Origin: an uncultured Poribacteria bacterium | GTDB taxonomy: Bacteria > Poribacteria > WGA-4E > WGA-3G | Direction of reading: 5' to 3' | DNA length: 64,000 nt | Assembly: GCA_951813565.1 (NCBI GenBank) | Contig: OX638351.1 | Location: 3,410,492 to 3,474,491, forward strand | In this document: positions 1 through 64,000 of the stretch, in pieces | Layout of the letters: each line of letters begins with the position of its first letter | How positions within the stretch are numbered: position 1 is the stretch's first letter | Translations under genes and position numbers: made by a program | Notes under the pieces: model-generated | Seen by the model: only the letters and a program-made list of their open reading frames with translations | Told to the model about the DNA's origin: nothing | Databases searched by the model: none

Positions 1-2
1 AT

Positions 3-593
3 GAGTTAAAAGATGCTGGAGCAGAACTCCCTAAAGCAAGTGACTTTTCTGGTAAGGGACGCGTCGCTTGGAGTGCAAAAGACCCTACCCGTATCTATTT
101 CCTTGTTGAAATTACAGACGATGAACTCCAAGACATCAACCCGCATAATAGTAAGTGGTGGGAGGATGATAGCGTTGAATTTATGTTTGATTTTGACAAC
201 GAAGTGGTAAGGGCAGCGCTCGTTCAGTGGACTCTCGGCGCCAATGGAAAGGATCTTTCTGCCGCCGCATCGGCAGACAATACGGAATGGGCACTTTCTA
301 AGAACGGCAATAATTATATCTATGAAGTTGCTCTTGATCCGACAAAACCACGCGGTCCAAATCCAGGTAACCCAAATAGCGGAAAGAACTTCAAAGCGAA
401 AGATGGATTAACTATTGGATTTAGTTTTCACATGAATGATTGTGAAAATGGGCAGCGTGAACATCAGATTGGATGGATAGCCGGTAATGCTTGGGATGCA
501 CTCGCTTTTGGTGATCTCACTTTTGACAAAGAATTCTTGGACGTGGAACCGTTAGGTAAAGTCGCATTAACATGGGCGGCTATCAAACAATAG
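3..593 (+). CDS. CBM9-like / DOMON-like carbohydrate-binding domain protein, 5' truncated at window edge (true frame is frame 3; the 13..210 ORF is a wrong-frame artifact)
   Basis: Frame 3 is open from nt 3 and translates to ELKDAGAELPKASDFSGKGRVAWSAKDPTRIYFLVEITDDEL...DDSVEFMFDFDNE. This 'GK..V.W..KD..RIYFLVEVTDD / D.VE.F.D' pattern is typical of CBM9/sugar-binding DOMON-like modules. The same family recurs at 53942..54640. Confidence 0.55.
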   Translation, partial: ELKDAGAELPKASDFSGKGRVAWSAKDPTRIYFLVEITDDELQDINPHNSKWWEDDSVEFMFDFDNEVVRAALVQWTLGANGKDLSAAASADNTEWALSKNGNNYIYEVALDPTKPRGPNPGNPNSGKNFKAKDGLTIGFSFHMNDCENGQREHQIGWIAGNAWDALAFGDLTFDKEFLDVEPLGKVALTWAAIKQ

Positions 594-746
594 TTTCTTT
601 GCCATGCCTATTTCCGTGGGCATGGCTTTCCTACCAACTAAATCAAATCCAACCTTCTTAATTGAAAATTACTTCCCGCTTGTTTCATCAAAACCCCATG
701 CTTCTGCAATGTATCAGCAAACCTCTTACAAAGGAAGACGCCTTTA

Positions 747-1583
747 ATGTATAACCTAAATGGAAAAGTCGCTTTGGTGACAGGTGCAGGAGGTAGAAAA
801 GGCATTGGTCGAGCCATCGCTACGCGTTTAGCAAAAGAGGGAGCAGATGTTGCTGTCAACGATATAACCGAACATCCGTATGCAGCGGACGATACGGAGT
901 GGGGTGGGTTACCAGATGTTGTTCGCGAAATCGCAGCGATAGGCCAACGATCTATCAGCGTAGTTGCGGATGTATCAGATGCAAAGCAGGTTGGCGAAAT
1001 GGTAGAAAAAACCGTTGCTCACTTTGGAAAGATAGACATTCTCGTTAACAATGCAGGGACAAAAGCCGGAAAAGATCGCGTGTTAGTCGTTGACCTCGCT
1101 GAAGAAGATTGGGATAGGGTGCAAAATGTTAATGTGAAAGGGGTGTTCCTCTGCTGCCAAGCGGTGGCACGACACCTTATCGCACAGGGCACTGGTGGCA
1201 AAATCATCAACATCTCATCCGTAACAGGCAAACGAGGTTCAGCACGCTATGCCGCGTACAGCGCCTCTAAATTTGCTGTCCTCGGTTTAACACAGTCCCT
1301 TGCACACGAACTCGCACCGTATCAGGTTAATGTCAACGCTATCTGCCCAAGTCTTGTGGATACCGAACGCGTTGCACATTTAGCTGCTGCTATGATGCCT
1401 GCAGACCTTTCAGCAGATGAACAAAAAGCAGAGTTTGCCCGTCGCGCTGAGACATCCGTGCCGTTAGGGCGACTTGCTGAAGGGGCGGATATAGCGAATA
1501 TGGTAGCATTTTTTGCCTCAGATGAAGCCGCTTATCTTACAGGATTGGCTGTCACTGTATCGGGCGGTTCAGTGATGGATTAG
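747..1583 (+). CDS. SDR-family oxidoreductase (FabG-like short-chain dehydrogenase/reductase)
   Basis: Gly-rich NAD(P)-binding motif VALVTGAGGRKGIGRAIA, NNAG motif, and catalytic YxxxK (YAAYSASKFAV). Length 278 aa. Confidence 0.9.
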   Translation: MYNLNGKVALVTGAGGRKGIGRAIATRLAKEGADVAVNDITEHPYAADDTEWGGLPDVVREIAAIGQRSISVVADVSDAKQVGEMVEKTVAHFGKIDILVNNAGTKAGKDRVLVVDLAEEDWDRVQNVNVKGVFLCCQAVARHLIAQGTGGKIINISSVTGKRGSARYAAYSASKFAVLGLTQSLAHELAPYQVNVNAICPSLVDTERVAHLAAAMMPADLSADEQKAEFARRAETSVPLGRLAEGADIANMVAFFASDEAAYLTGLAVTVSGGSVMD

Positions 1584-1839
1584 AAGAGGTTTTCAACCTG
1601 ATGTATCACGCTTTGGAAGCGCGATACATTATGGTGTGACATCGGCGTTGCAAACGCCTTCCACAAGAGACAATACACAGCCTAATCCGCATTATCAACC
1701 GTGAGATCCCACAACAACACGATGCCACCACTCACACTCGCCAGTGTTTCCCCGTCCGGACTAAATGCTATACTTAAGACAGAATCCCGATACGCTTTTA
1801 GTGTCCGCAGATGTTTGCCGGTGCGCATATCCCACAACA

Positions 1840-3555
1840 TCACGGTGCTATAACCATCCCACTCGCCAGTGTTTCCCCATCCGGACTGAATGCTACGCTA
1901 TAGAGTTCTCTGCGATGTCCCTTCAATGTCCGCAGCAGTTCGCCCGATAGTGCATTCCATAAACGCACGGTCTTGCCCTGATCGCCACTTGCTATGGTTT
2001 TGCCATCTGGACTGAACGCTACACATTTAACTTGATCTTTATGCTTCAACGTCAAAAGCGGGGCACCACTATGTACATCCCACGCGCGCGCAGTGCCATC
2101 ACGACTCCCGCTCACCAGCAGAAAACCATCCGAACTGAACGCGACAGTACTGACCCAACTCTGATGCTCTGTTATCATATTGATACGTTTACCTGTTGGC
2201 ATATCCCACAAACAGATGGTGCCAATACCACTCCCACTCGCCAGCGTTTTTCCATCCGGGCTAAATGCGACGGTTGTGACCAGACGTTTATGTCCAACCA
2301 ACGGCGGAAGCGCTGCACCTGTTTTTACATCCCACAAACCCACGGTATTGTCCCCACTGCCACTTGCTAATATCTGTCCATCGGGACTAAACGCAACGCT
2401 TGTGACCGGTTCGGTATGCCCTTCCAGTAACCGCAGCGTTTTCCCTGTCTGCACATCCCACAAATGCACGTTATTGTCCCAATTACCGCCTGCCAGTGTT
2501 TTGCCATCTGGACTGAACGCGATGCAACGGATATTCTGCGTATGGTTTACTATCTTTCGAAGTTCTCTGCTGGTTTCCACATCCCACAACCGCACGGTGT
2601 TGTCCCTACTACCACTCATCAACGTTTTACCATCTGGGCTATATGCAACGCTGATACCGCCTTCCGCATGCCCAGACAACACTCGTTGATGTGTCCCTGT
2701 CTGCACATCCCACAGCCGAATAGTTTTGTCCCAACTCCCACTTGCGAGCGTCTTTCCATCCGGACTGAACGCTACACTCACGACAGACTTGTTATGTGCA
2801 GTCAACGTCTGAAGAGATACGCCCGTTTGCGCAACCCACAAGCGGATAGTTTCGTCTTCACTTGCACTTGCCAGTGTCTTTCCATCTGGACTAAACGCTA
2901 CGTCTAAGATTTTGTCCCAATGCGCTATGAACGTCCGCAGCGTTTTCCCTGTCTGCACATCCCACGACCTCGACATTTTGTCATTGCTCCCACTTGCCAA
3001 TGTTTTCCCATCCGGACTGAATGCGACGCTTGTTACACCCCCAATATGTCCTTCAAGTGTCCGCAGATGTTTGCCGGTGTGTACATCCCACAAACGGATG
3101 GTCTCGTCCTCACTTGCACTTGTGAGCGTTTTCCCATCCTGGCTGAACGCAACGTCCGTGGTCCTGCCTTCATGTCCTTGCAGCGTCCAAAGTTCAGTGC
3201 CGGTGTGCACATCCCACACACGGACGGTTCTATCGATACTTGCACTCGCCAATAAAGAACCATCTGGACTGAACGCTACGCTCAAAATCCATTCCGTATG
3301 CCCTGTCAGCAGATTAAGGGTTTTGTCCGTCTCTACGTCATACACCCAAATACCGATGCTACAAGCGACTGCCAAGCGTTTTCCATCATCGCAACTCGCG
3401 ATATTTCCTGTTATTGAGCCTCTACCGATCCGCGCTTTCACGCCTTCGAGTAAACCTCGTAAATGCCAATCCTGCGCGTCTTGTGCAACGGTGTTTAGAG
3501 AAATAACGCATATCGCTAACCCAATCGTTAAAATCAAAAACAGCGTTTTTTGCAT
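1840..3555 (-). CDS. secreted WD40 beta-propeller repeat protein
   Basis: N-terminal signal peptide (MQKTLFLILTIGLAICVISLNTVA) followed by more than 12 WD40 units with recurring GHT..V.SVAFSPDGK.LASGS.D.T(I/V)RLWD. Same paralog family as the 44.7-64 kb array. Confidence 0.85.
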   Translation of the reverse strand: MQKTLFLILTIGLAICVISLNTVAQDAQDWHLRGLLEGVKARIGRGSITGNIASCDDGKRLAVACSIGIWVYDVETDKTLNLLTGHTEWILSVAFSPDGSLLASASIDRTVRVWDVHTGTELWTLQGHEGRTTDVAFSQDGKTLTSASEDETIRLWDVHTGKHLRTLEGHIGGVTSVAFSPDGKTLASGSNDKMSRSWDVQTGKTLRTFIAHWDKILDVAFSPDGKTLASASEDETIRLWVAQTGVSLQTLTAHNKSVVSVAFSPDGKTLASGSWDKTIRLWDVQTGTHQRVLSGHAEGGISVAYSPDGKTLMSGSRDNTVRLWDVETSRELRKIVNHTQNIRCIAFSPDGKTLAGGNWDNNVHLWDVQTGKTLRLLEGHTEPVTSVAFSPDGQILASGSGDNTVGLWDVKTGAALPPLVGHKRLVTTVAFSPDGKTLASGSGIGTICLWDMPTGKRINMITEHQSWVSTVAFSSDGFLLVSGSRDGTARAWDVHSGAPLLTLKHKDQVKCVAFSPDGKTIASGDQGKTVRLWNALSGELLRTLKGHRRELYSVAFSPDGETLASGMVIAP

Positions 3556-3902
3556 GAGAGTTGTCCTTTTTTGGATGAAGTTGTTTTGACTTCATATTAT
3601 AACATGAGTTTGTGATAAAGGTATGTATAATTATTGGTTATTGGTAATTTTCTGAACCGCGGATTATCACGGATTTCTCGGATTACGCGGAATTTAGGAG
3701 TAGCACTGTTCGTAGTCGCGCAATTCATTGCGCCTCTTTCTTCTTCGTAGGTTGGGTAGCGAACCCTACCCAACCTACGATACTTACAAGAAAGATGACC
3801 TGGCTAATAACAATATATTTACACACTCAAAGATCACGAAAATACTTGACAAAAACTCAAAAACCTTTTAGAATTCATAAAAAATCCAGACTGGAGACAA
3901 GA

Positions 3903-4712
3903 ATGAAACTGGCAATATGCAACGAAATGTTTGAAAATTGGAAAATTGAGGATGTGTTCACTTATGCTGCCGAACTTGGATACGATGCGGTCGAAATTGC
4001 ACCATTTACATTAGCAGACTCGGTTTTGGACATCAGCGAAACGGAACGGACCCGAATCCGCAAAGCCGCTAAAGATGCAAAAATAGAAATCGCAGGACTT
4101 CATTGGCTACTCGTTTCACCGCCAGGGCTCTATATCAACCATCCGGACGCAGACATACGGAACGAAACACGGGACTATTTACTGGCACTTATTGAACTCT
4201 GTGCAGATTTAGATGGACAGATACTGGTTTTCGGGTCACCACAGCAACGCAATGTCATGGAACCGCTCAGCTTTGAACAAGCATGGAATTACGCAAAGGA
4301 TACCTTCGCAGCAGGGGCGGAACTCGCTGGTGAAAGAGACGTAGTATTGTGCATGGAACCGTTATCAAGCGATCAAACTAACTTTATTTCCCACCCTGAC
4401 AAAGCCGTTGAAATGGTTAACGCTGTGAATCATTCTAATTTTCAGATGATTTTGGACGTATGTAGTACCGCAAAAGAAGGTTTGGACATGCCAACACAAA
4501 TTCGCAACTGTGCCAAACATGTTGCACACTTCCATTCCAACGACGACAACGGCTATCTTCCCGGTTCTGGTAATGTAGATTATCCACCAATCATTGAAGC
4601 GTTGAAAGAGGTAAATTACAGCGGTTATGTCTCAACAGAGGTCTTTGATTTCAAACCAGACCCGAAGACGATCGCAAAACAGAGTATTGAATTTTTGAGC
4701 TCTCTACTATGA
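3903..4712 (+). CDS. sugar phosphate isomerase/epimerase (xylose-isomerase-like TIM barrel)
   Basis: MKLAICNEMFENW...GYDAVEI...GLHW...MEPL...HFHSNDDNGYLPGSG, the AP-endonuclease-2/xylose-isomerase-like fold signature. Start chosen at the ATG at 3903 with GGAG 8 nt upstream; the longer 3795 ORF has a non-protein-like leader. Confidence 0.8.
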   Translation: MKLAICNEMFENWKIEDVFTYAAELGYDAVEIAPFTLADSVLDISETERTRIRKAAKDAKIEIAGLHWLLVSPPGLYINHPDADIRNETRDYLLALIELCADLDGQILVFGSPQQRNVMEPLSFEQAWNYAKDTFAAGAELAGERDVVLCMEPLSSDQTNFISHPDKAVEMVNAVNHSNFQMILDVCSTAKEGLDMPTQIRNCAKHVAHFHSNDDNGYLPGSGNVDYPPIIEALKEVNYSGYVSTEVFDFKPDPKTIAKQSIEFLSSLL

Positions 4713-6304
4713 TATCCGAATTCCGTGAATGCTATAACGTTTATAGCAAACTCAGAACAGAAATGGGGCGTTGGCTCAAACAGAGCATGCTACTTGACCC
4801 GCCCGGCCCGAACAACGGCGGTGAGGACGAGGCAAACTATGCGCTCGCGTGGTTTCCACACTATTTAATCACTGGCGACCCAACCGTTTTGCAACACTTT
4901 GATGTTCTAAAAGAGGCACTTCTCGGTTGGGTAGAACGCGATTGTGTGCATGGGTATGAACCGAAGGCTGAAGCGCATCACGGGCCGGAACCATTTCTGC
5001 TCTTTTTGCCTCGCTATATCGGATTAAAACCGGACGATACTGAGGCGATTTCCCTTTTAACAGATGCCGCTGAACATATCGGGAATTGGGTGCCAGAAAT
5101 ACCGCCTTGGTACGATTACGCGCGAGATACATTTATCGGCTACAATATCGGCACACAGTTTGTCGAAAACGATAGAAAGAATGTCTATGAACTCGCGGAG
5201 CATTTCCGCTTCATTCACATCGCTCTCGCTACATATCATGTTACAGGTGAAAATCGGTATGTGGAGTGGGCATTACGGTATGGACGAAAACGGGCTGAGC
5301 GAATCATTGCGGCGCCGAATCCGATGCCGTTACTCTGGGATTTGAATGAAAATGGTCTTAGCGAGGCAGAAGTTGACGCAAAAAATTTGCATCGGCTTGT
5401 CGCAAGTTCACATCACGTTCCGGGAGACCCTTTGGCAGGAATTGAAAATCTACTGGCTTCTGGTGCCATTTATGCCTTAGGTGATCTGTATCTCTTATCT
5501 GGAGAAGAGATTTTCCAAGCTGCTGCGCAGCGAATCGTTGAACCACTTGTTACATCACTCAGTGATCCTTACAACGATCCAGCTGCATCTGCCCTCAGTT
5601 ATTATAGATGGACTTTCAACGATACCTATTTTGATACTGCCATTATTGGAGGCTTACAAGAACTTCCACCTACTTCACCAGAACTGTTAGCACTTGTATT
5701 CCCACAGGAAACTCGTCGCCGAGAACTCGGGGTAGGAAAGCGGTCAGATATGGCATACTGGGGTGAATGGTCAGATGACGGTTCGGTTCAACCGATACAT
5801 GAACCGTCAACTGCAACGTTAACACTCGCGTATCAGGTAACAGGTGAGGTAGCTTATGCAGTTAGAGCATTGCGGAATGCTGCTACCCGCCTAACTATCG
5901 CAAGACGTGTACTACGCGGTGGAAGGGAACACGCGGACATGGGGGGTGCTGTCTGCTCAGTTGCCGCAGGGCACGGACGCAATTGGGGACAAGGCGCAGT
6001 AACTGCTTGCTACGGTCCTCTGCTCCTCGGTACCCGTGAAATCTTGGGCAAGGTTGTCCCACTCATAACTATCAAAAAAACGAATGGACAAAACGTGATA
6101 CCACCAACACTTCTCTCCTTAGTCCGCCCTATTATTGGGACAAAAAACAAAGCAGAATTAATCTTTTACAATAGTGGCGATTCGTCTCTCAAATTTTCGT
6201 GGCAGCCACAAAATTACACTCATGCGTCAAGTAAGAAGGTTGAAGATAGTCCGTGGTACGATGAGGTTCTTGCAGCAAACGAGATTCAGAAACGGACTTT
6301 GTAA
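4709..6304 (+). CDS. hypothetical protein (531 aa), translationally coupled to the upstream isomerase
   Basis: ATGA start/stop overlap with the 3903..4712 gene. Long ORF with protein-like composition and no motif I can name confidently; possibly an alpha-helical glycoside-hydrolase-like fold. Confidence 0.55.
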   Translation: MISEFRECYNVYSKLRTEMGRWLKQSMLLDPPGPNNGGEDEANYALAWFPHYLITGDPTVLQHFDVLKEALLGWVERDCVHGYEPKAEAHHGPEPFLLFLPRYIGLKPDDTEAISLLTDAAEHIGNWVPEIPPWYDYARDTFIGYNIGTQFVENDRKNVYELAEHFRFIHIALATYHVTGENRYVEWALRYGRKRAERIIAAPNPMPLLWDLNENGLSEAEVDAKNLHRLVASSHHVPGDPLAGIENLLASGAIYALGDLYLLSGEEIFQAAAQRIVEPLVTSLSDPYNDPAASALSYYRWTFNDTYFDTAIIGGLQELPPTSPELLALVFPQETRRRELGVGKRSDMAYWGEWSDDGSVQPIHEPSTATLTLAYQVTGEVAYAVRALRNAATRLTIARRVLRGGREHADMGGAVCSVAAGHGRNWGQGAVTACYGPLLLGTREILGKVVPLITIKKTNGQNVIPPTLLSLVRPIIGTKNKAELIFYNSGDSSLKFSWQPQNYTHASSKKVEDSPWYDEVLAANEIQKRTL

Positions 6305-6341
6305 GAAAGGTCTCACGCAAATAATTTTGGAATGTGTCTGA

Positions 6342-7142
6342 TTAATTTCCGAAATTCTGTGCAACAAGTACTAAATCCAGAATATTAACTTTCCCGTCGC
6401 CGTTTACGTCTCCCTCCGTATCTTCTTGACCAAACCGAGAAGCTACAAAAACAAGGTCTGATATATTGACAACACCATCCCCAGTCACATCGTAAAGTAG
6501 GTTGGAACTAACCAATTCATAAACAATATCTTGGCTATTTTCGAATTTAACGGGACCGAAGTTTGGTGCAAGCCATTGGTAGGCGGTAGCACGCGTTATT
6601 GATAAAGTAGAAATGGTTCTTGTCTGTATTCTAATTTTTAGGCAATTCTCAAATGTCCCTGCTGGCGTCACAACATCTTCTACTTCGATAACTTCATTAG
6701 AACTTATGAATGTGATAGGACCGATTAAGTTCACTTCTGAATCAGCCGTAAGTTCCCACGAGGTTCCAAGCTTTAGTAATGCTGGATAGAAAAGAGCGGG
6801 TGGATATAACACGGCAATTGCTACACCAAACACTGAATCAAGTTCCACCTCAATTTTATAAAGTTTAATACCCTCTTCATCAAAATTGATAAGATACCGC
6901 TCAGTTGTAATGGAATCTGTTCCTAATGTCTCAGTCGTAATTTTGAGTAGTGCGAGTTCTTTGCCGTCAATGGACTCATCAGATGTTTCAACAGTGTAAG
7001 TTAGCCGTTCAGCTTTATCCTCGCTTTCCATGACCCATATATTGCCAAGAGTCGTTGGATAATAATTTTGTGCCATAGCAGTGAAACTAAAAAAGATGAG
7101 CAGGGCTGCTAAAAGCGCCACCAATAAAGCATTTTTAAACAT
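6342..7142 (-). CDS. secreted dockerin-domain protein
   Basis: Signal peptide (MFKNALLVALLAALLIFFSFTAMA). C-terminal tandem dockerin type-I Ca-binding repeats: DVTGDGVVNISDLVFVASRFG and DVNGDGKVNILDLVLVAQNFG. Confidence 0.75.
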   Translation of the reverse strand: MFKNALLVALLAALLIFFSFTAMAQNYYPTTLGNIWVMESEDKAERLTYTVETSDESIDGKELALLKITTETLGTDSITTERYLINFDEEGIKLYKIEVELDSVFGVAIAVLYPPALFYPALLKLGTSWELTADSEVNLIGPITFISSNEVIEVEDVVTPAGTFENCLKIRIQTRTISTLSITRATAYQWLAPNFGPVKFENSQDIVYELVSSNLLYDVTGDGVVNISDLVFVASRFGQEDTEGDVNGDGKVNILDLVLVAQNFGN

Positions 7143-7406
7143 TTAATCTTCCTTCCGCAAAATTGCTCAAAGTTCTCCCAGAACACCGAGGTGTTCTGTA
7201 TATAGTAAAGCACATAATTGCTTATACGCGTTGATGATTTCCTGTATTGTTTTTTAGCATTATATTGCCATCATCTTAATAATATTGGCAAAATCCTTTT
7301 CAATCGGGTTCAAATCCGGTGAATATGGAGGGAAAACAATAGATATTATGTGGAATGTTACAAGTTTACCAGATACTAACTATAAACACAATCAAATCGT
7401 TATAAT

Positions 7407-7740
7407 GGGGTGTGTAAAGTTTTTGTAGAAATCCGCACAACTCCTATTGTAGGGGCGGGTCTCCGGGAATGCCAAAAGGCATTCGGACCGTTGATTTCTT
7501 GATTTGGTGCCTGCCCGTTGCATGGCACTTCCTGCGCAGTGGCGGGGCACCAAATCAACGGTATGAATGCCTTATGACATTCCCCGGGACCCCGCCCTAC
7601 AGTGGACGCCGCGTAATCATTGCAAATTGAACCTATGTAACCAAATATTTACACACCCACACAAGAGTGCTTCTTGACAATTGAATGCCTCTGTCCTACA
7701 ATAAGGCACAGTCATTTTTGTACAAAAACTTTACACACCC
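7407..7740. repeat. MITE-like palindromic repeat, family A (two adjacent or nested copies)
   Basis: Ends are GGGTGTGTAAA...TTTACACACCC. The GC-rich palindromic core GGGCGGGTC(T/C)CCGGGAATGCC...GGCATTCCCCGGGACCCCGCCC recurs at 16578..16733, 35688..36146 and 51589..51688. Partial copies lie at 38761..38826 and 40124..40190. Confidence 0.8.
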
Positions 7741-7886
7741 ATAAAAATTTGATTTGCAGAAAATACACATTTATAGTATCATATAAATGTGCATATTTTA
7801 TCATTAAAGGTACTACATCCGTCTTTTAGCAAAACATGGTAGTGCCTTGCATTTTACTTTTTTTAGACAGATAAGGAGCAAATAAT

Positions 7887-8180
7887 ATGAGCAATGAAGC
7901 ATTAGGAATGGTTGAAACACGTGGGTTGGTCGGTGCGGTTGAAGCTGCCGACACGATGGTCAAAGCCGCGAACGTCAAATTGATTGGAAAAGAACAGGTA
8001 GGCGGTGGTTTTGTAACCGTCATGGTCCGCGGGGATGTCGGGGCAGTGCAAGCTGCCACAGATGCTGGGGCAGAAGCTGCCAAAGCAGTTGGTGAATTGG
8101 TATCAGTACACGTTATTCCGCGTCCACATTCGGATGTTGAAACGATTATTGCTGGGAAAGCTGCCGATTCGGATGAATAA
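7887..8180 (+). CDS. bacterial microcompartment shell protein, BMC-H (PduA/EutM/CcmK family, Pfam PF00936-type)
   Basis: The 97-aa protein [85 protein letters not shown] aligns to PduA/EutM almost position by position (ALGMVET.G...[40 protein letters not shown]...VHVIPRPH). AAGGAG Shine-Dalgarno 8 nt upstream. Confidence 0.95.
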
Positions 8181-8377
8181 ATTCGTTGTTTGTGTTGGAC
8201 ATGGCGCGACATAGAGATCGCGCCTACGGGAACGTGAAAGCAACTTATACTTACTATTCCCGAATCAACACATAAGCCATGGGATGCACGGATTTCTGAA
8301 CACGAATCGGTATTTATGCTACACCTATTGATTTATTCGGTTTAAGTGCGTGCCTACTTGAGGTATTGGAGGGTTGA

Positions 8378-9805
8378 ATGGCACAAATTGATGAGAAACA
8401 GATTGAACAGATTGTTTCACAAGTTTTAACAACACTGCAGAAAGATGGAACGGTTTCTGTGCCGCCTTCCGTGACATCTGGGGCGAATTCTTCGCGGTCA
8501 GGCGTTTTCGGAACTGTTGAGGAGGCTATTGGCGCAGCAAAAACAGCGCAAGAAGCACTCGTTAAACTTGGGTTTGCCAAAAGACGTGAAATTATTGAGG
8601 CGATAAAACAGGTCTCGCTTGAAAACGCAAAACGACTCGCGGAGCTGGCTGTTCAAGACACAAAAATGGGCACCGTGGAACACAAGGTGATGAAAAATGA
8701 AGGTGCTGTGAACTTGTCGCCCGGTATGGAAGACCTTGTGTCGGAGTCAATGTCCGGAGATGATGGCACGCTTTTGATTGAATATGTTCCGTTTGGTATT
8801 ATTAATTCAATTACGCCCACCACCAATCCAACTTCAACAGTTATCAACCACGCGATTATCATGATCGCTGCGGGTAACGCCGTTGTATTTAGTCCACATC
8901 CGAACGCAAGTGAATGCACGGAAGAGACAATGCATGTCATCAACGAAGGGATTGTAAAGGCAGGCGGACCTGCGAATTTACTCACCTCCGTTGCAAACGC
9001 TACGCTGCGGACTGCAAAACAAATTATGGACCATCCCGACATCGCTATGGTTGTTGCGACCGGCGGCGCAAGTGTTGTGCGGGCAGCATTAACAAGTGGC
9101 AAAAAAGCAATTGCTGCAGGACCTGGTAATCCTCCCGCGATTATAGATGAAACGGCTGATATTCCAAAAGCAGCAAGGCATGTGATTGCGGGCACAAGTT
9201 TTGACAATAACCTGCTCTGTATTGGCGAGAAAGCACTTTTTGTTGTTGAATCTGTTGCGAATGAAACGATCCAGGAATTGACAAAGAACGGTGGACATCT
9301 ACTCAGTGCAAGTCAACGCGAGGCACTTGAGGCGGTTGTCACGGAGAACGGGGAATCAAACAAGGAATATATCGGTAAAGATGCAAAGACTATCTTGGAC
9401 GCAGCAGGCATCACAGCACCCGCACAAACAGTTGCCATTGTAGTGGAAGTTCCAGCTGACCACGGGTTTGTTATCAACGAATACCTTATGCCGATTTTGC
9501 CTGTCGTTCGGGTGCGTGATTTTGACGAGGCACTCAAAGGTGCGCTCGCAGCAGATGGCGGTAGAGGACACACCGCGATGCTACACACCAACAACACAGC
9601 GCGCATCACACAATATCACAAGGCGATGAATTGTAGTGTTGTTGTTGTCAATGCCCCCTCTTATGCATGTTGTGGATTGGAAGGCGAAGGCTTTTTAGCA
9701 ATGACTATCGCCGGACCCACTGGCGAAGGATATACGCGCCCCCGCACATTTACACGCCAAAGACGATTAACCCTTGCTAACAACTTATCTGCACATACAT
9801 TATGA
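8378..9805 (+). CDS. CoA-acylating aldehyde dehydrogenase, PduP/EutE family, with N-terminal BMC encapsulation-peptide-like helix
   Basis: ALDH-EutE hallmarks are ITPTTNPTSTVINHAIIMIAAGNAVVFSPHP, the catalytic Cys region NNLLCIGEKALFV, and the ...GPTGEGYT C-terminal region. N-terminus is MAQIDEKQIEQIVSQVLTTL (amphipathic helix), then a Pro/Ser linker SVPPSVTSGANSS, then the ALDH core. This is the standard architecture of PduP/EutE encapsulation peptides. Confidence 0.9.
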   Translation: MAQIDEKQIEQIVSQVLTTLQKDGTVSVPPSVTSGANSSRSGVFGTVEEAIGAAKTAQEALVKLGFAKRREIIEAIKQVSLENAKRLAELAVQDTKMGTVEHKVMKNEGAVNLSPGMEDLVSESMSGDDGTLLIEYVPFGIINSITPTTNPTSTVINHAIIMIAAGNAVVFSPHPNASECTEETMHVINEGIVKAGGPANLLTSVANATLRTAKQIMDHPDIAMVVATGGASVVRAALTSGKKAIAAGPGNPPAIIDETADIPKAARHVIAGTSFDNNLLCIGEKALFVVESVANETIQELTKNGGHLLSASQREALEAVVTENGESNKEYIGKDAKTILDAAGITAPAQTVAIVVEVPADHGFVINEYLMPILPVVRVRDFDEALKGALAADGGRGHTAMLHTNNTARITQYHKAMNCSVVVVNAPSYACCGLEGEGFLAMTIAGPTGEGYTRPRTFTRQRRLTLANNLSAHTL

Positions 9806-9976
9806 GGGAAATAGTTTATTTACGACCAGTTTGAGTCGTTTATTATAATTAAGACAAACACTGGCAACCACAATATCGGAGAAGAACCGCTGTCAAATTT
9901 GGTGTCGCTCTGTGAGGAATGCCACTTTGATCTGCATGCGAAAAAGAAAAACTATGGCTCGTAAGGAGGAGACATT

Positions 9977-10654
9977 ATGAAACGAACACTATCGCACAAA
10001 ACGACAATATCTGTTATTTCTATAATCTTGGGTATACTCATCGGTTCTTTTTTTATGCATTATACGAATGCACAGAAATCAGAGTCAGGGGAACCCCAAT
10101 CTATTGAAGAATTTACAGGTGTCTTTGATGATGAGGCAGATATAGCAGACAACTATTTAAGAAATGGTGATTTCTATTCCAGAGACAAATCTACACGATT
10201 TAATATAGATACCAGTTACATTGACCCAGTTGCCACAGCAATCTTTTGGTATGATAAAGTGATAACCGAATTTCCAAATACTGATAAAGCGAATCAAGCT
10301 TTAAAAGCAAAAATGCAGACACTACTTGGGTGGACAGATGGTTATGGTAATGATAAAAAATATTATGGACTCTACAATAATAGTCTTGCCAAAACTAAAA
10401 TATATTTTCCACTGATTGAAACAACTTACAATAAATTAGCAGAAGACTATCCTGAAGATAGGCATCTTGAAGCATATTCTTATCAAATAGCCCAAGCATA
10501 TTGGTATAATTCGGTTGTAACTTCCAGCCTCAAGTACAGAGCAGAAGCAAAAAAATGGTTTGAAAAAACGATTAATTTAGGCAAAGGCAAATTAACATTT
10601 TACAGTCATCTTGCGAAAATGCGTTTAGATTGGTTGTCTAAACGTTCTCCGTAA
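9977..10654 (+). CDS. hypothetical secreted/membrane-anchored protein
   Basis: N-terminal hydrophobic segment (TTISVISIILGILIGSFFM). GGAGG SD upstream. No recognisable catalytic motif. Confidence 0.5.
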   Translation: MKRTLSHKTTISVISIILGILIGSFFMHYTNAQKSESGEPQSIEEFTGVFDDEADIADNYLRNGDFYSRDKSTRFNIDTSYIDPVATAIFWYDKVITEFPNTDKANQALKAKMQTLLGWTDGYGNDKKYYGLYNNSLAKTKIYFPLIETTYNKLAEDYPEDRHLEAYSYQIAQAYWYNSVVTSSLKYRAEAKKWFEKTINLGKGKLTFYSHLAKMRLDWLSKRSP

Positions 10655-10820
10655 TTTCAGTAGATTTTATAGCAAACCGTTAAGCAATTCCGCATTCAAC
10701 GTGCAAGATGTCATTAAATCAAGCACGCGGAATTATACGTAAAGTTAAATATTAACGGAAAATACCAGTCTATCTTTTCTGTCGCATTTTTGGTATATTT
10801 TGGTAAACTGTGTATAATAA

Positions 10821-11315
10821 CGTGAGCTTGATAATTAGAATGAGTATAGATGTCCGTTGGGTAGAGCGAAGCGAAACCCATAGGTGTAAACTTAAAGAAA
10901 TTTACGCGTGCTAAATACCCAACTTATGAGATGACGATAGGTGCGCGTTGTAAGTGCGCTGTTTTATCTTCCTGTAGGAGCGACCTCCTGGTCGCGACAT
11001 ATTACGAACGGTCGCGAGCTGGAGCTCGCTCCTACAAGAAGAAAATCGAGCGGACAAGGTTTCCCTCCCACAAGAGAAAATCCAGCATTTTTTCTTAAGT
11101 TGACACCTATGGGTAGAGCGAAGCGAAACCCAACAATTCAACCGTCTTGACAGTCCTAAAGAGTTGGGTTTCACTTATTTTTTTGGAAATATCGACCTCA
11201 AATAGGTCAACAACCTCTCTTTACGGTCTGTTTTTATTGTCCATTTCCGTTCTACCCCACCGAATGCCATAGGCGCATTCGGTGTTGATTCCCTACGGGA
11301 TTTATCAAACTCACG
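10821..11315. repeat. MITE-like repeat, family B
   Basis: Terminal inverted repeats CGTGAG(C/T)TTGATAA ... TTATCAAACTCACG. Internal inverted GGGTAGAGCGAAGCGAAACCCATAGGTG motifs. Paralogous copies at 15892..16298 and 16363..16519. Confidence 0.75.
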
Positions 11316-11352
11316 TTATAATAAGTTCCAACTTCCAGAAGAGGAGCAGGTC

Positions 11353-11670
11353 ATGGCAGAATCTCAAAAGGATATACTTGAATACCTAAAAGGCTATAAG
11401 GAAAGCAAAGAAGAGTCTGACATTGAGTTAGTTAAGGTTGAGTCGCGCCTTGAGGAACGGATTAAAGAAGTTAAAACAGATCTTACGAGTAACATTACAC
11501 AGCTCAAAACAGACCTTGAAAAAGACATCCGAGAAGCTAAAACAGATCTGAAAGATGACATAAAAGAGATAAGAAACAGCATGCGGACGATGACTAATCT
11601 CGTTATAGCTTGCGGCATTGGCATTCTTGGTGTAATTGTTACTTTAATTCTGAATATAGTTTCAAAATAA
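11353..11670 (+). CDS. small coiled-coil protein with C-terminal TM anchor (DUF1640-like)
   Basis: Repeating K(T/D)DL..DI.E.K heptad-like units (KTDLTSNITQLKTDLEKDIREAKTDLKDDIKEI). C-terminal hydrophobic helix LVIACGIGILGVIVTLILNIV. AGGAG SD. Confidence 0.5.
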   Translation: MAESQKDILEYLKGYKESKEESDIELVKVESRLEERIKEVKTDLTSNITQLKTDLEKDIREAKTDLKDDIKEIRNSMRTMTNLVIACGIGILGVIVTLILNIVSK

Positions 11671-11689
11671 TAGATATAGGAGATTAAAG

Positions 11690-11995
11690 ATGGCAGAAAG
11701 AGCTCCAGGCTTTGAGGATTACACACCATCCCGGTTAGAATGGTTAGCAATGGTATTAAATTCATTACACCCATATATAAACATAAGTTTAAGTAATAAG
11801 CAAATAAGTGCAGTATTTCTTCCAAAGGACGATGGGAAAACCCTTGTATTAATGGTTCGCTATCCTGAAGGTACAGACTCAAAAATAATTCAAAAATATA
11901 TACGGATCGCAGAGAATTACGTCAATGATTTGGCCAAAATTCATAAATGGGATTCATGGATTGAGATTGAAGTGGACCATGATCCACGTAAATAA
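11690..11995 (+). CDS. hypothetical protein (101 aa)
   Basis: ORF with GGAG SD immediately downstream of the previous gene. No recognisable motif. Confidence 0.4.
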   Translation: MAERAPGFEDYTPSRLEWLAMVLNSLHPYINISLSNKQISAVFLPKDDGKTLVLMVRYPEGTDSKIIQKYIRIAENYVNDLAKIHKWDSWIEIEVDHDPRK

Positions 11996-12239
11996 TCACT
12001 CACATTCCGCAGAAAACCTTACTTCTGTTAAATGCCTATTTATATCAAAAGAATGTGGAAGTCTACACCACATTCTTTTTTTGTTACCGCTTCAGTTCCC
12101 CAAACGTTATCCATATTCTGTAACCGAAGATTCCATAAAGGCGTTTTCATGGATAAACCTGTCCGTGTGAAAAGGATGGGATATAATGTGCAAAATAACT
12201 CCCTCAAGCAGTAGAGTTAGTACCGATTGGAAGGTCTAA

Positions 12240-14312
<2,073 letters not shown>

Positions 14313-14330
14313 TGGTTTGGTTATTTATAC

Positions 14331-14480
14331 CCAAGTTGCCACCTATTTCGCAAATGCTCTTGTAGGAGGGGTTTCTAACCCCGATTTAGAACAAAAAACA
14401 TAAGAATCAGCGAAAAAGCCTTGTTTTTTTAGTAAAAAGCAGTGTTTGCTAACTTGAAATCTTGTCCGAGCAACTTAGGT
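14331..14480. repeat. MITE-like repeat, family C
   Basis: Ends CCAAGTTGCC...GCAACTTAGG. Core CTTGTAGGAGGGGTTTCTAACCCCGATTTAGAACAAAA also occurs at 43445..43550, and reverse-complemented at 24351..24400. Related TIR to the 32462..32812 element. Confidence 0.7.
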
Positions 14481-14506
14481 TATTTATGAACAAATATCTC
14501 AGATAA

Positions 14507-15385
14507 TCAGCAGAGAAGATGGAGAAAAGTTATCACCTGTTTCGTACGTGGAATTCGCCGTGAATGTTCAAAAATCTTGTAGCTTACACTCTCCGACTTG
14601 CTTCCATTCGTTCGAGATTCTTTCGGTTTGCACCAGTAATTTAACGGCACTTCACCCGTTAACTCACCAACGCTTGTCCCGTTAGTAAACTGGGACGCTA
14701 ATGCCTGCGGATGAAGCGGTTGTCCGCTAACCAGATAGCAATCCTTGTTCTCGCGAAACCCATCGGAATACGCGAAGTACCGAATGACACCTGCCTCAGA
14801 AAACACAATCGCACAAACAAATCTGGATAACCTTGTATAATGAATCCCTGTGCTTGTTAAAGACGTGCCGTACTGTGCAGCAAGCGCAGCAATCGCTGGT
14901 AATCCTACTTGTGAATGGGCAGATGAATCTGCCGAAAAGATAGGGGTAGGCATTAGCAATTCAGCAGCAAATTGATTTGCTCGCTGTTCACTCTTTAGAT
15001 ATGCTTGTTTCTTCGCCTGTGCTGTGTCTTCACCCTGTTCTGCAATCATGAAATTCAATCGTTCATCCATTGAACAAGAATCAACAGTATCGCGCTCTAA
15101 CATGTAATGACCGATTTCATGCGCAATAGTGAAATTTCGGCGAGACTCTGATCGGATACGCGCATTGACAAGAATACCCCACGCATTCTCGACTCGCATC
15201 AGGCAACCGTCACAAGTGTCGGGAAGTTCACGTTCCCAGATCACAATGCCGAGTTTTGTCGCGATTTGTCTTGGGTCTATCGGAAAATCTTGTATTTTAA
15301 AGTCGCGAAGGATGCCCCATGCCGCCGCAGCGGGACTGTCCTTCGCATATTGCAGCCGATTATTCAGCATCAGCGGAACCTTCAT
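14507..15385 (-). CDS. ImmA/IrrE-family (DUF955/COG2856) zinc metallopeptidase with C-terminal extension
   Basis: HEXXH motif IAHEIGHYML plus the downstream ImmA-type motif EQRANQFAAELLMP. About 150-aa C-terminal extension of unknown function. Start trimmed to the internal Met (MKVPLM) to limit overlap with the upstream XRE gene. Confidence 0.8.
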   Translation of the reverse strand: MKVPLMLNNRLQYAKDSPAAAAWGILRDFKIQDFPIDPRQIATKLGIVIWERELPDTCDGCLMRVENAWGILVNARIRSESRRNFTIAHEIGHYMLERDTVDSCSMDERLNFMIAEQGEDTAQAKKQAYLKSEQRANQFAAELLMPTPIFSADSSAHSQVGLPAIAALAAQYGTSLTSTGIHYTRLSRFVCAIVFSEAGVIRYFAYSDGFRENKDCYLVSGQPLHPQALASQFTNGTSVGELTGEVPLNYWCKPKESRTNGSKSESVSYKIFEHSRRIPRTKQVITFLHLLC

Positions 15386-15728
15386 TCGGTGTTTCTGTTT
15401 CCGCTTGTGTCTTGAGAAATTTATAGAATTCATAGAGCGTTTCTTTATCTTTCTCCGCGAATTCCATCATTCCCCTGAACATTACATTAACCCTCGGATC
15501 CGCCAATAAGTCTTCATAACCACGGTCCTTCTTACCAAGCAGGTAATCTGTTGTTACCTTCAAGGCATCAGACAAACTGGAAAGCGTATTAAAAGAGGGT
15601 TTTCGAGTTCCTGACTCAAATTGAGAAATAGCTGCAGGCGTCAAATTCGCTGCCTTTGCCAATTCAGTTTGCGTCATTTTAAGTTCACGTCGACGTTGTT
15701 TTATTCGTGAGATAACTTCTTCACTCAT
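15360..15728 (-). CDS. XRE-family helix-turn-helix transcriptional regulator
   Basis: Classic Cro/C1 HTH LKMTQTELAKAANLTPAAISQFESGTRKPSFNTLSSLSDALKV. Sits immediately upstream of, and overlapping, the ImmA/IrrE gene. The pair is a canonical regulator-protease module. Confidence 0.8.
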   Translation of the reverse strand: MSEEVISRIKQRRRELKMTQTELAKAANLTPAAISQFESGTRKPSFNTLSSLSDALKVTTDYLLGKKDRGYEDLLADPRVNVMFRGMMEFAEKDKETLYEFYKFLKTQAETETPNEGSADAE

Positions 15729-15891
15729 GAGTAATTCCTTTCATTGTTAAAAAAAATAAAAAAGCATAATTTTAGGAGATTCCGATACAAAATTTCTTTA
15801 CAAGAAACGAAATCCAATAAGAATGTGAAATATAGTTTAACATAAAATTTAATTAAATGCAAACTTTTTTGTCTTATTTTGAATAAAAAAA

Positions 15892-16298
15892 CGTGAGTTT
15901 GATAATTAGACCTAAATGTAGATGTCCGTTGGGTAGAGCGAAGCGAAACCTATAGGCGTCAATTTAGTGCCTGATTTTCTTGTGGGAGGGCTTTCTAAGC
16001 CCGATATTGTGAGGCTCAAACCGTTATATCGGGGTTGAAAACCCGCAGCATGCCAAACGCGCATGCTGCGTTGATTCGCTCCCACAATAGGATATATCCT
16101 AAAATTGACGCCTATGAGTAGAGCGAAGCGAAACCCAACAATTCAACCGTTTTGGAAGTAATTTAAAGTTGAGTTTCACTCATTTTCCTGTTATTTCGGC
16201 ATCAAATGGAGAAAAAATCTCTCTTTTATGTCCGATTTTTTGTTTATTCCGTTCTACCCAACGGACAGTGGTTATTGAATTTTATTATCAAACTCACG
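15892..16298. repeat. MITE-like repeat, family B (copy with a family-C-like insert)
   Basis: Same TIRs as 10821..11315 (ACGTGAGTTTGATAA ... TTATCAAACTCACGT). Internal CTTGTGGGAGGGCTTTCTAAGCCCGAT segment and a GCATGC palindrome. Confidence 0.75.
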
Positions 16299-16362
16299 TT
16301 AAAAAAGAATTTTATACAGAATTCTGTTCCAAACTTAAATTATAACGAGAAGTATCACGTAA

Positions 16363-16519
16363 CGTGAGTTTGATAAATAGTTAGGATTTCTACATTTCCT
16401 CTTAAAGTCCTCTGATAAGGGGGATTTAGGGGTTAAAAACACCAAAATAACGATTTTTTCAGCAAATATGCCCGTTCTCTGTTCAATTTTTGCCTGTCCA
16501 GTTAATTATCAAACTCACG
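16363..16519. repeat. MITE-like repeat, family B (short copy)
   Basis: ACGTGAGTTTGATAAATAG ... TTATCAAACTCACGT flanking a 130-bp core. Confidence 0.65.
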
Positions 16520-16577
16520 TTATCACGTAGTAAATACGTTTTCTCTTTACTCCAAATTGAGGGTGATGTTATACATT

Positions 16578-16733
16578 GGGTGTGTAAATATTTGGTTACA
16601 TAGATTCAATTTGCAATGATTACGCGGCGTTTCCACTGTAGGGCGGGGTCCCGGGGAATGCCTTAAGGCATTCCCCGGAGACCCGCCCCTACAATAGGAG
16701 TTGTGCGGATTTCTACAAAAACTTTACACACCC
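16578..16733. repeat. MITE-like repeat, family A (compact, near-perfect palindrome)
   Basis: GGGTGTGTAAATATTTGG...GGGCGGGGTCCCGGGGAATGCCTTAAGGCATTCCCCGGAGACCCGCCCC...AAACTTTACACACCC. Confidence 0.85.
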
Positions 16734-16749
16734 TTATACATTATTTATG

Positions 16750-16778
16750 TTGACAATAAATTCTAAATTTGGTACACT
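16750..16778 (+). promoter_or_regulatory. candidate sigma70-type promoter for the giant gene
   Basis: TTGACA, then 17 nt (ATAAATTCTAAATTTGG), then TACACT. Located 36 nt upstream of the ATG at 16814 and immediately downstream of the MITE. Confidence 0.5.
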
Positions 16779-16813
16779 AACAAGAAGCGAAACATAGGAA
16801 TCGGGGAAATTAC

Positions 16814-19800
16814 ATGAGAATTAAATATTATATCGTAATAAATTTACTTGTCTTTCTATGCTGTGTTTCGTTCGGTTATGCAGCAGAAGGCAAAAAAACG
16901 TTAGGGTTGTCGGAAGCTGCAATCCAAATACGAGATCAACTTTCTATCCGTAACATTAGAAAAGACCTTGCACGCTTATCAAGTCTTGAAAGCCGCGTTA
17001 CAGGTTATCCGCAAGCAGCAAATGGAAGTAAATATATTTTTGACCGTTTCGTTGAAATGGGATTGAAGAATGTTGAAAGTCGTGAATTTACTGTCACAGT
17101 TCCTATTGATTATGGTAATAGTGCTATTGACATCCTTTCTGCTGATGGTACGGTGCAACACACGTTCCCACTCAAACCGTTGTGGCCGAACCTTGTCCGA
17201 ACATCCCTTCTTGCCGATGGTGTCAAACATACTGTTGAAGCAGGAGAAACCCTCGAAAAAATCGCAGAAAACTACGCTGTCCCGCTAACAACTATTGCAG
17301 AAAACCCACACAACCAATATTTACCTACACCTGTTGTGGAGGGGAACACGGTTTTCATACCAACTGGCGGTCTTACCGGGCCCTTATTTTACGGAGACGA
17401 TGCCCAACTTGCAGATTTCAACGGAAGTAAAGTCGGCGGCTTTTGGTACAGGCTCCAAGAAGGTGATACACTGGCTTCACTAGCGAGACGTTATCGCGTT
17501 ACGAAAGCGAGTATAACCGATGATGTTCTCAATGGACATCTGCAGAAAGCTTCCGATGGCATTGATAACAATGAAGATGGTACTGTGGATGAATATGGCG
17601 AAATTCCGCTGTTATCAGAGATTCTTGGATGGGCGACAGATGGCATTGACAACGATGCTGATGGTTGGACAGACGAAATTCCCGGCGATGCCACAGATGG
17701 TGTTGATAATAACAAAGACGGCCGGATTGACGAGACAGGCGAATTCATCGCCGCAAGCGAATCCGATATCTTTATCCCCAAAGGCGCGATCGTTCTTGCC
17801 GAGTTTAATTCGGGTACCCGATGGATCAACGCTGCCATGCTTGGTGCCTCCGCTGTTATTTTTATCGAACCAGAAACAACAATCCGAGGCGAAGCAGAAA
17901 ACAAATTCCTCACTGTACCAGCCAACATTCCCCGATTTTGGATTTCTAATACAGATGCTGTTCAATTAAAAGATTTTCTTGCCACAGGTGAAGAGGTCAA
18001 TGTTCGCTTGCGCGGTAAAATGAAATGGGAACGACGCGTCGGTCAAAACATTCGTGGCTTTTTAGAAGGTGGCGATCCTGTCCTACGCGATGAACTAGTC
18101 GTCGTTACCGCATATTACGATTCTATGTCAGTCGTACCGGCAATTGCCCCTGGTGCTGACCCAACTTGTGGGATTGCTGTCCTAATGGAGCTTGCACGTC
18201 TGTTCGGACAACCGCAATACCGCCCTGGTCGTTCAGTACTATTTGTTGCTGTTGACGCGCATTTCCAAGGTTTAGCTGGCATGCGCGCATTTATGGAAGG
18301 TATTGGACAAGATATTGTCGGGTCAGCAACTGATTCCCCTGGAACCCCTACTTTGCAAGGGTTAAGAAGGGGTTTGTCAAATGATATTATCGAGTTTGAA
18401 GAATTAGGACGCAAACTATTACTTTCCATTGATCGGAGTATTTTGGTTGACTTGGACGCGGATTTTTACCACGGCGTGCACGGGATAAAAGAAGACCTTG
18501 AATCGCTCTCCACAACGTTGACAGGACTCTCTACAACCCGTTCTCAAATTGATTGGTTACACAGAGCGCAACGAGATTTCTCAGAACGCCAGAAAAAACA
18601 GGTGGATCGCAACCGAAAACGCGAAAAACAGGGATTCACAGAGGAAGAAAAATCAAGACTCGAAGCGAATCTCGTTCGGTTTGAAAAAGAAGCATTGCAA
18701 ACGACACACTTCCTTCGCGAGATTGTTAACCGACTGGGACAGATTCGGACATCCGCCTTGAAAACGAGTAAGGATGCTCAACGAGAACTCATTGAAACTA
18801 TCGCATTGCCTATTGCACGATTAGACACATGGGCAGTGGATAGGCTGATGCGCGAACTTGAATCAGGCGAGATAGATGACCGATACGACACGCATCCAAA
18901 CGCATCATACCTGTTACCGATGAAGGATGGAACCGATTATGAAGTGCCAACACCTGACGATCTACCACCAGAATTATTATCCGAAATTGAACAATTGAAC
19001 AAGACTCTTGCCAATTGGGAGATGAGTGATCAGCGTAAATTTGCTTTGATGTGGACACCTGACAAAATACTTGACCGCCACTTAGATTTGCCGACTCTCA
19101 GAAAAGCGAGAGATGCACGAAAGACCCTTGCAAACACAACTGAATCTAAGGAAGATGCCATACCACGAGAGCGAGTACTTCTGGAAAAAATAAAGGAAAA
19201 TCTCAAGGACACCGCTACCATTGAAAATCAAATTAAAGAAGCTATTACGAAATTGAGCAGTGATCGTGAGCACGATCTTCCACCTGAAGTATTAACGCAA
19301 TATCTAACTGAAGCATCACAAGAACGGATTAATAGAATTGATGATCAACTCCAGCAACGTTTGACCGAAGCAACTTCAGCATCTGTGGTAGGTGAAGCTG
19401 GAGATGGTTCATCTGAAAATATTCTAATTGAGGATTTGGCACGCGATAAGCAAGGCATTTTTGAAATTGCACTGCGGAATGCCCGTTTAGAACGGACGCG
19501 TATCCAGTATCTCCTTGATTCCCATGAAACCCTCACACGTGAGTTTCTTGATGAGGAGTTGCTAATTCTGAAAAGTTATCTTTCAGGTGAGGAGGTTGCA
19601 CAAGCAAAAGAGGCACGCAAACATATTGCCGCCTATCTGGTTGAAGCCGAAATCCTACAAGCAGTCAAACAGAACGCAGCTTCAGATGTGATCGCTCTTG
19701 AAAATCTAATCAAGCAGCTCCCATCGCTAACAAGGGATATAGATGCACAAACGAAGGTGCTTCTTCGCGATAATATGCTCACGCTAAGGAATGCGCGATT

Positions 19801-22800
19801 CCGAAACATTCAGAGCAGAGTTGAGAAGATGTCGCGCATAAGCGAGATAGAATATAATCGCAAACTCGCTCAGATTGAAGCCGCAGTTGCACTACAAGAC
19901 CTATTCAACCGATACTATACCTCTCTTTTCTGTAGCATTGACCTTTCCTCTCAATCGAATCAGTTCGGTGTATTTAACAAAGGATGGTTTTATGACCAAC
20001 AACCGGAATTTGTGTTACGGCGAGAGTTCGCGAGTATTGGCAATAAACTCGCTGCTTATGCAGCTGATGCTGATTTCGGTGTCCGCGTGAGGAAATTATG
20101 GCGAGCAACAGACGATCAGATTCGTCAAGCGGTTATGGCGCGACAGTGGTCAGTGGCAAGTCAGATTTCTGATAAGGCAGACCTTGAAGGGAAAACGCTT
20201 GAGACTCTGCTTAGCGCACACTATGGTAAACTCACAGGTTTAGGCGGTGTTAGCCGACTCATGAAGATGCAGTTTGAGCAGTGGCGAAACCGAGGTGAAC
20301 CGTCTGAAGATATGCTTAAGGATATGGACTATATCCGCAAAGAGGTAGAACGGTTTATCCGAAACGATGTGCGCAGCGCAAAGAAAAACCGAAAAAACAG
20401 TATCCGCATGCGTGAACAGTTAGACGCTATGCTAAGACTCCGGCACGAAGACCCCGACACATTTACTGAAGATGAGATAGAGGACATTAAAACATTAATC
20501 TCAATTGTAGGATTGGGCGGCGGTAGTAACTTTGTCAATGCAATTTCCGCGAGTGGTGGAAAAACGTGGAAAACCTATATCCCAGGGAAAATCGCCTTTG
20601 ATAGTGAGGTCGCAACACTTGTTGGTAAAACAGGCATCGCCTTTGCAACGATTGAAGACGCGCGCGTCCTTACCGATACACCGCTTGATACGATTGATCG
20701 CGTTGATCTACGTGAAGATGGCAATCTACATCAACAAGCAAAAACATTGGCATCTCTACTGATACAAGCGCTACGCGATCCACAGATGCCCACTGCAGCA
20801 CGCGTTGGAAACTTTTATTGTAACCTTTTCGGTGATGTAGTTGAATTCGATGCCCGTGAATCTGCGTTGCCAAATAAACCTGTACCATATCCGATTGTAA
20901 CGCTTCGCCGAAAACACAAAACTATGATGGGGGTACGCGGTGACTTATTCGCCATGGGCGATAATAAAGGTAATTTTGAAGTCGCTGGGTTGGCAATGGA
21001 AGGCAGAGCGACTCGCAGACTTGGTGGTGCGCAAGAAGTAGAGGCATATATCCTTGACTCCGATTCTGGGGATATTGTCTACGCTCCCGATTTAGGGAAT
21101 TACGGTGCTAAACTGCTACCGAATAAAGTGCCGATCAACACACGGCGACGGGGATGTCGGGTTGTCACTTTCCCGTGTGTATCCACAACTATCTATGATT
21201 TAGTTGACCAGCGCTATCTCCGTACCTTACGCGAATTAGAGGTGTATGATGCGTTATCCGATAGCCCACCCGAAAAATTCGGCGTGTCTAAACCGTGGCA
21301 GCAGGAAGGTGTTTCTGCAGCTGAACCGATCGCGCTTGTCTATAGCGAACCGCAAAGCCGTATAAAAATTGGGATGGCGTACGGACAAATCGGTAAACGT
21401 CTACTTCTTATTAAAGCGACCAAAAGCGGTATGAAAAATCCAACGCTTTACACTGGCGAAGGGTTTGTAGTCCGTGAAAACGGCAGTATCCGTCTCACGC
21501 CTTATGTTGTTGTACGCGATATGTGGTGGCTTGATGAGAATCGGTCTCGCCTTTACAAACGGTTCGGTATATCCAGTGATCGGCTTGATAAGTTGCATCA
21601 ATTTGCCAATGAATATCTCTCACGAGCAGAAACTGCACTTTTCCAAAACGACTACCAGCAGGCGCTGAAGTTGGCACGTGCTGCATGGGGATACGAATCA
21701 CGCGCCTATCCGGATGTAAAAAGAACTGGGAACGATGTCGTTAACGGCATTATGTTCTACCTTGCGCTCTTGATGCCGTTTGCCTACTTTATGGAACGGC
21801 TTATATTCGGTTTCCCAAACATTCACAAACAGATTTTAGCCACTTTTGGCATTTTCCTCCTTGTCTTTTACTTCTTAAGTCAGGTGCATCCAGCGTTCCA
21901 GATAACAACAACGCCCATAATTATCTTAATTGCCTTCATTGTTCTTGCGTTGACTGTGCTTGTCATCAGCATTATCGTTAGGAAATTTGAGGAACAACTT
22001 GAAAAGATACGTCAGCAGGGCAATAAGGTGTATAAAGCCGATGTCGGTAGGTTGAGCGCAAGTGCTGCAGCATTTAGCCTCGGTATCTCCAATATGCGGA
22101 AACGCAAAGGACGAACTATTCTTACGTGCGCCACATTGGTTATTCTCACGTTTACTGTCATCTCGTTTACATCGGTGCGGACGTTTATGCGTCCTAACCG
22201 AACCAGTTTGCCACAAGTTACACCGCGTTATACAGGCTTACTCATTCGCGATCAGTATTGGCGTCCTCTTGAAGAACCTATCCTTAACTCAATTCTAAAC
22301 GATATGCAGAAGACGCAAATTACTGTAAATGATTTAGAACGACTTCTGGAACAGAAAAATCTAATTCTTGCAAAGCAAGGGCAAACGCCACTGGATATAC
22401 CTGCAGCAATTGCAGGATTGCAGGAAAGTGGGTTTATCAAAAATGTTGACGAAGAACCGATTCTCGCTGTTCAAAATGTTGTCGCGCCACGCGCATGGTA
22501 CCAGTCCTCTGGAACAGGGGATCAATCTTTTGTACAACTGACGCGAAGCCCGAACACACAAGACACTGCACCACCGACACGCCCGCTCACAGGTGAACCG
22601 TTGAGCTTCGCCGCAAACATGCTTGTTGGCATGAGTGAGTCGGAACCCGCAGTCACTGGTATTGATCGCTATCTCCAATATGGAAAATGGTTTAATCGTG
22701 ATGATGCTGACAATTGGCCAACCGAGTGGCCCTACGCAATCGTTCTTCCGAAAGGGATGGCAGATCTTTTGAAACTAACCGAAAGTGATATGGGGAAAGC

Positions 22801-24097
22801 GACAATCTCTGTTTATGGTGCTGATTTTACCGTTGTCGGTGTTTTGGGGATAGGATTCAAGGATTTGACTGATAACGATGGCGAAGAAATGACACCTGTA
22901 GATTACCAATTGATGCAGCAGCAACAGAGTAGAGGTGGCACAGGCGATGAAACGCTTGAGGGGGAACTTCAAAAATATCTCCATCTCACCCCAGATAGCA
23001 TTGCAGTTTTGCCTTATGAAGTTGTCATGAACCAAGGCGGAACACTTAGAAGCGTTGCAGTCAACATGGAACCTCAAGAGAACGATCCGAAACTATTAGG
23101 TGCAATTGATAAACTTGATCTTATCATGGCACCGCTGATGAACCGCATTGCGCTTGACTTTTTTGTTGGACGCGACAAAGATACCTATCTTTATAGCAGT
23201 ATTGGTATGACCAGTTTTAGCGGCATGGGCAACCTATTTGTGCCAATTCTGATTGCTGCGTTGATTGTTCTAAATACCATGCTCGGTGCAGTTTATGAGC
23301 GCGTCCGCGAAATAAGCATTTACAGTTCTGTTGGACTCGCGCCTATCCATATCGCTTTCCTCTTCCTTGCCGAAGCGTGTGTATATGCGATTGTTGGCGC
23401 TGTTTTAGGGTATCTAATGGGACAGGTGATCGCAACAACATTGGTGCATTTCGGTTGGCTCGCGGGCTTAACGCTAAACTATTCTTCAATGTCTACAGTC
23501 GTGGCGACAGTTATTGTGATGATTGTGGTGCTGCTCAGTACGCTTTACCCTGCTATAAAAGCATCCCGCATGGCAGTGCCAGATATTGAACGAAAATGGA
23601 AGTTGCCTGAACCTGAAGGCGATATATGGCATTTCAATCTACCGTTTACCGTTTTAGCGGAAGAAGCACTTGGCTTGAACGTCTTTATGCGCGATTATTT
23701 TGATGCACATGCCGATGAGTCTGCCAGCGATTTCTATACAGACAACGTTACTTTCAGTTCTGCTGAAGAGGATTCTTATGAGATTGGGATGATGGTCTGG
23801 TTAGCGCCTTACGATTTAGGTGTAAGTCAATCTATCCAATTTATCACTTCGCCTGTCGGTGGAGAAGAAGAAGACCTTTTCAAAATCACATTAGATGTGC
23901 ACCGCGAAAGTGGTGAGATAGCGTCATGGAAACGTGTCAATCGTCGTTTCCTCAATTTGTTGCGAAAACAGTTGCTGATATGGCGAACCTTCAGCGTTGA
24001 TATCCGCTCAGAATTCCATGAACGGGGTAGAACCGAAAGCACTGATACGCCAGAGGGTACCGGGCAATTGGATCCCGTCGTGGCACCGGCGGATTAG
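16814..24097 (+). CDS. giant (2427 aa) multidomain envelope protein: signal/TM - 2x LysM - TSP3-like Ca-binding repeats - PA domain - M28-peptidase-like (apparently degenerate) domain - coiled coils - C-terminal MacB/FtsX-type permease module
   Basis: LysM: HTVEAGETLEKIAENYAVPLTTIAEN and YRLQEGDTLASLARRYRVTKASI. Ca-binding repeats: DGIDNNEDGTVDEYGE / DGIDNDADGWTDE / DGVDNNKDGRIDETGE. PA plus M28-like: VVTAYYDSMSV...GADPTCGIAVLMELARLF...VLFVAVDAHFQGLAGMRAF, with the usual His/Asp/Glu-Glu zinc-ligand positions appearing substituted. C-terminus contains TM RTILTCATLVILTFTVISF, then a roughly 350-aa loop, then FtsX-like 3-TM LIAALIVLNTMLGAVYERVREISIYSSVGLAPIHIAFLFLAEACVYAIVGAVLGYLMG. Confidence 0.85.
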   Translation: MRIKYYIVINLLVFLCCVSFGYAAEGKKTLGLSEAAIQIRDQLSIRNIRKDLARLSSLESRVTGYPQAANGSKYIFDRFVEMGLKNVESREFTVTVPIDYGNSAIDILSADGTVQHTFPLKPLWPNLVRTSLLADGVKHTVEAGETLEKIAENYAVPLTTIAENPHNQYLPTPVVEGNTVFIPTGGLTGPLFYGDDAQLADFNGSKVGGFWYRLQEGDTLASLARRYRVTKASITDDVLNGHLQKASDGIDNNEDGTVDEYGEIPLLSEILGWATDGIDNDADGWTDEIPGDATDGVDNNKDGRIDETGEFIAASESDIFIPKGAIVLAEFNSGTRWINAAMLGASAVIFIEPETTIRGEAENKFLTVPANIPRFWISNTDAVQLKDFLATGEEVNVRLRGKMKWERRVGQNIRGFLEGGDPVLRDELVVVTAYYDSMSVVPAIAPGADPTCGIAVLMELARLFGQPQYRPGRSVLFVAVDAHFQGLAGMRAFMEGIGQDIVGSATDSPGTPTLQGLRRGLSNDIIEFEELGRKLLLSIDRSILVDLDADFYHGVHGIKEDLESLSTTLTGLSTTRSQIDWLHRAQRDFSERQKKQVDRNRKREKQGFTEEEKSRLEANLVRFEKEALQTTHFLREIVNRLGQIRTSALKTSKDAQRELIETIALPIARLDTWAVDRLMRELESGEIDDRYDTHPNASYLLPMKDGTDYEVPTPDDLPPELLSEIEQLNKTLANWEMSDQRKFALMWTPDKILDRHLDLPTLRKARDARKTLANTTESKEDAIPRERVLLEKIKENLKDTATIENQIKEAITKLSSDREHDLPPEVLTQYLTEASQERINRIDDQLQQRLTEATSASVVGEAGDGSSENILIEDLARDKQGIFEIALRNARLERTRIQYLLDSHETLTREFLDEELLILKSYLSGEEVAQAKEARKHIAAYLVEAEILQAVKQNAASDVIALENLIKQLPSLTRDIDAQTKVLLRDNMLTLRNARFRNIQSRVEKMSRISEIEYNRKLAQIEAAVALQDLFNRYYTSLFCSIDLSSQSNQFGVFNKGWFYDQQPEFVLRREFASIGNKLAAYAADADFGVRVRKLWRATDDQIRQAVMARQWSVASQISDKADLEGKTLETLLSAHYGKLTGLGGVSRLMKMQFEQWRNRGEPSEDMLKDMDYIRKEVERFIRNDVRSAKKNRKNSIRMREQLDAMLRLRHEDPDTFTEDEIEDIKTLISIVGLGGGSNFVNAISASGGKTWKTYIPGKIAFDSEVATLVGKTGIAFATIEDARVLTDTPLDTIDRVDLREDGNLHQQAKTLASLLIQALRDPQMPTAARVGNFYCNLFGDVVEFDARESALPNKPVPYPIVTLRRKHKTMMGVRGDLFAMGDNKGNFEVAGLAMEGRATRRLGGAQEVEAYILDSDSGDIVYAPDLGNYGAKLLPNKVPINTRRRGCRVVTFPCVSTTIYDLVDQRYLRTLRELEVYDALSDSPPEKFGVSKPWQQEGVSAAEPIALVYSEPQSRIKIGMAYGQIGKRLLLIKATKSGMKNPTLYTGEGFVVRENGSIRLTPYVVVRDMWWLDENRSRLYKRFGISSDRLDKLHQFANEYLSRAETALFQNDYQQALKLARAAWGYESRAYPDVKRTGNDVVNGIMFYLALLMPFAYFMERLIFGFPNIHKQILATFGIFLLVFYFLSQVHPAFQITTTPIIILIAFIVLALTVLVISIIVRKFEEQLEKIRQQGNKVYKADVGRLSASAAAFSLGISNMRKRKGRTILTCATLVILTFTVISFTSVRTFMRPNRTSLPQVTPRYTGLLIRDQYWRPLEEPILNSILNDMQKTQITVNDLERLLEQKNLILAKQGQTPLDIPAAIAGLQESGFIKNVDEEPILAVQNVVAPRAWYQSSGTGDQSFVQLTRSPNTQDTAPPTRPLTGEPLSFAANMLVGMSESEPAVTGIDRYLQYGKWFNRDDADNWPTEWPYAIVLPKGMADLLKLTESDMGKATISVYGADFTVVGVLGIGFKDLTDNDGEEMTPVDYQLMQQQQSRGGTGDETLEGELQKYLHLTPDSIAVLPYEVVMNQGGTLRSVAVNMEPQENDPKLLGAIDKLDLIMAPLMNRIALDFFVGRDKDTYLYSSIGMTSFSGMGNLFVPILIAALIVLNTMLGAVYERVREISIYSSVGLAPIHIAFLFLAEACVYAIVGAVLGYLMGQVIATTLVHFGWLAGLTLNYSSMSTVVATVIVMIVVLLSTLYPAIKASRMAVPDIERKWKLPEPEGDIWHFNLPFTVLAEEALGLNVFMRDYFDAHADESASDFYTDNVTFSSAEEDSYEIGMMVWLAPYDLGVSQSIQFITSPVGGEEEDLFKITLDVHRESGEIASWKRVNRRFLNLLRKQLLIWRTFSVDIRSEFHERGRTESTDTPEGTGQLDPVVAPAD

Positions 24098-24126
24098 ATA
24101 AATCAGAATCTGACTGAACAAGGAAA

Positions 24127-24324
24127 ATGTATATGGAAAAATTAGCAAGCGTTATTATTATCATTGGGACTGTTCTATGGTTTATTAGCGTTCTGTTTTT
24201 GGGAGGGCGTTGGCAGTGGCAAATGTTGGCAGCACTTATATTAACTATCGGCATCTTCCTCGCTCATTTTTGGGAAGAACTCAGCGAAGAAAAGAATAAG
24301 AATACACCGAAAGATGATAATTGA
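24127..24324 (+). CDS. small two-TM membrane protein (65 aa)
   Basis: Two hydrophobic helices (VIIIIGTVLWFISVLFLGG and ALILTIGIFLAHFW). Sits 30 nt after the giant gene. Confidence 0.4.
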   Translation: MYMEKLASVIIIIGTVLWFISVLFLGGRWQWQMLAALILTIGIFLAHFWEELSEEKNKNTPKDDN

Positions 24325-24412
24325 AGACTCTTGGAGTATAAAGCAGCACGTTAGAAATCGGGGTTAGAAACCCCTCCTACAAGAGCGTTTGGAAAAAAAG
24401 GAGAATATTTAA

Positions 24413-26401
24413 TTGGCGCGAGAGAGAATCTCACAAGCAGATGAATGGCAAACGTGGGCACAACGCTACGACATAGAAGGCGGCATCCGAACCTTTGAAT
24501 CTGGATTGACGGGCAAAGTGTTCTTCGGTGCACTTTTTGTCGGTTTGCTCATGATGCCCGGCTCCATCTATCTGAGTTATGTATCTGGTCAATCAGGTGC
24601 AGCGGCTGCCCCTTGGGTAGCAGTTATCTTGTTCACCGAATTAGCCAGACGTTCCTTCACCACGGCACGTCGTCAAGAACTCTATATGCTGCTAAGCCTC
24701 ACTGGTGCAGCAGTCGGCAGCGGTATGCAATATCGGAGTTTTATTTGGTATGCATATTTTATAAACACACCGCAAGCCATTTCTTATGAAATTGCCGACA
24801 AAATACCCGCATGGGTTGTGCCAGCAGGTGATTCCTTAGCCATTGCGAGCCGAAGTCTGCTACATCCTGACTGGTTGTTGCCTATAGGTATCTACCTCGC
24901 GGGGAAGTTTCTTGGGACTCTGCGGGTTGTCAGTGGTCAGTATATTCTCTTTAGACTTACTGCTGACCTTGAACGGCTTCCCTATCCGATGGCACCGATT
25001 ACAGCACAAGGTGCAACTGCGTTAGCTGAAACAACTGGTAAACAAGAAACATGGCGATGGCAAGTCTTTTCTATCGGGTCTATGGCAGGCTTAATATGGG
25101 GATTCATCTACATCGGCGTTCCTGCTCTCACTGGCGTGATGATGAGCCAACCGATACAAATTTTGAAGATACCGTGGATAGATTTTACGCAAAGTATTGA
25201 AGGATTCGCGCCGACAGGGGTCTTTGCGCTTCGAACCGACTTCGGACAGATGCTCTTCGGATTCGTCTTGCCGTTTCCAGTGGTGATGTCGGAGTTTGTT
25301 ACCGCGATGCTTTCGCAATTTGTTGTCAATCCACAAATTCTCTACAGAAACGAGATATTACATCAATGGGAACCTGGACTTGATGTGCGCGCGACTGGGC
25401 TCTTCAACGATCTCGATTTCTGGAGGAGTTACGGCATAGGTAAAACGTTTAGCCTCGGTCTTGTTGGCATGGCTGCCTCTGTCCCAATGCTTTTCAAACT
25501 TCGCAGTACCCAGAAAAAGGCGGGAGAACGTGGGTCACTTGCCACACCACCGAACCGTGGTGATTTTCCATTATGGCTTATGGGAACACTATGGTTGATC
25601 GGTATGGGTGGATTTGTCTGGCTCATCCATTGGATGGTACCGAATTTCCCACTGAGTTTCCTACTTGGATTCGCGTTCTTATATACGCCAATTAATTCAT
25701 ATATCACCGCAAGGACGTTCGGCGTGCTCGGCCGTGATCTATTTGAAATACCTTATTTGCATGAGATCACTTTTATTCTCAGCCGGTACGAGGAGATTGA
25801 TATCTGGTTTGCCCCGCTACCTGACGAAGATTACGGAGCAGGCACACAAGGATGGCGCGTGCTTGAACTTACCGGAACAACTTTTACATCAAACCTTGCT
25901 GCCACGCTTCTGATTATGCCTATCCTGATTGTTAGTGGAATTGTGGTACAGCACTTTATCTGGCAAATAGCACCAATACCGAGCGCACAATATCCATTTG
26001 TTCAGATGATGTGGCCGATTAACGCAACAAACGAATGTCTCATGAAAACATCACTGCGCGATGGGAATAGTGAGATAATACAAGCCATTCGAGGTGATTA
26101 TGTTGCGGCAGGATTTACCTCCAGTCTCGCGATCTATGGACTGCTTTGGGTGTTAAAATATCCGTCAATGTGGTTTTACGGTATTATTGGTGGAATTGGT
26201 GCTGATCCGGGCAGTATGGTTGCGCGGTTACTCGGGGCCATCATCGGTAGATTCTATATGATTAAGCGGTTCGGTTTGAAGCGGTGGTTTATGTTCAATC
26301 CGGTACTGGCAGCAGGCTTTGCTTGTGGTGTGGGACTGATCGGGATGGGTACCGTTGCCATTGCCCTTGTCTCTAAAGCGGTCATTGTTAAGCCGTTTTA
26401 G
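24413..26401 (+). CDS. large polytopic integral membrane protein (662 aa), unknown family
   Basis: At least 14 predicted hydrophobic helices. TTG start with AAGGAG SD 8 nt upstream. No catalytic motif recognised. Confidence 0.6.
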   Translation: MARERISQADEWQTWAQRYDIEGGIRTFESGLTGKVFFGALFVGLLMMPGSIYLSYVSGQSGAAAAPWVAVILFTELARRSFTTARRQELYMLLSLTGAAVGSGMQYRSFIWYAYFINTPQAISYEIADKIPAWVVPAGDSLAIASRSLLHPDWLLPIGIYLAGKFLGTLRVVSGQYILFRLTADLERLPYPMAPITAQGATALAETTGKQETWRWQVFSIGSMAGLIWGFIYIGVPALTGVMMSQPIQILKIPWIDFTQSIEGFAPTGVFALRTDFGQMLFGFVLPFPVVMSEFVTAMLSQFVVNPQILYRNEILHQWEPGLDVRATGLFNDLDFWRSYGIGKTFSLGLVGMAASVPMLFKLRSTQKKAGERGSLATPPNRGDFPLWLMGTLWLIGMGGFVWLIHWMVPNFPLSFLLGFAFLYTPINSYITARTFGVLGRDLFEIPYLHEITFILSRYEEIDIWFAPLPDEDYGAGTQGWRVLELTGTTFTSNLAATLLIMPILIVSGIVVQHFIWQIAPIPSAQYPFVQMMWPINATNECLMKTSLRDGNSEIIQAIRGDYVAAGFTSSLAIYGLLWVLKYPSMWFYGIIGGIGADPGSMVARLLGAIIGRFYMIKRFGLKRWFMFNPVLAAGFACGVGLIGMGTVAIALVSKAVIVKPF

Positions 26402-26430
26402 CCAAAATTCTCTCGTGGTGGAAAATCGGT

Positions 26431-27378
26431 ATGGACTGGACTCTTTTTGGTTGGGCAGGCATTCAGTTAGAGATACCGACAACTTGGGAAATCAGTGGTA
26501 TCAGCGGCGATGAGAAGAACGGTTACCTTCGGTTAGATGACGCTGAGATGCCTCGGTTAGAACTCAAATGGGCAAAGACACGGAAAAAGAAACCTGACCT
26601 ACACAAAACACTCGACGAATACTTCAAGTTAGTCCGTAAAAACTACAAACGCGGTGGTAATGTCTCATTTCGTAGGAACGTTGACCTTATTAAAGACGAG
26701 GATTTTTTAAAAGGTCACACTGTCCTTGGTTTTAGTTGGAAGGGAGGTATCCGCGCAAATGGATTGATCATCCATAGTCCCGATACTAAACGGATCACCA
26801 TTGTCCAAGTCATGGGACGGCTCAAAGAAAACTGGCGTCCTACGGTACTACGCATCTTTCAATCTATTTCGGACCAAGGAGACCCGAAAAACACCGTCTG
26901 GAGTGCGTATGGACTGAGGCTTGCTGTTCCGAAAAACTATAAGTTAGAAAGCCAGAAACTTCTCAGCGGATATCTATTGTTTGCATTTACAAGAGGTAAA
27001 AGTCGTAAACTTAGTATTGAACGCTACGGTCCTGCGGAGGTGTTATTAAACGAATTTAGTTCAGAACCGAATCCTTTAGAGACTTGGTTTCGGGCGCGCT
27101 ACGCTAAAGCGATTCGTGGTTATGGGTTTGAAGTGACACCACATGAAGAGCACGGAGACGAACGCATCACGTTTGTCGGACAGCAGACACGACTTTACGA
27201 TAGTATGCCATTTTCACCCTTACTAGTACTTGATAAACTCCGAAAACGGGTAAGACTTACGTTTTTTATTTGGCATTGTTATCATACCAACCGTATCTAT
27301 GTGGTGCAATCAATTGGACGCCATGAGACCTCTGAGAAACTTGCACAAGAGGTCGCAAAAAGTATTCACTGCCACTAA
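26431..27378 (+). CDS. hypothetical protein (315 aa)
   Basis: Protein-like ORF 30 nt downstream of the membrane protein. No recognisable motif. Confidence 0.5.
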   Translation: MDWTLFGWAGIQLEIPTTWEISGISGDEKNGYLRLDDAEMPRLELKWAKTRKKKPDLHKTLDEYFKLVRKNYKRGGNVSFRRNVDLIKDEDFLKGHTVLGFSWKGGIRANGLIIHSPDTKRITIVQVMGRLKENWRPTVLRIFQSISDQGDPKNTVWSAYGLRLAVPKNYKLESQKLLSGYLLFAFTRGKSRKLSIERYGPAEVLLNEFSSEPNPLETWFRARYAKAIRGYGFEVTPHEEHGDERITFVGQQTRLYDSMPFSPLLVLDKLRKRVRLTFFIWHCYHTNRIYVVQSIGRHETSEKLAQEVAKSIHCH

Positions 27379-27547
27379 GATTGAGATAGTGAATATTCAA
27401 TAATAGTCAGAACAACATCAATTGACCCTTAAGGGTATATGAAAAAAGAAACAGAGATACTCAATTTTTTTGACATTCCGGTTGAACACTTTCCCGATAG
27501 AAGTGTCAGATGGTTGTTCCAAGACAAGGAGAATGTCCGAGGGTTGT

Positions 27548-28913
27548 TAGCACTCCCCGTCAAACCCCCTGCCTTTAGGTAGGGGATGTCCACGGCGAAA
27601 GTTTTGATTTAAAATATACTTTTCAATCTAATCACAATGTGGTATAATATATCATACTATAGTGTAACTCTTGAAGTGATAAAAGACTATATTGAAGGTC
27701 AAAGTGGTCAATGAGAAAATCTCACAAGTTCAAACTTCAACACCAATCTAACACAATCAAACTTGGTAATATGCTTGATGATATGTGGGAAATCCATCTA
27801 CATATCATGCGTTTGGCACGTAGGTATTATCGCATGTTCGGCAAAAATTTGTCTGCGTATCGTCTGAAGGCACACGTCACAAAACTTAAAAAGACAACTA
27901 AACCGCATTGGGCAGCCTTGCCGAGCCAAGTTGTGCAAGACATTGTGCTGCATGGTAAATCTCAAGACGCTTTCTTTGAGAATATCGAAGACCGAAAAGC
28001 GGGCAAAACAACGCGTAAAGTGGATAGACCGAAAATCAAACCGCGCCACAAATACAACGCCATGACCTTCACACAAGCAGGCTACAAACTTGAAGGGAAC
28101 CGTATCAAAATCAACTGTATAGATACATGGTTTTCCTTTCACAAACACCGTGAAATCAAAGGTGTCATCAAGACGATAACGATCAAACGTGACAGGTGCG
28201 GTGACTATTGGATATGCTTTTCGTGTGAGAATGTTGACGATTCCGAACCCAAACCCAAGAGGGGTAAGAGCGCAGGATTTGATTATGGAAACAAAACATT
28301 CCTCACAAGCGACGAAGGGGACACAATAGAATCCCCGCAGTTTTTCAAACAATCACTCAACACGTTGCGATCTCTCAACAAAGCACTCAGTCGTAAAGTC
28401 AAAGGTTCTAACAACTATTATCGTGCGTGCCGTGCTTTGGCAAGGCAACACAGAAAGGTTGCCCGACAAAGAGAAGATTGGCAATGGAAACTTGCCTCAA
28501 AACTTTGTGTAGAGTTTGACACACTCATTTTTGAAACGCTGAACCTTGACGGTATGAAACGATTATGGGGACGTAAAGTTTCTGACCATTCTTTCTACCA
28601 GTTTCTTCAGATATTGGAACAGAAGTGTGCCAAACACGGCAAAAAACTTGTGCAAATCTCTCAATGGATAGCAACAACAAAACCTTGTAGTGATTGTGGA
28701 TACCCTAACAAAGAACTCTCTCTTTCTGATAGGCAGTGGACATGCCCCAAATGTGGCTCACACCACGACAGAGACATCAATGCTGCTATCAATATCAAAC
28801 AGGCAGGCTTGGCTGCCTAAAGTGGAGCGACAATAAGACGGTGGACGCTAAGCGAAAACCGCAGTCGCAAGGAAGCACAAGCCCCTACCTTTAGGTAGTG
28901 GGTACCTATGACA
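27548..28913 (+). mobile_element. IS200/IS605-family TnpB-only insertion element (IS1341-like), copy 1
   Basis: Left end hairpin CCCCCTGCCTTTAGGTAGGGG. TnpB ORF in between. Right end GCCCCTACCTTTAGGTAGTGGGTACCTATGACA, the region expected to encode the omega/reRNA. Roughly 96% identical to the inverted copy at 59351..60720. No tnpA. Confidence 0.85.
27711..28820 (+). CDS. tnpB: TnpB (OrfB) RuvC-like RNA-guided nuclease of IS200/IS605 family
   Basis: 369 aa. C-terminal zinc finger CSDCG...C.KCG and RuvC-III ...DRDINAAINI. Typical TnpB N-terminus MRKSHKFKL.... Confidence 0.9.
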   Translation: MRKSHKFKLQHQSNTIKLGNMLDDMWEIHLHIMRLARRYYRMFGKNLSAYRLKAHVTKLKKTTKPHWAALPSQVVQDIVLHGKSQDAFFENIEDRKAGKTTRKVDRPKIKPRHKYNAMTFTQAGYKLEGNRIKINCIDTWFSFHKHREIKGVIKTITIKRDRCGDYWICFSCENVDDSEPKPKRGKSAGFDYGNKTFLTSDEGDTIESPQFFKQSLNTLRSLNKALSRKVKGSNNYYRACRALARQHRKVARQREDWQWKLASKLCVEFDTLIFETLNLDGMKRLWGRKVSDHSFYQFLQILEQKCAKHGKKLVQISQWIATTKPCSDCGYPNKELSLSDRQWTCPKCGSHHDRDINAAINIKQAGLAA

Positions 28914-28929
28914 AATTCTCTCAAGTGAG

Positions 28930-29847
28930 TTGGTGGAATTGATTGATTTTAGCCAACTTACACAAATTAACAGGAGTTTTATTCCAAACACGCTTCGCGA
29001 ACAAGAGTCTGACATCGTTTTTAGCGTCCCTTTTCAACACGAATCGAAAACTAACGAGATACTTATCTATATTCTCATTGAACACCAATCAACAGTTGAT
29101 GTTACAATGGGATTTCGATTGTTGTTTTACATGACGCAGATATGGGATTTTCAACGTAGGGAGTGGGAATCGAACAATGTTTCCAAAAGTGAGCGGCGTT
29201 TTCGCCCAATCCTTCCGATTGTGTATTACACTGGCGCGCAGCAGTGGAAAACACCGTTGACTCTTGAGGCGATAATGGACATTCCTGATGTGCTTGCTCG
29301 CTTTGTCCCAAAATTTGATTCTTTGTTTCTAAGCGTAAAAGAAACAGATGAAGTGGATCTAACGAAAACTGGTCATCCATTGGGATGGTTGTTAACTGTA
29401 CTTCAAAAGGAACATGCAGACAAGGAAGCGATAAGTAGTGCGTTGCTTGAAGCTATATCTCACATTAACGCTCTTGATGAAGAACAAGCACAGCAGCGAC
29501 GGAGAGCAATTATCTATTTCTTGTTGTTGATATTGCATCGTCGTCCGGCTAAAGAACACGAAGATTTGATAGCACTTATTGACCAACATACACACGAGTT
29601 GGAGGTAGAAACCATGGCAAAATCAATGGCAGACGTTCTCAGAGAACAAGGTATTGAACAAGGCCAAACACGGGCAAAACAGGAGGCAGTACTTAAGCTC
29701 CTACAAATTCAATTTGGTGATGTGCCTGAGGATGTTTCTAAAAGAATTACTTCTATCCGTAGTATCTCAAGTCTTGATTCGCTCTTTGAGAAAACGGCTA
29801 CCGTTCAAACACTTGATGAAATTGATTGGCAAAACTATAATGACTAA
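28930..29847 (+). pseudogene. Rpn/YhgA-like recombination-promoting nuclease (PD-(D/E)XK, with C-terminal DUF4351), probably 5'-truncated by the TnpB element
   Basis: ILIYILIEHQSTVDVTMGFRLLFYMTQIW core of the YhgA-like family. DUF4351-like C-terminus VLKLLQIQFGDVPEDVSKRI. Lacks about 25 N-terminal residues typical of the family. In-frame upstream sequence is IS right-end DNA, with a stop at 28909. Confidence 0.6.
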
Positions 29848-29891
29848 TACCATATTAACCTAAAACTTGTTCATACGCTACAAAAAAAGAC

Positions 29892-30356
29892 ATGCTTAAC
29901 AAAGTTCTATATACCCTTAAACTAAAAAAACGACCTGATGTAGATAGAGGCAAAGTCCTCAAAGCATTTCCGCTACGCAATCAGTTGATAACGTGGGAAT
30001 TAGACGAAAAAGGTGAAGCCTCGCTCATCATTCCGCAGAAAGATAAATTCTGGGTTAGACTTACAAGTAAACTTTTTATGCTCCCCAATAAACGGGTTGT
30101 TGTGCTGGATAGCATCGGTACATACGTATGGGAAATGTGTGATGGGAAGCATACTATTTCACAGATTATCAAGGCACTCCAGAAAAAACATCAACTGACC
30201 CGAAAAGAAGCCGAAACTTCACTTTTTACCTTTGTCCAACAGCTCGGAAAACGAAATTTTATCCAATTTGCTATTCCGAGTGAAGAAAAACCGAATGAGG
30301 CAGCAGCACAAAAACCCGCGCAACAGAAGCGTTTCGGATTTTTGGCAAAGCGATAA
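29892..30356 (+). CDS. PqqD-family protein (RiPP-recognition-element-like peptide chaperone fold)
   Basis: VVVLDSIGTYVWEMCDGKHTISQIIKALQKKHQLTRKEAETSLFTFVQQLGKRNFI matches the PqqD 'N.TG..IWelldG..tv.eIv..L...y.v..e.a..dv..Fl..L...gll' pattern. Confidence 0.6.
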   Translation: MLNKVLYTLKLKKRPDVDRGKVLKAFPLRNQLITWELDEKGEASLIIPQKDKFWVRLTSKLFMLPNKRVVVLDSIGTYVWEMCDGKHTISQIIKALQKKHQLTRKEAETSLFTFVQQLGKRNFIQFAIPSEEKPNEAAAQKPAQQKRFGFLAKR

Positions 30357-30502
30357 ACGATCTATTTATAACCTATTTATAACTTGTTTAACAAGTTCAG
30401 GATTTTTTAGTCAAGAAATCGCGACCAAGAGGTCGCTCCTACAGCGGAGACGCGATAGCCGATAACTGACTGCCGATAGCCAATAAAAAGGAGAAAAAAG
30501 AT

Positions 30503-31309
30503 ATGCAAGCAGAAATAGAGGGTGTACAACCAAATCTCGCTGAAACCCCAGAACGATTCCAGCGCCTTATTCCTAAAGAGAATACTGTTAGAGTCAGAAA
30601 CCTCATAAAACGTTATGAGATGGGAACAACGACTGTGGATGCGCTACGCGGTGTCAATTTCCAAATTCAACGCGGTGAATACATCTCTATTATGGGACCT
30701 TCTGGTTCTGGCAAATCTACGCTTTTTAATATGATTGGTGGATTAGACAAACCTACCGAAGGCAGAGTCTATATTGACGAAGTAGATATTGCACAGCTTG
30801 ACGCTTACGAGTTGGCGTGGCTGCGTTGTCGGAAAATCGGTTATATTTTCCAATCGTTCAATCTAATTCCTGTTATGACAGCACTTGAGAATGTCTCGCT
30901 CCCCATGATTTTTGCTGGTATGAGTGCCGATGAAAGCAGAGAAAAAGGCGTAGACCTGCTTTCTCTTGTTGGGTTGGGCGACCGCGTTCAACATAAACCG
31001 CTTGAACTCTCTGGTGGACAGCAGCAACGTGTCGCAATTGCCCGTTCCCTTGCTAACGACCCCGCTATTGTGTTAGCAGATGAACCGACAGGTAACTTAG
31101 ATACCAAAACAGGTCTTGAAATCATAGATTTGCTCCGCCGCCTCAATGATGAAAACGGCGTAACCATTATTACTGCAACACACGACCATAAGATGCTTGA
31201 TGTCTCTGACAGGATTTTCCATATGGTAGACGGCAAAGTTGACAAAATTGAGGCGCGCGATGAAATTGACCTTCACGTCGGAAAATTGGACGGTCAGGAA
31301 GTCGGATAA
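30503..31309 (+). CDS. ABC transporter ATP-binding protein, MacB/LolD/FtsE-type nucleotide-binding domain
   Basis: Walker A GPSGSGKST, signature LSGGQQQRVAIARSL, Walker B IVLADEPTGNLD, and H-loop ATHD. No permease gene adjacent. Confidence 0.9.
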   Translation: MQAEIEGVQPNLAETPERFQRLIPKENTVRVRNLIKRYEMGTTTVDALRGVNFQIQRGEYISIMGPSGSGKSTLFNMIGGLDKPTEGRVYIDEVDIAQLDAYELAWLRCRKIGYIFQSFNLIPVMTALENVSLPMIFAGMSADESREKGVDLLSLVGLGDRVQHKPLELSGGQQQRVAIARSLANDPAIVLADEPTGNLDTKTGLEIIDLLRRLNDENGVTIITATHDHKMLDVSDRIFHMVDGKVDKIEARDEIDLHVGKLDGQEVG

Positions 31310-31317
31310 ACTCCTCA

Positions 31318-32436
31318 ATGTCAATCTACAAACGTTTAGGTATCCGGACGGTTATTAACGGCAATGCAACTCTGACACGTCTTGGTGGTTCCATTATGCC
31401 GCCTGAAGTTATTGCAGCGATGGCTGATGCATCAAAACATTTTGTAGACATCATTGAACTTCAAAAACGTGTCGGCGAAGAAATAGCGAAACTTACCCAT
31501 AACGAAGCAGCCTATGTCTCCAATGGTGCTGCAGCTGCCCTGACGCTTAGCACTGCCGCCTGTATCACTGGACTTGATGCTGCTAAACGTGCCAAATTAC
31601 CCCATCTTGACAACTCAATGAAAAGTGAAGTCATCGTGCATCGTCATGGACGTGTCGGTTACGATTTTGCCGTGCGGCAGGTCGGTGTCACATTAGTGGA
31701 AATAGGAGACGAAAACGGCACAACACCTGACGAACTTGAAAACGCCATCACCGACAAGACCGCTGCAATCTTCTACTTTGCAAACCCCGGTAGAGAACAT
31801 CTTTGGGTGTCATACCAAAAAGGCATTGAAATTGCCAAAAAGCACGGTATCCCTTTGATTGTTGACGCTGCTGCACAGTTGCCTCCGCCAGAAAACTTGT
31901 GGCGTTTTACAGAGATGGGAGCAGATTTAGCGATGTTTAGCGGTGGAAAAGGGTTATGTGGTCCGCAAAGTAGTGGACTAATCGTTGGCAAAAAATCGCT
32001 GATTGAGGCTATCGCATTCAATGGTCCGCCCCATCCTTTCATCGGCAGAGGTATGAAGGTCGGCAAAGAAGAGATGGTCGGATTATTGGCAGCAGTTGAG
32101 TGGTACCTGAATCAAAACCACGACCAATTAATGCAGTCCTATGAAGAACAAGTCGCTTACTATACTGAGGTGTTTAAGGATATCCAAGGCGTTAGTGTGT
32201 ATCGCAGTTTCCCTTCTGAAGCAGGGCAACCGATGCCCCGCACCGAAATCCGATTTGACGCAGAACAACTCGGTATCACGCGCAATGAAATTCTTCATCA
32301 ACTACAGATAGGTGAACCTGCGATAGATATTGCTGGTGCAGGTGCGAACGGCGTACTTATCAATGGGCAAACCTTGATGCCGGGAGAAGTAGAAATTATT
32401 GCTAAAAGATTAAAGGAAATTCTACTTGAGTTGTAG
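31318..32436 (+). CDS. SelA-like PLP-dependent enzyme (COG1921-type L-seryl-tRNA selenium transferase-related protein)
   Basis: MFSGGKGLCGPQSSGLIVGKKSLIEAI matches the SelA Lys-PLP region [22 protein letters not shown]. At 372 aa it is shorter than a bona fide SelA. Confidence 0.65.
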   Translation: MSIYKRLGIRTVINGNATLTRLGGSIMPPEVIAAMADASKHFVDIIELQKRVGEEIAKLTHNEAAYVSNGAAAALTLSTAACITGLDAAKRAKLPHLDNSMKSEVIVHRHGRVGYDFAVRQVGVTLVEIGDENGTTPDELENAITDKTAAIFYFANPGREHLWVSYQKGIEIAKKHGIPLIVDAAAQLPPPENLWRFTEMGADLAMFSGGKGLCGPQSSGLIVGKKSLIEAIAFNGPPHPFIGRGMKVGKEEMVGLLAAVEWYLNQNHDQLMQSYEEQVAYYTEVFKDIQGVSVYRSFPSEAGQPMPRTEIRFDAEQLGITRNEILHQLQIGEPAIDIAGAGANGVLINGQTLMPGEVEIIAKRLKEILLEL

Positions 32437-32461
32437 CGCGAGGTCTCTATGACTCTCCATA

Positions 32462-32812
32462 TGTAACCTAAGTTGCTACGGACAAGATTTTAGACATGCA
32501 GACGCCATTTTTAATCAAGAACAGTTCATTATTCGTGAAATATCGTAGCGCAAACTTTTAGTTTGCGTCTAATAGTGCACAAACTAAATGAAGATTAAGA
32601 AAATATTTCGGTATTTTCCTTAGTCCCGTAGGGACGATATGTTTATAGAAAACGTTGCGGACACGCTCTTTAGTCCCGACAAATGCGCGTGTGGCATTTG
32701 TCGGGACTTGAAGAGCGTTTGACATATTCAGAATATACCTAACAAGAAATTACCGAATTAAAAAATTAATGTTCATAAAGTTTGTGCTACATAGGTGGCA
32801 ACTTAGGTTACA
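32462..32812. repeat. MITE-like element (family D; TIR related to family C)
   Basis: Terminal inverted repeats TGTAACCTAAGTTGC ... GCAACTTAGGTTACA. Internal hairpins TAGTCCCGTAGGGAC and TAGTCCCGACAAATGCGCGTGTGGCATTTGTCGGGACT. Confidence 0.7.
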
Positions 32813-32844
32813 ATAGTACATTATAAATAATTTAGGAAACATAC

Positions 32845-33555
32845 ATGAAACTTAACAACGGTATACGTCTAACGTGGCTCGGACATGCCACATTTAAAAT
32901 TGAAGTAGATGAAAAAACCTTCTTAATTGATCCATGGGTTGATAGTAACCCTGTTTGTCCCGATGAACTCAAAACTTTTGATAGTCTTGACGTTATGATG
33001 ATAACGCATGGGCATTGGGATCACATGGAAGATGCAGTTCCAATTGCTAAAAAACATGCTCCCACAGTGATCGCTATGATTGAAATAGCAAAATGGTTGG
33101 ATAACCAGGGAGTTGATAATACAATAGGCATGAATAAAGGTGGTACGGTTCCAGTCGGCGGCGTGAAAGCAACGATGGTTACAGCGAATCATAGCAGTAG
33201 TTTCGTAAAGGAAGATGGAACGATAGTCTACTTAGGTGAACCTGCGGGTTTCGTGCTTGAATTTGCCAATGGCTATAAAATATATCACGCTGGTGATACA
33301 AATGTGTTTGGAGATATGCAAATAATCGGTGAGATATATCAACCTGACTTGGCACTGCTTCCTATCGGTGACCATTTCACGATGGGACCGCGCGAAGCTG
33401 CTTATGCGGTGCAGTTGCTCAATGTGCCAGCAATTTTACCCATGCATTACGGCACCTTTCCACTTTTGACAGGGACATTGGAAGAATTTCGTCAATTGAC
33501 GGCCTCTCAGGATGTAGAAATTGTTGAATTAGAAATAGGAGAAATGTTAGATTAA
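32845..33555 (+). CDS. MBL-fold metal-dependent hydrolase (UPF0173 family)
   Basis: WLGHATFKIE...LIDPW...MMITHGHWDHMED, the HxHxDH metallo-beta-lactamase motif. Confidence 0.8.
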   Translation: MKLNNGIRLTWLGHATFKIEVDEKTFLIDPWVDSNPVCPDELKTFDSLDVMMITHGHWDHMEDAVPIAKKHAPTVIAMIEIAKWLDNQGVDNTIGMNKGGTVPVGGVKATMVTANHSSSFVKEDGTIVYLGEPAGFVLEFANGYKIYHAGDTNVFGDMQIIGEIYQPDLALLPIGDHFTMGPREAAYAVQLLNVPAILPMHYGTFPLLTGTLEEFRQLTASQDVEIVELEIGEMLD

Positions 33556-33861
33556 CGTGAGTTGATGTAAAAAATAGGTTCACATGCAGGTTGGATTGAA
33601 CGAAAGTGAACTCCAACACCACACCCAAAATACATACTTTGCTCCGTAGGAGCAATATGTTTATAGCATCTAACGGTTTACGCTCCCGCTCCGTAGGTGC
33701 GGTATAGGGTTTTACCACATATAGCACTCCTTGGAGTGCAAGAACTTGAGAATCCCACCTTCTATAAACATAGCACTCCTCTGGAGTGCGGAAACTATCC
33801 ATCATAATTTATGATAGGTGTGATATGTGTGGGTTCATCTAACCTTTAAGTCGGACTCATG

Positions 33862-34776
33862 TTAGATTAAGGTATTTCGGTAGGGACCATGCAGGCCAAA
33901 GGCGTAAGCGGTTTTTAACAACTCTTGTGGGTTACCAGTATCGTAACGTGTACCTGCGACGTGGTAACCGTACATACCTTCTTGTCGGACCATTTCCGCC
34001 ATTGCGTCGCGCAGTTGAATCTCACCGTGCGTTAAAATCTTGTTGCGGTAGTTGTCCTCCAATATGTCAAACAGAAGTGGTGTAAGCAGATCAATCCCAA
34101 AGTGGCATAGATATCTATACGTTTCTTGTGCATCCCATATTCCTTCAACGCGCATGTGTTCTCGTGCATAGTCTACTGCAGGTTTTTCAGCAATTCGTGC
34201 TAATTTGAAAAGGTCTGGATTTTCAGGAGTGGGACTCCCTTGCACAATGCCGTTCACAGAGAGTTCGTTTTCATCACATACATCAAGGCTTGTCACAGAT
34301 TTTCCAACTTGTGCATAGACATCTATCAACTGTTTTGCACAAGAAACATCTGTCTCTGAAATATACAAGTGGTCGCCAAGCAGAATCATAACAGGTTCAC
34401 CTGCCGCGAAATCTTTTGCACAATAGATGGCGTGTCCGAATCCTTGTGGTTCAGCTTGAATTGCAAATTGCAAACGTTCCCCGATTTCAGTCAATCTGTC
34501 CGCTTGCACTGCCAGTTCCGGCTTCTCGCGAATTGCGTCTGGAACGTCGCCAGAAAAATAGTCGGTAATCGGTTCAACTTGGTGCGGCTGTGCAACGAGA
34601 CACACCTCTTCCACGCCAGCCGTTAGTGCTTCCTCAATAATCAATTGAATGACCGGTTTTGCGAGACCATCCTGATCAATAATTGGGAAAAGCGCTTTTG
34701 GTAAGGCTTTTGTTGCGGGGAAGAGGCGTGTTCCATATCCAGCGATTGGAATAATAGCCTTTTGAATTGGTTGCAT
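33862..34776 (-). CDS. sugar-nucleotidyltransferase, UTP--glucose-1-phosphate uridylyltransferase (GalU)-like
   Basis: N-terminal AIIPIAGYGTRLFPATKALPKALFP matches the GalU/NTP-transferase G-x-G-T-R motif and the following K region. Confidence 0.75.
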   Translation of the reverse strand: MQPIQKAIIPIAGYGTRLFPATKALPKALFPIIDQDGLAKPVIQLIIEEALTAGVEEVCLVAQPHQVEPITDYFSGDVPDAIREKPELAVQADRLTEIGERLQFAIQAEPQGFGHAIYCAKDFAAGEPVMILLGDHLYISETDVSCAKQLIDVYAQVGKSVTSLDVCDENELSVNGIVQGSPTPENPDLFKLARIAEKPAVDYAREHMRVEGIWDAQETYRYLCHFGIDLLTPLLFDILEDNYRNKILTHGEIQLRDAMAEMVRQEGMYGYHVAGTRYDTGNPQELLKTAYAFGLHGPYRNTLI

Positions 34777-34784
34777 TAGACCTT

Positions 34785-35552
34785 TTAGTTTCTATTACGC
34801 TTGAGTGCTCCCCAAGTTGTAGAGAGTTTATCTGCAGGTTCAACAGGTAAATTATCGGATTTCGCCTCAAAGTTCTGCATAACCTCGTCTTCAGTCAAAA
34901 CCCGGTCATAGATGCGGACGTTATCAACCATCCCGTTCAGGAATCTACCGTCGTGTTCACTGCCAATACGGCGTTCATCCATGTTTTCAGGTTGGGCACC
35001 GGCTGCGCCTTCTGCCTGCAATTCTCCGTCTACGTAGAGCTTAAGTTCGTTTTTTTCAGGATTAGTCGTGTAAATGATGTGATACCATGTCTCTGCCTGA
35101 GCGTTGAAGCGAATCTTAGAACCACCGTTTTTATCAACCTGAATTTGGTTCTCCTGAAACTTGAAATGGACCTTGCCTGCTACCCACTGCCAGGTAGAAA
35201 CAATGCCCTGAATGCCGCCAAACTGAGTTTGAAGAGCGTAGCATTCAACTGATGCGAAATCAAACATACCCAGGGCAGGAATTTCAACGTAATTGTTCGC
35301 TGCGGCTTTAAATTCGTATGCATCCCCTACGGGACCTTCAACAAAGTCAAGTTTACCAATAAGCTTCGCATGGTTATCGTTGCCGGAGGTATCCATGACA
35401 ACTTCACCTTTGACATCAGACTTATTGAGCGTATACATCGCGACAAGTCCATCTGTTACGAATTCTTTTGCTGCATCAGCTGTGTTTACATACCACATAG
35501 CAGTAAGTAATAGGCTGAGGATACAAATCACTTTTATAGCTTTCAAAACCAT
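34785..35552 (-). CDS. secreted concanavalin-A-like lectin / LamG-domain protein
   Basis: Signal peptide MVLKAIKVICILSLLLTAMWYVNTADA. LamG-like jelly-roll pattern (...WYHIIYTTNPEKNELKLYVDGEL...GRFLNGMVDNVRIYDRVLTEDEV). Confidence 0.65.
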   Translation of the reverse strand: MVLKAIKVICILSLLLTAMWYVNTADAAKEFVTDGLVAMYTLNKSDVKGEVVMDTSGNDNHAKLIGKLDFVEGPVGDAYEFKAAANNYVEIPALGMFDFASVECYALQTQFGGIQGIVSTWQWVAGKVHFKFQENQIQVDKNGGSKIRFNAQAETWYHIIYTTNPEKNELKLYVDGELQAEGAAGAQPENMDERRIGSEHDGRFLNGMVDNVRIYDRVLTEDEVMQNFEAKSDNLPVEPADKLSTTWGALKRNRN

Positions 35553-35687
35553 TTGAATTCTCCTTAGTTTCGCGGCACCCGAAGTAGCATATCTGTTTGT
35601 CTGTCGGATGCCATTCTATTATAATTAGATGTAGTTTAGCATATACGATTAAATTCGTCAAGTGATTTACGTTTGCTGGGTATGTAA

Positions 35688-36146
35688 ATATTTGGTTACA
35701 TAGGTTCAATTTGCAATGATTACGCGGCGTTTTCCACTGTAGAGCGGGGTCCCTGTGCCCCATAGCCGTCAATTTAAGGATATACCCTCTTGTGGGAGCG
35801 AATCAACGCAGCATGCGCGTTTGGCATGCTGCCAAATCAACGCCAAATGCGCTTTTTGGCATTTGTCCAAATCAACGCAGCATGCGCGTTTGGCATGCTG
35901 CGGGTTTTCAATCCCGATAAATACATATAAATCGGGCTTATAAAGCCCTCCCACAAGAGGCAATCTGGTAATTGTGTGCTTAAATTGACGCCTATGGGCG
36001 GGGTCCCTGTGCCCCGCCACTGCGCAGGACGTGCCATGCAACGGGCAGGCACCAAATCAACGGTCCGAATGCCTTTTGGCATTCCCCGGAGACCCGCCCC
36101 TACAATAGGAGTTGTGCGGATTTCTACAAAAACTTTACACACCCCC
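35688..36146. repeat. composite MITE: family A element carrying a nested family-C-like insert
   Basis: Outer ends GGGTATGTAAATATTTGG...AAACTTTACACACCC. Internal CTTGTGGGAGCGAATCAACGCAGCATGCGCGTTTGGCATGCTG direct repeats and a CCCTCCCACAAGAGG inverted partner. Confidence 0.75.
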
Positions 36147-36272
36147 GAACACATCCGAAGCCATTCAATTCTTCAGCAGTTCCTATGATTATGTCAACGT
36201 AGAGGGTTTGATAAAGAAAAGGCAGATACCCAAAGCGGATACCTGCCTGTAAAGGTTTTGTTCGCGATGCTG

Positions 36273-37698
36273 CTACTGTGCCCAACACCCCAAACCATTC
36301 CTCTGACGCCACGGTTTCTGGCAGGAGGGGCGGGTTCCACACGCATACCACGTTTGACCGCATTCAGTAAATCGACACGTCTTCAAACGATGATTGTCAG
36401 CAGCGCCTGATATACACGTCCAGTAATGCCCATTACACGGACCGCAATCTATACGATGCGCTAACCTGTCACTTACCGTCTGTCCGCAAGCGCTTCGCGC
36501 ACAGGTCGCAGATGGAGTAGGCGGCGGCGCAGGATACACATGCGTATGATATTAACACGCATAGAAACTTGTTACCGTGCAATAATCACCATTCGCATTC
36601 GTATCACTACAACTCGCTTGCAATGAATGGTCTGAACCATCACACACATAGTGACCAGAGTAGCCACAACCCGCAGCAGAATGATCCCCCGATTGCCACG
36701 TCTCATGAGAACCGCACATGTGGTAGGACGGCGCAGGCGTTGGTTCGGACGTTGGTTCTTGGAATTCATTTTGTGTCGTCTCTTCCGTGCTGTCATCATC
36801 GTCATCAGAATGCTTCGTTTCCCAGTTTATCCAGTCAGACCAATTATGATCTTTCTTGGGTCCAACACACCGCCTAAAACCATCTCCGCAAGTGTTGGTC
36901 ACACCCGATCCGTTTGTAAAGTCTCTGGTGCAGCTGCGCACTCTATGCCTATCATTTGCCGCTGTATCACAGGTGTAGTAGGCAATCCCATCCCCCGAAA
37001 TAAGCGTTCTTATAGCCGTAAGCGTCGACTTCTTCGCCACAGACCTCGCGATGCGTATAGAAAGCCTCACGCGGTGTACCATAAGACACGTTACACAAAG
37101 TCTTACCCGCAGTGTGGTTACCCCGACATGAAAATGACGGCAAATTATCACGACACGTCTTCTCCTCCCAATCTGGCACAAAATGATTGATGTTAGATGG
37201 GGACGCAGCATCGTGGTGACTCGCTTGATGCTTATTAACAGTCTTTTCAGCATACGCATGTGCACTATTATATACAGGGACCATAAGATTAAACAGATCT
37301 ATCTCAGACTTAACATTTTCAAGTTCATCACTATACAAATCCATCAGGCTCTTGTTCGCATAGTAGGATCTCATTTCTGATTCAAGTCTACCGTCTAATC
37401 CACCCGTTAAAGCCCAAAAACCTGTACCCATCGCTTCTATAAGAAAGTTGGAAGCCGTTTTTCGACGGTTCTCATCTAACATCGTTGCCCATTTGGTACT
37501 ACTCTCGTCTACAAGGACCCACGCCTTATCTACCTCTTTTTCTTGATCATCCACTTGCTTTTCAGTCCTGCTCAAGTCCAGCACAGCGTTGATTGGAACT
37601 ATATCATCATTAGGGGTTGCCCAAGATGAAACGTTACAGAAGGTGAAAACCCATAGGCAGATAAAGAAAAGTCCAATCGTTAAAACAGTTTTTCTCAT
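36273..37698 (-). pseudogene. Cys/His-rich secreted protein gene, disrupted (one apparent frameshift near 36967-37000 and an in-frame TAA at 36552)
   Basis: ORF 36967..37698 has signal peptide MRKTVLTIGLFFICLWVFTFC. A second frame (36552..37265) carries the protein-like continuation ...GDGIAYYTCD...CGYSGHYVCDGSDHS.... ORF 36273..36539 continues in the same frame after a single TAA (CGPCNGHYWTC...CGQTWYAC). Either a pseudogene or assembly errors. Confidence 0.4.
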
Positions 37699-37707
37699 GA
37701 TATTCTC

Positions 37708-38445
37708 CTATTTGGTGAAAGTTGAGGATTCTCTTTCGGGAAATATGATGAGCCCTTCCGTGACTCGTGACCATGTTAACTTCCCTAAATCATTTTGGCG
37801 GGCACTTTCCCACTCATTACGTTTGTATGCCTCCATATCGATAAAATCTAAACCTGCAGATAAAATTACCTTAAGTTGCTTCGACAACTCCTTGCGTCTT
37901 TCTCTGTCTGCCTTAATCCACGCCTCCAGATTCCTGAGTGCTTTTTGGCAGATAGGGTTGGTCGTGTCGTCAATGCTGTCATAGTATGTTATCAGATATA
38001 TGAAGCGTGCAATTGCTGCTGCCTCTGTGTCGTCCGTTGGGAATGGCGGTATCCATTTCGCGCTCCAGTGTCCACGTTCTTTGGCTTGCAAACGGAGTGC
38101 TTCCACAGGATGTTTCTCTAAAAGTTCCTTGTGGTAGGTTAACGGACCAGTATATGTTTGCGGCACTAGCGCAGGTTGCGTTATAGGCGCCTCTTGCCAC
38201 TCATCAGGTGCGTCAATCGGCACTTCATGGAAATGGTCATCATGCGGCACCCACTTTTTGCCCGGTTCGGCAGGTGGGAGTTCATTCGCTGCGACCGGTT
38301 TATCCTTTTCTTCAAGCATTTTCTGGTCTTGTGCAAGTTCTTCTTTGAGCTGCTGCACTGTTGACAGCTGCCAATACATAAAGCCACCAGCAGCAATCAG
38401 GACAACAATGAGGGCTGCGATGCCCCAATACATTTTGCGATTCAT
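37708..38445 (-). CDS. membrane-anchored hypothetical protein (245 aa)
   Basis: N-terminal TM (YWGIAALIVVLIAAGGFMYW) followed by a coiled-coil and a soluble domain. No known motif. Confidence 0.5.
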   Translation of the reverse strand: MNRKMYWGIAALIVVLIAAGGFMYWQLSTVQQLKEELAQDQKMLEEKDKPVAANELPPAEPGKKWVPHDDHFHEVPIDAPDEWQEAPITQPALVPQTYTGPLTYHKELLEKHPVEALRLQAKERGHWSAKWIPPFPTDDTEAAAIARFIYLITYYDSIDDTTNPICQKALRNLEAWIKADRERRKELSKQLKVILSAGLDFIDMEAYKRNEWESARQNDLGKLTWSRVTEGLIIFPERESSTFTK

Positions 38446-38703
38446 CTAATGGTCCTCCTGTATAGGCTTGTTGTTATTCCTGCTATGCGTTGTGTCCAGT
38501 GTACAGGGCTGTCTTGGACTTGGACAAATCAAGCCCGGTTTCTGTACCTCTTTTCTCGATGTACATTCGCGTTTGAATTGTTGTTCGCAAGCGGGCGTAT
38601 CTACTTGTGTGGCATCTATTGTGCCAAACAGTAAGAAACCGCTTCCGATGATGAATGCGAAAGTAAGAATGGAGAGAAGAAGTACTTTGTAGTCTCGTCT
38701 CAT
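38446..38703 (-). CDS. small membrane protein (85 aa)
   Basis: TM helix VLLLSILTFAFIIGSGFLLF. Adjacent to and co-oriented with 37708..38445. Confidence 0.35.
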   Translation of the reverse strand: MRRDYKVLLLSILTFAFIIGSGFLLFGTIDATQVDTPACEQQFKRECTSRKEVQKPGLICPSPRQPCTLDTTHSRNNNKPIQEDH

Positions 38704-39122
38704 CTTGTGCCTCCTCTTTATATAGAGTAGGTTAATTGTTTTGACAGACTACAGAAATAGGTGGGGAATGCCTAAAGGCGAATGCGCCAAATCAACGGTC
38801 CGAATGCCCTTTGGCATTCCCCGTCCAGCATTCGCCATGATTCATACCGTTGGTTAGGTATTTGTACAGTTTTAACTATCCCTGTAGAGGTCGCTGGTCT
38901 CTAAAGTGCATTGACACTTCAGAAGGTCTATGCTAAAATAGACACCAGCGCTGTCAGACTATTCCTGGCAGTGCTTCGCATCGGCAGTGATCGGTTCACT
39001 GTCGGTGCATCTAAAAAGCACCTCCGACGTAATCCACGCAAGGCGGATTTTTTTAACGTCTATTATAGTAGATATTGAAAATAAGTTTACATTTTCTGGG
39101 ATTTATGCTAGCCTTTATAATT

Positions 39123-39958
39123 ATGGCATATTCAACAGATTTACGCAAACGCGTGCTTGATTTCATCAATAATGGTGGCAGTAAAGCCGCCGCAGAACGC
39201 ACTTTTCGTGTCTCAAGAAGAACGATCTATAACTGGTTGGAAGCAGAAGACCCCTTCGCCTGTGAAAAACCGGGACCCAAAGGGCCCCGAGATATTGATT
39301 ATGACGCACTTCAGCAACATGTTGCCGATTTCCCAGATTCCACACTCGCCGAACGTGCTAAACACTTCGGTGTTTCAACAAATGGCATCTTTTATGCCTT
39401 CTCAAAACTCAATATCACGCGAAAAAAAAGACCACGACCTACAAAGAACAGTGTCCGATAAAACGCCAAGAGTATCTTTCGGCACTTCAACAAGAGACAC
39501 AGGCGCATGGCAAAACACCGGTTTATCTTGACGAAAGTGGTTTCACTGAAACCACTTTCCGTCGGTATGCTTATGCCCCGAAAGGTGTCCGTGTTGAAGA
39601 TAAAGTGCCAAGCCATCGGTATACCACCACGACGCTGATTGCTGCAAGGCTTGATGGATGTTTCACAGCACCTGTGCTTTTCGAGGGCAGTTGCGACGCG
39701 GTCGCCTTCAACAGTTGGCTTTCGGAAATGTTGTGTCCATTGCTTGACGATAGCCATGTTGTGATTATGGATAATGCGTCTTTCCACAAAGGTTCACAGA
39801 CGGCGGCATTGATCCGGGATTGCGGTGCGAGTTTGTTGTTTTTACCGCCGTATTCACCGGAGTTGAACCCGATTGAGAAGGATTTCGCCAACATCAAGCG
39901 GATACGTCAATACAACGCTGAGACCTCTATTGATGATATTATAAAAGTGTATAAGTAA
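39123..39958 (+). mobile_element. IS630 (Tc1/mariner-like) family transposase gene requiring a -1 frameshift at an A8 run (or frameshift pseudogene)
   Basis: N-terminus MAYSTDLRKRVLDFI (IS630 HTH). C-terminal DDE with LPPYSPELNPIEKDF signature. The two halves lie in frames 3 and 2 and are joined by the slippery run GAAAAAAAAG at 39421-39430. Confidence 0.8.
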
Positions 39959-40327
39959 TTACGGGATTTACTATAAGGTATTGTAAAACTTTTTGCATTT
40001 TTTGTCAACAACTTTTTTGAATTTTATCAAAAAATATAATTTATTATCAATAACCGAATGGACTTTAAGCAGAACCATTCAGTTTTCCAATAATTTCTAC
40101 CTTTTACTTAAACCTCTTCCTGTTGGCATTCCCCGTCCGGCATTCGCCATGATTTGTAGCGTTGATTTCTTGATTTGGCGTTGATTCACTGGTCGCGACC
40201 CTGTCTTTAATATTCAGAAAAACGCGAAAACTGAATGGCTCCGGAACACATCTCAAATTTGCGTTGATATTCACAAATAAATCTGTTATTATATTTGAAA
40301 ATAGCCATTTGTAAAGGCATTTCACCT

Positions 40328-41029
40328 ATGAACGCTGAACCAACCGCTATAAACGAACTACTCACTCAAATTCGTCAGCATCTTCTTCCACAAGTTGCGA
40401 GTCTCACTGAATTCCAATCGGTAACTGGGTTGCAACAATTCCGGAACCGTTTGCATAGTATCCACAATTTTTGTCTGCGTGCTGAACTGTCAGGTGAGGT
40501 TAGCAATCAAGTGGAGGTGCTGCTTTCAACGAGCGCGAGTTTTTGGCACCTTATTGCTGAAAACGAGATGCTGTTGACAAACTTGAAAGACTTTACGCGT
40601 GTTCGCACTTTCTCAGCAGAAGCAGAAGGCATAACCAACTTAGAGGAACTACTTTCTGGAGAGGACACGCTGCGCGATGTGATTATCAACAGTATCGCCT
40701 TTATGCTAAATTGGAAGGCGAATACTATCTGGGTTGATTCTGCTAAGAAAGCACGCACTGCGATGACAAAAAACTATATGCTTGAGATTCAGGACAGGAT
40801 TTGGCAATTTATCAAAGAGAGTCAAAACCAATCAGAACCGATTGATGTAGCACAATCTGAACAGGTGCGAGAACGAGCAGAAAAATTCATGCAGCTTATT
40901 CAAGTGGGTGAATTGACAACTGAAGCACAAGTGACTTTGTTGATGCAAATTTATAACATGTTACTCCGATTCCAACTTGGACAATTGATTATCCAGTTAG
41001 AAAACTTGCAGGAAAATGAAGACAATTAG
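40328..41029 (+). CDS. hypothetical protein
   Basis: Alpha-helical ORF. Start uncertain (40295 or 40328). No motif recognised. Confidence 0.4.
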   Translation: MNAEPTAINELLTQIRQHLLPQVASLTEFQSVTGLQQFRNRLHSIHNFCLRAELSGEVSNQVEVLLSTSASFWHLIAENEMLLTNLKDFTRVRTFSAEAEGITNLEELLSGEDTLRDVIINSIAFMLNWKANTIWVDSAKKARTAMTKNYMLEIQDRIWQFIKESQNQSEPIDVAQSEQVRERAEKFMQLIQVGELTTEAQVTLLMQIYNMLLRFQLGQLIIQLENLQENEDN

Positions 41030-41062
41030 GTGCTGCTGCCTTTTAGATAGAAGGTTTATTGT

Positions 41063-41845
41063 ATGAAGAAAGAACTCTTTGAATCACTCGTTGGAGTTAT
41101 AGCGACGTTAAGAGGCGAAAACGGGTGTCCGTGGGATCGGGAGCAGACACATACATCTTTAAAATCCACACTCATTGAAGAAACTTACGAGACGGTTGAA
41201 GCGATTGATTCTGGCGATCCGAAAAAATTGAAAGAAGAACTTGGCGACCTTCTATTGAACATCATGCTCCAAGCGCAAATTGCTGCAGAGAACCAAGATT
41301 TTGACATTTACGATGTGATTGATACGTTGACAGAGAAATTAATTCGAAGACACCCACATGTGTTTGGTGATGTTCATGTTGATAACGCTGAAGAAGTTGT
41401 AAAAAACTGGGAAGCTATTAAAAGTCAAGAGGCTGGTTACGAGGATAGAAAATCAGTGCTTGACGGTGTTCCAAATGCGCTTCCTGCTTTGCTTCGTGGA
41501 CAGAAAATACAGAAACGAGCAGCGCGGGTCGGTTTTGATTGGGATAACATCGCTGATGTGGTTGCAAAGGTGGACGAAGAGTTAGCAGAAGTTAAAGAGA
41601 GCCTGCACAATAATGATTCTGACGCTGCCGAAATGGAAATCGGAGACCTTTTGTTTGCTGTTGTGAATTTGTGCCGTTTTGTTGACCTTCAAGCCGAGGA
41701 GACGTTGCGAAAATCAAATCGTAAGTTTATAGCTCGATTTAAACGGATGGAAACAGAATTGGAAAAACAGGGAAAAACTTTTACCGAGCAAACACTGGCG
41801 GAACTAGACGAAATTTGGGAAAAAGTCAAGAAAGATGAATCATGA
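41063..41845 (+). CDS. mazG: nucleoside triphosphate pyrophosphohydrolase MazG
   Basis: Tandem MazG EExxE motifs: NGCPWDREQTHTSLKSTLIEETYETVEAI...ELGDLLL and a second half EELAEVKE...EIGDLLFAVVNL. Confidence 0.9.
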   Translation: MKKELFESLVGVIATLRGENGCPWDREQTHTSLKSTLIEETYETVEAIDSGDPKKLKEELGDLLLNIMLQAQIAAENQDFDIYDVIDTLTEKLIRRHPHVFGDVHVDNAEEVVKNWEAIKSQEAGYEDRKSVLDGVPNALPALLRGQKIQKRAARVGFDWDNIADVVAKVDEELAEVKESLHNNDSDAAEMEIGDLLFAVVNLCRFVDLQAEETLRKSNRKFIARFKRMETELEKQGKTFTEQTLAELDEIWEKVKKDES

Positions 41846-42573
41846 AGTCCCTCGATAAGTTTCAAGCGTACCCAGAATATGAGAAGTATTCCCAACTCAT
41901 CAATCAATTGGATCCAAACGCTCCGCCACAGGTCGTAATTGTACATCGGACAACTAACCCTATTCGTGCATCAGGTAAAAAACTCGGCATATTTTCCGGT
42001 TCTTTTAATCCGCTTACTGTAGCACACATCAAGATGGTTGAAGAAGCACAGGAGCGTTTCCAACTGGATGAATTGCTGCTACTTCTCGCTAAGGCAAATG
42101 TTGATAAAGATGTATTCGGGTGGTCGTTAGCTGGGAGGATTTTGACACTCAAACGTTATGCGGAAAATGGTACTGATGTTTCAGTCGGTATATCCAGCCA
42201 TGGTCGATATATTGACAAAGTAGAAGCTTTGAGAGCGGTTTATCCTGTCGATACGGAGTTTCACTTCATTGTTGGCTACGATACACTGGTCCGGATTTTT
42301 GATCCGAAATACTATACGGATATTCAGACAGAATTACAGCATCTTTTTTCACAGTGCCATTTCATTGCTGCAAACCGTGATCACGTGGACATAGAAACGC
42401 TAAAAGAATTCCTTGCGCAGCCAGCACTTCAATCGTATAGATCATCTATTGCATACCTGATACTTCCAGAATGCTATGCAGAGGTTTCCTCCACAGAAGT
42501 GCGTCAGCGAATAGCACAAGGTGATACTATTTCCCATTTAGTCCCACCTGTTATTGCTGAATTTTTGGAATAA
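41842..42573 (+). CDS. cytidylyltransferase-like protein, nicotinate/nicotinamide-nucleotide adenylyltransferase (NadD)-like
   Basis: KKLGIFSGSFNPLTVAHIKM resembles the (H/T)xGH nucleotidyltransferase motif of the NadD/NMNAT family. Start overlaps the mazG stop (ATGA). Confidence 0.55.
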   Translation: MKSLDKFQAYPEYEKYSQLINQLDPNAPPQVVIVHRTTNPIRASGKKLGIFSGSFNPLTVAHIKMVEEAQERFQLDELLLLLAKANVDKDVFGWSLAGRILTLKRYAENGTDVSVGISSHGRYIDKVEALRAVYPVDTEFHFIVGYDTLVRIFDPKYYTDIQTELQHLFSQCHFIAANRDHVDIETLKEFLAQPALQSYRSSIAYLILPECYAEVSSTEVRQRIAQGDTISHLVPPVIAEFLE

Positions 42574-43163
42574 CCATTCCCATTATACCATCTATAGCAA
42601 ATAACTGGTTTTCCTAATTTTTTACAGGCGTAAATGCGTGCATCTAAATGTTCACAAAATAAACAAGAATGAAAAAGACGAATTTCTGGTATAGGTTGAA
42701 AGTGAGCACATCTGTTCGCAGTTTCAGCCATCTCACTTAGATGCGTTCGGAAAACGATATTATTTAATTCGGATTTAGCGGCACGGTCTATTGCTCGTTT
42801 CTTTTCTCCGAGTTGTTCCCAGATTTTGTTAATCACTTCTGTTAAAATCGCGCGATATGTTCGTTCACCGGCAGGCTCAGGGGAGTAAAGCGTAACCTCG
42901 TTTTTGACACAATAATTTGCAAGCCTTTTGAGTAGACTGATATCACCTTTTCGGTATTCTTCTCGCAATTCAGCTTTGAACCTTTGTTGAAACTTGTCCC
43001 ACCCAATAAAGCGCGACTCCCATTTTTTTAACAAAGGCACAGAAGGTGTGAGTTCAGGAATTCCCCGGATACCTTCTATTTTCTGGTGGCAGATAACGAA
43101 CTTATCATGCGTATTACTTTCTGTTTGGTTTTGGAGTGCGTCTAAATACAGCACGTTCTTCAT
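42504..43163 (-). CDS. hypothetical protein (DUF488-like?)
   Basis: Protein-like ORF converging on the NadD-like gene. Family assignment weak. Confidence 0.35.
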   Translation of the reverse strand: MKNVLYLDALQNQTESNTHDKFVICHQKIEGIRGIPELTPSVPLLKKWESRFIGWDKFQQRFKAELREEYRKGDISLLKRLANYCVKNEVTLYSPEPAGERTYRAILTEVINKIWEQLGEKKRAIDRAAKSELNNIVFRTHLSEMAETANRCAHFQPIPEIRLFHSCLFCEHLDARIYACKKLGKPVICYRWYNGNGYSKNSAITGGTKWEIVSPCAIR

Positions 43164-43543
43164 CCTCTTCAGAAACACTATTCACAATATTAATTTTAAC
43201 GTTAAAACAAAAATAGGGTTTATTTCATTTTAACATTTAAATAAATATTGCGCAACAATATTTATAATTTGGCGCAAAGATAGGAAAAGGTGAACCCAAG
43301 AAGTGTTATAGCGGATTCTACAATTAACTGGACATCTGAGCTGTCCGAGGGAACTCCGATTCCCCACTACCAGTGGTTTCGTCGCAATTCGGAGATCGCT
43401 CCTACAGAATATATGTGAACTTATTTACATAATTTACTATAATAACCCAAGTTGCTACCTATTTCGTAAATTCTCTTGTAGGAGGGGTTTCTAACCCCGA
43501 TTTAGAACAAAAGACATCCAGAATCAACGAAAACCCTTGTTTT

Positions 43544-44476
43544 TTACTGTAAATTATTGGAATCTGAGTCTACAGATTTTACGAAGTGTCGATTATTATG
43601 CTGTATAGCCATATTAATAGTTATTCTCCACACCCATGTATGGAAAGGACATACAGATTGAAAAGAGTTTAACCCATTGACCACCTGTTCCAGCGTAAGA
43701 ATATCCAGTGCTTTTATCTCTTCGTCATAACGCCCGAAGAATTTCTCAAGAGCATTACGGATCCAAGGTTTTACCGTATCTTTTATCAACTCAGTTGCAT
43801 CACAATCACCGTTCACTGCGGCGGCTATTATTTTTTTATCTGTCTTCTTATCGTTTTGATTTTGGGATTGAACAAATTCTGACGACATAATTCCTCCTTT
43901 TTTATATTCTACACCAAACTCCTTTCGTAGGAGTGATCTTATTTCTCTAAGTCTTGTCTTGACCGTGCCTATCGGTAAATCAAGTTCTCTGGCAATCTCT
44001 TTCATGCTCCACGATTCTAAATAATACAATACTGCAACGGAACGCACCCGTTGTGGAAGATGATGAACTGCTTCTCTTGCCTCAGCACGGAGCTCATATT
44101 CCCAGAAGCGTGGTGCCGCCTCTTGGTCAATTTGCTCAAACAACTCCGCATCGGTGTACGGGATTTCACGTCTTGAGCGTTTAGGGGAAGCGTAGTACCT
44201 GTTGCAAGCGTTATAAGTAATTTTCTGCAGCCACGGTCCAAAACTTTCCACTTTCTTTAGCCCGCTAATGTTGTCCCATACTGCTATCCAGCTATCCGTG
44301 AGAATTTCTTCTGCATCAAGACGTTGCCGTGAATTTGCCATAATCACACGCCAGATTCGTGGTGTATAACGGGACATGAGTTCAGAAAACGCTGCTTCAT
44401 TCTGGTTTTGTACTAATCGTATGAGGTCTTCATCTTTCAGGCTTTTGATAAATTCCAAATCGTAGTACATAAACAA
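43544..44476 (-). CDS. ECF-type RNA polymerase sigma factor with C-terminal extension resembling a second, partial sigma2 domain
   Basis: Sigma region 2 (ILTDSWIAVWDNI...FGPWLQKITYNACNRY) and region 4 (LPQRVRSVAVLYYLESWSMKEIARELDLPIGTVKTRLREIR). C-terminal about 110 aa contain another region-2-like segment FHTWVWRITINMAIQHNNR. Confidence 0.7.
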   Translation of the reverse strand: MFMYYDLEFIKSLKDEDLIRLVQNQNEAAFSELMSRYTPRIWRVIMANSRQRLDAEEILTDSWIAVWDNISGLKKVESFGPWLQKITYNACNRYYASPKRSRREIPYTDAELFEQIDQEAAPRFWEYELRAEAREAVHHLPQRVRSVAVLYYLESWSMKEIARELDLPIGTVKTRLREIRSLLRKEFGVEYKKGGIMSSEFVQSQNQNDKKTDKKIIAAAVNGDCDATELIKDTVKPWIRNALEKFFGRYDEEIKALDILTLEQVVNGLNSFQSVCPFHTWVWRITINMAIQHNNRHFVKSVDSDSNNLQ

Positions 44477-44699
44477 ATCCCTGATTAGTGTTTAATATAT
44501 AGAGGAAGGTTTTTAAGAAAAAGGTTTAAAAAGATGAAATAATTCTATTTTTATGTGAGTTCAACAAAAGGATTTAAGGATTACAGCAGTGAATCGCCTT
44601 AAATTACTTTAGCAACTTTGGCAGTTGAGCAGTCAGTACAATACGCCAAAGTGCAAAAGCAAGTAATTCTTTGAGAGTTTACCACGAGGTAACAGGAAT

Positions 44700-47246
44700 T
44701 TAGGGATTTACATTCCAGATGAGGACAGTACCATCGTCACTTCTACTGCCGAGGGATTTCCCATCTGGACTGAACGCGATACTTCTAACCCAAGCTGTAT
44801 GACCGGTCAGTGTTTTCTTGTGCTTACCGGTATGTGGGTCCCATAAGTTGATGTTACTCTCAAAACCACCGCTTGCAAGTGTTTTGCCATCTGAACTAAA
44901 CGCTAAATCAAACACACGATGCGTCGGTTTGGTGATCTTCATCTTGGTTTGCGCAGTATCAATATCCCACAAGAGGATGATTTCGCCACCCCCGATTGCG
45001 AGGGTCTTACCATCTGGACTGAACGCGAGTCCGCACCAAGCACTATCTATCCGCCAATCTACAATATCATTTCGCAACGCATTATCCAAATCAAGTATAT
45101 TCTTTATCTCACCAGTATCTGTATCCCATACGGGAATAGTATTATCTTCACTACTTGTGGTAGCGACAAATCTACTATCCGGACTAAATGCTATAGCAAA
45201 AATATCTTTTTGATGACTGGATAGGACAAACTTCTCTTCACCTGTGAACATATCGCATAATCTGAGCAGATTGTCATCTAATGCAATTGCGAGTGTATTT
45301 CCGACGGGACTGAGTTTCAAACTATGGTTATGCCATTCATATTTCGTCGGTAACATTTTGCGCTCACCTGTGTTTGCATCCCATAAGTGCATACAATACT
45401 CACCCGATTCACCACCATCTCCCCATGCAAGTATTTTTCCATCAGGGATACACTTAAGATTTTGTATTTCACCGTTTAACATCGGATCCCTAAACTCATT
45501 GTCCGTTTTGATGAGTTCTCCTGTGTGTGCATCCCATACACGGATAGTACCATAGCCATAAGCAACTGTAACAGTCTGTCCATTAGAAGTGAAAGCAAAA
45601 GATTCCGTAGATCCGTTATGTCCATTGATAGCATAGTCTTTCGGGTTACCTGTATGTGCATCCCAGAAGCGGATGAGACCATCGCCTCTTCCACTCGCAA
45701 GTGTTTTTCCATCCGGACTAAATGCTAAACTGTAAAAGTCTGATTTGTGTTCTGTAAGTGTTAGTTTACCTTCACCTGTATGTGCGTCCCAAAGACGAAT
45801 TTTATTTTCTCCGTGTGAAGAACTCGCAAGGGTATTACCGTCAGGATTAAACGCTAAGCGTTTAACAGCCCCTGAATGTCCAGAGAGCTTAATCTTCAAT
45901 TCGCCTGTATTTAAGTCGTTAATGTAAATACTATTGTCTTCCTCTGTTAAAGCATTGCTGACAGCAAATGTATTCCCAACAAGATTGCATGCAATTCTAT
46001 GTTCATAATTAGTTGGCTCTGAAATTGTTTGCTTGTGTTTTCCTGTGATCACATTCCAGAGTGAGATTTCTGCGTCCATACTGCCACAATAAATAGTCTC
46101 TCCATCCAGACCGAATGCCAAGTCTTTGATTATTCCAGAATAATCTTTAGTGAGTGTATTCTTAAGTTCACCAGTGACTGCATCACAAATATGGATAGTA
46201 TTTCGATATCCGCACGCAAGGGTTTTTCCATCTGGACTGAATGCCAGACCTGGTGCCCTAATTGTAAAAGAACTTAAGGTCTTATCCGTTGGCTCAATAA
46301 CTTTTTTATAGGAACTTGTTCTTCTATCCCATAATAGAATTGTACCATCCATACTTCCACTGGCTATGGTGCATCCATCCGGACTGAATGCAACGCTGGA
46401 AACTTCACTCTGATGCTCAGTTAGCAGAGAGATTTCTTTATGGGTTTTCACATCGTAGAGCCAAATACCGATACTACTTGCAACTGCCAGAATTGTACCA
46501 TCGGGAGAATACTGTAGCTCCTGTATCGTACCTTTTCCGAGACGTGCTTTAGCATCTTTAGGCAGGTTCCATTGCATAGAATCTTGTGTTAAGTTGTTTT
46601 CCATTGTTTTGATTCCTTTTGGTAAACCAAGGTCTTTGTTCCTATCAGAGATAGTACTACTTCTAATTTGATATAACAAATCAGGTATTGTTTCTATGTC
46701 AACAATAATTCGTAGACGATTTCGAGCACGTTGAAGTCTACTTTTGACAGTGTTCGGAGACACACTCAAAAACTTTCCAATCGCTTCACAACTCATTTCT
46801 CCGAGGTAGTGGAGGATTATCACCGTGCGTTCGCTCTCCGATAGCATTTCCAGAAGATAATCTACTATTTCACGACGAAACTCAGCAGATGCTTCTTCAC
46901 GCTGTTCTGCAATATAATTGGCAAAAGCGGTTTTTTCGAGTGCCTCTTCACTAATGGTTTCCAGTGATTGCATCGCCAGTTTCTTCTTTCGAAACCATGC
47001 TGTGCAACGTCGGTCAGCGATAACATAGAGCCATCCTATAAACTGACTTGGATTTTCCAGCGAAGCAAGTTTTTTGTGCGCTTGAACGAAAGTGTCTTGT
47101 GTAATTTCTTCAGCGATGTGGAAATCACCGATTTTCCGCCATGCAAAAGCATGGATACGTTTTTGGTGTTTTCTGAACAAATCGCTGAAAGCATCTTCGT
47201 CACCAGACAGTATATTTTGAATTAGTTCAATGTCGTCTCTTTCCAT
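44700..47246 (-). CDS. ECF sigma factor domain fused to a WD40 beta-propeller (no TM segment)
   Basis: N-terminal 190 aa is an ECF sigma: region 2 ITQDTFVQAHKKL...FIGWLYVIADRRC and region 4 LSESERTVIILHYLGEMSCEAIGKFLSVSPNTVKSRLQRAR. More than 12 WD40 repeats follow, starting with the LPKDAKARLGKG motif. Confidence 0.85.
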   Translation of the reverse strand: MERDDIELIQNILSGDEDAFSDLFRKHQKRIHAFAWRKIGDFHIAEEITQDTFVQAHKKLASLENPSQFIGWLYVIADRRCTAWFRKKKLAMQSLETISEEALEKTAFANYIAEQREEASAEFRREIVDYLLEMLSESERTVIILHYLGEMSCEAIGKFLSVSPNTVKSRLQRARNRLRIIVDIETIPDLLYQIRSSTISDRNKDLGLPKGIKTMENNLTQDSMQWNLPKDAKARLGKGTIQELQYSPDGTILAVASSIGIWLYDVKTHKEISLLTEHQSEVSSVAFSPDGCTIASGSMDGTILLWDRRTSSYKKVIEPTDKTLSSFTIRAPGLAFSPDGKTLACGYRNTIHICDAVTGELKNTLTKDYSGIIKDLAFGLDGETIYCGSMDAEISLWNVITGKHKQTISEPTNYEHRIACNLVGNTFAVSNALTEEDNSIYINDLNTGELKIKLSGHSGAVKRLAFNPDGNTLASSSHGENKIRLWDAHTGEGKLTLTEHKSDFYSLAFSPDGKTLASGRGDGLIRFWDAHTGNPKDYAINGHNGSTESFAFTSNGQTVTVAYGYGTIRVWDAHTGELIKTDNEFRDPMLNGEIQNLKCIPDGKILAWGDGGESGEYCMHLWDANTGERKMLPTKYEWHNHSLKLSPVGNTLAIALDDNLLRLCDMFTGEEKFVLSSHQKDIFAIAFSPDSRFVATTSSEDNTIPVWDTDTGEIKNILDLDNALRNDIVDWRIDSAWCGLAFSPDGKTLAIGGGEIILLWDIDTAQTKMKITKPTHRVFDLAFSSDGKTLASGGFESNINLWDPHTGKHKKTLTGHTAWVRSIAFSPDGKSLGSRSDDGTVLIWNVNP

Positions 47247-47285
47247 CAGAAACCTCCATAATCAATTTATGCTTACAATAATAGG

Positions 47286-47315
47286 TGACGCGATTTTACT
47301 GTGGATGGGTTGCAA
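47286..47315 (-). promoter_or_regulatory. conserved upstream motif, candidate ECF-type promoter (TTGCAACC-N15-CGCGTCA in gene orientation)
   Basis: The same motif with identical spacing is found upstream of the paralogs ending at 50220 (motif 50261..50290) and 51410 (motif 51450..51479). Flanking sequence ATTTTTGCAACC...GTAAAATCGCGTCA.CT.TTATTGTAAGCAT is conserved in all three. Confidence 0.45.
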
Positions 47316-47508
47316 AAATGCAATAATTCAAAATATTGAATTCTTACACAAAATCATAAGAAAAGTTTTTTAGTAAAATCTATAATTACTTTTATACTTT
47401 GGTAGGTGCGGTTTCCCAACCGCACTTACCAGTGATGCGACATATTTTAGATTTTACTATAAGTTCTATGGATTGAAACAAACAGTGTTAACTGTGAGGT
47501 AAGTGATG

Positions 47509-50220
47509 TTAGGGATATATTTCCCAGATAAGCACAGAACCGTTATCACAACCGCTAACGAGGGTTTTTCCATCTGGACTAAAAGCGATACTATCGACCC
47601 GACCTATATGACCCGTCAGTGTTTTCTTGTGTTCGTAGGTGTGAGCATCCCATAATTGAATCGTGCCGTCACCACAGCCACTTGCGAGGATTTTTCCATC
47701 CGGACTGAACGCTAAGCACATCAAAAATGTATGCCCGTTAATTGTAATTTTGGTTTTCCACGTGTCTATATCCCATAGATGGATTATCCCGTCATTGCCT
47801 CCACTTGCGAGAGTTTTTCCATCAGGACTGAACGCTAAACCTTCCACCCAATCATTATGTTCGGTAAGTACCATTTTATTTCTACCAGTTGCAACATCCC
47901 AGAGACGAATAGTTTCATCATTACTTCCGCTTGCGAGGATTTTTCCATCCGGACTGAAACCGATACTATTGATCAACTTTTTATGTCCAATAAGTGTCTT
48001 TTTATGTTCGCCAGTGTGTGCATCCCAGAGGTGGATAGTATCGCCATCTTCACTCGCAAGTATATTTCCGTCCGAACTGAGTGTTATATGCTTAACAAAA
48101 CCGGTATGTCCAGTAAACATCAATTTGTGTTCGCCAGTGTGTGCATCCCAGAGGTGGATGTCATCATCAGTCCCACAAAAAAGAGTTTTTCCATTAGGAC
48201 TGAACACTATACTGTAAGCCGATTCTATCTGCCCATTTTTAGGCTCGTTAAATGTTCTTACGGGTTGCCTTGTATCCGCATCCCATAGACGAATAATTCC
48301 ACTGGCGTCTCCACTTGCGATATAGTCCCCATTCGGATTGAACGCAACACTGCGGACCTCCTGCGAATGTCCAGTGAATATGTTTTTCGCGTCGCCGGTG
48401 TGGGTATCCCAAAAGCGGATAGTGCCATCGCCACCGCCACTCGCAATTGTTTTTCCATCCGGACTGAACACTAAGCCCCCGCGCCCGGCACTTCGCGGGT
48501 GTTCGGTGCGTATTCTCCTGTGTGTGCCAGTGTGTACATCCCATAGACAGATTGTTTCATCTTCATAAGACGTAGTAGCAAGTATTTTTCCATCCGGACT
48601 AAACGCTAAGTGGATAACGTGATCCTTATGCTCGGAGAGGATCATCTTGAGTTCGCCTGTGTTTAAGTCGTAGAGGTAGACAGTGCCATTTACACTACCA
48701 ACAGCGACTGTTATTCCATTTGGACTGAACGCTGCACCTACAGCAGCGCAATCAGGGTGCATAGCGAAAGTTTTCTTGTGTTCACCTGTGTCTGAATTCC
48801 ACAGACTGATTTTGTTGTCCACAACCACAATGGTATCGTTGTCTGGCGTGAATGAAAAATTATGACCCGTAACATGCATGAGTGTATACTTCGCCTCTCC
48901 GGTGATGGCATCCCATAATCGGATAGTGCCTTCCCGATTACTACTTATAAGTATTTTGCCATCCGGACTGAATGCTATGCATGTGATATATTCTCCATTA
49001 TGCCCAATGAGCGTTTTTTGCTCACCTGTGATTCTATCATGCAGGGTAATAGTGCCATCGAGATTTCCACTCGCTAAGATGCGTCCATCTGGGCTGAAGG
49101 CAAGATAGTAGACGTCGCTCGTATCCGCATCCGCTGTGATTAGACTTGCTTCTTGATGTACTGTTACATCGTAAAGCCAAATACCGATGCCGCTCGCGAC
49201 AGCCAGAAACTTACCGTCAGGAGAATATTTTATATCGGCTATATACCCTTTACTAAGACGCGCTTTGGCATCTTCAGGCAGGTTCCATTGCATAGCATCT
49301 TGTGTTAGGTTGTTTTTCACTGTTTTTGTTCCTTTTGTTAGACCGTTGTTACTGTTTTTGCTGCGGTTAGTACCACCAACCCGGTTTTGCAATTCAGGTT
49401 TTGATTGGAGATTAAGGACAATAGGCGCGTCAACAATTTCAATTGTGGGTTCTGATTTCGCATTAAGGCTATATGGCTGCTGAAAATTAGTAATGATTTG
49501 ATTGCTTGCACCCATCAACAGAATGACTAAAATAGTAGATGAAACTAATGCAACCCACGGTAGCGGCTTGCCGCCTTGAGGAGATATATGTTTCACCTTA
49601 TCAATCTGCTGCATGATGTTTTCAGTTAGATTTGGAGATAATGGAACACTGCCGAGAGTCTCCTGAATTATGGACTCTTCATTCTGTAAACGTTCTCGAG
49701 CGCGTTTAAGTCGGCTTTTAACAGTGTTCGGAGATACGCCTAAAAACTTGCTAATCGCTTCGCAGCTCATTTCTCCAAGGTAGTGAAGGACCATCACTGT
49801 GCGTTCACTTTCCGGTAGTTTTTCCAGCAGCTTTTGCACGATTTGACGACGGTGTTCAAGGGCTGCGTCCTCACGCTGTTCACAGATATAGTCTGAATAT
49901 GCAGTTTTTTCGAGTGTTTCTTCAGCGGTGGCTTCAAGCGATTGTGTCCACAGTTTCTTTTTTCGGAACCATGCTTTGCAACGTCGATCAGCGATTACAT
50001 AAAGCCAACCTGCAAACTGACTCGGATTTTTCAACGAGGCAAGTTTTTTGTGTGCTTGGAGGAAAGTGTCTTGTGTAATTTCTTCAGCGATATGGAAATC
50101 ACCGATTTTCCGCCACGCAAGCGCGTGAACGCTTTTTTGGTATTTTTTAACCAAAATGCTGAAAGCAACTTCGTCACCTGACAAAACACTATGGATTAGT
50201 TTAACGTCATCTCTTTCCAT
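47509..50220 (-). CDS. ECF sigma factor domain - single TM helix - extracytoplasmic WD40 beta-propeller fusion
   Basis: ECF regions 2 and 4 as in 44700..47246. Then TM LPWVALVSSTILVILLMGA. Then the LPEDAKARLSKG motif and more than 12 WD40 repeats. Confidence 0.85.
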   Translation of the reverse strand: MERDDVKLIHSVLSGDEVAFSILVKKYQKSVHALAWRKIGDFHIAEEITQDTFLQAHKKLASLKNPSQFAGWLYVIADRRCKAWFRKKKLWTQSLEATAEETLEKTAYSDYICEQREDAALEHRRQIVQKLLEKLPESERTVMVLHYLGEMSCEAISKFLGVSPNTVKSRLKRARERLQNEESIIQETLGSVPLSPNLTENIMQQIDKVKHISPQGGKPLPWVALVSSTILVILLMGASNQIITNFQQPYSLNAKSEPTIEIVDAPIVLNLQSKPELQNRVGGTNRSKNSNNGLTKGTKTVKNNLTQDAMQWNLPEDAKARLSKGYIADIKYSPDGKFLAVASGIGIWLYDVTVHQEASLITADADTSDVYYLAFSPDGRILASGNLDGTITLHDRITGEQKTLIGHNGEYITCIAFSPDGKILISSNREGTIRLWDAITGEAKYTLMHVTGHNFSFTPDNDTIVVVDNKISLWNSDTGEHKKTFAMHPDCAAVGAAFSPNGITVAVGSVNGTVYLYDLNTGELKMILSEHKDHVIHLAFSPDGKILATTSYEDETICLWDVHTGTHRRIRTEHPRSAGRGGLVFSPDGKTIASGGGDGTIRFWDTHTGDAKNIFTGHSQEVRSVAFNPNGDYIASGDASGIIRLWDADTRQPVRTFNEPKNGQIESAYSIVFSPNGKTLFCGTDDDIHLWDAHTGEHKLMFTGHTGFVKHITLSSDGNILASEDGDTIHLWDAHTGEHKKTLIGHKKLINSIGFSPDGKILASGSNDETIRLWDVATGRNKMVLTEHNDWVEGLAFSPDGKTLASGGNDGIIHLWDIDTWKTKITINGHTFLMCLAFSPDGKILASGCGDGTIQLWDAHTYEHKKTLTGHIGRVDSIAFSPDGKTLVSGCDNGSVLIWEIYP

Positions 50221-50393
50221 CAGAGAACTCCCATAATCAATTTAGACTTGCAATAATAGGTGACGCGACTTTACAATGGATGGGTTGCAAAAATGTCATA
50301 ATTCAAAAAATACTGAATTCTTACACTAAATCATAAGTAAAGTTATAAGTTCTATGGATTGAAAAAATAACGTTTACTGTGGAGTAAGTATTG

Positions 50394-51410
50394 TTAGGGA
50401 TTTATCTCCCAAACAAGCACAGAACTATCAAGACTACCACTCACGAGTATTCTTCCATCGGGGCTAAAAGCGATACTTCTGACTATATCTGTATGACCCG
50501 ATAATGTTTTCTTTTCCTTTCCGGTATGTGCATCCCAGAGATAGATAATCTTGTTCCTGTCTCCACTTGCAAGGGTTTTACCATCTGGACTGAACGCTAA
50601 CGCATAACTATGCATCCAATTCGTTCTTTTGAGCATCATCTGGTTCTTGCCAGTATCAACATCCCAAAAGCGGATGGTAGTGTCGTCACTCCCACTTGTT
50701 AGGGTTTTACCATCTGGACTGAACGCTAATGAGCTAACCCAATCTGTATGTCCTATAAGTATCTTGTTGTTACCAGTGTTGATATCCCAAAGGCGGACGG
50801 TACCCTTGTAACTTGCACTCGCAAGCGTTTTGCCATCTGGACCGAACGCTAAACAGCTCAAGTGATTTGTATGTCCTCTAAGAGTTTTCTTGCGTTCATC
50901 TGTGTGTACATCCCATAGGGATATAGTCTTCTCGTCATCAACGCCACTGGCTAATGTATTTCCATCTGGACTGAATGCTCTGAGTACTGGGTTATAGGGA
51001 TCATTCATATAAAATATTTTCTTGTGTTCACCTGTCTGTACATCCCATAGGCGAATGCCAGCGTCAGTCCCACAAGCAAGGATTTTATCATCGGGCGAGA
51101 ATTGTATACTGTGGACCATATCGTTAAACTTTTTAAACGTTTTGATGAGTTGCCCAGTGTCTGCATTCCACAAGCGAACAATTCCACCGCTACACCCACT
51201 TGCAATAATGTCCCCATTCCGACTGAACGCTACACTCAAGACAGATTCCGAATGTCCAGTCAATGTATGTTTTACGGTACCTGTGTAGTCATTTTGGGAA
51301 CGGATAGTACCATCGCCACTTCCACTCGCCAGGGTTATTCCGTCAGGACTGAATGCCACCTCGTGAGTGGACAATATTTTGTGATTCAATTCAGTATCAC
51401 TCTTCTTCAT
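50394..51410 (-). CDS. WD40 repeat protein, apparent 5'-truncated paralog of the ECF-WD40 genes (sigma domain missing)
   Basis: 338 aa, WD40 repeats only. Retains the conserved upstream motif of the ECF-WD40 paralogs. Conserved C-terminal tail ...SVLVWEINP. Confidence 0.65.
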   Translation of the reverse strand: MKKSDTELNHKILSTHEVAFSPDGITLASGSGDGTIRSQNDYTGTVKHTLTGHSESVLSVAFSRNGDIIASGCSGGIVRLWNADTGQLIKTFKKFNDMVHSIQFSPDDKILACGTDAGIRLWDVQTGEHKKIFYMNDPYNPVLRAFSPDGNTLASGVDDEKTISLWDVHTDERKKTLRGHTNHLSCLAFGPDGKTLASASYKGTVRLWDINTGNNKILIGHTDWVSSLAFSPDGKTLTSGSDDTTIRFWDVDTGKNQMMLKRTNWMHSYALAFSPDGKTLASGDRNKIIYLWDAHTGKEKKTLSGHTDIVRSIAFSPDGRILVSGSLDSSVLVWEINP

Positions 51411-51837
51411 AAGAGACCTCCATCGTCAATTCATGCTTACAATAACAGATGACGCGATTTTACACGCAACAGGTTGCAAAAATGTCATAATTCGGAAAGA
51501 ATAGGATTCTTACATTAATACTACAGTCTATCTCATAAATCGTTAAATACGTTTCCTTACACAGGTTCTACATTCATCGTAGGGGCGGGTCCCTGTGCCC
51601 GCCCATTGTTTCCACTTATGAGAGAGATGGCGAGGCACCAAATCAACGGTCCGAATGCCTTATGGCATTCCCCGGGACCTCGCCCTACAAATGATTTATG
51701 AGATACGCTCTATTAGGATTTACGCACAAATTTGGAGCACACGGTAAATAAACGGACATCGCTAAAAAGCGTACAATAAATTGTGTTACTACAATAGCCG
51801 CTAAGACTGTATAAGTCTATAAAGTTTGTTCAATTGT

Positions 51838-53733
51838 TTAGCGATCAGAAACCAATTTTGTTAGATCCCATAAAAGGATAGTACCATCAGTACTACCACT
51901 TGCAACTGTTTCTCCATCAGGTGAATACACAACAGAATTGATCATAGTAGTGTGGCCCGTAAACGTGTTGATGTGGTCGCCAGTGCTCAAGTCCCAGAAG
52001 TATATCGCATCACCACTACTACTGGTAAGCACATTACCATCTGGAGAAAAATCAACAGAAATACTATTCCGCGTATGACCTCTGAAGGTATTGAGGAGTT
52101 CATGTGTATTGAAGTCCCATAAACAGACCTTTCCATCCCTGCTGGCACTTGCAAACGTATTACCATCCGGGGAAAAAACAACGGTATGTACAGCCCTCGT
52201 ATGCTCCACAAGTGTGTTAATGAGATTTCCAGTTTCAACATCCCACAACCGGATTGTATTGTCATCACTTGCACTCACAATTGTGTTACTATCTGGTGAA
52301 AACGTTACATAATGCACATCATCTGTATGCCCTACAATTGTATCTAACCGTTCCCCTATGACATTTCGCTCACCGGATCGTATTTCCCACAAACCGATAG
52401 TATTGTCCTGACTTCCACTTGCAAGCATGCTACCGTCAGGTGAAAAAGCAACACTTCTGACAAGATTAGTATGCCCTTTGAATGAACCGAGAAATCGACC
52501 AGTTTCAACATCCCACAATCGAGCTAAGTTAAAATCGGCACTTGCGAGAATTTTACCATCCGCTGAGAAGGTAACGGAGCTGACACTTCCGATAGGTCCA
52601 ACGAGTGTTTTTTGTAGTTCACCTGTCTTCGGATTCCAGAAACTTATTTTGGACATATTTCCTGTTACAAGGGAGCTGCCATCAGGTGCATAAGCGAGAG
52701 AAAAAACTTGAAAGGTAAAATCATCTATTGTTTTCTTAACTTTGTAAGTTTCTACATCCCAAAAATTAATCGTCCCTTCCTTGCCAACACTTATGAGTGT
52801 ATTGCCATCTGGAGAATAGGTCAAAGAAGTGATCGGTTCTTCAGTATGGATAGTTTTCAACAAAAGTCCTGTGGAGACATCATTTATCAAGATAGCGTTG
52901 TTTTCAATCCCAGTTGCGAGGGTTTTTCCGTCTGGTGAAAACACAACTGCCCAGATTTCTCCTATACTTTCTTCTGCTTCACAGGTTATAAGGAGTTTAC
53001 CGGTGCGTCCTTCCCATAAACAGATCTTTCCCCAACTACCTGTTGCGAAAATGCTGCCGTTGGGTAAACTTGCTACTGAATGTATATGCGCTATATCATC
53101 TTGATCACTGGTTATAGTGTTGATGCGTTCTCTCGTTCTCGGCTCCCAAAAACATAAGGTGTTCCCAACCCGATACGAGCCGCTTGCTATCACTGTTCCA
53201 TCTGACGAAAACGATACCGAGTGAACGTTATTTGAATGTCCTTGAAGAGATGCTACCCATTCTCCTGTGTTGACATCCCATAGTCCAACCGTATTATCAT
53301 CGCTTGCGGTAGCAAGTATCTTACCATCCCGACTGAATGATACCTCATTAATATCGTCCCGGTGTCCAATAAAACTTAATATGTGCTCACCTGTGTTTGC
53401 ATCCCACAACCAAGCAGTATTATCATCACATGCAGTGGCAAATGTTGTCCCATCCGGACTAAAAGCCAGAGACTTAATTGGACGTGTATGTCCTGTGAGT
53501 AAATCCAATAATTCATCTGTCCGCAAATCGTATATCCAGACACCGATTGTCGTAGTAATAGCAAGACGATTTCCATCTGGAAAATATTTTACTTTATATG
53601 CTTTACCTTTTCCAATCCGTGCTTTGGCTGCCTCAGGTAAATCCCATAATTCTTTTCCTTGACTATAGCTATTTGGTAAACATAGAATAAAGATTAACGG
53701 TAAAGTTGTTAGTAACAATTTTAGCATTTTCAT
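51838..53733 (-). CDS. secreted WD40 beta-propeller repeat protein
   Basis: Signal peptide MKMLKLLLTTLPLIFILCLPNSYSQG. LPEAAKARIGKG motif followed by about 14 WD40 repeats. Confidence 0.85.
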   Translation of the reverse strand: MKMLKLLLTTLPLIFILCLPNSYSQGKELWDLPEAAKARIGKGKAYKVKYFPDGNRLAITTTIGVWIYDLRTDELLDLLTGHTRPIKSLAFSPDGTTFATACDDNTAWLWDANTGEHILSFIGHRDDINEVSFSRDGKILATASDDNTVGLWDVNTGEWVASLQGHSNNVHSVSFSSDGTVIASGSYRVGNTLCFWEPRTRERINTITSDQDDIAHIHSVASLPNGSIFATGSWGKICLWEGRTGKLLITCEAEESIGEIWAVVFSPDGKTLATGIENNAILINDVSTGLLLKTIHTEEPITSLTYSPDGNTLISVGKEGTINFWDVETYKVKKTIDDFTFQVFSLAYAPDGSSLVTGNMSKISFWNPKTGELQKTLVGPIGSVSSVTFSADGKILASADFNLARLWDVETGRFLGSFKGHTNLVRSVAFSPDGSMLASGSQDNTIGLWEIRSGERNVIGERLDTIVGHTDDVHYVTFSPDSNTIVSASDDNTIRLWDVETGNLINTLVEHTRAVHTVVFSPDGNTFASASRDGKVCLWDFNTHELLNTFRGHTRNSISVDFSPDGNVLTSSSGDAIYFWDLSTGDHINTFTGHTTMINSVVYSPDGETVASGSTDGTILLWDLTKLVSDR

Positions 53734-53941
53734 TACATCTCTCCTTTGCTTTTATAGTAAATTCGAAAATATGTGAATACTTTACGATAAATGTGGTTTT
53801 ACAATGTTCAATTTTAGGTCTGGTAGGAGCGGTTTCCTAACCGTTTCCACCGGGGAGTGTCCACATTTTTTTAGATTTCACTATAATTAATTTGAATTTA
53901 TAAGATGGAATCCATCTCCTCTAATGTCTTTAGAGATTGGT

Positions 53942-54640
53942 TTATTTTGACGGAGGTAAGACATTTACCCAATGTCCGTCCATTCTGTCATCTTCAATAA
54001 ATCCGACTTTTGACCACCAAGTATTTGCACCTGTTCTGGCGTGTCCGCGGTCAAAGTTAATCCCAATGTCAATCCGTTGAGTTGTCTCAGGATAATCCAA
54101 CATGCCCCATGGAATCTCCATCTCTACAATCCATCCATCCTCAACGATGTTGGCAGCCACGTTCCATAGTTCAGGCACATCCTCTATAGGAACATTGAGT
54201 GGCGGATGGCTGACAAACTTTACGCCTAAAGGGTTTGACATAAAAAATCTTCTGTCTCTGAATTGATGTGTATGAAAAAGATCAATTGTAAAGGATATCC
54301 AATCATCGCGCCATGGTCGAACCTGATCCTCGGTCTCAAAGGCAACCAATTGGTCCGGTTTTTCGTCGTACAGATACCACGCGACATAAATGGCTTTATC
54401 AGTATAAATCAACCTGATAACGGATTGATCTTTAGCTGGGGCACCATCAGCATTTCTGTCAGTGAAATCAGTACCACGCGGCGCTTTTTTCCATGCAGCG
54501 TCGTCTAACTTCCCATCAATTATAGGTGGCGAGGCAACCTTTACTCCGCGCAATTCCTTAGGGGGTTTATTAACGACAATTTTACAACCTGTGAGTATTA
54601 ACATCACTGAGATTAATTTTATGAGAAATATGGTTTTCAT
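53942..54640 (-). CDS. lipoprotein with CBM9-like/DOMON-like carbohydrate-binding domain
   Basis: Lipobox ...LILTGC. IDGKLDDAAWKKA...IYVAW motif typical of CBM9-like modules. Confidence 0.6.
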   Translation of the reverse strand: MKTIFLIKLISVMLILTGCKIVVNKPPKELRGVKVASPPIIDGKLDDAAWKKAPRGTDFTDRNADGAPAKDQSVIRLIYTDKAIYVAWYLYDEKPDQLVAFETEDQVRPWRDDWISFTIDLFHTHQFRDRRFFMSNPLGVKFVSHPPLNVPIEDVPELWNVAANIVEDGWIVEMEIPWGMLDYPETTQRIDIGINFDRGHARTGANTWWSKVGFIEDDRMDGHWVNVLPPSK

Positions 54641-54821
54641 ATCTTCATTCTCCTTAGAATTGGAACGAACAGAGTATTAGTTCTTATCTTTGTAGATGTT
54701 AAGACATCATTATCGCATTAATTCAATTTATTTTCGTATTCTTAAATTCGCTGTGTCCACCATATAAATACATCCATGGATGCACTTTTAGCGAGTTTTG
54801 CATGAAAACAGATACCATGCT

Positions 54822-56726
54822 CTATTGATTAAAAACCACGGCTGTTAAATCCCATAACAGCACTGTGCCATCGTAGCTACTGCTTGCAAGCGTCTTACCA
54901 TCAGGAGAAAACATAACGTCCGTGATCCTTGAAATATGCCCAACAAAGGTGTGTATTTTCTCTCCCGTTTTTGCATCCCATAGATAAACTACATCGTAGT
55001 AGCTTCCACTTGCAAAAATACTTCCATCAGGGGAAAATGTGAGAGAAGTGACATCACCATGATGCGGAATTAGGGGTAAACGTAATTTGCCAGTTTCCAC
55101 ATCCCACACATGTATAATGTCATCTTCTCCGCCGCTTATAAGACTTGTGCCATCTGGCGAAAACACAATGTCATAAACATAGTCTGTGTGTCCAGTAAGT
55201 GTTTTTATGTGTTCGCCACTCTTGGAATCCCACAACATAACCGTGTTGTCCGAACTTCCGCTTGCGAGTTTGCTTCCATCCGGAGAAAACACAATGGAAT
55301 TCACAGACCTTGCATGTGCCTCAAGCGTATTTAGCAGATCCCCGATAAGTGGTTGTTCACCAGTGCGAACCTCCCATAACCGGATGTTACCGTCGTGGTA
55401 GCCTGTAGCAAGTGTGTCACCATTTGGAGAATAGGCGATAGATTTCGCATTGGATCTACCATCACTGAAACTTCCCATGAACCTACCAGTTTGCACATCC
55501 CACAAGCGAATTTTACTCACAGATGTGAGATTACGTCCGCTTACGATTGTATTCCCATCCGGAGAGAAAGCCGCAGCATAGAAAAAAGTGCGATAACCAG
55601 TAATGATTTTGAGAAGATCTCCTGTATGTAAATCCCACAATTGAAGTTTTACGCCGCCACCACTGGCAAGCATATTGCTATCTGGAGCATACGCAATTGA
55701 ATGTAACTGATACGTATGTCCAGTGATGGTTTTTGAAAGCGTCCAATCGTTACTGTTCCAGAACCGTACCGTGCCATCGTAACTTCCACTCGCAAGTATT
55801 GTGCCATCTGGTGAATATGTTAATGTTGAAACGAGTCTTTGGTGATATAGTGTTTTAAGTAGGTTGCCAGTGTTGATATCCCAAAGTCGAATTGTCTCAT
55901 CACGGCTTGCCCCCGCGACCGTACGCCCATTGGGTGCAAAAACAACAGAATTGATAAATCCACCGTGCCCAGTGAGGGTTTTCAAGCGTTCTCTTGTAGC
56001 AACATGATAAATATATACCTTATTTGCTGCACATGCAACTATTTTGCCATCTGGGGAAAACGCCAAAGTTTTCACCGTAGTATCTGGGACATAGATAATA
56101 TTCTGTTGTTCACCGGTATTTGCATCCCAAAATCGTAATGTCTGGTCTGCTGCCCCACTTGCAAGCATTTTGCCATCTGGAGAATATGCCACACAATACA
56201 CTCCTCCTCCATGTCCCCAGAGCGTTTTTAGGAGTTCGCCAGTGTGTATCTCCCATAGCTGAATAGAATTGTCGTCACTACCACTCGCGAGAATCTGTGC
56301 TTTAGGACTAAATGCAACTGAACTCACGCCGCCGCCATGTCCTACAAGTGTCGCTTTATTCTGACCAGTGTGTGTATCCCATAACTCGATTCTGCCATCA
56401 TTATTTCCCGTGGCAAATAGTTTGCCATCCGGACTAAAATCTACAGACCTGACGTATGTAGCATGTGCTGGTAGCAGATCAATTTCTTCTCCTGTCCGCA
56501 CATCATATATCCAAGTGCCAGCGGATGTTGCGACAGCGATTTTATTCCCATCTGGAAAATACTTAATGTTATATATTTTCCCTTTCCCGAAACGTGCTAT
56601 AGCATCTGTCGGCAAACCCCAGCGTGTATATTCACCGGAGAAAGCGTTTTGCATAAAAATTGGATACATAACAGAAATTACAAGGAACACCGATCGAAAC
56701 AGATTCATTTTACGCATGAAGGTCAA
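54822..56726 (-). CDS. secreted WD40 beta-propeller repeat protein
   Basis: Signal peptide, then LPTDAIARFGKG, then WD40 repeats. C-terminal tail LLWDLTAVVFNQ. Confidence 0.85.
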   Translation of the reverse strand: MTFMRKMNLFRSVFLVISVMYPIFMQNAFSGEYTRWGLPTDAIARFGKGKIYNIKYFPDGNKIAVATSAGTWIYDVRTGEEIDLLPAHATYVRSVDFSPDGKLFATGNNDGRIELWDTHTGQNKATLVGHGGGVSSVAFSPKAQILASGSDDNSIQLWEIHTGELLKTLWGHGGGVYCVAYSPDGKMLASGAADQTLRFWDANTGEQQNIIYVPDTTVKTLAFSPDGKIVACAANKVYIYHVATRERLKTLTGHGGFINSVVFAPNGRTVAGASRDETIRLWDINTGNLLKTLYHQRLVSTLTYSPDGTILASGSYDGTVRFWNSNDWTLSKTITGHTYQLHSIAYAPDSNMLASGGGVKLQLWDLHTGDLLKIITGYRTFFYAAAFSPDGNTIVSGRNLTSVSKIRLWDVQTGRFMGSFSDGRSNAKSIAYSPNGDTLATGYHDGNIRLWEVRTGEQPLIGDLLNTLEAHARSVNSIVFSPDGSKLASGSSDNTVMLWDSKSGEHIKTLTGHTDYVYDIVFSPDGTSLISGGEDDIIHVWDVETGKLRLPLIPHHGDVTSLTFSPDGSIFASGSYYDVVYLWDAKTGEKIHTFVGHISRITDVMFSPDGKTLASSSYDGTVLLWDLTAVVFNQ

Positions 56727-56769
56727 CTCCTTTGAAACAAATCAATATCATCAATGTCTTAGAAAGCTA

Positions 56770-64000: not shown

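Follow-up and report, generated by a model that had tools for sequence, protein, structure and literature searches.

How could a sigma factor that is joined through a transmembrane (TM) helix to a WD40 propeller take part in transcription, and which promoter would it read? The question is raised by five minus-strand genes, D, C, B, A and S, that lie within positions 43544-53733 of the window, the 64 kb stretch of an uncultured Poribacteria genome that we analysed. The open reading frames of S, A, B and C are all present on that strand, and a sequence-only reading had taken A and B for adjacent single-chain fusions of an ECF sigma domain with WD40 repeats. Profile searches bear this out, and the sigma models also recognise the N-terminus of the stand-alone S: the NCBIfam sigma70-ECF model TIGR02937 (cut-off 42.9 bits) scores 90.3 bits in A, 97.4 in B and 92.6 in S, and the WD40 model PF00400 scores 248 bits in A, 370 in B and 242 in C. 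The number of WD40 repeat ends (14 in B, at least 13 in A, 7-8 in C and ~14 in D) fits multiples of ~7. TM prediction by the Kyte-Doolittle method finds a single hydrophobic 19-mer block, in B only, at approximately residues 217-244, and none in A, C or S.

Architecture of the five genes

Gene B (47509..50220, minus strand; 903 aa) is the full form of the family and comprises an ECF sigma domain, a short linker, a TM helix, a juxtamembrane motif, a variable linker and ~14 WD40 blades, which amount to two propellers. Its sigma domain (aa 1-181, sigma2 plus sigma4; 49678..50220, minus strand) matches TIGR02937 over aa 19-181, and its compact core of ~180 aa, with sigma2 at 1-90, sigma4 at 130-180 and a low-confidence linker of ~40 aa between them, fits the ECF layout without sigma1.1 or sigma3 regions. 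The closest solved chain is SigW of B. subtilis (5wuq, E=1.7e-23). An AlphaFold2 run on aa 1-294 with 116 homologs gave pLDDT values of 80-94 for the sigma2 and sigma4 helices and below 50 for the linker, TM and juxtamembrane segment, a model that does not address self-inhibition.

The TM helix of B (aa 222-243, WVALVSSTILVILLMGASNQII; 49492..49557, minus strand) carries K and H on its N-terminal flank and no such residue on its C-terminal flank; because basic residues occur only N-terminal of the helix, the sigma domain is predicted to lie inside and the propeller, within the ~660-aa C-terminal part, outside. This agrees with the anti-sigma-like topology that had been proposed for B; the lack of a TM helix in A, likewise proposed, also holds. 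Directly beyond the helix lies an extracytoplasmic juxtamembrane motif (aa 246-266, FQQPYSLNAKSEPTIEIVDAP; 49423..49485, minus strand) that is nearly invariant in the family, with F246, Q247, P249, A254, E257 and E261 at least 90% conserved and Y250 invariant (alignment A4), and that we consider a candidate processing or docking site. The WD40 region (aa 311-903; 47512..49290, minus strand) opens with the N-cap 'WNLPEDAKARLSKG' and contains the 14 repeat ends. Secreted WD40 proteins in the window have the same N-cap right after the signal peptide; in every other WD40 protein of this type that we checked there, a signal peptide stands directly before the 'LPxxAKARxGKG' cap. Between sigma4 and the TM helix of B, where the linker measures ~40 aa and lacks a Cys/His motif, searches with Pfam and NCBIfam at E<=1 detected no anti-sigma domain, and neither database has a model that matches the linker-TM-juxtamembrane segment. 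Comparison with the ortholog in L001 (84.5% protein identity) gives dN/dS values of 0.07 (sigma part) and 0.40 (WD40 part).

In gene A (44700..47246, minus strand; 848 aa) the sigma domain is joined directly to the WD40 part. The sigma domains of A and B are 76% identical over aa 1-179, and the stretch that corresponds to residues ~180-265 of B, which holds the linker, TM helix and juxtamembrane motif, is missing from A, a protein predicted to be cytoplasmic. The propeller of A belongs to the type found in the exported proteins, whose N-cap it retains, and P0023/L081 shares the boundaries of the deletion. A derives from a TM-containing ancestor by in-frame deletion of the linker, TM and juxtamembrane segment, and dN/dS values against the L001 ortholog of 0.11 (sigma) and 0.30 (WD40) point to purifying selection that keeps A as a soluble sigma-WD40 protein under the family promoter.

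Gene C (50394..51410, minus strand; 338 aa) encodes only WD40 repeats, ~8 blades without signal peptide or TM helix. Over its first ~20 codons it shares homology with the sigma N-terminus (MKKSDTELNHKILSTHEVAFS), and an in-frame deletion fuses 'AFS' of that N-terminus to 'AFSPDG' of a WD40 blade. The earlier suggestion that C has lost its sigma domain and kept its promoter is thus confirmed by what remains: the promoter, the ribosome-binding site and ~20 sigma codons. The ortholog of C in L001 is split by a frameshift, and a near-identical strain or assembly contains an in-register C/B chimera without the sigma and TM parts of B. C is a deletion remnant, devoid of the sigma and TM parts, that is probably decaying. 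The next gene upstream of C is D (51838..53733, minus strand; 631 aa), an N-terminal signal peptide followed by WD40 propellers of the same type as those of C, B and A. In a related genome D again stands in synteny with C-B-A; a family-derived position weight matrix (PWM) finds no family promoter motif for it in the 64 kb window.

Gene S (43544..44476, minus strand; 310 aa) consists of an ECF sigma domain, in which Sigma70_r2 and Sigma70_r4_2 both score above cut-off, and a ~115-aa tail of unclear nature. With 28% identity to the sigma domain of B, it belongs to a different ECF lineage, and the PWM finds no family promoter motif upstream of it. Its L012 counterpart (an ortholog with 60% identity across aa 1-216) runs on into a TM-less WD40 propeller to a total of 902 aa. 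S is of a second, unrelated ECF lineage and has lost its WD40 part. An in-frame internal ribosome-binding site (AAAGGAGGA) precedes M196. Of the two earlier statements on S, that it is a stand-alone ECF sigma factor stood, and that its tail is an extra partial sigma2 segment was dropped: the best Pfam match of the tail at E<=10 is HTH_16 (E=0.003, below cut-off), and profile comparison with the sigma family returns a probability of 0.7%, neither of which is a significant signal.

A Poribacteria family and its promoter motif

Species-representative genomes contain at least 588 family loci; at E<=1e-30 there are 294 representatives on the 50% identity level, most of which align across the whole query from the sigma domain through the juxtamembrane segment. 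The best 80 of the at least 588 loci are all from Candidatus Poribacteria, as are the annotated sequences among the best protein matches; going by these matches, the family of B appears so far only in this phylum. Poribacteria are dominant, uncultured symbionts of sponges. The architecture had been called rare and mostly reported from Planctomycetes-like genomes; this genome is not of that kind but belongs to Candidatus Poribacteria, where the architecture is abundant. A search of the searchable literature for work that links Poribacteria with ECF sigma factors returned none. The family is large and so far undescribed; its design is known and its place is new.

The core of the family is constant: a sigma domain, a short linker, a TM helix at residue ~220 (found in all 116 aligned homologs and in 80 of the 80 best genome loci) and the near-invariant juxtamembrane motif FQxPYxxxAxSE. 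The pre-TM segment (LSPNLTENIM..I, KP.P) and the linker are conserved as well, and the precomputed domain assignments of B homologs include PF04542, PF08281 and PF07638. The outer domains are interchangeable and include WD40 propellers (~30 of the 80 best family loci), BNR/sortilin-type propellers, an M16-like domain and an Ig-like domain. C81 is present in all 116 homologs and C153 in 63 of them (54%). TM-less sigma-WD40 relatives are found in several 50%-identity clusters as well as in other genomic contexts, and A, P0242 and P0249 are conserved members of this kind. The fusions might in principle be artefacts, produced when an assembly joined sequences or when separate sigma and WD40 genes were read through, or they might be pseudogenes in a tandem array that is decaying: the array is prone to recombination, as the deleted and frameshifted C and the C/B chimera attest, and many database homologs are truncated. 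Against this, all 80 of the 80 inspected loci are intact long open reading frames with the same architecture, many of them on complete long-read chromosomes, the dN/dS values of 0.07-0.40 reflect constraint, and there is strong conservation through the linker, TM helix and juxtamembrane segment. We consider such an origin highly improbable and reject it for A and B; the dead-gene reading is plausible for C only.

The block TTGCAACC-N15-CGCGTCA, proposed earlier as common to the upstream regions of A, B and C, has exactly three matches in the 64 kb, all on the minus strand and each upstream of one of these genes, and the three regions align; shuffled sequence gives an expectation of 0.08 matches, with three or more in 0 of 100 shuffles. 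The site of A (47286..47315, minus strand; PWM score 40.9 bits) places TGCAAC 68 nt upstream of the ATG, that of B (50261..50290, minus strand; 38.9 bits) 69 nt upstream, and that of C (51450..51479, minus strand; 34.6 bits) lies ~68 nt upstream of the start codon. The -35 and -10 blocks of the C motif are the same as those of A and B, and its spacer differs at 6 of 15 positions from A and at 5 of 15 from B. Scored with the family-derived PWM, the three sites reach 35-41 bits, and no other site in the window exceeds 7.5 bits. Written as TGCAAC-N18-CGTC (equivalently TGCAAC-N17-GCGTC), the element at approximately -68 of A, B and C combines an AAC-type -35 with a CGT-type -10 across a spacer of fixed length, as in ECF promoters, which upholds the ECF-like geometry that had been assigned to it.

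This motif extends well beyond the window. The family consensus promoter is AATTATGCAMCC-N14-15-AAnTCGCGTCAC, located ~65-100 nt upstream of the start codon, and its PWM scores at least 15 bits in 52 of 76 upstream regions of family genes as opposed to 0 of 151 controls. A relaxed pattern has a density of 1.71 per kb within 250 nt upstream of family genes and of 0.0086 per kb elsewhere, a ~200-fold difference, and the matches elsewhere are mostly upstream of tandem paralogs. The motif recurs in dozens of other Poribacteria genomes before members that are 57-85% identical to B from the sigma domain through the TM helix, and a TM-less member in an unrelated neighbourhood retains it at -67. The upstream similarity had been open to explanation by recent segmental duplication alone; because the motif is common to the family and its spacer is fixed in length and variable in sequence, recent duplication does not account for it. 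Variants of the motif (TGCAAC...CGCGTC, TGCACC...TACGTC and TGCACC...GTATC) track sigma subclades, a pattern that shared ancestry could also explain, and the mutual information between promoter variants and sigma residues, for example between position 83 and the -10 class, is inseparable from that ancestry.

The search for further sites defined no regulon. In the window the PWM gives only the three sites of A, B and C. A metagenome scan with TGCAACC-N11-AA-N2-CGCGTCAC returned 91 matches, 4 of them before family genes; the remainder come from unrelated environments and are near a roughly estimated chance level. An Rfam search of positions 42000-55000 at E<=0.1 gave no match, so the upstream block is no known RNA element, and a scan for sigma-70 promoters and terminators gave counts similar to those of shuffled sequence.

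A putative mechanism for B and its alternatives

For B, the architecture, the topology indicators, the family membership, the conservation of the promoter motif and the purifying selection are computational observations. On these we consider it reasonably probable that B is a tethered ECF sigma factor with an extracytoplasmic double WD40 sensor, which is released by proteolysis and then acts on the family promoter. The cytoplasmic ECF (group 4) sigma domain would be connected by the ~40-residue linker and the one TM helix to the extracytoplasmic propeller as sensor, and would be inactive as long as it is anchored. An event at the propeller would lead to cleavage near the conserved juxtamembrane segment, intramembrane cleavage would then free the sigma domain, and the freed sigma would steer RNA polymerase to the family promoter, raising the expression of B and of its neighbours A and C. 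Proteolytic release, autoregulation and what the propeller senses are all elements that we infer. With no anti-sigma domain detected in B, the tether itself would have to provide all of the inhibition, and we know of no characterised case of a sigma factor that is inhibited in this way. The 64 kb window contains no site-2 protease gene.

Proteolysis would be dispensable if the sigma domain recruited RNA polymerase at the membrane and the propeller modulated it through conformation or oligomerisation. Membrane-bound transcription factors such as ToxR and CadC are precedents for action while tethered, the lack of a detectable anti-sigma domain fits a protein that is not designed for inhibition, and the conserved linker and pre-TM segment could carry a signal. 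However, only ~40 residues lead from sigma4 to the membrane, yet an ECF sigma must wrap the core enzyme, and the near-invariant outer juxtamembrane motif is more easily understood as a processing or docking site. Moreover, IutY, a characterised sigma-TM hybrid, needs proteolytic release and is constitutively active in truncated form (PMC8999054). We therefore regard action in the tethered state as unlikely. A similarly low probability attaches to the proposal that the motif is read by a different ECF sigma, such as S or one encoded elsewhere, or that the block is a conserved leader or operator. One near-identical motif before dozens of paralogs in the phylum is what a single master regulator would produce, one motif site precedes an ABC permease, and within the A/B subclade conservation extends past the motif into the 5' UTR. 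The motif nevertheless has ECF geometry, with an AAC-containing -35, a CGTC -10 and a variable spacer of fixed length, and in ECF classification a group-specific promoter that is conserved beside its own sigma gene is the standard sign of autoregulation (PMC7826278). Its variants track the sigma subclades, with the reservation about ancestry made above; S is of another lineage and lacks the motif, and Rfam has no match in the region.

The role of A bears on how far release can explain the family. Since the TM-less members A, P0242 and P0249 are conserved, the sigma domain works, or at least is kept, without an anchor, and release would not be the sole control. It is conceivable, if doubtful, that in A and the other TM-less members the cytoplasmic WD40 part is a regulatory module that awaits a partner protein, so that A would be an independent regulator and not an amplifier below B. 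The absence of a TM helix with purifying selection on both parts would suit this role, as would the occurrence of TM-less relatives in several clusters and contexts, and the invariant C81 together with C153 (54%) recalls the two cysteines of ECF57 (PMC8999054), which may be their positional equivalents. On the other hand, A has a propeller of the exported type with its N-cap kept and a TM-containing ancestor, its retained family promoter would at least couple its expression to the family, and the interaction-dependent model is without experimental support in any ECF57 member.

The DNA-contacting helices are near-invariant among paralogs and the promoter is nearly the same, so any activated member could switch on all the others, and apparent autoregulation may in fact reflect one regulon common to all members, or the action of another sigma. 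A tentative extension, which we hold with considerably less confidence than the mechanism for B itself, is that the main transmembrane signalling repertoire of Poribacteria consists of one tethered-sigma module with varied 'eukaryote-like' propellers (WD40, BNR/sortilin), other outer domains and one shared promoter class, a network of many sensors and one regulon. If this were true, the abundant WD40 'eukaryote-like proteins' of sponge symbionts would at least in part be sensors wired to transcription and not only the effectors of host interaction as which they are usually discussed, and the family would constitute a new ECF group that is inhibited only by its tether, lacks an anti-sigma domain and has a juxtamembrane segment both conserved and cleavable. 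The family ties the abundance of 'eukaryote-like' WD40 proteins in sponge symbionts to gene regulation, and the locus offers a clean comparative system, with a fixed sigma-TM-juxtamembrane core, swappable sensors, a sharp motif, and the TM-less A beside the sigma-less C.

Comparison with known systems

Sigma factors of the ECF type that carry a fused regulatory extension form a recognised and barely characterised class of one-component signalling proteins. To our knowledge, no WD40-bearing member of this class has been characterised experimentally, nor has any member of ECF57 or of the Poribacteria family. ECF01-Gob, the former name of the planctomycetal group ECF57, covers proteins with a C-terminal WD40 fusion on an ECF sigma domain, as in A and B; the ECF01-Gob proteins presumably carry a TM helix too. 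ECF57 resembles the Poribacteria family in having several paralogs in a genome (5.3 per planctomycetal genome; PMC7826278), and its members have a cysteine in sigma2 and one in sigma4 (PMC8999054). By published description, the two differ in phylum and in the sigma-linker-TM-juxtamembrane core of the B family, to which WD40 is only one of several outer domains joined, and the mechanism proposed for ECF57 is a cytoplasmic protein-protein interaction, whereas the propeller of B is predicted to be extracytoplasmic.

The SigW model is the top NCBIfam match of B (104.8 bits). For the SigW equivalog models (PRK09641 / TIGR02948) the cut-offs are 209 and 243.1 bits and the respective scores of B 104.8 and 95.9 bits, so far below that B is not a SigW ortholog. 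The SigW promoter, TGAAAC-N16-CGTA, is similar in geometry and composition to TGCAAC-N16-18-CGTC, and RsiW, the membrane anti-sigma factor of SigW, is removed by site-1 (PrsW) and site-2 (RasP) proteolysis. SigW and RsiW are two proteins, of which RsiW has a zinc-binding anti-sigma domain, whereas B is a single chain without it. ToxR and CadC resemble B in their N-in single-pass topology, cytoplasmic DNA-targeting domain and periplasmic sensor; they are winged-helix activators that act unreleased, whereas the module of B is a sigma domain that must join core RNA polymerase.

IutY (ECF243) of Pseudomonas putida, like B, unites an N-terminal ECF sigma domain, one TM helix and a periplasmic sensor in a single chain. 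The anti-sigma part of IutY is FecR-like and works with a TonB-dependent receptor. IutY is a sigma/anti-sigma hybrid, whereas in B no anti-sigma domain is detectable, a WD40 propeller is present in its stead and none of the nearby genes encodes a receptor. Cleavage of IutY by Prc and then RseP frees its sigma domain (PMC8999054), and this sequence serves as our working model for B. In Actinobacteria, ECF52 (SCO4117), ECF48 and ECF53 also have a C-terminal extension, in which an extracytoplasmic domain is combined with 1-2 TM helices; proteolytic processing is predicted to activate them, SCO4117 included (PMC8999054). They differ from B in having a zinc-finger (ZAS-type) anti-sigma domain before the TM helix and proline-rich or carbohydrate-binding outer domains, whereas the linker of B lacks a Cys/His motif and matches no anti-sigma model. 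The design is known from ECF57, IutY and ECF52, and A and B extend it by new members in a phylum that is new to it.

Architecture of the array

Five consecutive minus-strand genes, D-C-B-A-S, occupy 43.5-53.7 kb of the window: D (51838-53733, 631 aa; WD40 with an N-terminal signal peptide), C (50394-51410, 338 aa; WD40, no transmembrane (TM) helix), B (47509-50220, 903 aa; ECF sigma, TM, WD40), A (44700-47246, 848 aa; ECF sigma, WD40, no TM) and S (43544-44476, 310 aa; ECF sigma, no TM). The sequence-only reading had described A and B as sigma/WD40 fusions, and their open reading frames bore this out: TIGR02937, the NCBIfam ECF superfamily model (cut-off 42.9 bits), scored the N-termini of B, A and S at 97.4, 90.3 and 92.6 bits, and Pfam WD40 scores across A, B, C and D were 242-370 bits. 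A hydropathy scan of A, B, C and S placed a TM-grade segment in B alone (~aa 217-244), with none in A, C or S. Lys and His residues flank this helix on its N-terminal side only, which predicts an N-in/C-out topology with a cytoplasmic sigma domain and an external propeller; scan and basic-residue asymmetry agree with the earlier view of B as TM-bearing and A as TM-less. The 14 WD-repeat ends of B fit two seven-bladed propellers.

Aligned with one another, the four WD40 proteins A to D differ as follows. A and B share ~76% identity over their N-terminal 180 residues. B residues ~180-265, comprising the linker after sigma4, the TM helix and ~20 residues at the start of the extracytoplasmic portion, are absent from A; beyond this gap the two proteins align again through the WD40 part. 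The opening residues of C, MKKSDTELNHKILSTHEVAFS, share homology with the N-terminal end of the sigma domain (family consensus MKNDDVELIHRILSGDEAAFS), and the next residues are already the 'AFSPDG' of a WD40 blade. C is therefore an in-frame deletion product in which promoter, ribosome-binding site and ~20 initial codons survive, in keeping with the proposal that it had lost its sigma domain and kept its promoter.

The window contains at least five further genes for WD40 propellers (1840-3555, 54822-56726, 56770-58740, 60787-62856 and 62795-63814), none of them preceded by the family promoter motif. D and the upstream genes at 54822-56726, 56770-58740 and 60787-62856 all encode signal peptides (4/4), each followed directly by an 'LPxxAKARxGKG' cap that also opens the propellers of A and B. 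Amid the WD40 genes we also noted a CBM9-like putative lipoprotein (53942-54640) and, between two secreted WD40 genes, one of two TnpB-like genes (27711-28820, plus strand, and 59444-60556, minus strand; 369 and 370 aa) with OrfB_IS605 and Cas12f1-like TNB domains. Elsewhere, a 2427-aa ORF at 16814-24097 (plus strand) with LysM, Peptidase_M28 and C-terminal FtsX-like permease matches encodes an unusual giant membrane protein.

The sigma domain of S is only 28% identical to that of B, and a PWM scan of the window (matrix from family promoter sites) found no family motif 5' of S. Its ortholog in another locus (L012 1083-3791, 902 aa) is 60% identical over aa 1-216 and then continues into a TM-less WD40 propeller, so S represents a second ECF lineage, truncated here by loss of its WD40 part, and WD40 fusion has arisen in at least two ECF lineages within Poribacteria. 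An extra partial sigma2 segment had been proposed for S; in the ~115-aa tail in question neither significant similarity to sigma region 2 nor a recognisable domain was found, and this part of the description is not upheld. A strong ribosome-binding site inside S (AAAGGAGGA, 43887-43899) is positioned 4 nt ahead of an in-frame ATG (M196), from which the tail may additionally be translated as a small protein of its own. The near-identical metagenome contig L091 preserves the 310-aa ORF intact.

The upstream motif in the window and across the family

The proposed shared block TTGCAACC-N15-CGCGTCA upstream of A, B and C has exactly three minus-strand occurrences in 64 kb (47286-47315, 50261-50290 and 51450-51479), against 0.08 matches expected in shuffled sequence. 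Each site lies ~68 nt from its ATG, with a GGAGG ribosome-binding site between. The PWM scan recovered only these three sites (35-41 bits; next best 7.5 bits). The ~105 bp 5' of A and B are alike throughout, so that these two genes alone cannot decide between a conserved motif and a recent duplication. Upstream of C the -35 and -10 blocks are kept exactly, and the spacer differs at 6/15 positions from A and 5/15 from B. Just 5' of this promoter, ~130 GC-rich nt (51560-51700) contain strong hairpins, including GGGCGGGTCCCTGTGCCCGCCC at 51583-51604, which is single-copy in the window and has no copy in the 81 loci compared.

The family, Poribacteria proteins sharing the sigma-linker-TM-juxtamembrane core of B, extended this comparison. 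Across 80 loci, the relaxed pattern TG[CT][AG][ACT]C-N17-GCGTC gave 33 matches in the 250 nt 5' of family genes (1.71 per kb) and 11 on both strands of the remaining 1.28 Mb (0.0086 per kb), eight of which also lie 5' of family genes (seven before tandem paralogs within the same loci, one farther upstream of the locus's own gene). One other precedes an FtsX/MacB-like ABC permease gene (L009 2368-2395, ORF from 2501); it is the only clear family-type site that we found before a non-family gene, and the permease is a possible regulon member. A PWM built from the relaxed-pattern sites reached at least 15 bits in 52/76 family upstream regions, 19 of those 52 lying outside its training set, and in 0/151 control windows (maximum -2.3 bits). 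Family sites are concentrated at -53 to -130 relative to the start codon, with the consensus AATTATGCAMCC-N14-15-AAnTCGCGTCAC, and in L081, where the gene neighbourhood is unrelated, a TM-less relative has the motif at -67. The recent-duplication alternative fails on the 52/76 against 0/151 comparison and on the varying spacer, and we take the motif to be a family hallmark rather than a duplication by-product. In the family alignment the spacer between the -35 and -10 blocks is fixed in length and variable in sequence, as would suit a promoter and not a structured RNA; an Rfam search of the region returned no match.

A modular family and a recombination-prone array

A search with B aa 1-352 returned 2604 proteins, the best of them 50-87% identical across the entire query and, where annotated, sigma-70 family proteins of Candidatus Poribacteria. 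Scanning one genome per GTDB species gave at least 588 family loci; the best 80 are all from Poribacteria, several sharing one genome. Among 1.84 billion cluster representatives, phmmer found 294 matches at E<=1e-30, mostly aligned across the full sigma-through-juxtamembrane query, as opposed to 19,198 generic ECFs at E<=1e-10, so the family is discrete. Its conserved core comprises the sigma domain, a linker (EEPMIREAL..FQISPNLTENIMREI..KP..SGGKP.PW), the TM helix (116/116 aligned homologs and 80/80 of the best loci) and a nearly invariant outer segment, RFQxPYSxDAxSExTVEIVDAPIV. AlphaFold modelled sigma2 and sigma4 confidently and the linker-TM-juxtamembrane segment with low confidence; neither Pfam nor NCBIfam has a model matching this segment, and no anti-sigma domain is evident in it from sequence or model. 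Beyond the core, a variable linker leads to varied C-terminal domains: WD40 in ~30 of the best 80 loci, BNR/Sortilin-Vps10/DUF6242-type propellers in many of them, Peptidase_M16_C-like or Big_5 Ig-like domains in others, and some short forms. Two proteins of the same sigma clade (P0247, P0255) have no obvious TM and carry long helical-repeat regions ending in a thioredoxin/TlpA-like domain, enlarging the set of attached modules; in another homolog (P0057, 337 aa) an internal tandem duplication of ~80 aa, spanning the sigma2-sigma4 linker and sigma4, places two sigma4 copies before the TM.

A related Poribacteria genome (L001) is syntenic for D-C-B-A, with nucleotide identities of ~86% for D, C and B and ~75% for A; its C ortholog is frameshifted. 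Against this genome dN/dS was 0.07 for the sigma part, 0.40 for the WD40 part and 0.26 for the whole of B, 0.11, 0.30 and 0.29 for A, and 0.17 for D as a whole. The values for A show that the TM-less form is kept by selection. One homolog (P0023) has deletion boundaries identical to those of A (RARKNLRNQ joined to VVLDIQSKPD), and P0242 and P0249 represent further TM-less sigma-WD40 clusters. In L091 (LXNJ01003795.1), 98-99% identical to window 43438-53771, a single 338-aa in-register chimera (2586-3602) stands where the window has C and B (47509-51410). Its promoter and ~75 N-terminal aa come from C and its remaining ~263 aa from the C-terminal end of B; the B promoter, sigma and TM are missing. 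The chimera is either a real allele produced when WD40 repeats recombined unequally or a short-read assembly collapse of those repeats. Through its WD40 repeats the array is recombination-prone, which explains the origin of A and C. REP-like intergenic hairpin repeats (CGGTTRGGAAACCGCNCCTACC and relatives) occur between array genes and elsewhere, at 47401-47422 and 53822-53843, as related ~110-nt copies at 43438-43545, 14320-14429 and 16425-16523, and in Poribacteria contig L081 (8690-8750); one copy belongs to a ~90-bp segment, located between the stop codon of B and the promoter of A, for which the shorter spacer 5' of B has no counterpart.

Proposed mechanism and known systems

Domain architecture, N-in/C-out indicators, a conserved core, a conserved ECF-type promoter and purifying selection are established here. 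By analogy with IutY (ECF243), which is processed by Prc and then RseP, and with SCO4117 (ECF52) (PMC8999054), anchoring would hold the sigma domain of B inactive until a signal at the propeller led to cleavage near the conserved juxtamembrane segment and then within the membrane, and the released sigma would transcribe from family promoters, including those of its own gene, A and C. With no anti-sigma domain detectable, inhibition would have to come from tethering alone, for which we found no sigma-factor example. That B instead acts while still tethered seems unlikely to us.

We give a similarly low probability to the family motif being read by a different sigma. Motif subtypes track sigma subclades, which is compatible with self-recognition but confounded by ancestry. 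DNA-contacting helices and promoters are nearly identical among the paralogs, which makes cross-activation likely and a strictly private autoregulatory loop unlikely. For A specifically, a model proposed for ECF57, in which the WD40 part regulates through interaction with a partner in the cytoplasm, is a somewhat stronger contender, though still the less probable reading.

The sequence-only observation was thus real and its interpretation essentially right overall. We found no paper in the searchable literature connecting Poribacteria with ECF sigma factors; a single-cell genomics study of the phylum describes abundant WD40 proteins and leaves sigma factors unmentioned (PMC3909097). The family is large and modular, its promoter signature is unusually clear, and the family-level picture, new to the searchable literature, yields testable predictions. 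Proteins in which an ECF sigma factor carries a fused C-terminal extension form an established class, which includes the planctomycetal ECF57, with WD40-like repeats and 5.3 copies per genome, and the sigma-TM hybrids IutY and ECF48/52/53 (PMC7826278, PMC8999054). By description, the present genes share WD40 repeats and multiple copies with ECF57; B shares with the hybrids a sigma domain and TM in one chain, whereas no anti-sigma domain such as theirs is detectable in the present genes. The genes are thus ECF sigma factors with fused sensor extensions, a design already known, in a phylum new to it.
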